64,000 bases of DNA from an uncultured delta proteobacterium (GCA_963790475.1 CAWBOS010000010.1:64001-128000), one strand, 5' to 3'; numbered from the stretch's first letter, positions 1 to 64,000 are shown. The notes: generated by a model from the sequence alone, not told the origin. Numbers and translations: made by a program.

Positions 1-13
1 TCATTATACCTGG

Positions 14-1534
14 GTGGCCACCGGTTTTTTGATTACCTCCACCATCACCGTGCCGATTGTCGGCAAACTTTCCGATATGTACGGCCGCAAACGGTTTTAT
101 CTCATCGGCCAGGGGATTTTTATCATCGGATCCCTGCTTTCCGGTTTTAGTCAAACCATCACCCAACTCATTTTGTTTCGCGCTTTTCAGGGCATTGGGG
201 CCGGTATGATGATGGCCAATACCGTGGCCATTGTCGCCGATCTCTTCCCTCCTGCCGAGCGGGGGAAATATTCCGGAATGATGACCGGGATCATGGGGCT
301 ATCGTCTATAATCGGGCCTACTCTGGGAGGATTTATAACTGATGCCCTTTCCTGGCATTGGGTCTTCTGGGTGAACATCCCTATCGGGGTTTCGATCGTT
401 ATCCTTATTTTTTTCTTTTTTCCCGATATCAAACCGGAAAATCTTAAAGGACGTGTGGACTTTCCCGGCGTGGCGACCTTTATTTTGGCCCTGGTACCGG
501 CTATGCTGGCTTTGTCCTGGGGCGGGGTGGAACAGCCCTGGGGTTCCGCCCCCATCCTCGGACTATTGGCTTTCTCCCTGATAATGGGCATCCTTTTTCT
601 GATTATTGAAACCAGAACTGAGGAGCCCCTCATTCCATTATCGCTGTACAAAAACAAAATTTTCAAGATTTCTCAAATCATCATATTCCTGATGGGTATG
701 GGGATGTTCGGCAGTCTTATCTTCATCCCCCTTTTTTTCCAGGGCGTATTGGGGGCCTCAGCCACCATCAGTGGAAGCTTCATGACTCCCATGATGCTGG
801 GCCTGGTGGTGGGGAGTTTTACTTCCGGACAGTTCTTATCCCGGGCCGGGGGGCATTACCGCATTCAGGGCATGATCGGACTGGGGGCCATGGCTGTGGG
901 GATGGGCCTGATTTCCAGGATGACTACTCAGACCGGGTTTTCGATGGCCGTAACCAACATTATCTTCACCGGGGTGGGCATTGGGATCATCATGCCCTGT
1001 TATACGATCGCCGTGCAGAATTCGGTTCCCTATCATCTTCTGGGGATCGCCACTTCTTTAATGGTTTTTGCCCGATCGATCGGAGGGACCCTGGGACTGG
1101 CCTTTTTAGGGGCGGTGATGAACAACCGCTTTTCTCACTACTTTTCGTATCATCTTCCCCCGGCGATAAAGGACTTGGTCACAACGACACAGGTGACTGC
1201 TTTGGCGAAGAATCCGCAGGCCCTGGTCAGCCCCAAGGCCCAGATGAGATTGAAAGCCTTTTTCGCTGGCTTTGGAAACCAAGGGGCTGCCCTATCGGAC
1301 CAGTTTCTCCAGGCTATGCGACAGGCCCTGGCCTTTGCCATATCCCAGGTTTTCACCATCGCCCTTGGCCTGATCCTCATCGGATTCATCGCCAATTTCT
1401 TTATCAAGGAAATGCCCCTGCGCAAACATCATGATTTTGCCGGACATGACAATCAAAGGACCTTCGGCCTAATAGCCTTGTTAACTCTTATTTCAGGAAG
1501 AGAAAGGGTACAGTCTTTTTATGACCGCTTCTAA
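14..1534 (+). CDS. DHA2 (EmrB/QacA-type) MFS drug:H+ antiporter, 5'-truncated by the window edge
   Basis: Motif A GKLSDMYGRKR, GPTLGG and WHWVFWVNIPIG; about 13 hydrophobic segments. Confidence 0.9.
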   Translation: MATGFLITSTITVPIVGKLSDMYGRKRFYLIGQGIFIIGSLLSGFSQTITQLILFRAFQGIGAGMMMANTVAIVADLFPPAERGKYSGMMTGIMGLSSIIGPTLGGFITDALSWHWVFWVNIPIGVSIVILIFFFFPDIKPENLKGRVDFPGVATFILALVPAMLALSWGGVEQPWGSAPILGLLAFSLIMGILFLIIETRTEEPLIPLSLYKNKIFKISQIIIFLMGMGMFGSLIFIPLFFQGVLGASATISGSFMTPMMLGLVVGSFTSGQFLSRAGGHYRIQGMIGLGAMAVGMGLISRMTTQTGFSMAVTNIIFTGVGIGIIMPCYTIAVQNSVPYHLLGIATSLMVFARSIGGTLGLAFLGAVMNNRFSHYFSYHLPPAIKDLVTTTQVTALAKNPQALVSPKAQMRLKAFFAGFGNQGAALSDQFLQAMRQALAFAISQVFTIALGLILIGFIANFFIKEMPLRKHHDFAGHDNQRTFGLIALLTLISGRERVQSFYDRF

Positions 1535-2294
1535 ACAAAAGGATTTTTCCAAGTGGGTCTGGGGGAAACAAGCGGTTCTTGAACTCCTCAGGGTCCATCC
1601 CCAAAAAGTTCATCAAGTCCTGATGAGTCCTCCTGAACAGGATCAGGAAAGAAAAGAGATAATCGATTTGTGTTCCAAAGCCGGGATTCCCGTCTCTCTA
1701 AAAGATAGAAAAGAGATAACCCGGATCCTGCCGGTCCCCGCTCATCAAAGTGTGGCGGCCCGATTGAACATCGATAATCTTTTTGTAACCCTGGAATCTT
1801 TGATCTCCGGGATGACCGTTGACCAACCGACTCCGTCGCTATTGCTGGCTGTGGACCATATCCAGGATCCCCAGAATTTAGGGGCTATGATCCGGACCGC
1901 TCATTGCACCGGAGTTCAGGGGATTATCCTGCCTAAGGACCGGTCTTGCCCGGTGTCCGGAACCGTCCGCAAGACCGCGGCCGGGGCTCTCGAATATATG
2001 CCTCTGATCCAGGTCACCAACCTGGCCAGGACCTTGGAGTTGTTGAAAGAGAGAGGATTCTGGATCCTCAGTCTGGAAGCCGATTCTCCCGTCTCTTTAT
2101 ATAGTTTGGATCTGCGAGTGCCGCTGGTAGTGGTTGTTGGCGGGGAATCCGGAGGGATTAGCTCTTTGATCCGGAAACGGTCCGATTGGCTGGCCTCCAT
2201 TCCCATGAAGGGACAGGTTACCTCTCTCAATGCCTCGGCGGCCTGTGCTGTGGTCTTGTATGAGATTCTAAGGCAAAGGCTGACAAAGCCTTAG
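1521..2294 (+). CDS. rlmB: 23S rRNA (G2251-2'-O)-methyltransferase (TrmH/SpoU family)
   Basis: DHIQDPQNLGAMIRTA, VVGGESGG and IPMKGQVTSLNASAA SPOUT motifs; HQSVAA linker. Confidence 0.92.
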   Translation: MTASKQKDFSKWVWGKQAVLELLRVHPQKVHQVLMSPPEQDQERKEIIDLCSKAGIPVSLKDRKEITRILPVPAHQSVAARLNIDNLFVTLESLISGMTVDQPTPSLLLAVDHIQDPQNLGAMIRTAHCTGVQGIILPKDRSCPVSGTVRKTAAGALEYMPLIQVTNLARTLELLKERGFWILSLEADSPVSLYSLDLRVPLVVVVGGESGGISSLIRKRSDWLASIPMKGQVTSLNASAACAVVLYEILRQRLTKP

Positions 2295-2350
2295 ATTGCA
2301 TTTTTCGGATTGTTATTGACAACTAATTAAAATGGTTTAAAAATATTATA

Positions 2351-2782
2351 ATGCTAAACAGATTTTTAACAGCCCTGGAGGATATATCAAGATTTTATAG
2401 CCTGACGGCCATCTATGTTTTTGGCAGTCAGGCGGTCGAAGCCGTTTCTTTCCTGCAAGGGGATGCGGGCGCATCCCTGAATCCTGAAGCAGACTTAGAT
2501 ATTGGCATACAACCCTTGAAGGACGTGCGACTTACGGCTCAAGATCGAGTGGCTATTACTCAGGCTTTAGAGGAATTGTTTAAGGCCCGGAGAGTAGACC
2601 TGGTGGTTTTACCTGAAGCCACGCCTTTTTTAGCCCTGGATATCATCAAGGGGGAACTCATCTATTGTGATGATCCGGACCGACAGGCTGAGGATGAACT
2701 TTATGTGCTGAGAAGGGCAGGGGATCTGGCCTACTATGAAAAAAAACGAAGACAGCAGATCATAAACGGAGATACTCCATGA
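2351..2782 (+). CDS. MNT nucleotidyltransferase antitoxin (MntA-like)
   Basis: YVFGS...ADLDIG and RVDLV motifs; overlaps the downstream HEPN gene (ATGA). Confidence 0.85.
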   Translation: MLNRFLTALEDISRFYSLTAIYVFGSQAVEAVSFLQGDAGASLNPEADLDIGIQPLKDVRLTAQDRVAITQALEELFKARRVDLVVLPEATPFLALDIIKGELIYCDDPDRQAEDELYVLRRAGDLAYYEKKRRQQIINGDTP

Positions 2783-3237
2783 CTCCAAACAGGCTTCGTG
2801 TCAAGATCATTGCCGAACGCAGCGCCTGGATTTCCGAGATGATTGTGCGCCTTCGTTTATTACCACTCGAAACTCTGGAAAATTTTCAAAATGATCGGCG
2901 AAATCCGGCCGCAGCGGAATCCTATTTAAGAAGGGCACTGGAGGCCCTGTTTGATCTTGGTCGCCATATCCTGGCCAAAGGATTTGGTCAGGCAGTAAGT
3001 GAATACAAAGAGATCGCCTGTGTATTGGCCCAGCGAGGGGTATTATCAAAGGAAGATGGAAAGATTTTATTCAAAATAGCCGGGTATCGAAACCGGATGG
3101 TTCACTTTTACCAGGAAATTTCCATTCAGGAACTCTATGAAATCTGCACCAGAGACTTGAACGATGTCGAAACCCTCTTGTCGTCAATTCTGAAGTGGGT
3201 TAAAGATCATCCGGAATTGGTTGACCAAGGGCTATAA
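2779..3237 (+). CDS. HEPN/DUF86 RNase toxin (HepT-like)
   Basis: RX4HXY motif RNRMVHFY; paired with MNT. Confidence 0.87.
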   Translation: MTPNRLRVKIIAERSAWISEMIVRLRLLPLETLENFQNDRRNPAAAESYLRRALEALFDLGRHILAKGFGQAVSEYKEIACVLAQRGVLSKEDGKILFKIAGYRNRMVHFYQEISIQELYEICTRDLNDVETLLSSILKWVKDHPELVDQGL

Positions 3238-3248
3238 GCCAATTATTA

Positions 3249-3369
3249 GAGCCTCTTGCAAAAGTCCAGTGATGTCATTCCGGCGAAAGCCGGAATCCAG
3301 TCTTTTCAATGCATTCTGGACACCGGCTTTCGCCGGTGTGACGAAATTTGGGAGATTTGCAAGAACCTC
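3249..3369. mobile_element. 121-bp MITE with IS-type terminal inverted repeats and an internal REP-like palindrome
   Basis: Left end GAGCCTCTTGCAAAAGTC is identical to the left end of the IS at 58448; right end TTTGCAAGAACCTC; flanked by ATTA (3245-3248 and 3370-3373); internal hairpin 3274-3342. Confidence 0.8.
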
Positions 3370-3499
3370 ATTAGAATCAAAATAAAAAAAGGTTAAGCCG
3401 CACATTTACAGTTGAGACGAACGAAACGATTTTTGGGGTAGACGAATTCGCTTAGAATGAGGGCGACCAGCTCAATCCCCTTTGGCCAGTTTTGCGTAT

Positions 3500-4048
3500 T
3501 CATACTTCTTCCTTTCTCCGGCGGGCCTCTTTCAGAATGTCCAGCATCTCCTCATCACTGACTTGTCCGAAGTCGCGGTAAAACTGGCCTACCCCTCTGA
3601 AATCAGGCGGCAAACGAAGGCAGACGGTTTCATCCGCCTCCTCGGCCAGTTGTCTGACCGCATCTTCGGGACCTACCGGGAGGGCAAGAATCAACCTGGA
3701 CGGATCTTCAAAACGGGCTGCCCGAATTGCGGTCAAAGTTGTGGCCCCGGTCGCCACCCCATCATCGGTAATGATAACCGGACGGCCTTTAACAGGCACC
3801 TTGGGCAAAATTCGGCGTATTTTCTCCGCCCGACGATTCAATTCGGATAACTGATAAGCCTTCTCCTCCTCAATCAGGTTAACGCTGATGCCCAGCAGGC
3901 GAACGATCTCGGGATCAACAAAGGTGATGCCCAACACGACTACCTTCTGTCCCTGCAGGAAATCGAGTTCCTGCGCCAGCAGAAGGCCGGCCTCCACCCG
4001 GTTTAAAAAAGATTCGCCGCTGCGAGAGACAATATGCAGTTTCCCCAT
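3500..4048 (-). pseudogene. Phosphoribosyltransferase-family protein with an apparent internal in-frame deletion
   Basis: FxNRxEAG N-terminus and PRPP loop ITDDGVATGAT; VLGI joins directly to TFVD, lacking the usual PRGG...RKL...PE.A.GA block. Confidence 0.65.
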
Positions 4049-4057
4049 GGTGGTCGG

Positions 4058-4507
4058 TTACCCCTCAATTTTTATCTGCTTGGTTTCGGTCGCCTTTTTC
4101 TGGGGCATGGTCAGTTTCAGTACCCCATTTTGGAAAATGGCCTGCACCTTCCCCTCATCGACTTCTCCGGGCAGCCTAAGGCTCCTGGAAAAAGAACCGT
4201 ACGACGATTCCAATAGAAAGTAATTCGCCTTCTTTTCCTCAACCTTGGATTCCTTTTTCCCGCTGACGGTCAGTACATTTTTGTCAATCGTCACGGAGAT
4301 GTCCTCCTTATCGACCCCCGGGATTTCGGCCTCTAACTTGTAATTCCCCTCTTCCTCATAAAAGTTAAAGGTTGGGACCCGCTCTTCTCCCTTCATTCTC
4401 TGCCATACCGGGAAGAGGCGGTCCGACCAGACATCCCCCATGGCTTCATCCCCCCAGGGTGACATCCACCACGGCCTTCTCTCTTTCTCGATCAAGGGCA
4501 TGTTCAT
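4058..4507 (-). CDS. Hsp20/alpha-crystallin small heat-shock protein
   Basis: AEIPGVDKEDI, YGSFSRSLRLP and AIFQNGVLKLTMP. Confidence 0.92.
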   Translation of the reverse strand: MNMPLIEKERRPWWMSPWGDEAMGDVWSDRLFPVWQRMKGEERVPTFNFYEEEGNYKLEAEIPGVDKEDISVTIDKNVLTVSGKKESKVEEKKANYFLLESSYGSFSRSLRLPGEVDEGKVQAIFQNGVLKLTMPQKKATETKQIKIEG

Positions 4508-4934
4508 AATTATTACCTCCTTTATTTCTTAATAAAGAGTTTAACAACTAACTTTAGAAAGTAAATTACGGCAACCCGTAATTCTTTTATAAAAAAAACA
4601 GTATATTTAAGGTTGGTCATTTAAGGTCGGGCGAAACGATGAAAGGAAAAAGTATATGGAGGGTTTCAAGAGAGTCCCTTTTTGGAAAAGGAGGAGTTAG
4701 AAGGATTTAAATCTATATTCAAATTATATTTCCAGAAGTTCTCACTTTATGGAGGACGGGGGGTCTATACTGTTGCACATTTATTCCCAGAAAGTCCGCC
4801 ATCAGCCGAAGATAACAATGGGAGGAAAATTACACAAAAGAATTGCTTAACATTGAACATAGATTTATATTACTGGTATTATCCTTGAAGTCCGAGGCGG
4901 GGTTTATTAAGGCCACCAATGAGGTATTTCTAAA

Positions 4935-5636
4935 TTGAGGGATACTAATAAAACCAAGATAAAGCGGGTTCCCCATAATTTGACCCAAGACAAAAAAAGC
5001 CATTCTGGAACCAAAGCTTTGAGAAAAAATAACAAATCCGCCGCCCCTTCTCCGCTCCCCAAACCGCCTTTTGAAATCGTGGCCTTGGCCGCCTCGGCCG
5101 GCGGACTGGCGGCCATAAGTGAAGTCCTGGGGGCATTGCCGGCCGATTTCCCGGCGATCATAGTCGTGGTCCAGCACCTGGACCCCAGGCACCGCAGCCT
5201 GTTGGCCGAGATCATCAGCCGGCGAACTCCTCTGAAGGTCCAACAGGCCCAAGAGGGGGATATCTTGACGCCGTCTACCGTGTACATAGCCCCGCCCAAC
5301 AACCACCTGTTGATCAATCCCAATGGCTCCATATCCCTTTCCCAGTCGGAACTGGTCCATTTTGTTCGACCCTCGGCGGACCTGTTGTTTGAGTCCGTTG
5401 CTGCCAGTTTTCGGGAAAGGGCCATCGCCGTCATCTTAACCGGTACCGGTCATGACGGCAATATGGGGGTTAAGGCTATCAAACAGATGGGCGGTACGGT
5501 CATTGCCCAGGACGAGAAAACTTCGGATTTTTTTGGGATGCCGGAGGCCGCGATTGCCACCGGGGGTGTGGATTTTATTTTACCCTTGAAGGACATCGCC
5601 ACAGCCCTGATAACCTTAGTCATGAAAGGCTTTTAA
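4935..5636 (+). CDS. cheB: Stand-alone CheB-type methylesterase (no REC domain)
   Basis: ASAGG, VQH, RPSADLLFES, ILTGTGHDG and FFGMP motifs. Confidence 0.88.
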   Translation: MRDTNKTKIKRVPHNLTQDKKSHSGTKALRKNNKSAAPSPLPKPPFEIVALAASAGGLAAISEVLGALPADFPAIIVVVQHLDPRHRSLLAEIISRRTPLKVQQAQEGDILTPSTVYIAPPNNHLLINPNGSISLSQSELVHFVRPSADLLFESVAASFRERAIAVILTGTGHDGNMGVKAIKQMGGTVIAQDEKTSDFFGMPEAAIATGGVDFILPLKDIATALITLVMKGF

Positions 5637-6493
5637 TGGAGAACCCTGACCCCAGTCCAAATTTGAATCCCTTTTGGATTATCTAAAGAACACCCGCAGC
5701 TTTGATTTTTCCGGTTATAAACGCAACACCCTGATCCGCCGGGTACTGAAGCGCATGCAGATGGTCGGCATTAAAGAGTTCGGCGATTATATTGATTTTC
5801 TGGAAGTCCATCCGGAGGAATTCAGCCAGCTTTTCAATACGGTCCTGATCAATGTCACCTCATTTTTTCGGGATCAGCCGGCCTGGGATGCCCTGGCCAG
5901 GGAAGTCATTCCCCGCCTGCGGGCCGGAAAATCAAAGGGCGCCGGGGACAGGGTCTGGAGTGCTGGCTGTGCCTCCGGGGAAGAGGCCTATTCCCTGGCC
6001 ATCATCCTGGCTGAGGCTTTGGGGGAAAAGGCCTTCCGTCAACGGGTCAAGATTTATGCCACCGATGTGGATGAGGAGGCCCTGGCCTAGGCCCGTCAGG
6101 CCAGTTATTCCGAAAAAGACCTGAAGCTTGTCCCGGCGGCTTTAAGGGAGAAATATTTTGAACAAGCCCAGGGCCGCTTTCTTTTCAGGATGTTACGGAA
6201 CATAGAAAAATCATAGAGGGGTACCATCGCTCCAGACAAGAACTGGACTGGGTCTTCTGCCCGATGAGGTGGCAGGTCGGCCTTTCCTGAAATTAGACAT
6301 CGGCCTGCCGGTTAAGAAACTCAAAGAACCTCTTCAGACCTTTTTACAGGGTCCCAAGAACAACCTGAAAATCCTGCTTAAGGCTGTCAATCGTAAGGGG
6401 CAGGCCATCGAATGTATGATCAGGATTGCCCCGATCATCGGCCCAAAAAAGGAACGGCAGGGATTGGTTTTGCTTATGGAGGAGGAAAAATAG
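5636..6493 (+). pseudogene. cheR: CheR methyltransferase-PAS fusion, disrupted
   Basis: FDFSGYK, INVTSFFRD, VWSAGCASGEEAYS and ATDVD; frameshift after ATG 5636; in-frame TAG at 6088-6090 followed by continued CheR sequence; then a deletion and a C-terminal PAS remnant (6269-6493). Confidence 0.8.
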
Positions 6494-6502
6494 GATCAAA
6501 AG

Positions 6503-7881
6503 ATGGGAGACAAAAAAAAGATTAAGACGCAGTCGGTCCGGGAGCTGCCTGGCCTTCGCCGAAAGGTAAGGACGGCCCCTAAAAGGGCGTCAAAAAAGGG
6601 CCACCGCGTAGGGTCAGGAAAAGAGAAAAGATCAGCGCCACAGATTGAAATCTCAAAGGAACGACTGAAAGCGCTTCAAGAGCGGGCGGCATTATCAAAG
6701 GACCCTTTATTGACCGAAGCCATTGAAGAGCTTTCCACCAGTCTTGAAGAGCTGAGTGTATCCGGAGAGGAATTGCATCAGCAATTTGAGGAGCTGGTTG
6801 CCGCTCAGCAGGAAATAGAAGTTCAACGCCAACGCTACCAGGACTTGTTTAATTTTTCCCCGGACGGTTACCTGGTGACTTCCCCGGAAGGGATTATAAC
6901 CGAAGCCAACCGGGCGGCGGCCCTCCTTTTAGGAGTGGGACAGGAATTCTTGCCAGGGAAACCTTTTCGAGTTTTTGTTAAAGATCGAAGGGCTTTTGGA
7001 CACTTACTAAACCGGTTACAGAAAATAGAAAGGGGGAGCACCGGAGAGTGGGAAGGTCTTTTGAACGCCCGTAAGAAACCGGCCTTTTATGCCTGGATCC
7101 TCATGCCCCCGTCCATAATAATCGAGGTGAACTTATCAGCTTAAGTTGGCTGTTCCGTGATATTACCGAACGCAGGAATATGGAGGAGGCAACCCGGGAA
7201 TCAAGAAAGCAACTGCGCCTGCTCGCCTCCAAGCTCATTACCACCCAGGAAAATGAAAGGAAACGGATCGCCCTTGACGTTCATGACAGCCTGGGATCGT
7301 CCCTGGCGGCCATCAAGTACAAGGCGGAAGATGCTCTATACAATATTTCCAAGGGAAAGGCCATGAATGAATACAAACCCCTGGAGTCCATCATTGCCAT
7401 GGTCCTGGAAGTTATCAAAGACACCCGGAGAATTCAGACCAATCTGCGGCCTCCTCATTTGGACGATCTGGGTATTATAGGCACTATCTCCTGGTTCTGT
7501 CGGGAATTTCAAGCGCTTTATTCGGATATCAGGGTTGAACAAACAATTACCGTTCAGGAAAATGAAATACCCTCTCCTCTAAAAGGTGTTATTTTCAGAA
7601 TCACCCAAGAGGCGATGAATAATATCGCCAAACACGCCAGGGCGGATAATGTTCATCTCAGTTTACAAAAAGTTGATAACACCTTAGAACTGGTTATCAA
7701 GGACAATGGAGAGGGGTTTGATTTGAAAGGTCTAAACCGCAGAAAGACCCTTGGAAAAGGCCTGGGCCTTTCCAGTATGAAAGAGCGTACCGAGATATCG
7801 GGTGGCTCTCTCGGCTTGGAGTCCGCCGTAGGAAAGGGGACGGTTATCAAGGCCGGTTGGTGTCTACCTGACTTTGAATGA
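6503..7881 (+). pseudogene. PAS-domain HisKA_3 (NarX/UhpB-type) sensor kinase split by a frameshift near 7100
   Basis: PAS (PDGYLVT...EAN); the alternative frame reads ...WLFRDITERR into ORF 7180; ERKRIALDVHD, QEAMNNIAKHA, DNGEGF and GLGL motifs. Confidence 0.8.
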
Positions 7882-7898
7882 GGATTGAGGCTTGAATC

Positions 7899-8564
7899 GT
7901 GATGTCCGGGCAATCTCGTAGAAAATTTATAACAAAGATTCTTTTAGGTTTTGGGGGAGTAGCCCTTTTGGGGGAGCCTTTGATTTCCTTTTGGGCCAGG
8001 GCCTGGGGGAAGGCTGCAAAAAAGGTTTTGCCCAAAGGAACGGATCGTAACAGTTTGATTAATGAACGTCCTCAAGATTTGGATGCCGGCAACCTTGAGG
8101 TTACCCCCACCAAAGAGTTCGGAATCATGGGATTGTCGGATCATAAAGTGGATTTAGATCAGTGGACCCTCAAAGTGAAAGGGTGGGTTAAGAACCCTTT
8201 GATCATTTCCCATAGTCAGATCAGAGCCCTCCCTTTTATCGAGAGAAAAGTTCTATTGATTTGCCCCGGATTCTTTGCCAACCAGGGCTTGTGGAAAGGG
8301 ATTTCCCTCCGGACCTTGTTGGATATGTCGGGGGCCAAGCCTGGTGTAAAATATATAACCATCAGAGGTCCGGAAGGAGATTATTCCAAGCCGGAACGTT
8401 TTCCCTTGGATGAGATCCGTTCGGATCAACTCTTTCTGGCCTATCAGGTCAACGGAGAGGACTTACCTCAAAAAAACGGATTTCCTTTGCGCCTGGTGGC
8501 TGAAAATTACTATGGCAATACCTGGGTAAAATATGTGGATACCGTCGAGGTGGATAGAATATAA
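7899..8564 (+). CDS. Molybdopterin-dependent oxidoreductase catalytic subunit (sulfite oxidase/MsrP family), probably Tat-exported
   Basis: SRRKFI twin-arginine motif; LICPG Mo-ligand Cys; NGEDLPQKNGFPLRLV...YGNTWVKYV. Confidence 0.82.
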   Translation: MMSGQSRRKFITKILLGFGGVALLGEPLISFWARAWGKAAKKVLPKGTDRNSLINERPQDLDAGNLEVTPTKEFGIMGLSDHKVDLDQWTLKVKGWVKNPLIISHSQIRALPFIERKVLLICPGFFANQGLWKGISLRTLLDMSGAKPGVKYITIRGPEGDYSKPERFPLDEIRSDQLFLAYQVNGEDLPQKNGFPLRLVAENYYGNTWVKYVDTVEVDRI

Positions 8565-8724
8565 GCTCTGAGTTAATCCAAAGAGAGGAGCTGACTATGA
8601 GCAAGAAAAAAGGACATCTGGATAACGTCTATCAACGATTCTAAACGTCTTATCAATATCTTCCTCTGCGGTACCCTTGAGGACCCCCTCGCTTATTGAT
8701 CAAGTGTACGACCCGTGACTCACT

Positions 8725-9135
8725 CTATTTCCGCTCAGTCGGATAATTCGCTCCATCCCATTCACGCCAGCCCCCTTTGAGGGCGTAGACCTTTTTGAAT
8801 CCCAGACCGATAAGTTTCTGTGCCACACTGGCACTAGTCGCCTCATCTTGTCAGGCGCAATAAAGAACGATAGTTTTTTCCTTAGAATATTTCTTCGCCC
8901 AGGATTTCACCTTGGATGGGTCCGGATCTTCCCGAACCGACCCTTTGATTTGCTTCACGCTCATTTTCCGGTCAAAGAAGGTCCGGACATCAATAACCAC
9001 CACCTCCGGATTCCCAAGCATTGATTTGAGTTTTTCCTTGCTGATGCGGGGAACATCCAGGGCGAAAGCCGTTACCACCCAGATCCCCAAAGCCATAAAG
9101 GCCATCACCATGCATACCATCGCCTTCCTTACCAT
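8725..9135 (-). CDS. Exported rhodanese-like selenoprotein (CAU motif), 136 aa with TGA 8851-8853 read as Sec
   Basis: Signal peptide and IDVR; LYCA-TGA-QDEATSASVAQKLIGLGFKKVYALKGGWREWDGANYPTERK completes the rhodanese fold; SECIS-like hairpin at 8820-8834. Confidence 0.85.
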
Positions 9136-9344
9136 CCCTTTGCCTGCCTTTCTTGATCGCCTGGAGGGCAACCTAAAATATGAGAAATAAGAGCATGGGT
9201 GCTTTTTAATGGAACACCCTTTTTTCTCCCAATGCATTTACTTTAATCACGATTTTTTTAAAAACAAGTTGTTAAAATATCCGGAATATGATTTCCTGAT
9301 ATTTTTAATGAAAGCTCACCTCTTTTTACTATTATCCTCTTAAC

Positions 9345-9866
9345 TTAAGAGGTTACCTTTGTTGGCTTGGCCCTTTTCTTTCGTTTGAGGGGGAGGCTTA
9401 CTTCATGAGATAAAATAAGGTGGGGGAGAGTACCCTCGGCACCCAGAATGGAAACCAACCTTTTCAGCCCTTTACTAACCTCCTTCAGTTCCCTTAGCGG
9501 TGTTTTTTCCAACCCCATCACCAATAAGCCCTGAGCCACTTCCGGGGCAGAGGCCACCAGTTTTTTCCCCTTTGGGGTCAATTCCACCCAGACAATCCGA
9601 CGGTCTTCCTCTGACCTGGTTTTTTTTATCAGGCCATGAGCTTCGAGGCGGTTGAGTATTCCGACCACGGTTGCCGGGTGAAGATACATCCGGCGGGCTA
9701 ATTCTGAAACCATCATAGGAGCGGTTTCTGCCAGGATCTTAATGGCCCAAAGCTGGGAGCTGGTAAGCCCGGTATTATGCTCGACCCGCTTGGAATATTC
9801 CTGGATCACCTGAAAGACCCTTCTTAAATCATCAATGGTATCGGCTATCAATTCCGACTGGGTCAT
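9345..9866 (-). CDS. MarR-family transcriptional regulator (copy 1)
   Basis: GLTxxQ, SELARRMYLHPATV and DRR...LT.KG winged-helix motifs. Confidence 0.92.
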   Translation of the reverse strand: MTQSELIADTIDDLRRVFQVIQEYSKRVEHNTGLTSSQLWAIKILAETAPMMVSELARRMYLHPATVVGILNRLEAHGLIKKTRSEEDRRIVWVELTPKGKKLVASAPEVAQGLLVMGLEKTPLRELKEVSKGLKRLVSILGAEGTLPHLILSHEVSLPLKRKKRAKPTKVTS

Positions 9867-9915
9867 TTTTTCATCCTTATGAGAAAATCCTTGACATCAC
9901 TTTTGGGATATATTA

Positions 9916-9944
9916 ATTGGTATACCAATCATTTTTATAGAAAT
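9916..9944. promoter_or_regulatory. Tandem palindromic operator, likely MarR site
   Basis: ATTGGTATACCAAT (perfect palindrome) plus ATTTTTATAGAAAT; equivalent pair at 24202-24230; TTGACA at 9891. Confidence 0.55.
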
Positions 9945-10428
9945 CAATGCTATTGTTCTTGAGATTATTTTGTTATAATTCATATGAGGAGGTGAATAAA
10001 AAGGCTCTCGTTTAAGCCATTGAAGAAGCTGATGGAGGCCCTGTAGTCCTGTTTTTCCATATTTAATTTGTCATGGTGAGAGACTATATTATGCAAAAAA
10101 TACTGTCTTTTTTTTTGAAAGATACTCTCTCCATGTTATTTATTTTACAGTTCTTTTAAAATAGATTGGGGGTAAAAAGTGTTCTGAGACCTCTTGCAGA
10201 TGTAACTTTCCAAAAAAAACCGCAAGGGAATGGTAGAGAAATCCAAAGCCATATCAACATTGATCAAAGTTATCGGCAATAAAGGGGGGAGATTCGGGAT
10301 TAAGTCTGGCGGAAGCGAAGGCCCAAAAGGCCGGACTTTCAGCCGAAAGGTTGGAGATCGCTGCTGATTGTGTAGAGCGCGCCCCAAAAAAAAGCATTTT
10401 ATTTTTATTCCAAAGGGAGGATGGCATC

Positions 10429-11007
10429 GTGAAGACAAAGCAAATCAGTTTTTGGACATTGATCCTGGTGTTAATTATTTCCGGTCTTTTTCTTTTTTCT
10501 TGCAGTAAAACCAAGGAAGTCAAAAAAGAAGAACCTGTTTCCAAACCTCCAGCCGTTGTTAAGGAAGGAGCGGAAAAGCCTAAGGTACAGGTTGGCCCCA
10601 GTGACCGGGAATTAAGGGAAAAGGCCCTGAGAGAAGAAGAGGCCAGACGATTAAAAGAGGCAGCGGAAAAGGCCAATTTTGAATCCGAGGATGTCCATTT
10701 TGAATTTGATCAGGCAATCTTATCAGAAACGGACAAACAAATTTTGAATAAAAGAGCCAAATGGTTAAAAGATAATCCGGCGGCCAAGGCCTCGATCGAA
10801 GGTCACTGCGATGAAAGAGGAAGTGCGGAATATAACCTGGCTCTGGGTCAGAGAAGGGCCGATGCGACCATGGCTTACATGACTTCTCTGGGTGTCGAGG
10901 CCAGCCGGCTTTCAACGATCAGTTACGGCAAGGAAAAACCACTGGATACAGGACATGATGAGGCTGCTTGGGCCAAAAACCGCAGGGCTCATTTTGTCTT
11001 GAAATAA
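10429..11007 (+). CDS. pal: Peptidoglycan-associated lipoprotein (OmpA-like), copy 1
   Basis: Lipobox LFSC; HFEFD, IEGHCDERGSAEYNLALGQRRA, SYGKEKP and NRRA. Confidence 0.9.
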   Translation: MKTKQISFWTLILVLIISGLFLFSCSKTKEVKKEEPVSKPPAVVKEGAEKPKVQVGPSDRELREKALREEEARRLKEAAEKANFESEDVHFEFDQAILSETDKQILNKRAKWLKDNPAAKASIEGHCDERGSAEYNLALGQRRADATMAYMTSLGVEASRLSTISYGKEKPLDTGHDEAAWAKNRRAHFVLK

Positions 11008-11058
11008 GCTATTATTTTTAAAAAAAATATTAAATCTATTTTCCTTACCTGCACCGAT

Positions 11059-11096
11059 TAGCCGAGAAGCCCTCCGTGGTTTCTCGGCTATTTTTT
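11059..11096 (+). terminator. Intrinsic terminator after pal
   Basis: TAGCCGAGAA...TTCTCGGCTA hairpin followed by TTTTTT. Confidence 0.75.
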
Positions 11097-11236
11097 ATAG
11101 GTTCAAGATCCGGAAGCCGGTAACCTTGAAGTTACCCCTGCCAAAGAGTTCGGACAATGGGATTATCGGGGCCCTGTAAATGGGATAGAATTTTTTACAG
11201 GGTTATCCAATTCAGTTTGCCCAGGGAGATCCGATT

Positions 11237-11941
11237 ATGACCAATGAAAAAATTCTGGTAATTGAAGATGAAGAAAAGATTTCCAGTATCGTCAAATCTT
11301 ATCTGGAGCGGGAAGGGTTTACAGTCACCCTGGCCGATACCGGACAGAAGGCACTCCAGTTGATCAAAGGAGGCCATGATCTTATCATCCTCGATCTAAT
11401 GCTCCCGGATATGGAAGGGGAAACTTTATGCGGTCAGATAAGAGAATTTTCCGATGTGCCGATAATCATGCTCACGGCTAAAAGTTCGGAAGATGAGAGG
11501 GTGAGAGGATTGGGTTTAGGGGCCGATGATTACGTGATCAAACCTTTCAGCCCAAGAGAACTGGTGGCCCGGGTCAAAGCCCATCTGAGACGATCGGAAA
11601 AAAAGGAGGGCAAGATTTTGTCTTTCAACAAGGGTTTGCTCAAAATCAACCCCTTGGCGATGGAAGTTCGAAAGGGAGATAAAACCATACCTTTTACATC
11701 CACGGAATTCAAAGTATTGCTATATCTGGCCCAAAAAGCCCAAGTGGTGGTCAACCGGTTTCAGATAGTCAATAAGGTCCTGGGGTATGAATTCGAGGGA
11801 TACGACCGGGTCATCGATGCCCATATCAAAAATATCAGGCATAAAATCGAAGAAGATTCACAGAACCCCCTGTTTATAAAAACCGTTTATGGGGCCGGGT
11901 ATAAATTTATTGGTCTGCCGGATGATGATATGAGGTCATGA
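11237..11941 (+). CDS. OmpR/BaeR-type response regulator
   Basis: IEDE, LDLMLP, GADDYVIKPFSPREL, RVIDAHIKNIRHK and TVYGAGY. Confidence 0.93.
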   Translation: MTNEKILVIEDEEKISSIVKSYLEREGFTVTLADTGQKALQLIKGGHDLIILDLMLPDMEGETLCGQIREFSDVPIIMLTAKSSEDERVRGLGLGADDYVIKPFSPRELVARVKAHLRRSEKKEGKILSFNKGLLKINPLAMEVRKGDKTIPFTSTEFKVLLYLAQKAQVVVNRFQIVNKVLGYEFEGYDRVIDAHIKNIRHKIEEDSQNPLFIKTVYGAGYKFIGLPDDDMRS

Positions 11942-13299
11942 TGCGGACAAAACTGTTCCGATCCTTTCTGATCGTAATCCTGGCCGCGTTGTTATCCGGT
12001 TTTATTTTTCAATGGCTGATTATTAAGGACTTTGACAACTACGTCAACGGGGTGAAAGAAGACCAGATTCGCTGGATCCGCGCTTCGCTGGAAAGCTCCT
12101 ACTTAGGCGGGCAATGGGACAAAATGGCCTTATCCGAGACTATCCATTGGGCTATGATGTTAGGGCTGGACCTGAAGATCTTCGATTCCCAGGATCGGGA
12201 AATTATCACCTCCCAAATGGTTATGGATACCGTTTCGGAAATAATGAAACATCAGATGGCCGAGCTTTACCTCCAAACTTCCCTGAAGGAAAAATATGAT
12301 CGGCAATTTCTCTACTCTAAAAATCAAAGGATAGGAACGCTTTTGTTCCGACAGCTTCCCAAAAAAGAAATTATAAAAAAGGAAATTGTATTTAAAAAAC
12401 GGATTCAAAACTTTCTTTTTGTCTCTCTCCTGATCGCTGGTTTTGGAGCCTTGCTTTTGGCCCTGATCTTCAGCCGGTATCTTTCCAAGCCGTTGACCGA
12501 TCTAAAGGAGGCGGCTCAAAAAACCGCCGGGGGGGATTTTTCTGTCCGAATACCCCTTAGTGCCGATCAAAAATCTGATGAGATAACCCAGCTTTCTGAA
12601 ACCTTTAATTTCATGGTATCTTCCTTGCAAAAAGAAGAAGAATTGCGAAGGCACCTGCTATCCAATATCCATCATGAGCTGAGGACCCCCCTGACGATCA
12701 TGAAAACCCATATCGAGGCCATGGCCGACGGGATCGTTACCGATCAGGAAAAAGGATTGGAAGTGCTCAGAAATGAAACAGAAAAACTGATTAGATTGGT
12801 CAAAGGCATTGAGGACGTTACCGTAGCTGAGGCGAGCTTTCTTAAACGCACCCAAAAAACACAAATCAATGTCAAAGATTTCCTTTCCGGGGTGGTTGAT
12901 GGGCTGGCTCCGATGGCTCAAGAAAAAGGACTCTTCATACGAATGACCAAGAGTATTGATCTTATGGTTTCTACTGACGTAGAGAAGCTGGAAATCATAT
13001 TGCAGAATATTCTTTCCAATGCCCTTAAATTTACCGATAGAGGGGGAATTGAGATTGGGTACGGAAAAGAGAGAAGATCCTTTTGGATTGAAATCAAGGA
13101 TTCGGGAAAGGGCATCCCGGAAGATAAAATACCCTTAATCTTTAATCGCTTCTATCAAATAGGGCCTACGAACTTTCAAGGGTCCGGCATCGGGTTGGCC
13201 ATTGTTAAGGACCTGGTAACCGCCCTGGGCGGGACCATCGAGGTGGAAAGCAAGCTTCAAAAAGGAACAACATTTAAAATGGTTTTTCCGGTATCTTAG
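11938..13299 (+). CDS. HAMP-domain sensor histidine kinase (BaeS-like)
   Basis: Two TM segments, HAMP, HELRTPLT, NILSNALKF, DSGKGI and GSGIGL. Confidence 0.92.
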   Translation: MMRTKLFRSFLIVILAALLSGFIFQWLIIKDFDNYVNGVKEDQIRWIRASLESSYLGGQWDKMALSETIHWAMMLGLDLKIFDSQDREIITSQMVMDTVSEIMKHQMAELYLQTSLKEKYDRQFLYSKNQRIGTLLFRQLPKKEIIKKEIVFKKRIQNFLFVSLLIAGFGALLLALIFSRYLSKPLTDLKEAAQKTAGGDFSVRIPLSADQKSDEITQLSETFNFMVSSLQKEEELRRHLLSNIHHELRTPLTIMKTHIEAMADGIVTDQEKGLEVLRNETEKLIRLVKGIEDVTVAEASFLKRTQKTQINVKDFLSGVVDGLAPMAQEKGLFIRMTKSIDLMVSTDVEKLEIILQNILSNALKFTDRGGIEIGYGKERRSFWIEIKDSGKGIPEDKIPLIFNRFYQIGPTNFQGSGIGLAIVKDLVTALGGTIEVESKLQKGTTFKMVFPVS

Positions 13300-13311
13300 C
13301 CCCAGCTAAAT

Positions 13312-13366
13312 CTTCACAATTTCTTCACAAAGTATGCATAATTTCTTCACCCTTTTTTCTTATCCT
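13312..13366 (+). promoter_or_regulatory. 11-bp-periodic direct-repeat operator plus -10 element (OmpR-family-like box)
   Basis: CTTCACAATTT-CTTCACAAAGT-ATGCATAATTT-CTTCAC, with TATCCT 49 nt from the start; same architecture at 15714. Confidence 0.7.
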
Positions 13367-13405
13367 AAGATACATCAAAAATCATTCACTCGGAAGGAAT
13401 GGGTT

Positions 13406-13864
13406 ATGAAAAAAAGATTTCGAGTATTTTTTGTGGCCTTAACGTTGGTTATTGCTTTGATAGCCGGCAGCGGTCTGGCTCTGGCCATGATGGGCGGTGG
13501 GGGCGGAGCTGGAGGTGGCATGGGTGGCGGCGCCGGAGGAGGAATGGGTGGCGGAGCCATGGGTGGTGGTCCCGGGGCCGGAATGGGCGGAGGGGACATG
13601 AGCGGCGGTCCCGGATCTGGAATGGGCACTTCCATGGGGATGTCCGGTACCCAAGGTATGACCGGGACTACCTCCGGCCCAGGATCTTCCATGATGGGAC
13701 CCCAAAACGCAATGACCGGTCAGGGAATGGCCACCTCCCATATGTCCGGTAACCAGGGCATGACCGGGACTATGTTTGGTCAAGGCACTTCCTTGATGGG
13801 ACCCCAAAACGCAATGACCGGTCAGGGAATGATCCCCTCTCACAGCCAGGGAGGCGCGAAATGA
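13406..13864 (+). CDS. Secreted Gly/Met-rich low-complexity protein with an internal 34-aa duplication
   Basis: Signal peptide ending ALA; MGGG repeats; duplicated MSGxQGMTGT...MGPQNAMTGQGMxxSH. Confidence 0.75.
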   Translation: MKKRFRVFFVALTLVIALIAGSGLALAMMGGGGGAGGGMGGGAGGGMGGGAMGGGPGAGMGGGDMSGGPGSGMGTSMGMSGTQGMTGTTSGPGSSMMGPQNAMTGQGMATSHMSGNQGMTGTMFGQGTSLMGPQNAMTGQGMIPSHSQGGAK

Positions 13865-13944
13865 AAATCATATGACAACCGGTCAGGCCGCTGGGGATCA
13901 TAGCAGTAGAGGATTCATACCCCTAAGAATGGAGATGAACTGAC

Positions 13945-14589
13945 GTGAGAAAGAAAATTATATTCCTGATAACAGGTCTTTTGTTAGGTCTTGGGTATAT
14001 TCCGACCCTGATGGCTGAAGAAGGACCGGTTCTAAACAAAGAGTATCAACAAAGCTTCGAGACTTCTTATGCCAAGGCCTTAAACAACAAATATGACGAG
14101 GCCATAGCTCCTCTTCGAAAGCTGATTAAAAAATATCCTTCCGATTACATAATGAATGTAAGGCTGGGTTATTTATACTTTCTTAAAGGGGACTTCAAGG
14201 CCTCGGTCGATTACTATGAAAAAGGTGTTCAAATCAAATCCAAAGCAGTAGAGCCCTATCAGGGCATTCTATTACCCCTCATGGGCCTCAAGAATTATAA
14301 AGAGTCCATTAAGTGGGGGCAGAGGGCCCTTATAGTAGATCCTTTCAACTACACGGTTTTAAGCACCGTAGCCTATGCCTGTTATCTAAACGGGGATTAT
14401 AAAAGAGCTACTTTTTATTACTTGAGACTTACCGAGCTCTATCCCTCCGACGTAACTATGCGTGTCGGGCTGGGTTGGTCCTATCTGAAAGCCGGGGACA
14501 AAATGAAGGCCCAGAAGGAATTCATTCAGGTGCTCAATTTAAGCCCGACCAATCAATTGGCCTTCACCGGGTATGATCTTTCTAAATGA
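13945..14589 (+). CDS. Exported tetratricopeptide-repeat protein
   Basis: Signal peptide; several TPR-like units (LGYLYFLKGDF, LGWSYLKAGD, VLNLSP). Confidence 0.8.
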   Translation: MRKKIIFLITGLLLGLGYIPTLMAEEGPVLNKEYQQSFETSYAKALNNKYDEAIAPLRKLIKKYPSDYIMNVRLGYLYFLKGDFKASVDYYEKGVQIKSKAVEPYQGILLPLMGLKNYKESIKWGQRALIVDPFNYTVLSTVAYACYLNGDYKRATFYYLRLTELYPSDVTMRVGLGWSYLKAGDKMKAQKEFIQVLNLSPTNQLAFTGYDLSK

Positions 14590-14786
14590 TTTTAAAATAC
14601 TGTAATAATTTCCAAATAATACAGTGTTTATCCTATTTATTTGTCCAGGCATTTTTATGATATTGAATAGCAAAAAGGGGAAATAATATGAAAATCAAAT
14701 TTATTTTTAGGGTTAAATGAATCCGTTTTTTTAAACTATTGATTAATAGGAAAGGGGCTTAACCTGCAGGAAAAAAAGGAGGAATT

Positions 14787-15167
14787 ATGAACAATCTTAA
14801 AGTATTAGTCCTGGGAATTACTGTGCTGGCCCTGTTGGTCTTTTTGTCAGCTTGTGCCACGGCCACCCCCTCAACTCAGGCAAAAGCCACCATTACAGCC
14901 AAATCCGGAGATATCGTCCATCTCTTCCATGGAGGAAATAAACTGGCCAAAGAGGAATTTTGCCCTGACGAAACCGTACCTGTATATCGCTATTTCGGCA
15001 GCCGCTGGAAGGAAGCCAGACCGGTGGGCAAAGTCAAGGTCACCCAATACTTGGGTGATCATTTCATTGAAGGGAAGGTAGTCGAGGGAAATCTGAAGGA
15101 CGGTGACGTGGCCATAAAACCCAACAGCGCTTGTATGATAAGGATCCCGGAACCCGAAAATAAATAG
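14787..15167 (+). CDS. Hypothetical lipoprotein
   Basis: Strong RBS AGGAGG; lipobox LSAC. Confidence 0.7.
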   Translation: MNNLKVLVLGITVLALLVFLSACATATPSTQAKATITAKSGDIVHLFHGGNKLAKEEFCPDETVPVYRYFGSRWKEARPVGKVKVTQYLGDHFIEGKVVEGNLKDGDVAIKPNSACMIRIPEPENK

Positions 15168-15244
15168 AAGCAGGTGATATTCTGCTTTGATAGTCCGGGA
15201 ATTTTATCTGCAGACTATCCGGCCCTTATTGAAGGAGTAGGCCC

Positions 15245-15658
15245 GTGACAACAAGGTCCTGGTCATTTACTATGAATATCCTTTGAATATCCACAGCAGA
15301 AAATCCCTTACAGTTTGCGGTCGCTGTCGAAGGATACCAATTATTATCTCCTGGCTCAGTTATCTGGGTGGTCAAGATTCTTCCCTGGCTGGAGATAATT
15401 TTAGGAATAGCCCTGTTCAGCGGCATCAAAATTCGATATATGGCCGGCTTTGCCGTTGCCTTTCTCGCCTTTTTCATCGGAGTCATGTTGGTGACTTATC
15501 TCCGGGGCATTGAAGCCGATTGCGGTTGTTTCGGAATAGGAGAGCGAATCTCACCTTTTACGCTGGTCCGGGATACCCTTTTCATTCTACCGGCCTTATT
15601 TCTGGTTGTCCAACCCTGGCTGGAATTGCGTCGATGGTTAAGGGGGCAAGGGCGGTAA
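15245..15658 (+). pseudogene. MauE/DoxX-family membrane protein with a disrupted N-terminus
   Basis: NPLQFAVAVEGYQLL, LPWLEIILG and RGIEADCGCFG; first TM helix missing; in-frame TGA at 15284. Confidence 0.7.
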
Positions 15659-15713
15659 ACAGGCCGATGAGACCCTTTAGCAAATCATTCTAAGCCCCTT
15701 CCCCGGAAAAAAA

Positions 15714-15768
15714 CTTCATAATTTCTTCACAAAGTCAGCATACTTTATTCAAATTTATCTCTTATAAT
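15714..15768 (+). promoter_or_regulatory. Second copy of the 11-bp-periodic operator plus TATAAT
   Basis: CTTCATAATTT-CTTCACAAAGT-CAGCATACTTT-ATTCAA, with TATAAT at 15763 (same 49-nt offset). Confidence 0.72.
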
Positions 15769-15805
15769 TTTTCTAAAAATAACAACTTAAAAGGAGGAAG
15801 TGGCA

Positions 15806-16210
15806 ATGAAAAAATTATTTTTAGTAACCTTTGTGATTAGCATGATGGCTGTCTCTTTGATAGCCGGAAATGGCCTTGCGCTGGCCATGATGGGCGGCGG
15901 GGGTGGAGGTGGCGGCGGCATGGCTGGCGGCGCCGGAGGAGGAATGGGAGGCGGAGCCATGGGTGGTGGTGCCGGGGCTGGCATGACCGGCCCGGGGAGC
16001 ATGTCCGGAGGTGACGGCACTTCCATGGGTATGAGCGGTAACCACGGCGGGGCCGGTACGATGCCCGGCCACGGCACTTCACAAATGGGAACCCATAGCG
16101 GAATGTCCGGTCGGGGAACCACAACCAATGCTCATACCCACAGTGGCTCGACTGGGAATCATACGGCTGGCAGTCATTCCGTGGCGGGTCCTTACGGAAC
16201 GACTAATTAA
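15806..16210 (+). CDS. Secreted Gly/Met/His-rich protein, paralogue of 13406
   Basis: RBS AAGGAGG; signal peptide ...LIAGNGLALA; MGGG repeats; His-rich tail. Confidence 0.75.
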   Translation: MKKLFLVTFVISMMAVSLIAGNGLALAMMGGGGGGGGGMAGGAGGGMGGGAMGGGAGAGMTGPGSMSGGDGTSMGMSGNHGGAGTMPGHGTSQMGTHSGMSGRGTTTNAHTHSGSTGNHTAGSHSVAGPYGTTN

Positions 16211-16519
16211 TTCCGGTTTCAGTGGGACAAGCCAGCTTGATTATCACCCACGAAGCAATTCATAAAGTGGAAGATAAGAAACCAAAAATCTTTCAAACGG
16301 CAGGAAAGGGGAATCCTTTCCTGCCGACAAAAAAGTAAAAAAGCTTTTAAGAGTATCCAAAGGCCCAAGATCTTTTATGCCCGCCGATGTTTCCAGGGTA
16401 AAATGAAATCCCTCAATCGACTTTGTCCTTGCTTTTTAGGTACCCCTTCTTGATAATATTCCTCAGCTTTTAATCAACTTCTGTTTGAAGAGCTGGGGAA
16501 AACAAGGAATATTTCAAAA

Positions 16520-18349
16520 ATGACCGCCGAAAGAAAATGTCTTCTCGCACCCGGGACCATTCTCAATGACAAATGGATGATCATGGACCTCATCGGAAAA
16601 GGGGCCATGGGAGAGGTCTATCGAGCCCATCAATTAAACTTGCAGCGGGATGTGGCTATAAAGATCGTTTCCAGAGAATGGCTGCGAACAGCGGAAGAAG
16701 AGGGCCTGGAGATTGAACCCATTATTCAAAGGTTTCGCCGGGAATTTCAGGCCATGGCCCAGGTCCGACACCCCAATGCCCTTCAAATCTATGATTATGG
16801 GACCTGCTCAATTCTGAAAGACGAAAAAGAAGTGGACGTCGAATTCATTGTCATGGAGTATATCCCCGGGGCCACCTTACGATTCACCATGTCCGATGAG
16901 GGTTTTGAGCCGGATGAAAAACTGATAAAAGATTGGATAATAGAATATTTTTTTCCCGTGCTCGAAGGGGTTCAGGCCTTGCATACCCTGGGGATCGTCC
17001 ACCGGGACCTCAAGCCGGAAAATGTTCTCTTGGACGGAACTATTCCCAAGATTACTGATTTTGGACTGGCCCGTTCCACCCGCCTCAAACCCCTTTCCCA
17101 AACGGTAGATTCCCAGGGGACATTAACGTATATGCCTCCTGAACAATTTGTTGATTTCAAAAGAGTGGATCAGCGAGGCGACATCTTTTCTTTGGGAAGG
17201 ATTCTTTATGAGGCTATAGCCGGGAAAATCTCCAAAGAGACCATTCCCTTTAAAACAGTAAAGCTGGCCAATCCCAATACCCCGTTTCTTGAAAAGCTAG
17301 ACAAAATCATCCAATGGTCCACCGCTGAAGAACGGGAACAGCGTCTGGATTCGGTTGAAAAAATGGGCCAATTGCTTAAAGAAGCCATTCAAGAATTAGA
17401 AGCGGAATCAAATAAACCGGATATAACGGCTTTCCCGGCAGCCGGTCCCTGGTGGGCCCATCCCCAATGGATCTGGATTGGAATTGCCCTTGTTCTTGTT
17501 ACTGTTTTAGGAATGACCTTTTGGCACCTGTTTGGGAACCCCGGTCAGACAGACCGGTCGGCGAAGGAAGGAAAACCAGCACCACAAGCCGTTGAAAGTC
17601 CTCCCGCATCTTCTTCGGTCCAGGGATTGCCTAAATCTATAGTGGGGGAAGACGGAATGACTATGGTTTTGATCTCCGGAGGTTCTATGCCCGCGGTTTC
17701 CGGAGTGTCAAATGGGTCAATAAGAAGTGGGCAAATGAAACCCTTTTATATGGATGAGACTAAAGTAACCTTTCAGCAATATGTGGAATTTTTGAATATA
17801 GAAAAAAAGAATTTGAAGATTGAAAACGGGTTGCTCAAGAGCAAAGGGCAAGTCTGGTATCTAATTGGAGAGGCAAACGAGAATTATAATCAAATTATCT
17901 TTGAACATGGGCGTTTTCATGTTCGCGATCCCCAAAAAGCATCTCAACCGGTAGTTCGGGTAACCTGGGGTGGAGCTGCCGCCTATGCTAAATATTTTAG
18001 AAAACGTCTCCCCACCGAGCTGGAATGGGAATACGCCGCTTCTTTGAATAGACCCAAAGGGATTTCTCCATCTTCCGGGCCCTCCAATAAGGAAATAGAA
18101 ATTAAGGACCTATATGGAAAAATCAATGAATGGGCTATTCGGGAGATGGATTTCCAGGAAATGGGACGGACCGCTCTCACAAAAAAGCCTTCTCCAATAA
18201 TTTTCCTTGGGCTATCCACTTCTCAGGGCAAATTGCTAAGACGCCCTTCCTTTCCTTGGGAAGGACACTGGGATGTGGGGTTTCGTTGTGTTCTCGATAT
18301 AACGGAAAACGAGAAGGTCGAGAAAAAGGTGCTGACTGAGAAAAAGTGA
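16520..18349 (+). CDS. Hanks-type Ser/Thr kinase - TM - FGE-sulfatase (SUMF1)-like domain
   Basis: GKGAMGEV, VAIK, HRDLKPEN, DFG and GT..YMPPE; TM near aa 318-338; PVVRVTW, RLPTELEWEYAA and GFRCV. Confidence 0.9.
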   Translation: MTAERKCLLAPGTILNDKWMIMDLIGKGAMGEVYRAHQLNLQRDVAIKIVSREWLRTAEEEGLEIEPIIQRFRREFQAMAQVRHPNALQIYDYGTCSILKDEKEVDVEFIVMEYIPGATLRFTMSDEGFEPDEKLIKDWIIEYFFPVLEGVQALHTLGIVHRDLKPENVLLDGTIPKITDFGLARSTRLKPLSQTVDSQGTLTYMPPEQFVDFKRVDQRGDIFSLGRILYEAIAGKISKETIPFKTVKLANPNTPFLEKLDKIIQWSTAEEREQRLDSVEKMGQLLKEAIQELEAESNKPDITAFPAAGPWWAHPQWIWIGIALVLVTVLGMTFWHLFGNPGQTDRSAKEGKPAPQAVESPPASSSVQGLPKSIVGEDGMTMVLISGGSMPAVSGVSNGSIRSGQMKPFYMDETKVTFQQYVEFLNIEKKNLKIENGLLKSKGQVWYLIGEANENYNQIIFEHGRFHVRDPQKASQPVVRVTWGGAAAYAKYFRKRLPTELEWEYAASLNRPKGISPSSGPSNKEIEIKDLYGKINEWAIREMDFQEMGRTALTKKPSPIIFLGLSTSQGKLLRRPSFPWEGHWDVGFRCVLDITENEKVEKKVLTEKK

Positions 18350-18488
18350 CGGCCGAGAAAAAGGATGTCAAAAAAAGAGAAGGAGCCAACTATCCGGCTA
18401 AGGCTCCCTTGGGAGTAGTTCCCCAAGGAAACCAGCTTCCATCATTAAGGCGAAAGTTCGGTTGAGCTTTCCCGGAATAGTTTGGACA

Positions 18489-19196
18489 ATGGAATCATAC
18501 GCTATTACCCATCAAGGGTTAAAAAGAAAAGAAAACCAGGACCGATATTTTATGGGGGAATTGAATAACCATACGTTCCTCATGGCCGTGGCCGATGGGA
18601 TGGGGGGTGAAGCCGGAGGAGGATTGGCGGCTCAAATAGCCATAGAGGCTTTCGAAGATTTTAATCCCGGCCCGAGAAGCATTAAGACTCAACTCCTCAA
18701 AGTATTCCAGGCGGCTTCCCAAAGGATTGGCGAGGAAGTCCAAAAGGATCTTAAGTTAGAAGGAATGGGGACCACCCTGACTGCGGCCTATATAAAAAAC
18801 AGGACAACATACTGGTCCCATGTCGGCGACAGCCGGCTTTATCTCTGGCGGGCGGGACACCTGACTCAAGTGACCGAAGATCACACTTTCGTAAATAGCC
18901 TCGTAAAAGATGGGGTGATAACCCAAGGAGAGGCCGACGTCCATTCCATGCAAAATATTTTGCTTCACTGCATCGGCTGTGACCCACTGGAGATCAGTTC
19001 GGGCGGATTCAAGGTTTTCAAAGAAGATATAATTTTTCTTTCCACGGATGGACTTCATCACATGGTCCCCGGGGGGAAAATAGTTTCCATCCTAAGGAAG
19101 GACATCGGTATCAGGAAAAAGTTTGAGAAACTTATCCGGGTTGCTTTAAAGGCCGGTGGTCAGGATAATATTACTATAGCGGGCCTGACGATTTAA
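18489..19196 (+). CDS. PP2C/PPM-family Ser/Thr phosphatase
   Basis: RKENQD, VADGMGG, GMGTT, HVGDSRLY, STDGL and GGQDNIT. Confidence 0.92.
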   Translation: MESYAITHQGLKRKENQDRYFMGELNNHTFLMAVADGMGGEAGGGLAAQIAIEAFEDFNPGPRSIKTQLLKVFQAASQRIGEEVQKDLKLEGMGTTLTAAYIKNRTTYWSHVGDSRLYLWRAGHLTQVTEDHTFVNSLVKDGVITQGEADVHSMQNILLHCIGCDPLEISSGGFKVFKEDIIFLSTDGLHHMVPGGKIVSILRKDIGIRKKFEKLIRVALKAGGQDNITIAGLTI

Positions 19197-19318
19197 TTCC
19201 AAATCCTGTTGTTTCTAAATGCATTTCCCGTAGGAACCTCTTCCAAGAATAATGCAAATAGCCTCTGGTAGCTCTTTCTCTCTGATATGACGCAGTCTAA
19301 CTCCAGAATAACAAACAT

Positions 19319-19822
19319 TTATTGCCCACTGTATATTTTTTTCATCTCTTTTTTTATCCGGTCAATCGGAACACCCAGTTCATTCAATAAAAAAGCATGT
19401 ATCGCTTGCGCATCGCAGACGTTACAGTTGGATGCGTGGTCATCAAATTTACCAAATTTGCCCTGTTTGAGAAAGCAATAAGAAAGGTTCTTATGCCCCA
19501 TTTCTTCACAAAAGCAGTAACAGGTAAAATGAGCCAGAAGTTGTGGTTCTTTAACCGCGATCTTGTAAGCCACCTGAACAGAATCATTGATGTAGACGAA
19601 CTTCGGAAATTTATATTTCTCCCAATTCTCTCCCGCATATTTTTTGGCTACCAGGGCCTGAGATCTGGCGGTGAGTTCCTTGAGATTCATCTTGGCCAGG
19701 TTTTGAATTTCTTTTTCCTGATCCGATGCTAAAACGATAGGAACCGTAATAAGGAGCAACAAGGAAAGTAAGATGGTTTTTTTGATGGTTTTCATTTTCG
19801 AGTTCCCTCCTATTTTCACCAA
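19319..19822 (-). CDS. Exported PCYCGC-motif-like protein
   Basis: Signal peptide; TCYCFC...GHKNLSYCF...DDHASNCNVC pattern. Confidence 0.75.
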   Translation of the reverse strand: MVKIGGNSKMKTIKKTILLSLLLLITVPIVLASDQEKEIQNLAKMNLKELTARSQALVAKKYAGENWEKYKFPKFVYINDSVQVAYKIAVKEPQLLAHFTCYCFCEEMGHKNLSYCFLKQGKFGKFDDHASNCNVCDAQAIHAFLLNELGVPIDRIKKEMKKIYSGQ

Positions 19823-20868
19823 GGAAATTTAAAAAGCCAGTTTTCGCCACGGAACCAATGACCGACAACGATGGCCAGTAATTGGCTCAAAATAATAAAC
19901 GCGAAAGCCAGGTTAAGGATCAGCCTTTCCCTTACAAACCATTTGCCGCCCGGTAGCTTTGAGCGATCGAGCGCAGGGACGAGGACTAAGAAAAGTCCGA
20001 TAAATAAGGGCACAACTATGCCGCCGACCAAGGCCGAATGACTTACCATTTCCTGGATACCGACAAAATACCAGGGTGCTTTAGCCGGATTGGGTGGACG
20101 CAGAGGATCAGCCCTGCCCGACAGTGGGGCTTCAAGGAAAAACGCAAGAACGAGCAGAAAGGAAAGGGTCAGGAGGCCGACGGCCAGTTCCGCTTTAAAG
20201 AGTATCGGCGAAGAAGCTATTCTCTCAGGATCCGGTTCCTGGGAGGATGCCAAGCCCCCGGCTTTTCTGATACGCCAGAGATGCAGGGCAATCAGGAGTA
20301 CCCACAGCGCGGGGAGGAAGGCGACGTGCAGAGCAAAGGACCGGATAAGGGTATCGGTGCCGATTTCCTGGCCACCCAGGAGAAACCGTCGAAAAGAGGG
20401 ACCGATGATAGGGAAGTAGGAGGCAAGATTTGAACCCACTTTGATTGCCCAATAGGAAGTCTGGTCCCAGGGCAAGAGGTAGCCGGTATAATTGCTGGCC
20501 AGGATTAGAGTCAACAAGCCCAGCCCATAGACCCAATTCAGATAGCGCCCCTGATAGCTTCCGGTGAAAAAAACCCTGGTAAGGTGCAGGAAGCTAGCGA
20601 TCAGGAGGACATTGGCCGCCAGATAATGGAGGTTTCTCACCAGCCCGCCATAACGCAGAGTAGTCATGATGTGAATGGTCCGGTCATAGGCCACACTTTC
20701 AGAAGGAATGTAATAGAGCAGGAGTGTAACTCCGGATAAGAAAAGTAAAACAAGACAGGATAGGCAGATGATACCCAGACCGAGAGTCGTGATGGGTTGC
20801 AGGGTACGCACCCGAATCATCGGGGAATGGAGGTGTTTCAGAAAATTCATTCTCAACCTTTCCTTCAC
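19816..20868 (-). CDS. Cytochrome b (b6-like) fused to a subunit-IV segment of a Rieske/cytb complex
   Basis: Heme ligands RNLH...FLH and ALH...ALH; TGYLLPWDQ.SYWA; PNPAKAPWYF (PEWY variant). Confidence 0.9.
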   Translation of the reverse strand: MKERLRMNFLKHLHSPMIRVRTLQPITTLGLGIICLSCLVLLFLSGVTLLLYYIPSESVAYDRTIHIMTTLRYGGLVRNLHYLAANVLLIASFLHLTRVFFTGSYQGRYLNWVYGLGLLTLILASNYTGYLLPWDQTSYWAIKVGSNLASYFPIIGPSFRRFLLGGQEIGTDTLIRSFALHVAFLPALWVLLIALHLWRIRKAGGLASSQEPDPERIASSPILFKAELAVGLLTLSFLLVLAFFLEAPLSGRADPLRPPNPAKAPWYFVGIQEMVSHSALVGGIVVPLFIGLFLVLVPALDRSKLPGGKWFVRERLILNLAFAFIILSQLLAIVVGHWFRGENWLFKFPW

Positions 20869-21371
20869 GCCTCACCCCTTTTTGATCTAATAGGGACGGG
20901 TTCTTTTATCTCAAGCCAACTCGACCTCGTCAATTTTTCTCCTATATGCACCCATAGCCTGCCGTCGCGTTCAGTTACTTCGTGCCAGGGAAGCGGGTCT
21001 GTAGCCGGGCCTGAATAGACCTGGCCCAGCGGACCGAATTCGCTGCCGTGGCAGGGACAAAAGAACCCCTGGTCGACCACATTGAGAAGACAGCCCAAAT
21101 GGGTGCATTCCAGGCTGATGGCCCCGATCTTCCGGGAAGATCTGATGACGGCGATCTTGTGCTCCGGGAAAGGGGTCAGTGTCCCGGGCGCAAACCGGTC
21201 CAGCGAGGAGATCTGAACCCAACTGCCTGAAGAGAATTGGGAGGCTGCCGTCCAGACATTGCCGAAAATCCAAGTGAAGGCCGTCCCCACCGCCCCCAGG
21301 CCGGCGATGATCAGCCAGTTGAATAGAAATTTCCGCCGGCTAACGGGGCTCATAATCGGCACCTCGCTCAC
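20865..21371 (-). CDS. Rieske 2Fe-2S subunit
   Basis: SRRKFL Tat motif plus TM; CTHLGC and CPCHGS boxes; GPA. Confidence 0.93.
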   Translation of the reverse strand: MSEVPIMSPVSRRKFLFNWLIIAGLGAVGTAFTWIFGNVWTAASQFSSGSWVQISSLDRFAPGTLTPFPEHKIAVIRSSRKIGAISLECTHLGCLLNVVDQGFFCPCHGSEFGPLGQVYSGPATDPLPWHEVTERDGRLWVHIGEKLTRSSWLEIKEPVPIRSKRGEA

Positions 21372-23001
21372 TGGAAAGATTTCGGACCAGGCTAACCAGG
21401 CCCCAGATCGACTCCGGGCGGAGATTGTTAAGAAAGGGCCGCATCTCGGTTCCGGGAATCCCGTAAGTTATAGCGATGGCAATCCTCTCATCGCTGAGTG
21501 ATCTGAAGTAGGGATAATTGGTGAGGTCTCTTGGCCTGGGCAGATATTTCAGGTAGGCCGGTCCTTTTCCCTTGCCTTGAACACCGTGGCAGAGCGAACA
21601 TTTTTTCCTGAATGTAGAGAGGTTCTCTTCAGATGAAGGCAAAGTTTTTGGTCTGGGCGGAGGTGCAGTCATTACCTTAACCCTCCTTTCCGTTCTAATG
21701 AATACCTGGAAAAGAAGGTCAACCAAAGAATTGATGGACTCTTTTCCCAATAACTCCCCATAGGGCGGCATCGAGGTACCCGGAATGCCCTTGGTGATGC
21801 TTCCTATGATTCGCGTGTCCGGGACTGACTTGAAAAACAGGACGTTGTTGCGGAATGCTCGGGGAAAGTTGGCCAGGTTCGGCTCAATGATACCAAAGCC
21901 ATCACCCAGGGCGGCATGACAACGTTGGCAAAGCATCATGTAAGCATTTTTGGGGGTCCCTCTGTGAAAGTGGCTTTTTTCTTTCTGTTGAAGGACAAAG
22001 AGGAGCCCTTCCTCCTCTCTTTGGCTCATCGGGATTATCGGCATGATGGCCCCGGGGATTTCGATTCCTGGACTATGCAGGAAATTCCGGATATAACCCT
22101 TGGGCCGCATAAAGGCCATATAGGAAAGGTCCGGTCCGATCTGGCCATCGAACTCGCTGAACTTGTGGCAGGCCAGGCATTTCTTTTCCTTTAGCAACGC
22201 CTTTCCCTTTGGAACGGGTTTGGGCATACCTTCTTTCTCCAGCCGTTCCTGCTCTCTTTCCTTTAAAAGGCGCATCATCGGGGTTTCATAGTATGGTGCT
22301 TTCACTCGACTCTTTAAGAAATAGGAGAGGGATTTCACTTCTTCAGGAGAAAGAGCGAATTTCGGCATGATTGAGTTCTCAAGGATTGCTTTGGGATTTT
22401 CGATGGCTTTTCTGATCTGCACCAAACCCAGGAAGGATCCGGCATCACTAAGATCAGGGCCGTAGCGGCCACCCCTACCCCCGCCGCCGCTTGTGTGACA
22501 GGTATCACAGGCGGTTTTTGAGAACAGTTGGACCCCCTGCCAGGCTTTATCAGCTCCCCGTAGTGGTTTCAATTCATGGCATTGGTAACAACTGGCCTGG
22601 AGGTCTTCCCCGGCCAAGACTTTTCGGGCTTCATTACCCGTTCGGCCATGGGATATCTTGAGATCGGCAGCCATTCCTTCGCCCAAATGACAGGCCGTGC
22701 ATCCCAGGTCAACCATTGAATGGGGAGCGATATTCGGGTGGCTGCGCCCTGGTATAGGGGAATCCATTCGGACCGCGGCTCTACCCTCCGGGTGACACGT
22801 CCGGCAATGCTCTTGTTTCGGTGCTCCGCCGAGGTTGACGGTTATGTTGGCAATGTGGTGTGAACCAATCTTTTCATAGCGATAATAACGGCCCGACTGC
22901 TCCTCCCATCCCTTGTAGCTCCAAAGGATAAGAAGCCCCAGGGTCAAAGCTATTGCGATCATTAGGATAACGTTTATCAAAGATTCTAAACGTCTTATCA
23001 A
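21340..23001 (-). CDS. Membrane-anchored multiheme cytochrome c (7 CxxCH)
   Basis: CRTCH, CTACH, CYQCH, CDTCH, CLACH, CQRCH and CSLCH; N-terminal TM; GPDLS and MP class-I motifs. Confidence 0.9.
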   Translation of the reverse strand: MIRRLESLINVILMIAIALTLGLLILWSYKGWEEQSGRYYRYEKIGSHHIANITVNLGGAPKQEHCRTCHPEGRAAVRMDSPIPGRSHPNIAPHSMVDLGCTACHLGEGMAADLKISHGRTGNEARKVLAGEDLQASCYQCHELKPLRGADKAWQGVQLFSKTACDTCHTSGGGGRGGRYGPDLSDAGSFLGLVQIRKAIENPKAILENSIMPKFALSPEEVKSLSYFLKSRVKAPYYETPMMRLLKEREQERLEKEGMPKPVPKGKALLKEKKCLACHKFSEFDGQIGPDLSYMAFMRPKGYIRNFLHSPGIEIPGAIMPIIPMSQREEEGLLFVLQQKEKSHFHRGTPKNAYMMLCQRCHAALGDGFGIIEPNLANFPRAFRNNVLFFKSVPDTRIIGSITKGIPGTSMPPYGELLGKESINSLVDLLFQVFIRTERRVKVMTAPPPRPKTLPSSEENLSTFRKKCSLCHGVQGKGKGPAYLKYLPRPRDLTNYPYFRSLSDERIAIAITYGIPGTEMRPFLNNLRPESIWGLVSLVRNLSSERGADYEPR

Positions 23002-23068
23002 GATCTTCCTCTGCGGTACCCTTGAAGAAACCTCGGTTATTGATCAAGAACACGACCCGTGACTCATT

Positions 23069-23479
23069 CTATTTCCGCTCAGTCGGATAATTCGCCCCTT
23101 CCCATTCACGCCAGCCCCCTTTGAGGGCATAAACTTTTTTAAATCCCAGACTGATAAGCTTCTGTGCCACACTGGCACTGGTCGCCTCATCCAGTCAGGC
23201 ACAATAAAGGACAATGGTCTTTCCCTTGGAATACTTCTTCGCCCAGGATTTCACCTTAGTTGGATCAGGATCTTCCCGAACCGCCCCCTTGATTTGCTTC
23301 GTACTCATTTTCCGGTCAAAGAAGGTCCGGACATCAATAACCACCACATCCGGATTCCCAAGCATCGATTTGAGTTCTTCTTTGCTGATGCGGGGAACAT
23401 CCAGGGAGACAGCCGTAACCACCCAGATCCCCAACATCATAACGACCATTCCTATACTAACTATCACCTTTTTTGCCAA
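23069..23479 (-). CDS. Exported rhodanese-like selenoprotein copy 2, 136 aa with TGA 23195-23197 read as Sec
   Basis: LYCA-TGA-LDEATSASVAQKLISLGFKKVYALKGGWREWEGANYPTERK; identical SECIS-like hairpin at 23164-23178. Confidence 0.85.
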
Positions 23480-23631
23480 CTCTTCACCTGCCTTTCTTGA
23501 TCGCCTGGAGGGCAACCTAAAATATGAGAAATAAGAACATGGGCTCTCTTTAAATGAATACCAACCCTTCAAATCTGCTTCCTATGAACGCTTTCTTACA
23601 TTTTAAGATCATTTTTAATAAAAACAACTTT

Positions 23632-24150
23632 TTAAATATCCGGAATCCTTCTCCCCCTTTTTTTTCGATCGAGAGGGAGGCTAACTTCCTGAGATAAGAT
23701 AAGATGCGGAAGAGTACCCTCGGCGCCCAGAATGGAAACCAACCTTCTCAGACCTTTATTAACTTCCTTTAGTTCGCTTAACGGTGTCTTTTCCAACCCC
23801 ATGACCAATAAGCCCTGAGCCACTTCCGGGGCGGCGGCCACCAGCTTTTTCCCTTTTGAGGTCAATTGCACCCAGACAACACGCCGATCTTCCTTCGATC
23901 TGGTCCTCTTTATCAGGTCGTGAGACTCAAGCCGGTTGAGGATCCCGACTATGGTTGCCGGGTGAAGATACATACGGCGGGCCAATTCGGAAACTATCAT
24001 CGGAGCGGTTTCGGCCAGGACCTTAATGGTCCAAAGCTGGGGACTAGTCAAACCGGTGGCATGCTCCACCTTTTTGGAATATTCTTGAATAACCTGAAAG
24101 ACCCTTCTTAAATTATCAATGGCATCAGCTATTAATTCTGATTGGTTCAT
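23632..24150 (-). CDS. MarR-family transcriptional regulator (copy 2)
   Basis: Close paralogue of 9345-9866. Confidence 0.92.
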   Translation of the reverse strand: MNQSELIADAIDNLRRVFQVIQEYSKKVEHATGLTSPQLWTIKVLAETAPMIVSELARRMYLHPATIVGILNRLESHDLIKRTRSKEDRRVVWVQLTSKGKKLVAAAPEVAQGLLVMGLEKTPLSELKEVNKGLRRLVSILGAEGTLPHLILSQEVSLPLDRKKRGRRIPDI

Positions 24151-24282
24151 TGTTCACCCAAGAAATGAAAAAATTCTTGACATCACTTTTTGAATATATT
24201 AATTTGTATACCAATCATTTGTATATAAATCAATATTTTTTTAAAGTTATCTTTTCCCAACTGGGAAAGGAGGTGAACGAAA

Positions 24283-24879
24283 ATGATCTCCTTCAAGCAT
24301 TGGATGAAATTGATGGTAGTCCTTTTTATTCTGTCTTTTTTCTTATTTGTTTTCGGGTGGGGCTGCACAACTTATAAAGAAGCAGTGGCAAACCCTGTAA
24401 AAGTTACACCTGGTCCTATGGTTGTGTCTAACCCTCCGAAAGCCTTGGAAGATGAGATAGAAAAGGCCCTGAGAGAGGAAGAGGCCAAACGATTGAAAGA
24501 GGCAGCTGAAAATGCTCTTTTTGAATCCGAGGATGTCCATTTTGAATTTGATCAGGCAATCTTGTCAGAAACCGACAAGCGAATTTTAAATAAAAAAGCG
24601 AAATGGTTAAAAGATCATCGGGCGGCCAAAGCCATAATCGAAGGTCACTGCGATGAAAGAGGAAGTGCAGAATATAACCTCGCTCTGGGTCAGAGAAGGG
24701 CCGATGCGGCCATGAATTACCTAACTTCTCTGGGCATCAATGCCAACCGGATTTCAACGATCAGTTACGGCAAGGAAAAACCCTTAGACCCAAGATCCAC
24801 AGAGGAGGCTTGGGCCAAGAATCGTCGGGCCCATTTTGAATTGAAAATAGAGATAAACGAACTTCCACCCAAGGCTTAA
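24283..24879 (+). CDS. pal: Peptidoglycan-associated lipoprotein, copy 2
   Basis: Lipobox GWGC; OmpA-like domain nearly identical to copy 1. Confidence 0.9.
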   Translation: MISFKHWMKLMVVLFILSFFLFVFGWGCTTYKEAVANPVKVTPGPMVVSNPPKALEDEIEKALREEEAKRLKEAAENALFESEDVHFEFDQAILSETDKRILNKKAKWLKDHRAAKAIIEGHCDERGSAEYNLALGQRRADAAMNYLTSLGINANRISTISYGKEKPLDPRSTEEAWAKNRRAHFELKIEINELPPKA

Positions 24880-25055
24880 AGAGGAAACATAGTATGTTGA
24901 TTTTGCCTGAAGGGTCCAGGCCTTCAAATTCCCGGTAAGAAAGCCATTAAACCACGGTTTCACAGATGTGGTCGAATGCCAACCGTTATGATAAATTGCA
25001 TTTTTTTATAAAAAAAATGAAAAAGTAATAAACTTTTTTTATCGCTCACTCGGGT

Positions 25056-25090
25056 TGGCCGAGAGACCACTGAATTCTCCCGGCCATTTT
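25056..25090 (+). terminator. Probable intrinsic terminator, homologous to 11059
   Basis: TGGCCG...CGGCCA hairpin followed by TTTT. Confidence 0.5.
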
Positions 25091-25280
25091 ATTATAGAGT
25101 TGAGCACAATGCGATCAATTGTCAGTTTCAAATATCCATGGAGGAATTTCTGAAGGATGTCGTTTTGTTGTTCCTACTTGATATTTTGGATAATAGGCCT
25201 GATATTATTGAAAGTCCCAGTTTTTGTTATTGAGAATATATCCGGAACATCTGATCTTTAAAGGAAATGCCTTTCCTGAG

Positions 25281-26672
25281 ATGGCTTTAGACATTAAAAA
25301 AAATCACGACCGGGTTAAGATAAAAATAACCGAGGAATCTGTTATTTTTATCAGTATATTGAAATGGTTTATCCTGTCTACGGCCATTGGGATAATTGTC
25401 GGCGTAGCCACCGCCTTCTTTTTAAAGGTCTTGGAATGGACTACCCTTCGGGCCAATACCATTCCTTACTATTTTCTTTTCCTGCCAATCGTCCTTTTTT
25501 TAAGTGCCTTAATGATTAAATATCTGGCCCCGGGGGCGGAAGGGCATGGGACAGAAAAGGTAATTGAAGCCGTTCACAAACATTCCGGAAGAATCAAACC
25601 CATGGTAGTTCCTATAAAACTGGTGGCCACGATCATCACCTTAGCCTTTGGAGGATCGGCTGGTAAGGAAGGTCCCTGTGCGCAGATAGGGGCTGGCTTG
25701 GCCTCTATTTTTGCCTCCTTGCTTCGTTTTGATGATTTAGACCGGAAAAAACTGGTCATCTGTGGGATCAGCGCCGGCTTCGCCAGCGTCTTCGGGACCC
25801 CTATAGCCGGGGCGATTTTCGGGGTAGAGGTCCTGATGGTAGGTAGCGTTCTTTATGAAGTTCTCTTCCCTTGTTTTATTGCCGGGGTCACTTCCTATCA
25901 GGTTTCATCGGCTATCGGGATCACCTACTATTATCATCCCCTGCATTTTGTTCCGGTTTTCAAGGAATTGTTTTTTATCAAAGTTGCTTTGGCCGGTATT
26001 TTTTTCGGGATCGTTTCCTTCCTGTTGGTTGAATTTTTGAATTTGGGAAAAAAACTGGCCGATCGCCTACCGGTCTGGCCGCCTCTTAAAGGGATATTAG
26101 GAGGTTTTCTTGTGGCCGGTCTGGCCTTGGGATTTTCAAAAGACTATTTAGGGTTGGGATTGCCCACCATCCAGGCCTCCCTTCAAGGCCTGAAGATGGC
26201 TTGGTCGGCCTTTTTTTTGAAGATTATTTTTACCAGTATAACGCTTAATTTTGGAGGCAGCGGAGGAATCGTTACCCCCATCTTTTTCATCGGGGTAACC
26301 TCCGGAAGTCTTTTTGCTCAAATTTTCAGATTGGATATAGCCACCTTTTCAGCCATCGGCATGGTGGCACTGTTGGCCGGGGCGGCCAACACTCCTATTG
26401 CCGCCAGCATTATGGCCGTGGAACTTTTTGGTCCCCAAATCGCCCCCTATGCGGCTGTGGGCTGCGTCATCAGCTTCCTGATGACGGGACACCGCAGCGT
26501 CTATCCCTCCCAGATTTTATCGGTTACCAAATCACCTTCTTTTGAGTTAGAGATCGGCGACGATATCGATAGCACCCATGTCCACTATAAACCAAGAAAG
26601 AAAAGTTTGATAGGGGCTTTCTTGCTGGCCTTCGAATCCCTAAAAAGCAGAAAAAATCGGAAAAAGCGGTAA
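25281..26672 (+). CDS. CLC-family chloride channel/transporter
   Basis: GHGTE, GGSAGKEGP, FGTPIAG, GGSGGIVTP and ANTP motifs; start position uncertain. Confidence 0.9.
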   Translation: MALDIKKNHDRVKIKITEESVIFISILKWFILSTAIGIIVGVATAFFLKVLEWTTLRANTIPYYFLFLPIVLFLSALMIKYLAPGAEGHGTEKVIEAVHKHSGRIKPMVVPIKLVATIITLAFGGSAGKEGPCAQIGAGLASIFASLLRFDDLDRKKLVICGISAGFASVFGTPIAGAIFGVEVLMVGSVLYEVLFPCFIAGVTSYQVSSAIGITYYYHPLHFVPVFKELFFIKVALAGIFFGIVSFLLVEFLNLGKKLADRLPVWPPLKGILGGFLVAGLALGFSKDYLGLGLPTIQASLQGLKMAWSAFFLKIIFTSITLNFGGSGGIVTPIFFIGVTSGSLFAQIFRLDIATFSAIGMVALLAGAANTPIAASIMAVELFGPQIAPYAAVGCVISFLMTGHRSVYPSQILSVTKSPSFELEIGDDIDSTHVHYKPRKKSLIGAFLLAFESLKSRKNRKKR

Positions 26673-26707
26673 ACCCAAAACTTTTGATATGAGCATGGAG
26701 GTAGGTT

Positions 26708-27055
26708 ATGAAATCTTTAATATTTGGTTTCAAGATTTTCATTGGTACGGCCGTGCTGTTTATGTTTAAAAAGGAGGCCTTGGCCCAGTATAGAGATTAT
26801 TACGGTTGGGGAATGGGACCGGGAATGATGGGCTGGGGGAACATGGGCTGGTTCGGTCCGATTTTTATGGGGCTATTTTGGGTCCTGTTGGCTATCTTGA
26901 TTATTTTGCTGATACGCCGGCTTTTGTCATCAGGTCATATCGGTAATCAGGACCATGGGCGGGGGGAATCAGCCCTGGAAATCCTCAAGAAAAGGTACGC
27001 GCGGGGAGAGATTGATAAGGAAGAATTTGAAACTAAAAAGAAAGACTTGAGTTGA
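26708..27055 (+). CDS. SHOCT-domain membrane protein with a Met/Gly-rich periplasmic segment
   Basis: GWGMGPGMMGWG, TM helix and ALEILKKRYARGEIDKEEF. Confidence 0.85.
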   Translation: MKSLIFGFKIFIGTAVLFMFKKEALAQYRDYYGWGMGPGMMGWGNMGWFGPIFMGLFWVLLAILIILLIRRLLSSGHIGNQDHGRGESALEILKKRYARGEIDKEEFETKKKDLS

Positions 27056-27137
27056 GTACACTTTTGATTTCCAAATTTTATAGTAATCTCATTTTCATAG
27101 AGAAAAACCAAAAAACCAAGGAGTTAAATTTGTTCCT

Positions 27138-27800
27138 ATGCTTACCCATGAAGAGGCTAGGATATTTTATGATCGGTTTGGTTCCAAGCAGGACTGGCAA
27201 CGGTTTTACGAATCAAGAGCCGTCGATGATCTGATTGCCCATTTGAAACTTAATCAAGCCCAATCCGTTTTTGAATTTGGATGTGGAACGGGCCGCTTAG
27301 CCGAAATCCTCCTCGATCACTTCCTTCCAGTAAAGGCGGCCTATACCGGTGTGGATATCAGTACGACCATGGTCTCCCTCAGCCGGAATCGCCTGGCCAG
27401 ATTCGGCAAGCGGGTTCAGATTATCCAGACCAATGGCGAATCAAAGCTGCCCTTCGAAACAAAAAGTTATGACCGTTTTGTGTCCACCTATGTTCTTGAT
27501 CTTTTGGAAGATGAAGAGATCGTTGCTTTAATTGCCGAAGCTCATCGTATTCTCAATTCGAAAGGGCTGGCCGGACTGGTTAGCCTGACCCGAGGTTTCA
27601 CCCTTGGCTCATGGTTAATCGGGGGTATCTGGTCTGCGGTTCATTCCCTGGCCCCGTCTGTTGTCGGTGGTTGCCGGCCTATTTCGCTTCTTGAGTTTTT
27701 TAATCCCCCGGACTGGGTGGTAAGGTACCGGACTCGAATTTCGGCTTTTGGTGTTCCATCAGAAATTATTGTGGCTGAGCAGGTTGCGATGGAATCCTGA
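27138..27800 (+). CDS. Class I SAM-dependent methyltransferase
   Basis: FEFGCGTG, GVDIS and YDRFVSTYVLDLL. Confidence 0.85.
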   Translation: MLTHEEARIFYDRFGSKQDWQRFYESRAVDDLIAHLKLNQAQSVFEFGCGTGRLAEILLDHFLPVKAAYTGVDISTTMVSLSRNRLARFGKRVQIIQTNGESKLPFETKSYDRFVSTYVLDLLEDEEIVALIAEAHRILNSKGLAGLVSLTRGFTLGSWLIGGIWSAVHSLAPSVVGGCRPISLLEFFNPPDWVVRYRTRISAFGVPSEIIVAEQVAMES

Positions 27801-27865
27801 GGAACAGGTTTAAGTTACCTTTTTTGTTTTCTGAATTCAATATGGCCGGTAAGGCCATGGTCTGC

Positions 27866-27895
27866 AGTGAATGAATATCTAGTGAATGAATATCT
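27866..27895. repeat. Perfect 15-bp tandem duplication
   Basis: AGTGAATGAATATCT x2. Confidence 0.8.
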
Positions 27896-28011
27896 TTGGT
27901 TAAATAAAGATTTATCTTTGAAAAGATGTTCAATTCTTCGGACCTATTTTCAAAACCAAGTTATTTTTATTTTAGGCATTATAAAAAACGGACAATTAAG
28001 AGAGTAATAGG

Positions 28012-28443
28012 ATGAAAATTCTTGGTTTGGATCTGGGTGGCAAGAACATCGGGGTGGCTATCAGTGATGATCTGACTTTAACCGCCCAGGTTTTGACCTC
28101 CATCAAAAGGACCTTCCCGGAAAAAGACTTGGTTGAAATACTGGCTCTGGCGAAGGAATATCAGGTACGGGAGATCGTCGTTGGTATGCAAATCAAGATG
28201 GACGGCACGAAAGGGAAATCAGCCCTGGAAGTTGAAGAATTCATCGAGAAACTCCATGAAACCTTATTGATTCGAATTATTCCCTGGGATGAGCGCTTTT
28301 CCAATGTTACAGCGGAACGGATTCTTTTGGAAGGAGACCTAAGCCAGAAAAAACGACAAAAAGTGATTGTCAGATTGTCGGCCGCCATTATCCTCCAAGG
28401 CTATCTGAACAGCCGCCGACGGGGAAATGGGCCAGCCTCCTGA
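28012..28443 (+). CDS. ruvX: YqgF/RuvX-family nuclease, degenerate
   Basis: ILGLDLG.K.IGVAISD, WDERFS and SAAIILQGYL; several conserved residues altered. Confidence 0.8.
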   Translation: MKILGLDLGGKNIGVAISDDLTLTAQVLTSIKRTFPEKDLVEILALAKEYQVREIVVGMQIKMDGTKGKSALEVEEFIEKLHETLLIRIIPWDERFSNVTAERILLEGDLSQKKRQKVIVRLSAAIILQGYLNSRRRGNGPAS

Positions 28444-28506
28444 AAAGGTACCTGGGACTTCTCCTTTTGCTTCCATTATATCATTGAAAGCCTAAGGAGG
28501 TAGCCG

Positions 28507-28650
28507 ATGTTGAAACCATTGGGGGTTTTGGGCAGTGGAGGGATGGGTGGTATCATCAAAGATTCACCTCTGGACATCCTCAAAAGAAGATACGCGCGCG
28601 GAGAGATTGATAGGGAAGAATTTGAAGCAAAGAAGAAAGATCTAAGTTGA
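28507..28650 (+). CDS. Short SHOCT-domain ORF (47 aa, no TM; probable remnant), not in the ORF track
   Basis: RBS AAGGAGG; SPLDILKRRYARGEIDREEFEAKKKDLS, close to the C-terminus of 26708. Confidence 0.65.
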   Translation: MLKPLGVLGSGGMGGIIKDSPLDILKRRYARGEIDREEFEAKKKDLS

Positions 28651-28689
28651 AGCAGGCTTCGAAGCAAGGAATTGATTGACCACAAGTTT

Positions 28690-29886
28690 ATGAAAACAAG
28701 AATTAGCAAACTTTTTGTGGAATTTCTTGAAAGTGAACAGGCTTCAGGAATTCTCCTGATTCTCTGCACAGTGGCTTCAATCATTATTGCCAATTCCTAT
28801 TTTGGAAAAGGATACTCGGGTTTTTGGCGTACCGCAGTTGGTTTTGAGGCAGGAAATATTGCTTTGAAATATAGCGTTGAGTATTGGATTAATGACGGCT
28901 TGATGGCAATTTTTTTCCTGCTGATTGGACTTGAAATTGAAAGGGAACTTTATATCGGGGAACTGTCGGATTTAAAAAAAGCCACTCTGCCTATTTTTGC
29001 CGCCATCGGTGGCATGGCAATCCCCGCTCTTCTTCACTTTTTGTTCAATCAAGGAACCGGAACGCAAGGTGGCATTGGAATTCCAATGGCAACGGACATT
29101 GCCTTCGCACTGGGCGCGCTTGCCCTGTTAGGCAGCAAGGTTCCAGCGTCTCTGAAGGTATTCCTTGCCGCCTTAGCCATCACAGATGACTTGGGGGCAA
29201 TCGTCATTATTGCTCTGTTTTATGTGGGTGACTTCTTTGTTCTGTATCTTGTTTTGGCTTTAGGGGTATTTATGGGACTCTTGGTATTAAATCGTCTCGA
29301 TGTGCTTTGTTTGCCCTTTTACCTAATTCCGGGCGTTATCATGTGGTACTTTATACTCAAATCCGGCATCCACCCCAGCTTTGCGGGCGTCTTGCTCGCC
29401 TTTGTTATTCCGTTTAGGCGTGGTGATGAAAAATCGCCATCCTACAAATTGCAACATTTCCTGCACAAACCAGTGGCCTTTATCATCATGCCGCTTTTTG
29501 CGCTGGCCAATACCGGCATTGCTCTGGCAGGAAACTGGATTGAGGGCCTGGTAACATCAAACAGTTTAGGTATTTTCGCTGGCTTGTTTCTTGGCAAGCC
29601 GCTTGGCATTGCTCTGTTTAGTTTTTTAGGGTTCAGATTGGGCTTATCTCAATTGCCAAACGATATGTCCTGGAAGCACATAGTTGGCGCTGGTTTTCTT
29701 GGAGGTATCGGGTTTACCATGTCAATCTTCATCACGCTTTTGGCCTTTAATGACCCTGAAATCATCCGGAGTTCCAAAACTGTCGTCTTGCTCAGTTCGC
29801 TTTTGGCAGGTACGGCCGGCTATCTTATATTGAATTCGACGGCAACCCGAAAGAGAAGCAGTAAAACGAAAATTGCACCCCGATGA
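28690..29886 (+). CDS. nhaA: Na+/H+ antiporter NhaA
   Basis: WINDGLMAIFF, ATDIAFALG, LAITDDLGA, PLFALAN and GIGFTMSIFI. Confidence 0.95.
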   Translation: MKTRISKLFVEFLESEQASGILLILCTVASIIIANSYFGKGYSGFWRTAVGFEAGNIALKYSVEYWINDGLMAIFFLLIGLEIERELYIGELSDLKKATLPIFAAIGGMAIPALLHFLFNQGTGTQGGIGIPMATDIAFALGALALLGSKVPASLKVFLAALAITDDLGAIVIIALFYVGDFFVLYLVLALGVFMGLLVLNRLDVLCLPFYLIPGVIMWYFILKSGIHPSFAGVLLAFVIPFRRGDEKSPSYKLQHFLHKPVAFIIMPLFALANTGIALAGNWIEGLVTSNSLGIFAGLFLGKPLGIALFSFLGFRLGLSQLPNDMSWKHIVGAGFLGGIGFTMSIFITLLAFNDPEIIRSSKTVVLLSSLLAGTAGYLILNSTATRKRSSKTKIAPR

Positions 29887-30024
29887 TTCCATAACAGGCC
29901 TAAGGGCAATGGTCTGAAAAAAGGGTAAGGCCCCGTCATCGAAAGAGGGGGAATATTTGGATTTGATTATTATCAGGAAGCCTATAGAACCTGGGTAAAA
30001 GGTATATTTTTCAAATAAGCAAAA

Positions 30025-31053
30025 ATGAGGGAGAGGATCTTGGGGAGAAAAGAGAAAACCTTTAAGATAAGCCTGGTGATTGGGGTGATCCTTGTTATCA
30101 GTCTGCTTCATTACCTGACTCAAAGACAGGAAAGATATTACCATCTCTTTTATCGAGAACTTTATTTCCTCCCCATGATTCTGGCTGGGATTTGGTTCGG
30201 TCTTCAGGGTGCGGTTTTAACTTCGTTGTTTATAACTATATTATTTCTCCCAATGGTATTTAATGAATGGCAGGGGTTTTCAGTAAACGATTTCGATCGG
30301 ATATTAGAAATTATTCTATTAAATATTATTTCCATTATCTTAGGACTTCTTTCGGACAGGGAGAAGACAGTTCTGAAAACCTTACAGGAGGCTGAAACGC
30401 TGGCGGCATTAGGAGGTGCCATTTCCAATATCGTCCATGACATGAAAATACCCCTGATAGCGATCGGAGGCTATGCCCGATCCGTGAAGCGGAAGCTTAA
30501 AGAAGAGGACCCTAATCGTGAAAAATTGGATGTCATTGTCAGGGAGACCAACAGACTGGAAGAATTGACCCAAGACATATTGGCTTATGCCCGGCCAGTT
30601 CCTTCGAATCGAGTTACGGGTGATTTAAATAAAATGGTCATAGAATGTTGCCGGGTCGCCCGTGAAATAGCCGAACCCAGAGGGGTGAAGATAGAGATTC
30701 ATTCGGTTCAATCACTTCCAGCCATCAATCTTGATCCGAAAGCCATGGAAAGGGCTCTCTTAAACCTGATCTGGAATGCCGTTCAAGCCTCCCCCGAAGG
30801 GGGGGTGGTGGTGGTCAAGACAAATATGGAAGGAAGAGAAGCGGCCATCACCGTAGCGGATGAGGGTCCAGGAATCCCACCTGAGATCAGAAAAGAAATA
30901 TTTTCTCCATTTTTTACCACTAAAAAAGAGGGAACGGGCCTGGGCCTGCCTATCGCTTTAAAGATCTTCAAAGCCCACGGTGGAAGTATTACGGTAACTG
31001 ACAATGAAGAAAAAGGGACAATTTTTAAGGTGATTTTACCCGCAGGAAGATAA
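30025..31053 (+). CDS. Membrane sensor histidine kinase (NtrB/ZraS-like), orphan in this window
   Basis: Four N-terminal TMs; HDMKIPL, NLIWNA, DEGPGI and FFTTKKEGTGLGL. Confidence 0.88.
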   Translation: MRERILGRKEKTFKISLVIGVILVISLLHYLTQRQERYYHLFYRELYFLPMILAGIWFGLQGAVLTSLFITILFLPMVFNEWQGFSVNDFDRILEIILLNIISIILGLLSDREKTVLKTLQEAETLAALGGAISNIVHDMKIPLIAIGGYARSVKRKLKEEDPNREKLDVIVRETNRLEELTQDILAYARPVPSNRVTGDLNKMVIECCRVAREIAEPRGVKIEIHSVQSLPAINLDPKAMERALLNLIWNAVQASPEGGVVVVKTNMEGREAAITVADEGPGIPPEIRKEIFSPFFTTKKEGTGLGLPIALKIFKAHGGSITVTDNEEKGTIFKVILPAGR

Positions 31054-31079
31054 ACGAAATTGAAGAGAGGTAGTTTTAG

Positions 31080-31277
31080 ATGTTTATCATGATTTTTTTT
31101 GGGGTAGCCTTGATTGTGGGTATCGTTTACTTATCCAGACGGTCGCGGGGTTACACGGAAGGCTTTGGTGGAGATACCCAGGAAGATTCTCCTTTGGATA
31201 TTCTTAAAAAAAGATATGCCAAAAGTGAGATCACTAAAGAAGAGTTTGAGCAAAAGAAAAAGGGCTTGGGATATTGA
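31080..31277 (+). CDS. SHOCT-domain membrane protein
   Basis: TM helix plus SPLDILKKRYAKSEITKEEF. Confidence 0.8.
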   Translation: MFIMIFFGVALIVGIVYLSRRSRGYTEGFGGDTQEDSPLDILKKRYAKSEITKEEFEQKKKGLGY

Positions 31278-31388
31278 GGAAATAAAAGGAGTTGTACCCT
31301 TGACAGTGGTCTTCGTTGGTGTTAGCTTATATCAGATTATGGGTAATTGACCCATAATAATTAACAAAATAAGAAAATGGAGGTTGCA

Positions 31389-31778
31389 ATGAAAAAAGGT
31401 TTATTTTTGTTAATGATGTTGACCTTAATAGCCGGGACGGCTTGGGGAAAAAATTATGAAGTGACCAAAAAGGCAGATGATTACACCGTAAAAGTTGAAA
31501 TAGATAAAAATCCGCCTATCGTTGGCAATAACAACATGGCCATTACTATTCAAGATGCTTCCGGTAAAAACATTACCGACGCCAAAGTGAAAGTGGGATA
31601 CTCCATGCCACCCATGTCCGGGATGCCGGCGGCGAACTACAAGACCGACGCTGCCCTACAAGGGAATGAATACAAGACCAAGGTGAATTTTTCCATGGCC
31701 GGAAGTTGGAACGTCGAGGTTCAAATAACTGAGCCCTGGAAGGTTAAAAAGGTTAAACTCAATGTGGATGTCAAATAA
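31389..31778 (+). CDS. FixH/YtkA-like exported protein associated with heavy-metal efflux
   Basis: Signal peptide; NPPIVGNN, YSMPPMSGMP and FSMAGSW. Confidence 0.78.
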   Translation: MKKGLFLLMMLTLIAGTAWGKNYEVTKKADDYTVKVEIDKNPPIVGNNNMAITIQDASGKNITDAKVKVGYSMPPMSGMPAANYKTDAALQGNEYKTKVNFSMAGSWNVEVQITEPWKVKKVKLNVDVK

Positions 31779-33177
31779 AGATAATCCAAAAATTAGAAAT
31801 CAAAAAAATCACTTCAAGTCATTCCGGCGAAAGCCGGAATCCAGTTTTCCAATGTACCTGAAAGTCTCCTGGACCCCGGTTTTCACCGGGGTGACAACTT
31901 TTTTTGGGACCATCAACTATAAGAAAACCGCCCTCTTTTTTCTTGCCTTTTTGTGGAGTACATCGGCCATTGCCTCGGATTTGAGACTCCGGGACCTGAT
32001 CCAGGAGGTCATGAAAAATAGCCCGGAAATTCAGGCGGCCCAGGCCGGGGTAAATGTCGCTCAATACAAAATCCCTCAAGCCGGCGCCCTGCCCGACCCC
32101 ATGGTTATGGTCGGCTACCAGAACGATGGATACAGTAACTATACCTTCGGAGAATCCAATTTCGCTTATTATATGTTCTCGGCCAGCCAGATGGTGCCTT
32201 TTTGGGGAAAGCGGGACTTAAAGGGTGAGATGGCCACCCGGGAAGCGGAAAGCCTTAAGGCGTCCTCGAAAAATACCATCCTTAAGACCGTTACCAAGGT
32301 CAAAGAACTCTATTTTGATCTTTTGCTGGCCTATAAGACCAAAGAACAGATTGAGGACAAAACCGATTTGTTTGCCCGGATTGAGGACGCTGCTCTGGCT
32401 CGGTATTCATCGGGCATGGGCCCCCAGCAGGAAGTGCTCATGGCCCAGACCGAGAAATACATGCTCCGGGAAAAAGATGAGATGACGAATCAAAAAATTC
32501 AGGCGGCCGAGGGTATGCTGAACACAACTCTCGGGAGAGAGGTCGATGCCCCTTTGGGCCGTCCCCAGGTTCCGGCCTATGCCCCTTATCCGTACAAGCT
32601 CGAAGAGCTTCTGAAGATGGCCAAGGAAAATTCCCCGGAAATCCAGTCCAAGGAAAAGATGATCAAAGGGGCAGAAGCCAAGGTCCGGATGGCGGAAAGA
32701 GAATACTATCCTGATTTTACCCTGGGGGCCAATCTCTATAAAACAGGCGGGCCTTTTACAGACATGTGGAGTGTGACCGCTCAGATCAACATCCCGCTCT
32801 ATTATGAAAGGAAGCAGAAGCAGGGGGTACTGGAAGCCAAGGCCGCCCTTTCTCAGAGTAAACAGGAACGCCTGGCTACCGAGAATATGCTGGCTTCGAA
32901 TCTGAGGGATAGTTACTCCATGATTAAATCAGCCGAGCGGTTGATGGAACTCTATAAGGAAGGCTTGATCCCCAAGACCGTGCAGGACTTTCAACTGGCC
33001 CTCTCGGGATATACCGTGGGCAAAGTGGAGGCCATAACCGTCATCTCCAGACTGAAGGCCCTTCTGGATTTCGAGCTGTTATACTGGGGGCAATTTACCG
33101 AAAGGGAAAAGGCCATGGCCCGGGTTGAAGCGATTGCCGGGATTACGGATTTGATGATGGAGGATAAAAAGAATTGA
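31768..33177 (+). CDS. TolC/CusC-family outer-membrane efflux protein
   Basis: NSPEI, ALPDPM, SQMVPFWGKR and YYPDF repeats; precedes cusB-cusA; REP-like insert in the N-terminal region. Confidence 0.88.
   Translation: MSNKDNPKIRNQKNHFKSFRRKPESSFPMYLKVSWTPVFTGVTTFFGTINYKKTALFFLAFLWSTSAIASDLRLRDLIQEVMKNSPEIQAAQAGVNVAQYKIPQAGALPDPMVMVGYQNDGYSNYTFGESNFAYYMFSASQMVPFWGKRDLKGEMATREAESLKASSKNTILKTVTKVKELYFDLLLAYKTKEQIEDKTDLFARIEDAALARYSSGMGPQQEVLMAQTEKYMLREKDEMTNQKIQAAEGMLNTTLGREVDAPLGRPQVPAYAPYPYKLEELLKMAKENSPEIQSKEKMIKGAEAKVRMAEREYYPDFTLGANLYKTGGPFTDMWSVTAQINIPLYYERKQKQGVLEAKAALSQSKQERLATENMLASNLRDSYSMIKSAERLMELYKEGLIPKTVQDFQLALSGYTVGKVEAITVISRLKALLDFELLYWGQFTEREKAMARVEAIAGITDLMMEDKKN
31818..31895. 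repeat. REP-like palindromic element in frame within tolC
   Basis: GTCATTCCGGCGAAAGCCGGAATCCAGT identical to 3274-3301; second arm CTGGACCCCGGTTTTCACCGGGGTGAC. Confidence 0.85.
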
Positions 33178-34349
33178 AAATATCAAGGATGGTCATCGGC
33201 TTAACATTAGGGATCGGACTTGGTCTTTCCGCCTGGCCGCTTCTTGCCCAACCCCATCAGCACGGGGCAATGTCGGAAATGACAAAGGCCCCTGCAAAAA
33301 AACCTGCCCCACAAAAGGAACCGGTTCAGGAGGAGGTCCCCACCGTAGAAATCCCCAAGGATAAACAACAGCTCATCGGTCTAAATACCACCTCGGTAGC
33401 CATAAGGCCCTTACAAAAGGTCATTCGGACCGTAGGCCGCATCGAATATGATGAGAGAAAAATGGCCACGGTCAATACCAAGTATGAGGGCTGGATCGAG
33501 AAACTGCGGGTCAACGCCACCGGGAGCTACGTGAAGAAGGGAGAGCCCCTGGCCGAAATCTACAGCCCGGAACTTTTGGCTACCCAACGGGAATATCTGA
33601 ATGCCCTTAAATGGAAAAATTCCACCAAAAAGGATAGCGAACTCGGTGCCCTGTTGATCAAAGATGCGGAAACTATTCTGGAGGCAGCCAAACAGCGTCT
33701 GAAACTTTGGGACATCACCGAAGAACAAATCAAAAAAGTCGAGGGAACCGGTCAGCCGATCAAGACCTTGACCCTTTACAGCCCGGTCAGCGGGTATGTG
33801 ACCCAAAAAACAGCCATCCAGGGGATGAAGGTCATGCCTGGTGATAAGCTCTTTGATATTGTCGATCTTTCATCGGTTTGGGTGCTGGCCGACATCTATG
33901 AATACGAACTTCCGGTCGTCAAATTGGGGGCGCCGGCCGTCATCAGTCTAAGCTACTTCCCGGGCAAGGAATTTCTTTCTAAAATAGATTATATCTATCC
34001 AACCCTGGCCGGTGAAACCAGGACCGCCAAAGTTAGGTTTACCTTGCCCAATCCGGGGGGTCAGCTCAAACCCCAGATGTTCACCGATGTGACCTTAAAG
34101 ATCAATCTCGGTAAAAAGCTCGTTGTTCCTGAGGATGCGGTTATTGATACCGGAACAAGGCAGATTGTTTATGTGGATAAAGGGGATGGAAATTTTGAGC
34201 CCCGAGAGGTCTCTGTCGGCCTCAAGACCGATCAGATGGTCGAGGTGACAAGAGGATTACGGGTTGGAGAAAAAGTGGTTTCTTCAGCAAATTTCCTGAT
34301 TGATTCAGAAGCGAAATTAAAAGGGGTTGCTCCAAGGACGAACAAATAA
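33174..34349 (+). CDS. cusB: RND periplasmic adaptor, CusB-like
   Basis: GWIEKL, YSPELL, LKPQMF, AVIDTG and ANFLIDSE; His/Met-rich N-terminus. Confidence 0.88.
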   Translation: MKISRMVIGLTLGIGLGLSAWPLLAQPHQHGAMSEMTKAPAKKPAPQKEPVQEEVPTVEIPKDKQQLIGLNTTSVAIRPLQKVIRTVGRIEYDERKMATVNTKYEGWIEKLRVNATGSYVKKGEPLAEIYSPELLATQREYLNALKWKNSTKKDSELGALLIKDAETILEAAKQRLKLWDITEEQIKKVEGTGQPIKTLTLYSPVSGYVTQKTAIQGMKVMPGDKLFDIVDLSSVWVLADIYEYELPVVKLGAPAVISLSYFPGKEFLSKIDYIYPTLAGETRTAKVRFTLPNPGGQLKPQMFTDVTLKINLGKKLVVPEDAVIDTGTRQIVYVDKGDGNFEPREVSVGLKTDQMVEVTRGLRVGEKVVSSANFLIDSEAKLKGVAPRTNK

Positions 34350-34355
34350 ATCATG

Positions 34356-34454
34356 GGTAAAAGGTTTAAGGTTTGAGGTGTAAGGTGAGAATACCTCAGA
34401 ACCGGCTTTCCTTAAAGCTTTTAACATTAAACTTTAAACCGTAGACCTTATACC
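34356..34454. repeat. Inverted heptamer tandem-repeat array between cusB and cusA
   Basis: GGTAAAA GGTTTAA GGTTTGA GGTGTAA GGTGAGA ... with an inverted arm ending TTAAACC GTAGACC TTATACC. Confidence 0.75.
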
Positions 34455-34468
34455 GGTTTCATAATCTT

Positions 34469-37400
34469 ATGATCGCCAAAATTATTGAATACAGCGCCCG
34501 GAATAAATTTATCATTTTTTTGTTGATGTTTTTTTTGGGGATCTGGGGGTACCTTTCCCTTATAAACACCCCCCTGGATGCCCTCCCCGATCTCAGTGAT
34601 ACCCAGGTGATTATCTATACCGAATGGCCGGGAAGAAGCCCGGACCTGGTTGAAGACCAGATCACTTATCCCATTACTTCAACCTTATTGGCCGCTCCCA
34701 AAGTGCAGGCGGTTAGAGGTTTTTCCTATCTGGGCAGTTCTTTTATCTACGTCATCTTTGAAGAGGGGACCGATATCTATTGGGCTCGAAGCCGGATCCT
34801 GGAGTACCTCCAGGCCGTAAAAAACAAGCTCCCGGCCAATATCAACCCGGTCCTCGGACCCGATGCCACCAGCCTGGGCTGGGGGTTCTCCTATGCCGTT
34901 GTGGATGAGACCGGCAAGTTGGACCTGGCCCAGTTGCGTTCCCTCCAGGACTGGAATCTAAAGCTGGCGATTGAAAGTGTCCCCGGGGTTTCCCAGGTGG
35001 CCAGCCTGGGCGGGTTTGTCAAACAATATCAGATCACCCTGGACCCCAACCGTCTTTCCGCTTTTAACATCCCCATTACCAAAGTCATGGAAGCCGTCCG
35101 CCGCAGCAACCTGGACGTAGAAGGGCGGGTCATCGAGTTCTCCGGGGTGGAGTACATGGTCCGCGGACGGGGATATATCAAAAGTCTGGAAGACTTAAGA
35201 AATATTTCTTTGGGCACTAATGGCAATGGGACCCCAATTTACTTGAAGGACGTGGCCGGGATCCAACTCGGGCCGGAGATCCGCCGGGGGGTGGCCGAAC
35301 TGGATGGAAAAGGGGAGGTGGCCTCCGGAATCGTCGTGGTCCGGTTCGGTGAGAATGTTTTGAAGGTCATCGACCGGGTCAAGGAAAAAATAAAAAAAGA
35401 TATCGAACCCAGCCTGCCCAAAGGGGTGAAGATCATCACCACCTATGACCGGTCAGATCTGATTCATCGTTCCATTGATACTTTGAAAGACGAGATCATC
35501 AAACTCACCATTGCCGTCAGCGTGGTCTGCCTCGTCTTTTTATTTCACATCCCCAGTGCCCTGGTGATCATTCTGACCCTGCCTTTGGCCATTATCATTT
35601 CCTTTATCCTCATGGTCCATCTGAAGGTTACTTCCAATGTCATGAGCCTGAGCGGGATTGCCATTGCCATCGGAGCCATGGTGGATGCCTCGATCATCAT
35701 GGTGGAAAATGCCCATAAAAAGTTGGAAGAGTGGGAGGAAGCGAAACGACTGAGGGGAGATGGGAGCGGGGAGGAGGGGGAAGTCCTGGATGCTCATCAA
35801 TCCGCACTCGCAAATATGAGCAGGATTGATGTCATTATTCATGCGGCACAGGAAGTAGGGCCGTCCCTTTTCTTTTCCCTGCTGGTCATCATGGTCGGCT
35901 TCCTGCCGGTATTCACCTTGCAGGCCCAGGCCGGCAGGCTCTTCAAGCCCCTGGCCTATACCAAAACCTTTGCCATGCTTTTTGCTTCCTTTTTGGCCAT
36001 TACCCTCACCCCGGTTTTGATGACCTTATTTATCCGGGGGAAAATAAGACCGGAAGAAAAAAATCCCATCAGCAAGGTCCTTCATAAGCTCTATGAGCCG
36101 GTGGCGCGGCTTGCTCTGCGGTTTAAAAAAATAGTCATAATTCTAGCCGTCCTTATTCTGGCCTCCACCATCTATCCCTTTATGAAAATCGGTTCGGAAT
36201 TTATGCCCCCCCTTTATGAGGGGACCCTGTTTTATATGCCGGTGACCGTACCGGCCGCTTCTATCTCCGTAGCTACAGACCTGCTGAAAATGCAGGACCA
36301 GATTTTGATGAAAATTCCGGAAGTAACCCAGGTCTTCGGCAAAGCCGGCCGGGCTGAGACGGCTACCGATCCGGCGCCCCTGGAGATGTTTGAAACAGTG
36401 GTCAACCTTAAACCCGAGTCTCAGTGGCGCAAGGGGATGACGGTCGATAAACTCAAAGATGAAATGAACGACGCCCTGACCATTCCCGGAGTGGCCAATT
36501 CCTTCACCATGCCCATCAAGGCCAGAATCGATATGCTGGCTACGGGGATTAGAACACCGGTGGGCATCAAGGTCCTGGGTCCGAAACTGGAGGAACTGGA
36601 ACGGATCGGCCTGGAACTGGAACATCACATCAAGGACATTCCCGGGACCCGCAGTGTGTATGCCGAGAGGATGACTACCGGATATTTTCTGGATGTAATT
36701 GTTAATCGGCAGGAAGCCGCCCGGTACGGGTTGGCTGTGGAAGATATTCAGGAAGTGGTTGAGACTGCCATCGGCGGCATGAATATCACCACCACTGTGG
36801 AAGGCCGGGAACGCTATCCGGTGAACATTCGCTATGCCCGGGAACTGCGGGGAAATATCGAACAGATCAAGAGAATCCTGGTGCCGGTTACGATGACCAG
36901 TCCCCAAAATGCCCAGACCGGTTCCAGTATGGGCTCCAGTGGGGCGGGGGTACAATCCTTGAGTGTCCCTCTGGGTGAAGTGGCGGACATAAAAATCATT
37001 AAGGGGCCGACGGCCATCAAGAGCGAAGAAGGGCTTTTAAGCCTCTATGTTTTTGTAGACTTCAGCGGCAGAGATGTGGGGGGATACGTGCAAGAGGCCA
37101 AGAAGAAGGTGGCCTCTTTGAAGATCCCCACAGGGTATCGCCTGGAATGGAGCGGGGAATATGAATATCTGCTCAAAACCGAGGAAAGATTAAAATTAGT
37201 CATCCCCTTGACCCTCTTGATCATTTTTGTCTTGATTTTTTTTAACACCAAATCGGTGACCAAAACCCTTATCGTCTTGCTGGCTGTCCCTTTTTCCTTA
37301 GTGGGCTCCTTCTGGCTCCTTTATATCCTTAATTATAATCTTAGTATCGCGGTCTGGGTGGGGATTATCGCCCTGGCCGGTCTGGATGCCGAGACCGGAG

Positions 37401-37732
37401 TGGTCATGCTGCTTTATCTGGAACTGGCTCATGAAAGGTGGAAGAAAGAAGGCCGTTTGAACGGAATCTCCGATCTGAAGGAGGCCATCATGTTCGGGGC
37501 CGTGAAACGGATACGTCCCAAGATCATGACCGTCAGTGTTATCCTGGCCGGTCTGGTTCCTATTATGTTCAGTCACGGTACCGGATCGGATGTGATGAAG
37601 CGTATCGCTGCCCCTATGGTGGGAGGGGTGATCACCTCCATGATTATGGAACTGGTTATCTATCCGACGATCTATCTGATCTGGAAGGGGAGGGAATTTA
37701 AACTCCTGGAAAGTCCTGCAAAAAAATCCTGA
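34469..37732 (+). CDS. cusA: CusA-type Cu(I)/Ag(I) RND efflux pump
   Basis: DALPDLSDTQV, AIAIGAMVDA, EFMPPLYEG...YMP, DPAPLEMFET and RIDML (Met triad). Confidence 0.95.
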   Translation: MIAKIIEYSARNKFIIFLLMFFLGIWGYLSLINTPLDALPDLSDTQVIIYTEWPGRSPDLVEDQITYPITSTLLAAPKVQAVRGFSYLGSSFIYVIFEEGTDIYWARSRILEYLQAVKNKLPANINPVLGPDATSLGWGFSYAVVDETGKLDLAQLRSLQDWNLKLAIESVPGVSQVASLGGFVKQYQITLDPNRLSAFNIPITKVMEAVRRSNLDVEGRVIEFSGVEYMVRGRGYIKSLEDLRNISLGTNGNGTPIYLKDVAGIQLGPEIRRGVAELDGKGEVASGIVVVRFGENVLKVIDRVKEKIKKDIEPSLPKGVKIITTYDRSDLIHRSIDTLKDEIIKLTIAVSVVCLVFLFHIPSALVIILTLPLAIIISFILMVHLKVTSNVMSLSGIAIAIGAMVDASIIMVENAHKKLEEWEEAKRLRGDGSGEEGEVLDAHQSALANMSRIDVIIHAAQEVGPSLFFSLLVIMVGFLPVFTLQAQAGRLFKPLAYTKTFAMLFASFLAITLTPVLMTLFIRGKIRPEEKNPISKVLHKLYEPVARLALRFKKIVIILAVLILASTIYPFMKIGSEFMPPLYEGTLFYMPVTVPAASISVATDLLKMQDQILMKIPEVTQVFGKAGRAETATDPAPLEMFETVVNLKPESQWRKGMTVDKLKDEMNDALTIPGVANSFTMPIKARIDMLATGIRTPVGIKVLGPKLEELERIGLELEHHIKDIPGTRSVYAERMTTGYFLDVIVNRQEAARYGLAVEDIQEVVETAIGGMNITTTVEGRERYPVNIRYARELRGNIEQIKRILVPVTMTSPQNAQTGSSMGSSGAGVQSLSVPLGEVADIKIIKGPTAIKSEEGLLSLYVFVDFSGRDVGGYVQEAKKKVASLKIPTGYRLEWSGEYEYLLKTEERLKLVIPLTLLIIFVLIFFNTKSVTKTLIVLLAVPFSLVGSFWLLYILNYNLSIAVWVGIIALAGLDAETGVVMLLYLELAHERWKKEGRLNGISDLKEAIMFGAVKRIRPKIMTVSVILAGLVPIMFSHGTGSDVMKRIAAPMVGGVITSMIMELVIYPTIYLIWKGREFKLLESPAKKS

Positions 37733-37795
37733 TTCATGGAGGCCTCATCAAGGGGTGAGCGATTTATTACTCCCCAGTGATCTTTTAGTCCGGCT

Positions 37796-38494
37796 TTATT
37801 CTCTTGGCCCGAAAAGGGCTGTTCCAACGCGGATGACAGTGGCCCCTTCCTCAATAGCTATTTCGAAGTCATGGGACATGCCCATAGAAAGTTGACTTAA
37901 ATCGACGGAAGGGAATCGGGCTTGCCACTGGTCTCGCCACTGAAGAAGCGAGTGAAACCAAGCCCGGGATTTTTCCGGGTCCGGATCATAGGGCGGGATG
38001 GTCATCAAACCCCGAATACGCAAGGCCGACCAGGTAAAGCTTTCTATCAACAATTCAGGAACCTTTGCGGGCGGTAATCCGGACTTGCTGAATTCTTCAG
38101 CCTCATTGACCTGAACGAGTACTTCGATGGTGTCTCCTGATCTAAGGGCCTGTTGATTTAATTCCCGGGCCAGGGCCATACTATCCAACGTCTCGATCAT
38201 GGAAAAAAGCTTTACGGCCTGTCTGGCTTTGTTTTTTTGTAAATGACCGATAAAATGCCAGGTCCCTTGCCGGATGGTTTCGATCTTGCTTTGGGCTTCC
38301 TGGATATAATTCTCTCCAAAATAGGTTAAGCCCTCCCCGATCGCCTCTTGAATCCTTTCAACGGGTATGGTCTTGGTAACGGCAATCAGTCGAATTTCAT
38401 CTCGCGTTCTTCCAGCCCGAAGACAAGCGCCTGATATTCTTTTTTCAACCTCTGCTATTGAATGAGTTAGAATTCCCATTTCTATTTTTTCCAT
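37796..38494 (-). CDS. yggS: PLP homeostasis protein YggS
   Basis: AVTKT, FGENYIQE, WHFIGHLQKNK, LSMGMSHDF and RVGTALFG. Confidence 0.95.
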   Translation of the reverse strand: MEKIEMGILTHSIAEVEKRISGACLRAGRTRDEIRLIAVTKTIPVERIQEAIGEGLTYFGENYIQEAQSKIETIRQGTWHFIGHLQKNKARQAVKLFSMIETLDSMALARELNQQALRSGDTIEVLVQVNEAEEFSKSGLPPAKVPELLIESFTWSALRIRGLMTIPPYDPDPEKSRAWFHSLLQWRDQWQARFPSVDLSQLSMGMSHDFEIAIEEGATVIRVGTALFGPRE

Positions 38495-38513
38495 TTACTT
38501 GAATTACTCAAAA

Positions 38514-38544
38514 AACCTTGAACCTTGAACTTAGAACCTTAAAC
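38514..38544. repeat. Heptamer tandem repeat between maf and yggS (single arm)
   Basis: AACCTTG AACCTTG AACTTAG AACCTTA AAC. Confidence 0.7.
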
Positions 38545-38548
38545 ATTT

Positions 38549-39136
38549 TTATTTCATCCGAAATCCGGCCACCTTTTCCAGTACCGCCAACACTTCTGTT
38601 ACCGGCAGACCGACTACATTGGTATAGGACCCGCTTATTTTTTTGACACAAAAGGCGCCCTTCCCCTGAATGGCATAGGCACCGGCTTTGTCCAAAGGCT
38701 CTCCGGTCTGGACATACCAGTCGATCTCTTCGCTGGACAAGGATTTGAAATGGACCCGGGTTGAAATGCTTTTAATAAGTGTACGGTTCAGCACTCGATT
38801 CTTCAAACAAAAACCGGTAATCACCCGATGGATTTCCCCGCTCAAGAGTTGAAGAAATCTTTTCGCCTCTTGTGAATCCTTAGGTTTTCCCAGCATTTTT
38901 TCTCCTAAAACAACCACCGTATCGGCCCCTAAAACCCATTGTCCCGGATAGAGGCAGGAAACGATATGGGCCTTCTCTTCGGCCATACGAAGGGAAAACG
39001 ATACCGGGTCTTCCCTGTGACGGGGGATTTCTCGAACTTCCGCAGGAACAATTTTCAACCGCAACCCTAAATCCTTTAACAAGGCTTTACGCCTGGGTGA
39101 CTCAGAGGCTAAAATCAACAAGAAGAGTGATTCCAT
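38549..39136 (-). CDS. maf: Maf nucleotide pyrophosphatase (YhdE type)
   Basis: ILASESPRR, GADTVV, GKP, DKAGAYAIQG and NVVGLP. Confidence 0.95.
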   Translation of the reverse strand: MESLFLLILASESPRRKALLKDLGLRLKIVPAEVREIPRHREDPVSFSLRMAEEKAHIVSCLYPGQWVLGADTVVVLGEKMLGKPKDSQEAKRFLQLLSGEIHRVITGFCLKNRVLNRTLIKSISTRVHFKSLSSEEIDWYVQTGEPLDKAGAYAIQGKGAFCVKKISGSYTNVVGLPVTEVLAVLEKVAGFRMK

Positions 39137-39145
39137 TCCCTGTGA

Positions 39146-39922
39146 TCAAATTCCCTTCAACCGTTTAAAGGCCCGATAGGTATTTTGAAGAACAACCGGA
39201 CTTAATTCCGATAAAGCTATTCCTCTAAGCCGGGCCACATGTTCGGCGGTGTGGACCAGCTGGGCCGGTTCGTTTCGTTTTCCCCGGAAGGGATGGGGGG
39301 CAAGGTAGGGGGCGTCGGTTTCCAAAAGAAGGGATTCAATAGGTGCGCGCCGGATAACCTCTTCCAAAACCGAACCTTTTTTATAGGTAACAGCCCCGGT
39401 GATCGATAGAAAAAAATTCATATCCAGACACTGTCGGGCCATTTCCCAATCACCGGAAAAGCAATGGAAAATTCCTCCGACTTCTTCGGCCTTTTCCTCT
39501 CTTAAAATTGTCAACACTTCTTCGTGGGCCTCCCGGTCGTGAATGATGACGGGAAGGGCCGCTGTTCGGGCCAACTGAATTAAATGGCGAAAGGTTTCCT
39601 TTTGCCGGGTCGGTGGAGAAAGATTGCGATAAAAATCCAGCCCGATTTCTCCGACGGCCACCACTAAAGGATCTTTCGTCAGTTTGGCCAAATGAGGGAG
39701 GATTTCCGGATGAAAAGAAGCGGCATCGTGGGGGTGGAAACCGACTGTGGCCCAAATCTTTTGATAAGTTTTGGCTAAGGCCAGGGCCTTACGGCTGCTT
39801 TCTAAATCGGTTCCGATGGTGATGATCCCGTTTATCCCTCCGGCAATGGCCCGCTCAACCACCTGGGGACGGTCGGGGTCGAATTCCTTCATCTCCAAAT
39901 GGGCGTGAGAGTCAATCCACAT
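39146..39922 (-). CDS. tatD: TatD-family hydrolase
   Basis: IDSHAH, GFHPH, GEIGLD, IHDREA, HCFSG, LETDAP and RNEP. Confidence 0.93.
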   Translation of the reverse strand: MWIDSHAHLEMKEFDPDRPQVVERAIAGGINGIITIGTDLESSRKALALAKTYQKIWATVGFHPHDAASFHPEILPHLAKLTKDPLVVAVGEIGLDFYRNLSPPTRQKETFRHLIQLARTAALPVIIHDREAHEEVLTILREEKAEEVGGIFHCFSGDWEMARQCLDMNFFLSITGAVTYKKGSVLEEVIRRAPIESLLLETDAPYLAPHPFRGKRNEPAQLVHTAEHVARLRGIALSELSPVVLQNTYRAFKRLKGI

Positions 39923-40252
39923 AAAAGGATCTCCAAGGGCCAAGTGGGAAGTATTTCATTTTATTAATTGTTTTCCACGGATTGTAAAAGGGGCTCTGAT
40001 TATTAAAGCGATAATTTTATATCATATTTTTTGATTTAAAGCCAATTTATTCCGGAAAGATATTTCTTTTGAAATTAATCGGTGAATATGTTATAAGTGC
40101 TCGACTCAAATGAAGGTTTCATTAATAACGTCTTTGAAAAAGCATAACGATCGCATTCCCCGCAGTTCGCTCCCGGGATATTCAATGTTCGTCTTCAGCC
40201 TTGTGGATCGCAATCCTTTTGCTAAGTGGAAAAATGGAAAGGTTATTGGAGC

Positions 40253-41239
40253 GTGAAAAAAATCGGCATAAAAGGAACAGGGTCTTATCTGCCCGAACGA
40301 ATCGTTCCCAATTCCTATTTCGAAAAAATTATCGATACTTCTAATGAATGGATAGTCAGCCGTACCGGCATTCAGGAGCGGAGGATGGTCCTCCCCGGGC
40401 AGGCGTTGTCCGATATGGCCACCCCGGCTTGTGAACAAGCTCTGGAAATGGCCGGTCTTTCTGCCGAAGATTTGGATTTGATTATTGTGGGGACCTCCAC
40501 GCCCGATATGCCGACACCGTCGACCGGCTGTTTCCTTCAGCATTATCTTGGTGCTAAAAAGGCGGTTGCTTTTGATATCAGTGCGGCTTGTCCGGGATTC
40601 ATTTATGGATTGACTATAGCTCAAAAATTTATGCAGGACGGTTCTCATCAACACGCCCTGGTCGTGGGAGGGGAAATCATTTCCCACCGAATTGATTATC
40701 AGGACCGGGCCACCTGTGTCCTTTTCGGCGATGGAGCCGGGGCCGTGGTTTTGGGGCATTCTAAAGGTAAAGGGGAAGGGAAAATCCTGTCGACCGTGAT
40801 CCAATCCGATGGAAACCTCTGGAGATTGCTCAATGTGCCCGGAGGCGGATCCCTCCATCCTCCCTCCCATGCAATGGTCAAAGCCGGTCTCCATTTTCTC
40901 AAAATGCAGGGAAATGAGGTATTCAAGCATGCAGTCCGTTCCATGACTGATGCTGTGAGGAAGGTTATGGAAAGTGGTGGTATTACCAGCCGGCAGGTCG
41001 ACTGGTTTATTCCTCATCAGGCCAATCTCAGGATCATGGAGGCCGTGGCCAAACGGGTGGCGATACCAATGAAAAAAGTGATCGTCACTGTCCACAAATA
41101 CGGCAATACCTCTGTGGCTACTATCCCTACGGCCCTGGATGAAGGGGTTCGAAGCGGACAAATTCAAAAAGGGGATCTGATCCTGACTGCTTCCTTTGGG
41201 GCCGGTTTTACCTGGGGAGCGGCCTTATTCCGATTTTGA
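40253..41239 (+). CDS. fabH: 3-oxoacyl-ACP synthase III
   Basis: AACPGF, LFGDGAGA, PHQAN, GNTS and FGAGFTWG. Confidence 0.95.
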   Translation: MKKIGIKGTGSYLPERIVPNSYFEKIIDTSNEWIVSRTGIQERRMVLPGQALSDMATPACEQALEMAGLSAEDLDLIIVGTSTPDMPTPSTGCFLQHYLGAKKAVAFDISAACPGFIYGLTIAQKFMQDGSHQHALVVGGEIISHRIDYQDRATCVLFGDGAGAVVLGHSKGKGEGKILSTVIQSDGNLWRLLNVPGGGSLHPPSHAMVKAGLHFLKMQGNEVFKHAVRSMTDAVRKVMESGGITSRQVDWFIPHQANLRIMEAVAKRVAIPMKKVIVTVHKYGNTSVATIPTALDEGVRSGQIQKGDLILTASFGAGFTWGAALFRF

Positions 41240-41258
41240 TTTTTTGGAGAAATAAATT

Positions 41259-41502
41259 ATGCCTATTTATGAGTTTTGCTGTGACCAGTGTCATAACACC
41301 TTTGAACTGCTGGCAGTTCAGAGTGATGACCTGATAGAACCCGTTTGTCCTTCCTGCCAGTCTCCGGAGATCAGCCGGGTGACTGTCGAAAATTAACGTG
41401 GGAAGCTCCGGTAAAGGGGGGCAATCCATGCCCCAGGTGAGTGAGCGAAACTGTGCATCCGGAAATTGCACCACTATTGATATTCCCGGTCCAAGCAAAT
41501 AG
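41259..41502 (+). pseudogene. FmdB-family zinc-ribbon protein with a +1 frameshift near 41382 (not in the ORF track)
   Basis: MPIYEFCCDQCHNTFE...CPSCQS..ISRV, then a shifted frame LSKINVG...NCASGNCTT. Confidence 0.75.
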
Positions 41503-41707
41503 TCTTGTCTCCAGATCATCCTTTTTTCCGCACACCGCTAAAGGGTTCTAATAGATAAAGCCTGTTGGGAAAAAGCAACTAAAGAGATCTTTTCAGAAAT
41601 TACCGGCAAGAAATTTTTGTTTAAAGTCCGCCAACCGATCTCCAGCTTAACTTGACAAGAGCCCGGAAGTATATTAAAGGCTATTATCCTTATTTATTAA
41701 TCAGCCT

Positions 41708-42775
41708 ATGGATGATCAACTAACGTTATCCCAATTCGATTTTATATTGTCTCCTGATTTGATAGCTCAGGAGCCTTGTCAGGAGAGAGACCGTTCCCGG
41801 CTTATGATCCTGGATCGAAAGACCGGAAATCGGGAGCACCTTCGCTTCCACCGGCTTATCGAATATTTGTCTCCAGGGGATGTGCTGGTGGTCAACGATA
41901 CCCAGGTGATTCCGGCCCGTTTGGAAGGGAAGAAAAAGAGCGGGGGGCGGGTGGAATGTCTGATTTTAAATTATCCGACGCAACCAGTCAGGGAAACCTA
42001 TGTCACCCCTTGTCTGCTCAAAGTCGGTGGGAAAATCCGGCCAGGCGATCAAATCCATTTTGGTGAAAGTCTGCAAGGGGAGATACTTCCTCCACCTCCA
42101 AACGGAAAAGCCCTGGTTCGATTCCGTTTCGAAGGATGGTTCGATTCCGTTTTAAAAAAAATTGGCCGGGTTCCCCTGCCGCCTTACATTCACCGGGACG
42201 TTCATGATGCCGATCTCTGGGAACAGGACCGGAATCGCTACCAAACCGTGTATGCCCGGCATCCCGGGGCGGTGGCAGCCCCTACAGCCGGACTTCACTT
42301 TTCTCCGGATTTGATAGCGGCTATTAAAGACAAAGGGGTTTTTATCAGCCCGATTACTTTACATGTAGGTTACGGCACTTTCGCCCCGATAAAAGCGGAA
42401 AGGATCTCGGAGCATAAGATGCACTCTGAAGCGTATAGGGTTTCGGCTCAAACCGCCGAGGAGATTCGGGAACAAAAACAACGGGGGGGGCGGATTATCG
42501 CCGTGGGAACCACCAGTGCCCGGGTCTTGGAACACCAAGCCCTGAAATATGGATCAATCAAGGCCGAAGAAGGGGAGTGCGATCTTTTTATTACCCCGGG
42601 TTTCTCTTTTCAAGCGATTGACGGATTGATCACCAACTTCCATCTGCCAAGGACCACTTTGCTATTGCTGGTTTCCGCCTTTGCCGGTAGTGAAAAGATT
42701 CAGAAGGCCTACCGGGAAGCCATCGAGCGGAAATACCGTTTTTATAGTTATGGGGATGCGATGTTGATTCTTTAG
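41708..42775 (+). CDS. queA: S-adenosylmethionine:tRNA ribosyltransferase-isomerase
   Basis: PLPPYI, YQTVYA, AAPTAGLHF, LHVGYGTF, TNFHLP and YRFYSYGDAM. Confidence 0.97.
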   Translation: MDDQLTLSQFDFILSPDLIAQEPCQERDRSRLMILDRKTGNREHLRFHRLIEYLSPGDVLVVNDTQVIPARLEGKKKSGGRVECLILNYPTQPVRETYVTPCLLKVGGKIRPGDQIHFGESLQGEILPPPPNGKALVRFRFEGWFDSVLKKIGRVPLPPYIHRDVHDADLWEQDRNRYQTVYARHPGAVAAPTAGLHFSPDLIAAIKDKGVFISPITLHVGYGTFAPIKAERISEHKMHSEAYRVSAQTAEEIREQKQRGGRIIAVGTTSARVLEHQALKYGSIKAEEGECDLFITPGFSFQAIDGLITNFHLPRTTLLLLVSAFAGSEKIQKAYREAIERKYRFYSYGDAMLIL

Positions 42776-42785
42776 GAAAAGACGG

Positions 42786-44050
<1,265 letters not shown>

Positions 44051-44055
44051 CGTTT

Positions 44056-44415
44056 ATGTTTCCATTCACCGCCGTTGCCGAGGCCATGGGACTTCCCGGA
44101 GGAGGATCCGGAGGTTCCGGAGCAGGGGGATATGCAGGATTGATCCCCCTGGTATTGATGTTTGTGATTTTCTATTTTCTATTGATCCGGCCCCAACAAA
44201 AAAAGTCCAAACAACACCGGGAATTATTGAGCAATTTGAAGCGTGGTGATTCGGTCATCACCTCCGGAGGGATCTACGGCCGGATCGCTGAAATTAACGA
44301 GAATATTATTGTCCTGGAAGTGGCTGATAGGGTTCGCGTCAAGGTGGCCAGAGGTTTCGTCTCCGGCCTGGCCGGGCCCGGGCAAGAAGCCCCTCAGCCC
44401 ACGAAACCGGCCTGA
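44056..44415 (+). CDS. yajC: Preprotein translocase subunit YajC
   Basis: FYFLLIRPQQK and GDSVITSGGIYG. Confidence 0.95.
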   Translation: MFPFTAVAEAMGLPGGGSGGSGAGGYAGLIPLVLMFVIFYFLLIRPQQKKSKQHRELLSNLKRGDSVITSGGIYGRIAEINENIIVLEVADRVRVKVARGFVSGLAGPGQEAPQPTKPA

Positions 44416-44423
44416 GGAATATA

Positions 44424-44524
44424 GGTCTTCTGGTCCGTTTGGTCTCTTTAGTCTGTTTGGTCGTTTTGTTTTTTTGACCGAGAAGACTAAAGAGACCGAA
44501 TAGACTAAATAGACTAAACGACTA
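44424..44524. repeat. Inverted nonamer tandem-repeat array between yajC and dprA
   Basis: GGTCCGTTT GGTCTCTTT AGTCTGTTT GGTCGTTTT ... GACCGAGAA GACTAAAGA GACCGAATA GACTAAATA. Confidence 0.8.
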
Positions 44525-44525
44525 T

Positions 44526-45423
44526 ATGGATCGCAAATCCCTTTATCCCTGGCTGGCTTTAAACGGGATCGCCGGATTGGGCAAGGTCGGTTTCGCTCGC
44601 CTTATAGAGAGATATGGGTCTCCGATTTATATTAAAAGGGGTCCCTTATTCAGGATGGCCGATCCTTGACGGTAGTTGGTTCCCGGAAGCGTCCCATTAC
44701 GGGATCAAGATGACCGAACGGTTGGCCTGGGGGCTGTCTCAAAAAGGATTGACTATTGTCAGCGGCATGGCCCGCGGTATTGATGCCGCCGCTCATCAGG
44801 GGGCCTTGATGGCCCAGGGCCGGACCGTGGCTGTGCTTGGTTCCGGTCTGGATGTTGTTTATCCGCAGGAAAACAAGAAGCTCTTTGATCGAATCGTTAA
44901 ATTGGGCCTGGTCTATTCTGAATTTCCTTTAGGGACTCTTCCTGAGCGCCAGAATTTTCCGGTCCGGAACCGGATAATCAGCGGTATGTCCCTGGGCGTG
45001 GTCATCGTTGAAGCTACGCAGCGCAGCGGTTCTTTGATTACCGCCCGACTGGCTTTGGATCAGGGACGGGAGGTCTTTGCCGTTCCCGGAAGCGTGGAAT
45101 CATTTAAAAGTTCCGGAACCCACAGCCTGATCAAACAAGGGGCCAAATTGGTAGAACATGCCCAAGATGTTCTGGAAGAACTTCATTGGGAGGAATCCCA
45201 ACAGATTGAACGGGGGCCGAAAACTGAGGTCACAAAAAGAAGACCTTCTCTTTCTCCACAGGAAGAACAAATTTGGGACCTGCTGTCCAACGGGTCGATT
45301 CACGTGGATCAGATGGTCCGGCAAGCCGGGATAGGCATATCCCCGATGTTGTCTTTACTCTTGGAGATGGAACTGAAGGGGCTTATCAAACAATTACCGG
45401 GTAAATATTTTACCAGGACATAA
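44526..45423 (+). pseudogene. dprA: DNA-processing protein DprA with an internal deletion and frameshifts
   Basis: True N-terminus MDRKSLYPWLALNGIAGLGKV...YGSP; VVGSR motif in a different frame; intact VSGMARGID, RNRIISG, SGSLITA and FAVPG. Confidence 0.85.
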
Positions 45424-45454
45424 ATAAAGCGCACGCAGGAGCTGACTAACCCCT

Positions 45455-47893
45455 ATGGAAAAATCGTTGTTGATTGTTGAGTCGCCTACCAAGGTTCGAA
45501 CCATTAAAAAATATTTGGGGTCCGGGTTTGAGGTCAAAGCCTCCCTGGGACATATTAAAGATTTACCCACAAAACTGCTGGGGGTGGATGTAGAAAATCA
45601 ATTCAAACCGGAATTTCAGATTATTTCCGGAAAAGACAAGATCCTGAAAGAATTGAAACAGGCGGCTAAAAAAATCCGTCATATCTACCTGGCCCCGGAC
45701 CCGGACCGCGAAGGGGAGGCCATCGCCTGGCATCTGGCTGAAGAGCTGGCCGGCAAGGATAAGGAATTTCATCGGGTTCTCTTTCATGAATTATCACCCA
45801 GAGCGATTCAGGAAGCCCTGGCCCACCCGGAAAAGTTGAATGAGCCGCGCTTTCAATCGCAACTGGCCCGCCGCATCCTGGATCGGCTGGTAGGTTACCA
45901 GATTTCTCCTCTCCTCTGGGACAAGGTCAAAAGAGGTCTAAGTGCCGGCCGGGTGCAGTCCGTGGCCGTTCGTTTCATCTGCGACCGGGAACGGGAAATC
46001 CAGGCCTTTGTTTCCAAAGAATACTGGTCGATCGCCGCCTCACTTCAGGCCGACCTTCCCCCTGACTTTGAAGCCAGACTGATTAAAGGACAGGGGAAGG
46101 CCATCAAGATCGTCAGTGAAGAGCAGGCCAAGGCGATTACCGACCGTTTATCACACGAATCCTTCCAGGTAATCAGTATTGAAAAGAAGGAGCGTAAACG
46201 CAATGCCCTGCCTCCTTTTACCACCAGTCAATTACAGCAGGAGGCTTTTCGGAAGCTGCGTTTTCCGGCCAAAAAGACCATGTTTCTGGCCCAGAAACTT
46301 TACGAAGGGGTAGAGGTGGGGGATGAAGGATTGGTTGGTTTGATTACCTATATGCGAACTGATTCCACCCGGGTCTCCCAAGAGGCCCTGGCTGCCGTTC
46401 GCCATTATATCCAAAGCCAGTTTGGAGCGGAATACGTACCTGGCAAACCCCATTTCTATACCAATAAAAAATCAGCCCAGGATGCCCATGAGGCCATTCG
46501 TCCTACTTCCATGAATTTATCTCCGGATAACCTGTCGCGTTTTCTGGAGAATGATTTACTGGCCCTCTATCGCCTGATCTGGAATCGGTTTGTGGCCAGC
46601 CAGATGAAGGCCGCCCTGTTTGATCAAACCACGGTGGACATCAAGGCCGGGGAATATCTACTGCGGGCTTCGGGCTCGGTCTTACGCTTTCCCGGTTTTA
46701 CGGCTGTCTATGAAGTGGGAAAAGATATTGTTTCTTCGGAGGAGGAAGAGGAAGAGAAAAAAGGGCAACTCCCCATTCTTCGGGTTCATCAAAAATTGAC
46801 TTTGCTTCAGATCATTCCCAAGCAGCACTTTACTCAGCCACCGCCCCGTTATACCGAAGCAACCCTGGTCAAGGAGTTGGAGGAAAAAGGGATCGGCCGC
46901 CCCAGTACCTATGCCGCCATCATCTCCACCATTCAGGATAAAGATTATGTCAAGAAGGAAAAATATTTTTTCTTTCCCACCGAGCTGGGTTTTCTGGTCA
47001 ATGATCTCCTGGTAAAAAATTTCCCCGATATCCTGGATGTCCAGTTTACCGCCCTGATGGAAAACAACTTGGATCAGATCGAAGAGGGTAAGCAGGAATG
47101 GACCAAGGTTCTGGGGGATTTTTATCTGCCTTTTTCCAAGGATCTGGACCGGGCCCGGACGGAAATGAAACAGGTGCGGGGCAAGGGCGTAAAGACAGAT
47201 ATCGTCTGCCCGACCTGCGGAAAACCCATGACCATCCGCATCGGGAAAAACGGTCCTTTTCTGGCCTGTTCCGGCTATCCGACCTGCAAGCAAACGCAAA
47301 ATTTTGTACGGGATGAGAAAGGAAATATAAAACCGGTGACGGTAGAAACCCCTCAATCGGACCCCTCGGGAAAAGAATGTCCCCAATGCGGCAAGCCCAT
47401 GGTGGTGCGCAATGGGCGGTTTGGATCTTTTTGGGCCTGTTCCGGTTATCCGGATTGCAAACAAACCCAGCCGATTTCCTCGGAAGGGCAACCGGCCGAG
47501 GAGACTGCCCCGAAGGTGGTCAGCGACCAGGTCTGCCCCAAATGTGGAGGCCCAATGGTTGAGAAAAAAAACCGTTATGGAGGGACATTCCTGGCCTGTG
47601 AAAAATACCCGAAGTGCAAAGGGGCCTTGCCGGTGACCACGGAGTTTCCCTGCCCGAGCCCCGGATGTTCTGGGATGCTGGTTTCCCGGGTGGCACGCAA
47701 AAAAGGCTTGAAGTTCCTGGGTTGCAGCCGTTATCCTGAATGCAAGACCATGATCTGGGGAAAACCGGTCAAAGAAACCTGCCCACAATGCCAGGCCCCT
47801 TTCTTAGTGGAAAAGACGACTAAAAAAGAGGGGACGGTCTGGTCCTGTGCCAACAAGGAATGCGGGTATCAGGTGGGGAAGAGGGATGAGTAG
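45455..47893 (+). CDS. topA: DNA topoisomerase I with C-terminal zinc ribbons
   Basis: IVESPTK, DPDREGE, SAGRVQS, ITYMRTDS and GIGRPSTY; five C4 repeats. Confidence 0.98.
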   Translation: MEKSLLIVESPTKVRTIKKYLGSGFEVKASLGHIKDLPTKLLGVDVENQFKPEFQIISGKDKILKELKQAAKKIRHIYLAPDPDREGEAIAWHLAEELAGKDKEFHRVLFHELSPRAIQEALAHPEKLNEPRFQSQLARRILDRLVGYQISPLLWDKVKRGLSAGRVQSVAVRFICDREREIQAFVSKEYWSIAASLQADLPPDFEARLIKGQGKAIKIVSEEQAKAITDRLSHESFQVISIEKKERKRNALPPFTTSQLQQEAFRKLRFPAKKTMFLAQKLYEGVEVGDEGLVGLITYMRTDSTRVSQEALAAVRHYIQSQFGAEYVPGKPHFYTNKKSAQDAHEAIRPTSMNLSPDNLSRFLENDLLALYRLIWNRFVASQMKAALFDQTTVDIKAGEYLLRASGSVLRFPGFTAVYEVGKDIVSSEEEEEEKKGQLPILRVHQKLTLLQIIPKQHFTQPPPRYTEATLVKELEEKGIGRPSTYAAIISTIQDKDYVKKEKYFFFPTELGFLVNDLLVKNFPDILDVQFTALMENNLDQIEEGKQEWTKVLGDFYLPFSKDLDRARTEMKQVRGKGVKTDIVCPTCGKPMTIRIGKNGPFLACSGYPTCKQTQNFVRDEKGNIKPVTVETPQSDPSGKECPQCGKPMVVRNGRFGSFWACSGYPDCKQTQPISSEGQPAEETAPKVVSDQVCPKCGGPMVEKKNRYGGTFLACEKYPKCKGALPVTTEFPCPSPGCSGMLVSRVARKKGLKFLGCSRYPECKTMIWGKPVKETCPQCQAPFLVEKTTKKEGTVWSCANKECGYQVGKRDE

Positions 47894-47901
47894 AGATGAA
47901 C

Positions 47902-48276
47902 CTATAGAAACCGTTCAACCGGAACCGCGAATATAGCGCTGAGTTTCTTGGCCAACTCTTTACTGATACTTCGCTTACTATGTTCGATATCGGAAATTTT
48001 TTGGCGGGAATATTTCCCCAATTTCCTGCCTAACTCTATCTGGGTTAGACCCCAATTTTCTCGATAGATTCTGACCGTGTCGCCGGGAGTTGTTGCAGCT
48101 TTGATTCCCCGATACCAGTCGGTTTCAACTATTTTGATCCGCTCTTCATCCTCTTCAACTAATTCGATATTCTTGCCATAGGTCTGGTGCAGATACTTAA
48201 TTATCTTTGGTGGGATGTTCCCTTTTACTTCGAACAGGGGAAGATTAGTACGGGGCTTTTTCACGACTGCCAGCAT
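47902..48276 (-). CDS. XRE/HigA-like HTH antitoxin
   Basis: GLTQIELG...ISDIEHSKRSIS..AKKL; downstream of a RelE-like gene. Confidence 0.8.
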   Translation of the reverse strand: MLAVVKKPRTNLPLFEVKGNIPPKIIKYLHQTYGKNIELVEEDEERIKIVETDWYRGIKAATTPGDTVRIYRENWGLTQIELGRKLGKYSRQKISDIEHSKRSISKELAKKLSAIFAVPVERFL

Positions 48277-48508
48277 AATACACCTCAATAAAAGTTGGTT
48301 TTTGATACCGCCAACAGGCTACCCAGGATATCCCTAAATGGCAGTGATACTCGATCTTGCTGAGTTTACTATAATTTTTCCATGTTGGTTGTTCAGGACC
48401 TTTGTTTGCGAGATCTTGGATCAAGAGAACCAGATTCTTCTGCACCCACAACGGAAGCTTTGGGAACTCTTTGAGTACTTTTCTCTTGACGATGACCTCA
48501 TATTTCAT
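48245..48508 (-). CDS. RelE/HigB-like toxin
   Basis: Small basic protein ending IEVYYAGSRE; YHCHL; toxin-first arrangement. Confidence 0.7.
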   Translation of the reverse strand: MKYEVIVKRKVLKEFPKLPLWVQKNLVLLIQDLANKGPEQPTWKNYSKLSKIEYHCHLGISWVACWRYQKPTFIEVYYAGSREKAPY

Positions 48509-48517
48509 GGGAATTCA

Positions 48518-48546
48518 ATTGTCCCCTTATTTGGGGTACATGTCAA
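48518..48546 (-). promoter_or_regulatory. Sigma70 promoter with a palindromic operator in the spacer
   Basis: TTGACA-17-GACAAT on the minus strand; TGTCCCC-TTATTT-GGGGTACA palindrome. Confidence 0.7.
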
Positions 48547-48809
48547 GAAGATATTTTCTCTTGAGAGGATTTTTTGTTTGAGATAAGTATTCGATACTTT
48601 ACAAAATTTCAAACCTTAGTCTTCCGGCTGTGCCTATAGGTTTTGGTATTATAAACGCATAACCCTTATCTCTCAAGACACAAGTATTAGTGAGGGCTTC
48701 ATGATCAAAAATCGAATGGCCCCACTGTTGCAAAACCAACCCACCAGCCAGCCGGTTTATACCCTTTCAAAGATAGACTCTCCAATTCGGAAAGGCTTGA
48801 ATTCTTCTT

Positions 48810-50918
48810 ATGCCTTCAACTTCGGTCTCGGTGGATCAACGCTATTCGCACCGCGCAGCAAGGTATTATTCACGCCAGGCCCGTGTTGAACGCCTGATTG
48901 CCACAGCCAGACTTGCTCTTTCGGTTTGTTTCCTCGTGGCCTTATATCTGGACCCTTCAGAGCCGGCCATCTATGCCTCTATAACCTTCTCAATACTGGT
49001 CGGCTACCTCCTTTACGCGGTCATTTTAGCCGCGGCAGCCTGGGGCCTTGGAGAGCAAGGAAGAGAGTTTCGCTTGATCACTCACGACTTCGATCTGATG
49101 ATCTTCGCGGCCATCATGTTTTTGACACAGGGATCCACCAGTCCTTTTTTTGTCTTCTTCATTTTCTCCCTGCTGTGCGCCGCCATTCGCTGGCAATGGA
49201 AAGGAACCTTGTGGACGATTATCATCGCTTTGACGGCGGTCATCGGAATGGTCTTTTATCCGACCTATTTCCTGGCTGACCCGGAATTCGAGACGAACCG
49301 TTTCATTATCCGGGTGGTTTATCTCGCTGTCATGGGGGGTCTCTTCGGCTATGTGACCGTCCATGTTCAGAATTTGCATCGGGATCTCTCCCAATGGCGA
49401 CCTGGCCCAACACCGATGCAACCGATGTGGCCGACTTTCATCGGAAAGTGCTGGAACATGCCGCCGTCATCTTCGACTCAACCCGCCTGGTTTTGGCCTG
49501 GGAGGATGAAGAGGAACCTTTGCTTCACCTTGCTTCCTGGGCCGGCAGCACCTTTCAATACACCCGGGAATCGCTGACATTATTCGGAACCCTGGTGGCC
49601 GAGCCTTTGACCCGCATCAGTTTCTTCTGCTTTGACGCATAAGACCCAAAGGCTTCGGTGGTGTGCGATTTCCCGTCAGGATTGGGAAAATGGGAAGGCT
49701 TGCCTTGGACAAAAAGTTGCAGGAGCGCTTCACTATCAAAGCTGTTCTGGCCTTAAAGCCAAAGAGCGCCTGATGGAAGTGCAGCGGCAGATTGCGGCCG
49801 AGGGGCGGGATCTGCGCTTCCAGATCCAGGACTTGAAACCTCACTATTCGGGACTTTCGAAGAAAGAAGCGCTTCTCCTCGAACGCCTTACGGCCCTGGC
49901 CGAACAAATCAATCGTCAATGGAGTCTTTCAGGCGGAAATAGAATGGAAGCTTCAGGAGAAAGATGTTCCGCAAGCCGAGGCGCAGCAGATTTATTTTAT
50001 TGTTCATGAATCGATGATCAATGCCGCCCGTCATGCGAGAGCCTCCCGGGTGCGGGCCGAACTGGCCGTCAAAGCCGGCTGCCTATACATTACGGTGGCC
50101 GACGACGGCCGCGGCTTTCCCTTTCAGGGCGTTATGATCATGCCGCCTTAAAGGAAATGAATATCGGGCCCGGAACGTTGAGAGAAAGGATTGAATCCCT
50201 ATTTGGGTCCCTGACCATAGACTCAAGCAATACAGGCGCCCGTCTGGAGATAACCCTGCCTCTCCAAGAGAAAGGTGCTTAGTGCCTATACGTCTCATCA
50301 CCGCCGACGATCACCCGCTCATTCTCGACAGCCTGGATAGCCTTTTCCAACTGGAAAAAGATTTTCAGGTGGTGGCCCGTTGCCAAGATGGGATGGAAAC
50401 TTTGCGGGCGGTTCGAATTCAGCAGGCGGATATCCTGATCCTGGATATACGTATGCCGGGCAAGAATGGCCTGGAGGTCCTGCGGGAGATGCATGAGGAA
50501 CACATTCCCAGAAAAGTTGTTCTCCTGACGGGTGAGCTGGACGACGAGGAATTGATTGAGGCCATGCATCTCGGCGTCCAAGGCATTATACTTGAAGAGA
50601 TGGCACCCCTAGCTTCTGATCCAGTGCATTCAAGGTTCACGGCGGGCACCAGTGGTTGGAGCATCGATCGACCAGACGGGCCCTGGAGAAAATACTTAGG
50701 CGGGAGGCCGGGACCCGAGAGATAGCGGGTCTTTTGACGGCCCGTGAAATCGACACGGCCCGCCTGGTAGCCCAGGGACTTCACAATCAGGAGATCGAGG
50801 AAAAGCTTTTTATCAGCGAGGTACGGTCAAGACCCACCTGCACAACATTTTTGAAAAGCTGAAAGTGAACGGCCGCCCGGCTCTCGTGCGATATATGCAA
50901 GAGAAGGGGTTGGTGTAA
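48810..50918 (+). pseudogene. Multiply frameshifted NarX/NarL-type two-component pair (membrane sensor plus LuxR-type regulator)
   Basis: TM fragment; HESMINAARHA and VADDGRGF fragments; REC ADDHP..LDIRMP; LTAREI..GLHNQEI HTH in another frame. Confidence 0.8.
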
Positions 50919-50932
50919 AGGGGGGAAGAAAA

Positions 50933-51005
50933 GGGTTCGAGGGGTCCAGGATTCAAGGGTTCTAGGGAAATGCTTAGAAATTACAAAGAGCTGAAGGCTT
51001 GGTAA
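50933..51005 (+). repeat. Octamer array followed by the 5' stub of a four-helix-bundle (IVP) gene
   Basis: GGGTTCGA GGGGTCCA GGATTCAA GGGTTCTA, then ATG 50970 encoding MLRNYKELKAW-stop. Confidence 0.65.
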
Positions 51006-51026
51006 GGACGAAAAGGAACAAAGAGA

Positions 51027-51082
51027 TTGACAAATATCGACCATTCATTTAAACTAAATAAACTAAGTTCATTAGACTAACT
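51027..51082 (+). promoter_or_regulatory. Sigma70 promoter and repeated ACTAA operator of the vapBC-like locus
   Basis: TTGACA-17-TAAACT; repeats AAACTAAAT, AAACTAAGT and AGACTAACT. Confidence 0.65.
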
Positions 51083-51100
51083 TCTTGATCGGGGTAGGCT

Positions 51101-51349
51101 ATGGAAACAGTGAATATTCATGAAGCGAAGACGCACCTTTCCCGTCTGGTTGAAGAGGCCGCGCAAGGGAAATCCTTTATTATTGCCAAAGCTGGAAAGC
51201 CGATGGTTAAGGTTTTGCCGTTGTCCGCAGAGGATGGGAAGGCTGCTGAAAAGCTCGGATTTATGGCGGGGGAGATTTCAACACCGGACGATTTTGATAC
51301 TCTTGGGGCTACGGAGATTATGGAACTTATTGAGGGCAGGCCGGCGTGA
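51101..51349 (+). CDS. Phd/YefM-family antitoxin
   Basis: VNIHEAKTHLSRLV...IIAKAGKP; PDDFD. Confidence 0.92.
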   Translation: METVNIHEAKTHLSRLVEEAAQGKSFIIAKAGKPMVKVLPLSAEDGKAAEKLGFMAGEISTPDDFDTLGATEIMELIEGRPA

Positions 51350-51732
51350 AACTGCTGCTCGATACACACATCCTCTTATGGGCGGCGGGGGAGCCTGAAA
51401 AACTATCGGCATCAGCCCGCTCCCTTCTGACGACATCGGAAAACATTCTGTTTTTTAGTGCGGCCAGCCTTTGGGAGATTGTTATCAAGCTGGGACTTGG
51501 ACGAGAAGATTTTAAGATTGATCCTTATCGTTTGAGAAAGATGCTCTTAGCGCATGGATATACAGAACTCGTTGTAACCACTGAACATGCCTTGAAAGTT
51601 CATTCGCTGCCGTTTCTTCATAAGGACCCTTTTGACCGGCTGTTGATTGCCCAAGCCCGTACGGAAGGGATGCTGTTGCTCACCGGTGATTCTTCCGTTT
51701 CCCAATATCAAGAATCAGTATTGGCTGTGTGA
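51346..51732 (+). CDS. vapC: PIN-domain (VapC) toxin
   Basis: LLDTH, SLWEI, HKDPFDRLLIAQA and LTGD. Confidence 0.92.
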   Translation: MKLLLDTHILLWAAGEPEKLSASARSLLTTSENILFFSAASLWEIVIKLGLGREDFKIDPYRLRKMLLAHGYTELVVTTEHALKVHSLPFLHKDPFDRLLIAQARTEGMLLLTGDSSVSQYQESVLAV

Positions 51733-51825
51733 TATAAATAAATAGGGATAGCTGAAGCTTTATAAGAACTTGCAGGACCATTCAAAAAATGATTTATTCC
51801 GCATTTCTTTTTCTTCAATTCCGCC

Positions 51826-52641
51826 TCAATGGCCTGCTGGAAAGCCTCCAGGCTTCGTTGGTTGGCCACTTTCCCGTTTAGGAAGACCGTTCGGGGTAGC
51901 TCTCACGCTCGCCTCCGCCGCAATGTTCAGTGCCCTGTCAATCTTGGAAGCCGTAGCCTGGTCTTTTAAATCCTGATGGAACTGTTCCATGTTTAAACCG
52001 ATCTCGCCGGCAATGGCCTCCATCCGGGTCTCATTAAGCTCCCTATAATGCTCGAACAGTTTTTGGTGCATCTCCCAGAACTTCCCCTGATTGGCCGCCG
52101 CCAGGGCGCTGGCGGCTGCCTTTCTGACGAAACTGTGGTTAGGGAGGGGAAAGTTTATGATCACCAGCTTGACTTCTTTCGGATATTTCTCCAGCACCTG
52201 CCGGAGGAGGGGCTCAAGCCCCGCACAATAAGGTCACTGGTAATCGTCGAAAACCACCAGGGTCACGGGCGCGTTTTCAGGCCCTTTGAAAGGGTGCCCG
52301 GTCACATCGATTTTATAGATCATCTCGAAAGTAAGGATTTGAAGCGCCTTTTTCGTGCTGCTTGAGATTATAACCCCATTCCCCCCGGCCAGCGGAGCGA
52401 TCCGGTCGAACCCCTTGTCCACCGAGACATTCCCGACGATCTTCCCGTCCTTAAAGGAGTAAACCAGGACCTCTCCAGGGGTCAGGACGAATAAACGCTG
52501 TCCGTCGGTTGAGGTGGCCACGTCAAGCGGGGTTGCCTTCAGATCAACGGGGTTGAAAATCCGCCACTCCATATCGGCCTGAGCCCGTGGGGCGATACAA
52601 ATTGATCCAGCCATGAAAAAGAGGATCAAAATAATTTTCAT
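51826..52641 (-). CDS. Exported DsbA/thioredoxin-fold selenoprotein (UPYC), TGA 52234-52236 read as Sec; C-terminal tail frameshifted
   Basis: KGPENAPVTLVVFDDYQ-TGA-PYC joins ORFs 52234-52677 and 51826-52197 in frame; NFPL, QGKFWEMH and VRATP; SECIS-like hairpin at 52209-52222. Confidence 0.87.
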
Positions 52642-53285
52642 GGGGTCAAATCTTTCAAATTGACAATTTCTTTTCAATCCGGTCCACTTCCTTTCTTAAG
52701 GCTTGGTCTTTTTCCATTCGCAAAGCCGATCTTTTCCTGGTTTGACTTACGGGTAATTTGGTAAAACGCTCAAGGGTATTCAAGTCTTAAAGGTCGGGAC
52801 ATAAATTACTCATAATATTCCCTGGGTCATTTGTCAATTTGAAAGAATTGACCGCGGCTACTACCTCGATCCCCTTCGTCTAAGTCGGAATAATGGGTCA
52901 ATTTGATCGGAAACATACAGATAGACTAAGCATATAATAAATGATAAAATATCAACTTAAAAAAAAGAAATAAATGTACCAGCGCCCGTTTGCAAGCCTC
53001 AAGTCAAGAATTAGAGCAAAAGGAGCAATGGCTATGAACGACAAAGAACTCTTAAGCTCACATATTTTAAAAACTGAATCACTCCGTATAAATGCCGCCT
53101 CCTTTCATTTTTCATCCTTCCTCATATCCGGTGCTTCTCGGGATCTCGGAATTCCTCAGTTTAAAAGATGCCTTCTATAATTTAGCTATTTCATCATTCA
53201 GGACCCGGCTGCGCTAAGCTGCTCCAAAGACAGCGGGCCATCCTCTGAAAGTCCTTTTCTTTCCCAAAGAGCTTTTCCGCCCCAC

Positions 53286-53669
53286 TCACCCTTCTTTTTT
53301 TGTGAGTGCCTGAGTGATGTCGAGATCTGTCCCTGGGTTGCTTGAATCCCCGTTCTCCTGGATGCCCTGGAACCAATAGGAACGAATTGCGACCGCCACA
53401 CCCTTCCTGGCATTCTCTTTCACCCTGACCACTTTTCCTGAACAGTGCATGCGGACCAACAGCCCTGGGTGGAAATGTTCCAAGGGCAAGTCAAATTGGG
53501 CGGGCTGGCCGGGTAAGATGGTCAGGTCCGTCTCGGTCTCGAAGTAAATCCCCGCGGCGCTGAAATCACGGGTCATACCCTCATACCGGCAGTTTCCGCA
53601 TCCAAACTCTACCGGCACTTGGCCCTGAAACCGCGGTGCCACTCGTCTTTCGATAATTTCTTCAGCCAT
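53286..53669 (-). CDS. PilZ-domain c-di-GMP receptor
   Basis: ERRVAPR (RxxxR), DFSAAG and GKVVR. Confidence 0.82.
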   Translation of the reverse strand: MAEEIIERRVAPRFQGQVPVEFGCGNCRYEGMTRDFSAAGIYFETETDLTILPGQPAQFDLPLEHFHPGLLVRMHCSGKVVRVKENARKGVAVAIRSYWFQGIQENGDSSNPGTDLDITQALTKKEG

Positions 53670-53854
53670 TTTAAGCCTCGTGGGCTGTATATTAGCTGTT
53701 GAAATGGCAGGAAACAATCGCTCGACGGATAGATTTTTCTATAACCTTAGATATAGATTAACGCCATCTGATATGTTTTATAGATGGCCGGAGAGCAATG
53801 ATCTTGTTTTGACCATTGGATTGGTATAGAATAAGTTCGACTGAACTAATCAAA

Positions 53855-54027
53855 GGAGCCAAGGTTTCAAGGGGCCAAGGATTCAAGTGAAAAGAGTGGA
53901 GATTAAAAGCACGCGGTTTGGGGAACCTTTTTTTAGCTCGACTCTGGGCCTCTTTGGGAAGCCTCTTCTATAGGTCGGCAAAGCCGACCGCAAAGTCGAG
54001 GGGCTGAACCCTCGAATCCATGAACCC
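53855..54027. repeat. Inverted octamer array with a nested palindrome, upstream of trmFO
   Basis: GGAGCCAA GGTTTCAA GGGGCCAA GGATTCAA ... TGAACCC TCGAATCC ATGAACCC; inner GGTCGGC-AAA-GCCGACC. Confidence 0.75.
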
Positions 54028-54086
54028 TATTTTCGGAAAAGGCTTTCAAACACGGGAGGGCACAACAAATCATGAAAATGGTTATT

Positions 54087-54116
54087 CGCCGAACGCCGAA
54101 CAGCGAACGCCGAACG
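54087..54116. repeat. Heptamer tandem repeat in the trmFO leader
   Basis: CGCCGAA CGCCGAA CAGCGAA CGCCGAA CG. Confidence 0.75.
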
Positions 54117-54124
54117 TTATTTTC

Positions 54125-55435
54125 ATGTTGACGATCACCATCATCGGTGGGGGATTGGCCGGGTGTGAGGCCGCCTGGCAGGCGATAGGGCAGGGGGGTG
54201 AGGTCCGGATTCTGGAAATGAAGCCTCTGCGTTTTTCTCCGGCCCACCAGTCTCCCTTATTGGCCGAACTGGTATGCAGTAATTCTCTGCGCTCTCAGGA
54301 CCCGGAAAGCGCGGTCGGGCTGCTCAAAGAGGAAATGCGTCTCTTGGGTTCTCTGGTCATGGAATCAGCCCTGACACACCGAGTGCCGGCGGGAAAAGCC
54401 CTGGCGGTGGACCGCGAAAACTTCGCCCGATTTATCACCGATAAAATTATTAATCATCCCTTGATTCAGGTTGTTCATCAGGATGTTTCCACCATTCCCG
54501 ATATAGGCCCTTTGATCCTGGCTACCGGTCCTTTGACCACCGATGAATTGGCCCAGGAGCTTGGTACGCTGTTGGGTTCAAATCATTTGCATTTTTATGA
54601 CGCCATCGCACCCATCGTTTTTCTGGATTCCATTGACTTAAATAAGGCCTATAAGGGTTCAAGGTATGGTCACGGTGGGGATGACTATATCAACTGCCCT
54701 TTAAATGAAGAAGAATACCGGATCTTCCTGAGGCAACTCCTGCAAGCCGAACAGGTGCCGCTTCATTCTTTTGAGGAGCCCCGTTTTTTTGAAGGTTGTC
54801 TGCCGATTGAAATCATGGCCGGGCGGGGAATAGACACCCTGCGATTCGGTCCGATGAAACCGGTGGGTCTACCCGATCCCCGAACGGGCAAGATTCCTCA
54901 TGCGGTTGTTCAACTCCGTCAGGATAATCAAGAGGGAACTTTATTCAATATGGTGGGATTTCAGACCAAGCTGAAATGGCCGGAACAGGAGCGCGTCTTT
55001 CGTCTGATCCCCGGTCTGGAACGGGCGGAGTTCGCCCGGTTGGGGAGTATCCACCGTAATATCTTTGTCAATGGTCCGGAAGTGCTGCTGCCTACCCTGC
55101 AACTCAAAAAAAACCAGGGAATTTTTCTGGCCGGTCAGATTACCGGGGTGGAAGGTTATGTGGAATCAGCGGCCATGGGGATTCTGGCCGGGATCAACGC
55201 CGGTCGGCTCGCACAAAACAAAACACTGATTATTCCTCCGAAGACCACCGCCATTGGGGCCCTGGTGGCCCATATCAGCCGAGAACCTAAAAAAGATTTT
55301 CAACCCATGAACGTCAACCTTGGTCTTTTTCCCCCCCTGGAGGGAAAAGTTCCCCGCCGGCTTCGCGGGAAAGCCTATGCTGAAAGGGCCTTGAGCGATT
55401 TGAGAACTTGGATGGTTTTGGAAGGTCTGAATTGA
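54125..55435 (+). CDS. trmFO: Folate/FAD-dependent tRNA (U54)-methyltransferase
   Basis: [33 protein letters not shown] and [10 protein letters not shown]. Confidence 0.97.
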
Positions 55436-56493
55436 TCGGAATAGGGGAGAAGGGAAGGCTTCTGATTATTCACCAGGGGGCCTTGGGGGATCTGATGATG
55501 TCCCTCCCGGCCCTTTATTCCCTGCGTATGTTCCAAGCTGGAGTCGCCTGGACTATGGCCGGAAATTTGGAGACCCTATCTCTGCTTCATAAAAGGTTCT
55601 ATGCTCAAGAGATCATTTCAATCCAAAAAAAAGAATGGGTCTGTTTTTTTCAGGAAGATGGCCGTTTACCGGAAAAGTTCGGGCAATTTTTATCCTCGTT
55701 TCCAAAAGCCTATGTGTTTTCAGCCCATCACCCGGAAATATGGATTCAGGGATTAAACCGGGCCGGTGTCAAAAAGACTTGTTGGATCCCCTCCTTCCCG
55801 GATGTTCAACAGGGGTTCAATCTGCAATCCCTTCAAAGAAAGATACTTGATTCGGAAAATATTCCCTGGAGGCTGCCGGAAAAGACTATTTTCCCGAATG
55901 CGGAAGATTTACAGAAAGCCCGTCTGTATCTGCGAAAACATTTAGGGTTAGGAGAAGGACAGCCTCTTTGGGCCATCCATCCCGGCAGCGGCAGCCCTCA
56001 TAAAAATTGGCCGTTGGTCCGATTTTTAGAAACGGCCGGAAAACTGAGAGACCACCAGCGAATTCAACCGATTTTTCTATCAGGTCCGGTGGAACAGGAA
56101 ACCGATCCTTCTTTGATCCCGGCGATTCAAACCCGAGGGTTCCCAATCGTCAGGAATATATCCCTGCCTATTCTGGCCGCTGTGTTGTCTTATTGCAGAG
56201 GATATCTGGGCAATGATTCCGGGATTTCCCACTTAGCCGCCGCTGTGGGTATTCCCACGGTGGTTATTTTCGGTCCTACCGATCCCACCTTCTGGAGTCC
56301 TCAAGGAACTGCGGTAAAAATTTTATCGCCTAACTGTTCCTGCGCCCCCTGTGACCGTGAAGTCATGCGGAATTGTACTACGAAGGAATGTCTGACCTCT
56401 TTGAAGGCTCAACAGGTCTTGGAGGTCATAGGTACCGAAATAAAAAATAGTTCTTTAGATCAAAGGGTTTCAACATCGGGGCATGAAGAATAA
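55408..56493 (+). CDS. Glycosyltransferase family 9 (heptosyltransferase-like)
   Basis: [29 protein letters not shown] and FGPT. Confidence 0.9.
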
Positions 56494-56532
56494 TTTCGAC
56501 CAACGAAGGGACCCGAACGACGGACCTGTTTT

Positions 56533-57006
56533 CTATTGGGGCCGAATAGGATATTCTTTATCGTTTAACTTGAGAACAAATCCGCCGGAATTGTCCTCGG
56601 TGATGCTTTCGGCTATTTGATAGTAAGCCGGACGCAAGAATCGGGCCGGGAATTGACCATTTTTAGTCGTACAGTAAAGGACGCTTTCCGAACTGATTCT
56701 TAAGGTAAGCGGGTCGAGAATTTCCCGGGATTCATCATTCAAGGTAATGCGGATGTGTGCCCGTTCTTCCAGTCCTTCATGGATCAAGTCCACCTGTCGT
56801 ACTACCAGGGGGGTATCTTCTACCTCCAGAAAACATTTCCGATTATTCAGATGGACAATAAATAATCCATCTTCCGTTTTTTCCAGGCTTTGAATCATCC
56901 AAAGAAAAATGGGGCGATGGATGATTTCTGCGCCCTCATGAAACCATTTCCCTTCCTTGCTGACGAAGATCATGCAAGGGGGGATGGATTTACCGTAATC
57001 GGTCAT
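56533..57006 (-). CDS. DUF1285-like protein
   Basis: EGKWFHEGAEI, LEVEDTPLVV and ARFLRPAYYQ. Confidence 0.7.
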   Translation of the reverse strand: MTDYGKSIPPCMIFVSKEGKWFHEGAEIIHRPIFLWMIQSLEKTEDGLFIVHLNNRKCFLEVEDTPLVVRQVDLIHEGLEERAHIRITLNDESREILDPLTLRISSESVLYCTTKNGQFPARFLRPAYYQIAESITEDNSGGFVLKLNDKEYPIRPQ

Positions 57007-57021
57007 ATTTCTCCAGTCGGG

Positions 57022-57471
57022 TTAAAAATTCTTTTTGCTGTCTAATATAAAGGTTACCGGACCGTCATTGATAAGATGTATATCCATCATCTCCTGAAAG
57101 CGGCCGCAGGCCACAGTAACCCCTTTTTGTCGAACTTTTTCGATAAATCTTTCATATAAAGGGAGGGCCTGGGAAGGAGGGGCCGAGTCCGAAAATGAGG
57201 GCCGCCTTCCTTTCCGGCAATCCCCCAGGAGGGTAAACTGGGAGACGACCAAAACGGCCCCTCCCGTGTCAGTCACGGAAAGATTGAATTTCTGGTCCCC
57301 GTCCTGGAAGATCCGCAGGTGAATGACTTTTTCCACCAGGTACTCTACATCGGCTTCCATATCTCCGGCCTGGATGCCCAAAAAGACCAAAAGGCCCGGG
57401 CCGATTTCCCCGACCGTCTCTTCCCTGACTTTTACCCGGGCCTCTTTGACCCGCTGAACTACCAGGCGCAT
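57022..57471 (-). CDS. dtd: D-aminoacyl-tRNA deacylase
   Basis: [19 protein letters not shown] and NDGPVT. Confidence 0.97.
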
Positions 57472-57574
57472 GGTTCCTTAGCCACCTTTCAGGATAGGCT
57501 TTTTATTAGCACAATGCTTCAAGATGGAAAAGAAATATTTTTCTGGAAGGCTAATAAAAATTGGGTTGTTCTGG

Positions 57575-58294
57575 TTAGGCTGTTGATGAGGAGTTCAGAT
57601 AGGACTGATATTGCTTCTCCACCCGGACTATGTAATTCCGGGTTTCTTTGGGCAGGCCCGAAGGATTTTTTTCCAGGTTTCCCATGCCCCAGTTGTAGGC
57701 TGCCAGGGCCAACTTCTGGTTACCCTGGTAACGATCCAGGAGCCGGCTTAAGTACCGGGTGCCGGCCCTGATATTTTGGGCCGGGTCAAAGGGATCGGTC
57801 ACCCCTAATTCGGCGGCAGTCCTGGGCATCAATTGCATCAACCCCTGAGCACCGGCCGGAGATACGGCCTTGGAGTTACCGTTGCTTTCAACGGAGATAA
57901 CGGCTCTTATTAAAGAAGGGTCCACCCCGAATTGACCCGCCGTCCCTTGAATGATTTCGTCAATTTCTTGTCCCTTGGGTTGGCCTGTTGACAGACCGGG
58001 ACCGGGTTCGGATGATGGGTTTTTCAGAACCTGGTGGGGTTGCGAAAAGCTCTCCCCTAGAGAAGGGATTCCGGAAAATGAGGACCACTGTCCCTTTTGG
58101 TCTGTCTTCGATAAAATAGATTCTATTGTTTTTATTAAAAAATCGAGGGCCATTTTCTCCAAGGGGGACGAGAGGTTCATTTCATTTTTGAGAAGGTCAT
58201 GAAATGGAGAAGCTGGGTCGGAAAAGGAGGATGGCACAGTCACCCTCTGGTCGAGGTTTCCGGTTAGGCCGTAATTGGTCAGTTTTTCGATCAT
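57575..58294 (-). CDS. Soluble lytic transglycosylase (SLT) domain protein
   Basis: AVISVESN, AVSPAGAQGLMQLMP, LAAYNWG and ETRNY. Confidence 0.9.
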   Translation of the reverse strand: MIEKLTNYGLTGNLDQRVTVPSSFSDPASPFHDLLKNEMNLSSPLEKMALDFLIKTIESILSKTDQKGQWSSFSGIPSLGESFSQPHQVLKNPSSEPGPGLSTGQPKGQEIDEIIQGTAGQFGVDPSLIRAVISVESNGNSKAVSPAGAQGLMQLMPRTAAELGVTDPFDPAQNIRAGTRYLSRLLDRYQGNQKLALAAYNWGMGNLEKNPSGLPKETRNYIVRVEKQYQSYLNSSSTA

Positions 58295-58447
58295 GGTTAT
58301 TTTTAACTGCAATTCTTATGCCCGTTCGATAGTCTTAAATAAAAGGCCACTTTCCCCCGATAAATCGGATTTGATCATGGGCTTCCTATACAGATGGAAG
58401 GGGGGATGAGCCTAATTTCCCTTGCCCCTATCTTTTTCTTGACTTAT

Positions 58448-59854
58448 GAGCCTCTTGCAAAAGTCTATTTTTAGGGAATAGACAAGCATAAAGAGTGAGC
58501 CTCAGCGGTGGTTCTGTGTTAAGATGATGTTTAGAAAGAACACAAAAAAACACAGGAGACACCGATGAAGCTCTGGAAAAAAGTATCATGGTTAAGGGGT
58601 AGATTGCAACAAGGTTTATTTTCCGATTTAGAAGAATGTTGGGAACAGCCTTTGACTGAAAAAGAGGAACGGCTGGTGACGATATTGGAACTGGTTGAGG
58701 TTGAAAGATATGTTCCCCGGAGTTCTTTAAATCAGTGGATGGGGAGGAAGATCCTTGAGCGCCAAGCGATAGCGCGGGCTTTTGTGGCCAAGACGGTCTA
58801 TAACCATTCCTTCACCAGATCAACCATTGAACATTTGAAAACGACGTCTAATGTAAGACGCATCTGCGGGTTCGAAAAGGTATCCGACATTCCCTCTGAG
58901 GCCACTTTTTCCAGGGCCTTTGCGGAGTTTGCCGAAGGGGGGCTTGGCGAAAAAGTTCACGAAGCCCTGGTGGAACGTTGTTTAAAGCCGGAACTGGTTG
59001 GTCATATATCCCGAGACGCAACGGCCATAGAAGGTCGGGAAAAGCCGACTAAGAAGCCTGTAAAAGAAAAGCCTGCGCCGAAGAAGAGAGGACGTCCAGT
59101 CAAGGGAGAACTCCGTGATTCCAAGGAAGACAAACGCTTGACCAGGCAACGAGAGCAATCAGTTGAAGAGGCCTTAAAAGAATTGCCGGTTTACTGCGAC
59201 GTAGGGACCAAGAAGAACTCCAAAGGGTACAAAGAGACCTGGGTCGGGTATAAACTCCATGCCGATGTTAATGATTGCGGATTGCCGGTGAGTGTCGTCT
59301 TGACCGCAGCATCGCTTCATGACAGCCAGGTCGCTATACCGTTAATGAAGATGACTAGTTCCAAGGTGGATTATCTTTATGATTTGATGGATGCCGCTTA
59401 TGACGCTGGATCTATCTATGCAATCAGCAGAGCTCTGGGACATGTGCCCATTATCGACAAGAACTTCCGCGGTAAGGATGTGATCCCTATGGCTCCCCAC
59501 GAGGCCAGAAGATTTAATGGAAGGACAGCATCAGAACGGTTCAATAGCCGGTTAAAAGAAGAGTTCGGTGCCAAGAATGTCATGGTCCGAGGAGCCTTGA
59601 AAGTCAATCTCCATCTCATGTTTGGCGTCCTGGCGCTCTTTGCGGATCAGTTGATAAAGTTGGCTTCCTGAGTAAATTTTCAAAGAACGGGGTGAAAAGT
59701 TCAGGTCAGGAGGAGAACTATGCCTGAAAATTGTTACCAAAGTCTCAAATCTGACTATCGTCGTTAAGAAAGACCCAAAATTCCTAAATCGACTGGGATA
59801 ACTGCCTGCTGATATATTTCATCATGCAGTTTTTATAAGTTTTGCAAAAGGTTC
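58448..59854 (+). mobile_element. Complete insertion sequence (1407 bp) with imperfect IRs and a 4-bp TSD
   Basis: IRL GAGCCTCTTGCAAAAG; IRR (reverse complement) GAACCTTTTGCAAAAC; TTAT at 58444-58447 and 59855-59858. Confidence 0.87.
58565..59671 (+). CDS. DDE transposase (DDE_Tnp_1-like; family not firmly assigned)
   Basis: PSEATFSRAF, SRDAT, GYKLH, HDSQ, MDAAYD and ERFNSRLK. Confidence 0.92.
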   Translation: MKLWKKVSWLRGRLQQGLFSDLEECWEQPLTEKEERLVTILELVEVERYVPRSSLNQWMGRKILERQAIARAFVAKTVYNHSFTRSTIEHLKTTSNVRRICGFEKVSDIPSEATFSRAFAEFAEGGLGEKVHEALVERCLKPELVGHISRDATAIEGREKPTKKPVKEKPAPKKRGRPVKGELRDSKEDKRLTRQREQSVEEALKELPVYCDVGTKKNSKGYKETWVGYKLHADVNDCGLPVSVVLTAASLHDSQVAIPLMKMTSSKVDYLYDLMDAAYDAGSIYAISRALGHVPIIDKNFRGKDVIPMAPHEARRFNGRTASERFNSRLKEEFGAKNVMVRGALKVNLHLMFGVLALFADQLIKLAS

Positions 59855-60033
59855 TTATAGTAAGAATTATTTCGGAAAAGGGGTTTTATGAATCCAAAAC
59901 CTTCCTATAAACTTGGCGTCGGCCTTCTGTTCCCCTTTTCCCGTTAAAGGTAAGGGCTTAAAAAAATCGTTTCACGGGGATCAATTGTCGGTCCCTCAAG
60001 GCTGCAAAAAAATATAATCCTAAGGAGAAAAAA

Positions 60034-60477
60034 ATGGACGAAAAAAAAGACAAGGCCGGCTTTATCTGTGTTAAAGATACCCTGGACGGTGCCTATCCTT
60101 CCTTGGTTTTGGGAATCAATGCCGCCCGTCTGGGTATGGAAAGCAAGATTTTTTACTCTTTCATGGGGTTGAATATGGTCCTCAAAGGAGGTGCTGAAAG
60201 GGCTAAATTCATCCCACCGGGCGTTATGGGGGCTATTCCGGGTATGAGTACCATTGCCACAGGTATGATGAAAAAAAAGATTGATAAGGCCAACATCCCC
60301 AATCTGGAAGAAATGCAGGAAATGGCCCAACTGGAAGGGGTTCAACTCATCGCCTGTAAGATGACCGTGGATATGATGGAAATAGACGAAGAAAAACTCA
60401 TTGAAGGGGTTATCGTTTGGACGGCGGAGGATTTTCTGAAATATGCCAGAGAATGTAAGATTTGTCTCTTTACCTGA
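60034..60477 (+). CDS. DsrE/DsrF/DrsH-like (DsrE2-type) protein
   Basis: FYSFMGL, MMKKKI, LIACKMT and LFT C-terminus. Confidence 0.85.
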   Translation: MDEKKDKAGFICVKDTLDGAYPSLVLGINAARLGMESKIFYSFMGLNMVLKGGAERAKFIPPGVMGAIPGMSTIATGMMKKKIDKANIPNLEEMQEMAQLEGVQLIACKMTVDMMEIDEEKLIEGVIVWTAEDFLKYARECKICLFT

Positions 60478-60539
60478 TACAAGAACGGGTGGGGGCAGGA
60501 TCGGGGTATTCGATCCTGCCGATCCTGCCGTTGTAAATA

Positions 60540-61979
60540 TTACCCCCGATCCCCGACCACCCTTTTCAATTCTTCCAGAATGTTGGTCATGCTATTGGCC
60601 TGGGCGGTTATCTCTTGAGCCACAGAGGCAGACTCCTGGGCGCTGGAAGCGTTGATCTGAGAGGTCCTGCTGATTTCTCCTATGGCGATGTTGATCTGTT
60701 CAATCCCTTGGGCTTGTTTCTGGGCAACCTGAGAAGCCGTGCCGCTAAATCCAGTGATAGGAGTACTGGCATCTCCGTAAGCGATGAAACTTCCCAGACT
60801 GGCTCTCACCAGTTCATCTCCCCTATTGATAAGACGAACAGTCTCTTCGATGAGGGCGCTGGTGTTCTTTGACGCTTCGGTGGAACGCATAGCCAGGTTT
60901 CGAACCTCCTGGGCAACTACCGAGAAACCGATACCGACCTCATTGGTCTGGGCGGCCTCTATCGAGGCGCTTAGGGCCAGGAGGTTGGTCTGAAAGGCGA
61001 TTTCACTGATTGTTTTGACGATCTTGTAGGTCTCTTCGCTCGAAACCTTGATCTCCTTCATCGCCTTCTTCGCCTGTCTAAATTTTTCAAAAGCCTCCAT
61101 TCCCAAAACGCTGGATTCTTCCGAAATAATTTTTAAACTATCGACATCTTCATTATTTCTCTGGATAATGGAGGCGAGTTCCTCCGTTACGGAAGAAGTC
61201 TCCTCCACCGCAGCTGCTTGTATCGAGGTCCCACCGGCAAGCTGATTACTTGATGAGGCAATCTGCTCGGATGTGGCAGCAAACTGGGAGCAAGTCTCGG
61301 AAAGATTCCTGATGCAGTGATAGACCGGCTTGGTGATTGAGCCGGCGAAAAAAAATCCGAAGAGGAGGGCGATCACGATCCCGGCCGCTGTTCCGACTGC
61401 GACCAGGCGTTTTTGCCAAACCTCCAGATCAAGTCCTGTCTGCTTTGCTTTTTCGCTGAGTTTCAGATTAAAGTTCGACAAATCCAGCAGAAGCTTTTCG
61501 GCCTGGCCGAAGGATTCCCTTTCCTTGCCGGCGGAGAGGGCCACCGCTTCGGCGCGTTTCCCTTCTTTCAACAAGTTAATAATTTCATTATGGCTTTTCC
61601 GCCAAGTCTCCCAGGCAGGTTTCAGATTACTCCAAAGGGCCTCTCCTTGCTTCGTGCTGGGCAGAGTCTCATAAACCTTCCTGCTTTTCTCAGCACGATC
61701 CCAGGCTTCGTCAAGCCTCTGGAAAAGACGGCCTCTCTCGGTCTCATCGCTGAAGGACTCCGGGATCAAGAGAGACTGCTTCACCCTCTGAATAGTCTTC
61801 TGGGCCTCGATCATAGTCCCCAGGCAATGAATGGCCGGGAAATGAACCTCGGATACATCCTTCAGTTCGTCGCCCAATTGGGAAATGCCGTATGGTCCCA
61901 GTAAACCGCCGATCAAAAGTATGAAACCCATCAACATGAATCCACCGATTAATTTGGTGCTTAAATTTAACTTTGCCAT
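60540..61979 (-). CDS. Methyl-accepting chemotaxis protein with a divergent hairpin tip
   Basis: TM-4HB-TM architecture; [17 protein letters not shown]. Confidence 0.87.
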   Translation of the reverse strand: MAKLNLSTKLIGGFMLMGFILLIGGLLGPYGISQLGDELKDVSEVHFPAIHCLGTMIEAQKTIQRVKQSLLIPESFSDETERGRLFQRLDEAWDRAEKSRKVYETLPSTKQGEALWSNLKPAWETWRKSHNEIINLLKEGKRAEAVALSAGKERESFGQAEKLLLDLSNFNLKLSEKAKQTGLDLEVWQKRLVAVGTAAGIVIALLFGFFFAGSITKPVYHCIRNLSETCSQFAATSEQIASSSNQLAGGTSIQAAAVEETSSVTEELASIIQRNNEDVDSLKIISEESSVLGMEAFEKFRQAKKAMKEIKVSSEETYKIVKTISEIAFQTNLLALSASIEAAQTNEVGIGFSVVAQEVRNLAMRSTEASKNTSALIEETVRLINRGDELVRASLGSFIAYGDASTPITGFSGTASQVAQKQAQGIEQINIAIGEISRTSQINASSAQESASVAQEITAQANSMTNILEELKRVVGDRG

Positions 61980-61991
61980 TTTTATATCCTT

Positions 61992-63530
61992 TCAAACGGG
62001 AATAGGTGACAAAATTTCCCTTTTCTTTAACAGTGGAAAATGCTTCATCTGGAATTCTCTCTCGTTTTCAGCCAACGGCATTTCGTCCGTTCCCTTGGAA
62101 TTGATGACCGCTGCCAATTCAGAAACGTATCGCTTCATGGCTGTGGATTGGGCGCTCATCTCTTCGGCGGCGGCAGCAGTCTCCTCGGCGCAGGCGGCGT
62201 TTTCCTGATCCACTCTGTTGATTTCTTTTATGGAAATATTGATCCGATCAAAGCCCAGGGCCTGTTCATGAGAGGCTTCCGCTGCCCGGTTGATGGTATC
62301 CACAAACTTGTCGGCAATCGCGCTGAAATCGACGAATTTTGCCGTACTGGTATCGACGAGCTCTACTCCCTTGGAAATGGCCTGAACGGTTCTTTCAATG
62401 AGTGTGCTGGTGTTGTTTGCCGCCCTGGCCGACCTGATGGCCAGATTTCGGACCTCATCGGCAACAACGGCAAAGCCGGCTCCAGCCTCACCCGCCCGGG
62501 CGGCTTCGACCGAAGCGTTGAGGGCCAGCAGGTTGGTCTGAAAGGCGATTTCTTCTATGGTCTTCACCGTCTTTGAAGTTTCCGTGCTTGCCTCCTTGAT
62601 GGCGCTCATCGCTATGGCCGCTTCCTTGATGTTTTTAAGCGTATTTTTACGCACTACTTCCACTTGATCAGTAATCCCCTTGAGCTTGTGTATGAAATCG
62701 TCATGACGCCGGTTGGCGGAAGTGAGTTCTTCAGTCACGGATGATGTTTCTTCAACGGCGGCAGCCTGTTCCGATGTTCCTTCGGCGAGCCGATGACTTG
62801 ACGAAGCAATATGGTCGGAGGCCGTTGTGAACTGTTTAGAAATTTCATTGAGATTTACGGTAATGCGGTTAATCGGCTTGGTAATGGACCGCGTGAAAAA
62901 AATTCCTAAAGCAAGGGCGATCAGGATTCCGACGGCCGAACCGGCTGAGGCCATGGCTTTCTGCCAGAGCTCCAGGGCCAGTCCTGATTTTCTGGCTTCC
63001 TGGCCAAGTTTGAGATTAAGGTCCGATAGATCCAGCAGGATCCTTTCCGCCTGTCCGAAGGATTCCCTGGTTTGACCGACGGACAGGGTCACCGCCTCGT
63101 TGCGTTTCCCATTTCTTAAAAATTGAACAACCTCCTGATGATTTTTCCGCCAGGACTCCCAGGCCGGTTTCAGATTAGTCCAAAGGGTCTCTTCTGCTTT
63201 AGTGCGAGGGAGAGTCTCATAAATCTTCCAACCTTTTTCAGCTCGGGTCCAGGCTTCTCCAAGATTTTGAATCAGTCGCGCTTTCTCGGTCTCGTTGTTC
63301 AGATACTCGGGGGTCAGAAGCGACTGCTCAATCCCCGATATTGTTTGTTGGGCTTCGCTGATGATTTTTAGGCCATTTATTCCCGGAAGGCGAACATCGG
63401 AAAATGTCCTCAGGTTAATACTCATCTGGGAGATGCCGTATGATCCAATAAGGCCTCCGATCAAAAGCATCAGACCCATGACCGTGAATCCACCGATCAA
63501 TTTGGTGGTCAGTTTTAATTCTCTCAACAT
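61992..63530 (-). CDS. Methyl-accepting chemotaxis protein
   Basis: TM-4HB-TM architecture; [34 protein letters not shown]. Confidence 0.93.
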
Positions 63531-64000
63531 TTAAATTATTCCTTTCGCCTTTTATTTTGTATCTTTCAGGGTTAACATGCACTTTTCATAATCAAAAACA
63601 GGTTGTTACGGAGATGTAGATCCTTCTTTACCTATTCATGGTAATTATCGGCATTTCAGGATAAAAGCTTTAACCTCTTTCAATCGCAACAAACGGTTAA
63701 AAAATAGAAGTATTTTGCTAACTATTTAAAAGAAAAGGAAAAAACAAAAATAGTTTGGATCTTGATCCAAATTTAATTTCAGAATGAGGTCCGGCCAGGG
63801 GGTTTCATAAGGACGGTATTTTGAAAAAGGTCCTTTTTTATAGGTTTTTCATTATATTTTTTTTGACAGTTCGTCCGTTTTCATATAAATATTTCAAGTT
63901 GAATGGCATTTATTGAAAAAGGTAGTTCCATAGAATGACCTCATGAGCGCCTCTAAAGAATTAAACAAACGAATTCAAGTAGATATTGATAGAATCCATT

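Follow-up and report, generated by a model that had tools for sequence, protein, structure and literature searches.

A Rieske/cytochrome b operon with a CYCXC protein in heavy-metal gene neighbourhoods, and its possible role in periplasmic copper stress

Among the Qo motifs of cytochrome b, six patterns are counted as major; one of them, APWY, names a clade that includes delta-proteobacteria (Kao & Hunte 2014, PMC4122944). The accessible parts of that study call the clade uncharacterised and propose that its complexes operate in reverse, drawing electrons from the high-potential side; the example given is the p-cresol methylhydroxylase cluster of Geobacter metallireducens. A second relevant system is extHIJKLMNOPQS (Cbc6) of Geobacter sulfurreducens, described as encoding a rhodanese-like protein, multihaem cytochromes c and Rieske/cytochrome b proteins (PMC5877670, PMC6148476). 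The CYCXC/PCYCGC family protein is left without a function in PMC13068155. APWY complexes occur widely, as do PCYCGC proteins, and neither is known to have a tested function.

Here we describe a locus in a 64,000-nucleotide stretch of DNA from an uncultured delta proteobacterium (GCA_963790475.1, CAWBOS010000010.1:64001-128000; the window) that carries both. It shares with the APWY clade an invariant APWY motif, the four haem-ligand histidines and a Rieske partner; its heptahaem cytochrome c, CYCXC gene and metal-efflux context are features absent from the accessible parts of PMC4122944. Its Rieske and cytochrome b parts have counterparts in the ext cluster, as described, in ExtO (Rieske), ExtP (cytochrome b) and ExtQ (subunit-IV-like), and these are the nearest NCBIfam models for the window cytochrome b, both below cut-off (ExtP, 209.6 bits against 290; ExtQ, 80 against 150). 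ExtS scores 34.5 bits against a cut-off of 100. The ext cluster also contains a selenoprotein, but there selenocysteine is reported in the pentahaem ExtKL (PMC5877670) and here it is in the rhodanese. ExtH is described as a 49-kDa lipoprotein, versus the 167-aa LYCAU protein of the window, which has no match to the ExtH model NF040901 at E <= 0.01. The ext porin, 10- and 12-haem cytochromes and ExtS have no counterparts seen at the window locus: among the six genes and the scanned flanking ORFs there is no ExtI-like porin and no further multihaem cytochrome gene, and outer-membrane-type matches in the scanned flanks are limited to OmpA-domain proteins and an OEP. The accessible text of PMC5877670 and PMC6148476 makes no mention of a CYCXC gene. 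The ext cluster is a loose precedent and another system. The original prediction knew of no characterised system of this composition; none was found in the literature, but a cluster combining rhodanese, multihaem cytochromes and Rieske/cytochrome b was already in print, as far as the accessible text of the ext papers goes.

Composition of the locus

Six co-oriented genes occupy the minus strand, in the places and families originally proposed (Table 1). The four downstream genes are tightly packed, as their coordinates confirm. All four had been thought to overlap; this holds for cytochrome c/Rieske and Rieske/cytochrome b, but cytochrome b and CYCXC overlap (by 7 nt) only if CYCXC starts at TTG. 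A 20-nt gap separates them if it starts at ATG 19795, the start used by orthologues and the probable one here, giving 158 aa. The 67 nt between the rhodanese stop and the cytochrome c start were measured as previously given. A terminator in this gap had been named as a sign against the proposed unit, and a terminator scan found none there; nor is there an unusually stable hairpin (fold z 0.09 relative to shuffles). Transcription probably continues from the rhodanese into the operon. The main locus holds no excess over shuffled sequence in the promoter and terminator scans (promoter-like, 3 observed and 5.5 expected; terminator-like, 8 and 7.4). Rfam returned no match at E <= 1 across 18500-25500, and hence none to a curated model of a SECIS element or riboswitch. 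Export signals and anchors were read directly from the sequences and are predictions. Elsewhere in the window, a Mo-enzyme gene (7899-8564) considered as MsrP-like was dropped, NCBIfam giving weak sulfite-dehydrogenase-family matches only.

Table 1. Features of the locus, with window coordinates
Feature	Position	Strand	Basis or remark
MarR-family regulator gene	23632-24150	minus	172 aa, without cysteine; PF01047 54.4 bits
Selenocysteine rhodanese, LYCAU family, single-domain, predicted exported or anchored	23068-23572	minus	NF041203 168.1 bits (cut-off 115)
In-frame UGA read as selenocysteine U126	23195-23197	minus	Read-through translation
SECIS-type hairpin GUGCC-loop-GGCAC	23164-23178	minus	19 nt 3' of rhodanese UGA
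Rhodanese-to-cytochrome c spacer	23002-23067	minus	Conserved in 7 family-f1 loci
Heptahaem cytochrome c, predicted membrane-anchored, 553 aa, 7 CxxCH	21340-23001	minus	Cytochrome_C7, Cytochrome_CBB3, Cytochrom_C (Pfam)
Rieske [2Fe-2S] protein, predicted Tat-exported	20865-21371	minus	PF00355 39.9 bits (cut-off 20.3)
Fused cytochrome b, APWY Qo motif	19816-20868	minus	PF00033 126.6 bits, PF00032 21.4 bits
Cys-rich CYCXC/PCYCGC protein, predicted exported	19319-19822	minus	PF13798 46.8 bits (cut-off 25)
MarR-operator-like palindrome, core ATTGGTATACAAAT	24200-24220	minus	In marR promoter region
Second marR + Sec-rhodanese copy, cytochrome c gene stub downstream	8725-9866	minus	Partial duplicate, cluster's upstream end
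YtkA-like - OEP - CusB-like - CusA/CzcA-type RND operon	31377-37732	plus	Pfam YtkA, OEP, HlyD_D23, ACR_tran

The cytochrome c does have seven haem sites, and all seven CxxCH motifs are invariant in 8 orthologues, together with H65, H88, H94, H118, M212, M320, M411 and M520. An N-terminal part with 3 haems is followed by 4 class-I domains, one of which reaches 77 bits with the SoxX model, above its cut-off of 61. In the Rieske protein the [2Fe-2S] binding boxes (CxH...CxxH) are present with the disulfide cysteines; its translation reads CTHLGC and CPCHGS and an apparent twin-arginine motif, RRKF. Cytochrome b is a b6-like part fused to a subunit-IV-like part, in which H81, H95, H181, H196, C38 and A264-Y267 (APWY) are invariant in 9 orthologues; the four histidines are the ligands for two b haems, on helices B and D. 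By its Rieske boxes, four histidines and recognised Qo motif the pair is a bc-type complex with putative quinol:cytochrome c oxidoreductase activity. It had been called atypical for having APWY in place of PEWY. The motif is there and invariant, but as one of the six Qo patterns listed in the accessible part of PMC4122944 it is no oddity.

The CYCXC protein resembles the PF13798/NF041379 family in its Pfam gathering score and its conserved CYCxC, GH, C, H and CxxC. It differs from NF041379 in a score of 60.1 bits, below the NCBIfam equivalog cut-off of 90, and in belonging to a separate bc-linked group. In the tree this group sits on a long branch (support 100/99), apart from the ResB-linked kind; it comprises 8 representative clusters at E <= 1e-30, versus 1224 family-level matches at E <= 0.001. 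Invariant in 27 orthologues are C92, Y93, C94, C96, M99, G100, H101, C107, D118, H120, C124 and C127. Cysteine, histidine and methionine are typical soft-metal ligands. Selenocysteine forms of the family also occur: in 7 of 30 loci, U replaces the first Cys of the C-terminal CxxC. The AF2 model (pLDDT 92.7) had no PDB match by Foldseek at E <= 0.001, a wide VIA-align search with it gave a best Z of 4.7 and no clear match, and the ESM Atlas returned PCYCGC clusters alone. A complex prediction for cytochrome c residues 45-553 with CYCXC residues 30-158 scored 0.30 against a mark of 0.32, giving no verdict either way.

The selenocysteine rhodanese and its regulator

The rhodanese ORF in table 11 ends at the in-frame TGA. 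Read-through as selenocysteine to a TAG yields 167 aa with the motif LYCAU, and orthologue starts suggest that translation probably begins at TTG 23479. The NF041203 (rhodanese_LYCAU) match spans residues 43-167 and so runs across the UGA. The originally proposed selenocysteine codon is upheld because the genome encodes selB, at 390.6 bits over a cut-off of 242, and tRNA-Sec, at 74.3 bits over a gathering score of 47, the hairpin is conserved, and one in-frame TGA is found in almost all LYCAU family matches of the phylum. All five pairs of the 5-bp hairpin are retained in 31/31 LYCAU rhodanese genes, and for two of the pairs both bases differ in L082 and L087; the window copy alone folds with z -1.95. 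Aligned to the structure 6mxv_A, U126 falls on the catalytic Cys without gaps and C124 does so with gaps. U126 is followed by an acidic loop, ULDEAT, and the sulfurtransferase role is putative.

LYCAU rhodaneses are widespread, exceeding the NF041203 cut-off in 73 of 401 genomes in unrelated contexts. The window protein is like the rest of the family in score, U position of the in-frame UGA and conserved hairpin. None of the best 30 loci elsewhere has an adjoining MarR, cytochrome c or OmpA homologue; relative to these 30, only the family of the window organism pairs the rhodanese with MarR and has it ahead of a bc operon.

In the window and four other loci (L006, L008, L040, L041) the marR gene precedes the rhodanese; it is absent from L005, and its product matches no NCBIfam equivalog at cut-off. 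Using alignment and a pattern search, we identified a palindrome in a block upstream of marR that is conserved across 6 aligned loci. The 21-nt pattern occurs twice in the window, once upstream of each marR copy, with 0 occurrences expected from shuffles. From its sequence it is operator-like and a candidate MarR site.

The second marR and rhodanese are 85% and 83% identical to the first at the protein level, and the rhodanese has its own TGA and its own hairpin. The DNA of the two copies can be aligned across the spacer and into the cytochrome c coding sequence for about 45 nt, beyond which it diverges. We considered this copy as proof of an independent module and rejected it: it is a partial duplicate still carrying a cytochrome c stub, and therefore shows only that the pair has been kept intact without the bc genes. 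Scans for terminators and promoters 3' of this rhodanese were as uninformative as those at the main locus.

Conservation of the core and its gene neighbourhood

The order cytochrome c-Rieske-cytochrome b-CYCXC recurs unchanged in 10 further genome-derived loci. The core was found in 73 metagenome loci (cytochrome c identity 38-81%), with CYCXC following cytochrome b in 19 of the 22 that have at least 2300 bp downstream; these loci are mutually related, and their counts overstate independence. The conserved unit is these four genes. The earlier view of a conserved six-gene module fails because homologous four-gene clusters generally have no neighbouring rhodanese, a finding that the original prediction had itself named as refuting. 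The rhodanese gene is upstream of the core in 0/5 assessable genome loci outside family f1, that of the window organism, and in 1/62 metagenome loci whose upstream DNA extends for 600 bp or more. Adjacency is found in 6 family-f1 loci (the window, L005, L006, L040, L041 and L120). We read the rhodanese as having been added in one lineage to what would be a copper island, and not as a defining subunit.

The distribution of the rhodanese also bears on the function first suggested, a periplasmic sulfur/selenium unit (persulfide, polysulfide, thiosulfate or selenite) in which the Sec-rhodanese would serve as catalytic head and connect to quinone through the bc complex. The adjacency in six loci, across a conserved spacer without a terminator, is in its favour, as are a distant core lacking CYCXC with a tandem rhodanese downstream (L182), the SoxX-model match of one cytochrome c domain, the likeness of the cytochrome b to ExtP/ExtQ, its nearest NCBIfam models, and the reported joining in ext of a rhodanese-like lipoprotein to multihaem cytochromes and Rieske/cytochrome b. 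We nevertheless judge this reading very unlikely. Beyond the near absence of the rhodanese outside f1 and the sub-threshold Ext matches, only 2 of the 13 sampled f1 genomes have an orthologous core and 9 have the rhodanese; G203 and G388 carry their LYCAU rhodaneses and cores on separate contigs; and the window itself holds a second intact marR-rhodanese pair without bc genes. The acidic ULDEAT loop seems poorly suited to anionic sulfur or selenium substrates. No sulfur-metabolism gene recurs beside the core at the loci examined; the recurrent neighbours are instead heavy-metal, mostly copper-type, efflux genes, which overturns the sulfur/selenium context.

Among 40 metagenome loci with 1500 bp or more of DNA upstream of the core, 21 have RND genes there, and 7/10 genome core loci have them versus 0/11 controls (Rieske/cytochrome b loci of the same phylum without CYCXC). 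No RND gene occurs anywhere on the locus in 18 of the same 40, some of which carry MacB-type ABC, cytochrome P460 or regulator genes instead. The metal context comes in four or more distinct arrangements: same-strand CusA - YtkA-like - core; a divergent OEP-CusB-CusA set adjoining the core; CopB immediately upstream (L167 and L170); and a Cu-type P1B ATPase immediately next to the core, on its upstream side in L148 and on its downstream side in L128 and L165. HMA proteins are encoded at L127, L170 and L172, and one YtkA-like family immediately precedes cytochrome c in 8 loci. The neighbouring ATPase at L137 best fits the Cd/Zn type.

Close relatives link the window to the same context. Within its genus, L079 has a LYCAU rhodanese upstream of YtkA-OEP, and in L005 YtkA-OEP-CusB and the rhodanese-core operon stand side by side and point away from each other. 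The L005 orthologues of the window's YtkA-Cus operon are 77% and 79% identical, and in the window the orthologous operon is 7 kb from marR; it is a probable functional neighbour of the core. Its RND gene scores 1106.5 bits on TIGR00914 (cut-off 701), the CusA/CzcA family. Both the CusB and CzcB models fall below cut-off, and the RND pumps are typed as far as the CusA/CzcA family. Complementarity between the core and multicopper oxidases was also considered, and there is no clean pattern: the N-terminal domain PF07732 is missing from three of five core-bearing genomes (G000, G203, G388) and present in two (G199, G381).

The complex could instead be an ordinary respiratory quinol:cytochrome c reductase, with CYCXC as a helper in cytochrome c maturation or thiol redox and the metal genes as fellow cargo of an island. 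Of 24 PCYCGC loci elsewhere in the phylum that are not part of a core, 11 adjoin cytochrome c biogenesis genes (8 with TPR and ResB, 3 with TPR and a redoxin), and CYCXC could therefore be a maturation helper and not a catalytic site. The modelled CYCXC protein also weakly matches CcmH (2hl7_A; VIA-align Z 3.5, rmsd 3.9 over 69 residues, rank 8), within noise, and the patchiness of the core inside f1 fits this reading too. Against it, the bc-linked CYCXC proteins form their separate long branch, unlike the ResB-linked kind; metal linkage recurs in several architectures and is absent from the 11 control loci; and among the neighbours of the core at the loci examined, no terminal reductase or oxidase is recurrent. 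We consider a plain respiratory role unlikely.

Possible function and comparison with copper oxidases

We put at about even the chance that the four-gene core is a copper-stress periplasmic redox module of heavy-metal, chiefly copper-type, resistance islands. The conservation of the core, the recurrent metal context and the invariant Cys, His and Met of CYCXC, together with its selenocysteine forms, speak for this reading; the loci lacking RND genes, the Cd/Zn-type ATPase, the CusB and CzcB scores, the uneven PF07732 pattern and the biogenesis-gene neighbours of other PCYCGC proteins speak against it. In such a module electrons would travel between the menaquinone pool and a site on CYCXC that bears copper or thiols, by way of cytochrome b, the Rieske cluster and the seven haems. 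The direction that we tentatively favour would oxidise periplasmic Cu(I) and return electrons to the quinone pool, the reverse operation proposed for APWY complexes in the accessible parts of PMC4122944. In the window's family, a Sec-rhodanese gene appears to have been placed ahead of the operon, preceded in most such loci by a MarR gene; it takes the place that a YtkA-like gene has in the largest other group of loci.

The same metal context would serve electron flow the other way, with quinol reducing periplasmic Cu(II) to Cu(I) or with CYCXC mending copper-oxidised periplasmic cysteines. Cu(I) is the form pumped by Cus and CopA. Electron transfer from quinol to Cu(II) is thermodynamically downhill, which counts for this forward reading. 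So does a report that copper targets periplasmic c-type cytochrome assembly (PMC4600104, accessible parts). Yet extra periplasmic Cu(I) would be hazardous, disulfide reduction from the Rieske/haem c side would be energetically unfavourable, and the operation suggested in PMC4122944, as a proposal only, is the reverse one. We regard forward flow as distinctly unlikely.

In its most specific form, the copper-stress module would be an oxygen-independent periplasmic cuprous oxidase: CYCXC would hold Cu(I), handed on by YtkA-like proteins or, in the window's lineage, by the Sec-rhodanese, and electrons from its oxidation would pass through the haem chain and be driven into menaquinone by a reverse Q cycle. 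We offer this tentatively and, taken as a whole, consider it improbable. If true, the PCYCGC family and the APWY bc clade would each gain a first function, and the reading bears on how strict anaerobes without an O2-dependent multicopper oxidase handle periplasmic Cu(I). A concrete lead is that one conserved operon unites an APWY complex and a PCYCGC protein among copper-export genes. The picture of the Sec-rhodanese is also corrected: it appears to be a lineage-specific, MarR-linked addition to a metal island and not a subunit of a sulfur-respiring complex.

In titles and abstracts, subscription journals and supplements aside, we found no Rieske/cytochrome b complex tied to copper efflux and no description of a haem-based anaerobic cuprous oxidase. 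The closest functional comparison is with the multicopper oxidases CueO/PcoA, of which the module would be an oxygen-independent counterpart. These are encoded beside Cus, CopA and CopB, a genomic position like that of the core, which adjoins CopB, Cus-type RND genes, Cu-type ATPases and copper-chaperone-like proteins. CueO/PcoA have no homology to the core, which would use haem and Fe-S in place of copper centres and quinone in place of O2 as the electron sink.

The conserved four-gene unit

The six co-oriented genes on the minus strand (19319-24150) are present as originally described: a MarR gene, a selenocysteine (Sec) rhodanese gene and a core encoding a heptahaem cytochrome c, a Rieske protein, cytochrome b and a PCYCGC-type protein (CYCXC).

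Features of the window (positions without prefix) and of its genome (G000, contig C10)
Feature	Position	Strand	Remarks
MarR gene	within 19319-24150	-	PF01047, 54.4 bits
Rhodanese gene	table-11 ORF ends at TGA 23195-23197; Sec reading extends to 23068	-	read-through
Cytochrome c gene	within 19319-24150	-	553 aa, seven CxxCH
Rieske gene	within 19319-24150	-	product with RRKF twin-arginine motif
Cytochrome b gene	within 19319-24150	-	350 aa; b6-like and subunit-IV-like parts joined
PCYCGC protein gene	within 19319-24150, last of six	-	profile match
Second marR + Sec-rhodanese pair	8725-9866		85% and 83% identity to first pair
OmpA-family gene	10351-11007		divergent, beside second pair; 8725-11007 mirrors arrangement at 23068-24879
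Sulfite-oxidase-family molybdopterin-domain ORF	7899-8564		convergent with second rhodanese copy
MauE-like ORF	15368-15658
Ser/Thr kinase fused to FGE-sulfatase-like domain, and PP2C phosphatase	16520-19196		convergent with CYCXC gene
Histidine kinase gene	30025-31053		precedes YtkA-RND operon
YtkA-like - OEP - CusB-like - CusA/CzcA RND operon	31377-37732		7 kb beyond marR; YtkA-like protein with Met-rich MPPMSGMP stretch
selB	G000:C10:134728-136614		same contig, about 6.7 kb beyond window's end
Second Rieske - cytochrome b - multihaem cytochrome cluster	G000:C10:1426116-1430071		cytochrome b 34-37% identical; without CYCXC gene; no RND genes nearby

Four genes make up the conserved entity, an APWY-type bc complex that comes with a heptahaem cytochrome and a CYCXC protein. 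We searched 401 genomes of the phylum for cytochrome b orthologues (at least 54% identity) and compared the six window proteins with the locus flanks by tblastn. Apart from the window's own, nine genomes have orthologues, among them G199 and G360 in the same family (f1), G203 (in two places), G388, G109, G340 and G075 in family f37, and G381 in family f101. The order cytochrome c - Rieske - cytochrome b - CYCXC is conserved in all these loci, and also in L005 and L006, located in a scan of genome contigs. With eight aligned cytochromes as query, a search of metagenomes returned 73 loci; CYCXC follows cytochrome b in 19 of the 22 with at least 2300 bp downstream (exceptions L155, L156 and L182).

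MarR and rhodanese together were found only in f1 (L006, L008, L040, L041); L005 has the rhodanese and lacks MarR. Outside f1, no rhodanese lies upstream of the core in any of the five assessable loci (L042, L044, L046, L047, L048; contig ends cut L043 and L045, which were excluded), and among metagenome loci that extend 600 bp or more upstream one of 62, the 81%-identical L120, has a rhodanese homologue there. Homologous clusters thus mostly have no rhodanese beside them, an outcome that the original prediction itself named as refuting it, and its six-gene sulfur/selenium module is not a conserved entity. A sulfur/selenium function, which has the rhodanese adjacency within f1 among its grounds, is very unlikely for a core that seldom has this neighbour elsewhere. 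The Sec-rhodanese is an addition in the window's family, with a MarR gene upstream in most loci; in the largest other group of loci a YtkA-like gene takes its place.

Downstream of the core, extra monohaem cytochrome c genes occur in L044, L045, L128 and L167, and a second, divergent PCYCGC gene lies behind such a gene in L126 (L126:5915-6274). A Pkinase gene and an FGE-sulfatase gene, too, are located behind the second core of G203 (L043). The distant core of L182 (46% cytochrome c identity), without CYCXC, is followed instead by a 314-aa tandem rhodanese (L182:11672-12616) that weakly matches the ExtH model (54 bits).

Metal-export genes around the core

The four-gene unit is carried in heavy-metal, mostly copper-type, islands. 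Neighbours, typed by Pfam and NCBIfam scans, include RND pumps with CusB-like adaptors and OEP; the pumps are of the CusA/CzcA family, whose model cannot separate copper from zinc or cobalt pumps. A YtkA-like gene of a single family lies immediately 5' of cytochrome c in eight loci. CopB is immediately upstream of the core in L167 and L170, and Cu-type P1B ATPases above the TIGR01511 cut-off are nearby in L148 and L128; L165 has a similar ATPase with YHS/HMBD domains, seen in the Pfam scan only. HMA proteins adjoin the core in L127, L170 and L172, and CDF transporters in L165 and L187. Contrary to a copper reading, the L137 ATPase best fits the Cd/Zn type.

RND genes are found in seven of ten genome core loci, versus none of 11 CYCXC-free control Rieske/cytochrome b loci from the same phylum, and upstream of the core in 21 of the 40 metagenome loci that extend 1500 bp or more on that side (13 same-strand, 8 divergent), counts that come from mutually related core loci. 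Counting against the copper reading, an RND gene is absent from the entire locus in 18 of these 40, and some core loci have other neighbours: MacB-type ABC genes, a cytochrome P460 gene or regulator genes. For the window's own lineage, metal genes and the rhodanese-core are linked directly: in L005 (85% identity) a YtkA-OEP-CusB operon is divergent from the rhodanese-core, and the identity of its products to YtkA and OEP of the window (31377-33177) is 77% and 79%.

YtkA/CtaK is cited as delivering copper to CuA (PMC13068155), and periplasmic c-type cytochrome assembly is reported as a copper target (PMC4600104). We give a redox role in copper stress about an even chance for the bc unit. Within that role we favour Cu(I) oxidation, in which the complex would pass electrons from Cu(I) to menaquinone; this specific form is itself unlikely, and our literature search found no copper-linked Rieske/cytochrome b complex and no haem-based anaerobic cuprous oxidase. 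Forward reduction of copper or thiols by the unit, a reading set in the same islands, appears somewhat less probable still.

The selenocysteine rhodanese and its junction with the core

The window rhodanese belongs to the LYCAU (seleno)protein family (NF041203), scoring 168.1 bits against an NCBIfam cut-off of 115. The predicted decoding of its UGA as Sec is well supported. Both selB (390.6 bits) and tRNA-Sec (74.3 bits) were found in the 6.3-Mb genome, and a 5-bp hairpin 19 nt 3' of the UGA is intact in 31 of 31 LYCAU genes compared; L082 and L087 have both partners changed in two of its pairs. An ungapped alignment places U126 on the catalytic Cys of the solved rhodanese 6mxv_A; a gapped one puts C124 there.

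A scan of the 67-nt spacer between rhodanese and cytochrome c gave no terminator-like site; its fold is no better than that of shuffles (z 0.09). Since the spacer also is conserved across seven loci of f1, and an operator-like palindrome, ATTGGTATAC(C/A)AAT, lies in the window ahead of each marR copy and nowhere else (two matches, none expected), transcriptional read-through from the marR promoter into the bc genes is plausible. DNA of the second marR-rhodanese pair aligns to the first as far as the end of the spacer and a further 45 nt or so of cytochrome c coding sequence, then diverges. This retained stretch marks the second pair as a partial segmental duplicate, which has stayed intact without bc genes.

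Across the phylum, 73 of 401 genomes exceed the NF041203 cut-off, nearly always with one in-frame TGA. No MarR, cytochrome c or OmpA homologue lies within 1.5 kb of any of the 30 best loci, whose neighbours are mixed (DUF547 in four, amidase in four, others). Three LYCAU loci are near metal-export genes: L079, from the window's genus, has the order rhodanese, YtkA, OEP, and in L076 and L086 the rhodanese adjoins CPC-type P1B ATPases. Within f1, nine of 13 sampled genomes have the rhodanese, versus only two with an orthologous core.

The CYCXC protein and comparison with known systems

The window CYCXC protein scores below the NCBIfam CYCXC (seleno)protein cut-off (NF041379). Twelve residues are invariant in 27 orthologues (C92, Y93, C94, C96, M99, G100, H101, C107, D118, H120, C124 and C127). 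The AF2 model is helical (pLDDT 92.7), and a search of solved structures with it returned no clear relative. PF13798 (PCYCGC) was detected in 42 of 401 genomes. Core loci account for six of the 30 best; among the remaining 24, eight lie immediately 5' of TPR and ResB genes, three are in HtrA - PCYCGC - TPR - redoxin arrays (L100, L106, L112), and others adjoin DsbD_TM or DUF1573. The ResB and redoxin arrays suggest that the family takes part in System II biogenesis of cytochrome c. An array of RnfB-like FeS protein, PCYCGC, TPR (CcmH/CycH-like) and ResB recurs in L094, L099, L102, L105 and L114-L117. Sec forms occur at seven of the 30 loci, with U in the position of the first Cys in the C-terminal CxxC.

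In the tree, bc-linked CYCXC proteins group together at the end of a single long branch (support 100/99). The group is rare, with 8 representative clusters at E <= 1e-30 versus 1224 family matches at E <= 0.001. CYCXC itself may serve as a copper site, as a dithiol redox site or as a maturation helper. One reading combines the last with a bc unit that would be an ordinary respiratory complex, and it accords with the biogenesis arrays and leaves the metal-gene setting aside; we hold it improbable. The catalogue entry in PMC13068155 for one PCYCGC lipoprotein gives no function.

Six major Qo patterns are recognised, APWY among them, and the clade that it defines includes delta-proteobacteria; by the authors' account, no member has been characterised (PMC4122944). 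The nearest NCBIfam models to the window cytochrome b are ExtP and ExtQ, both scoring below cut-off. The Geobacter ext cluster, as described in PMC5877670 and PMC6148476, comprises a rhodanese-like lipoprotein, a porin, a Sec-containing pentahaem cytochrome and 10- and 12-haem cytochromes, together with Rieske, cytochrome b, ExtQ and ExtS.
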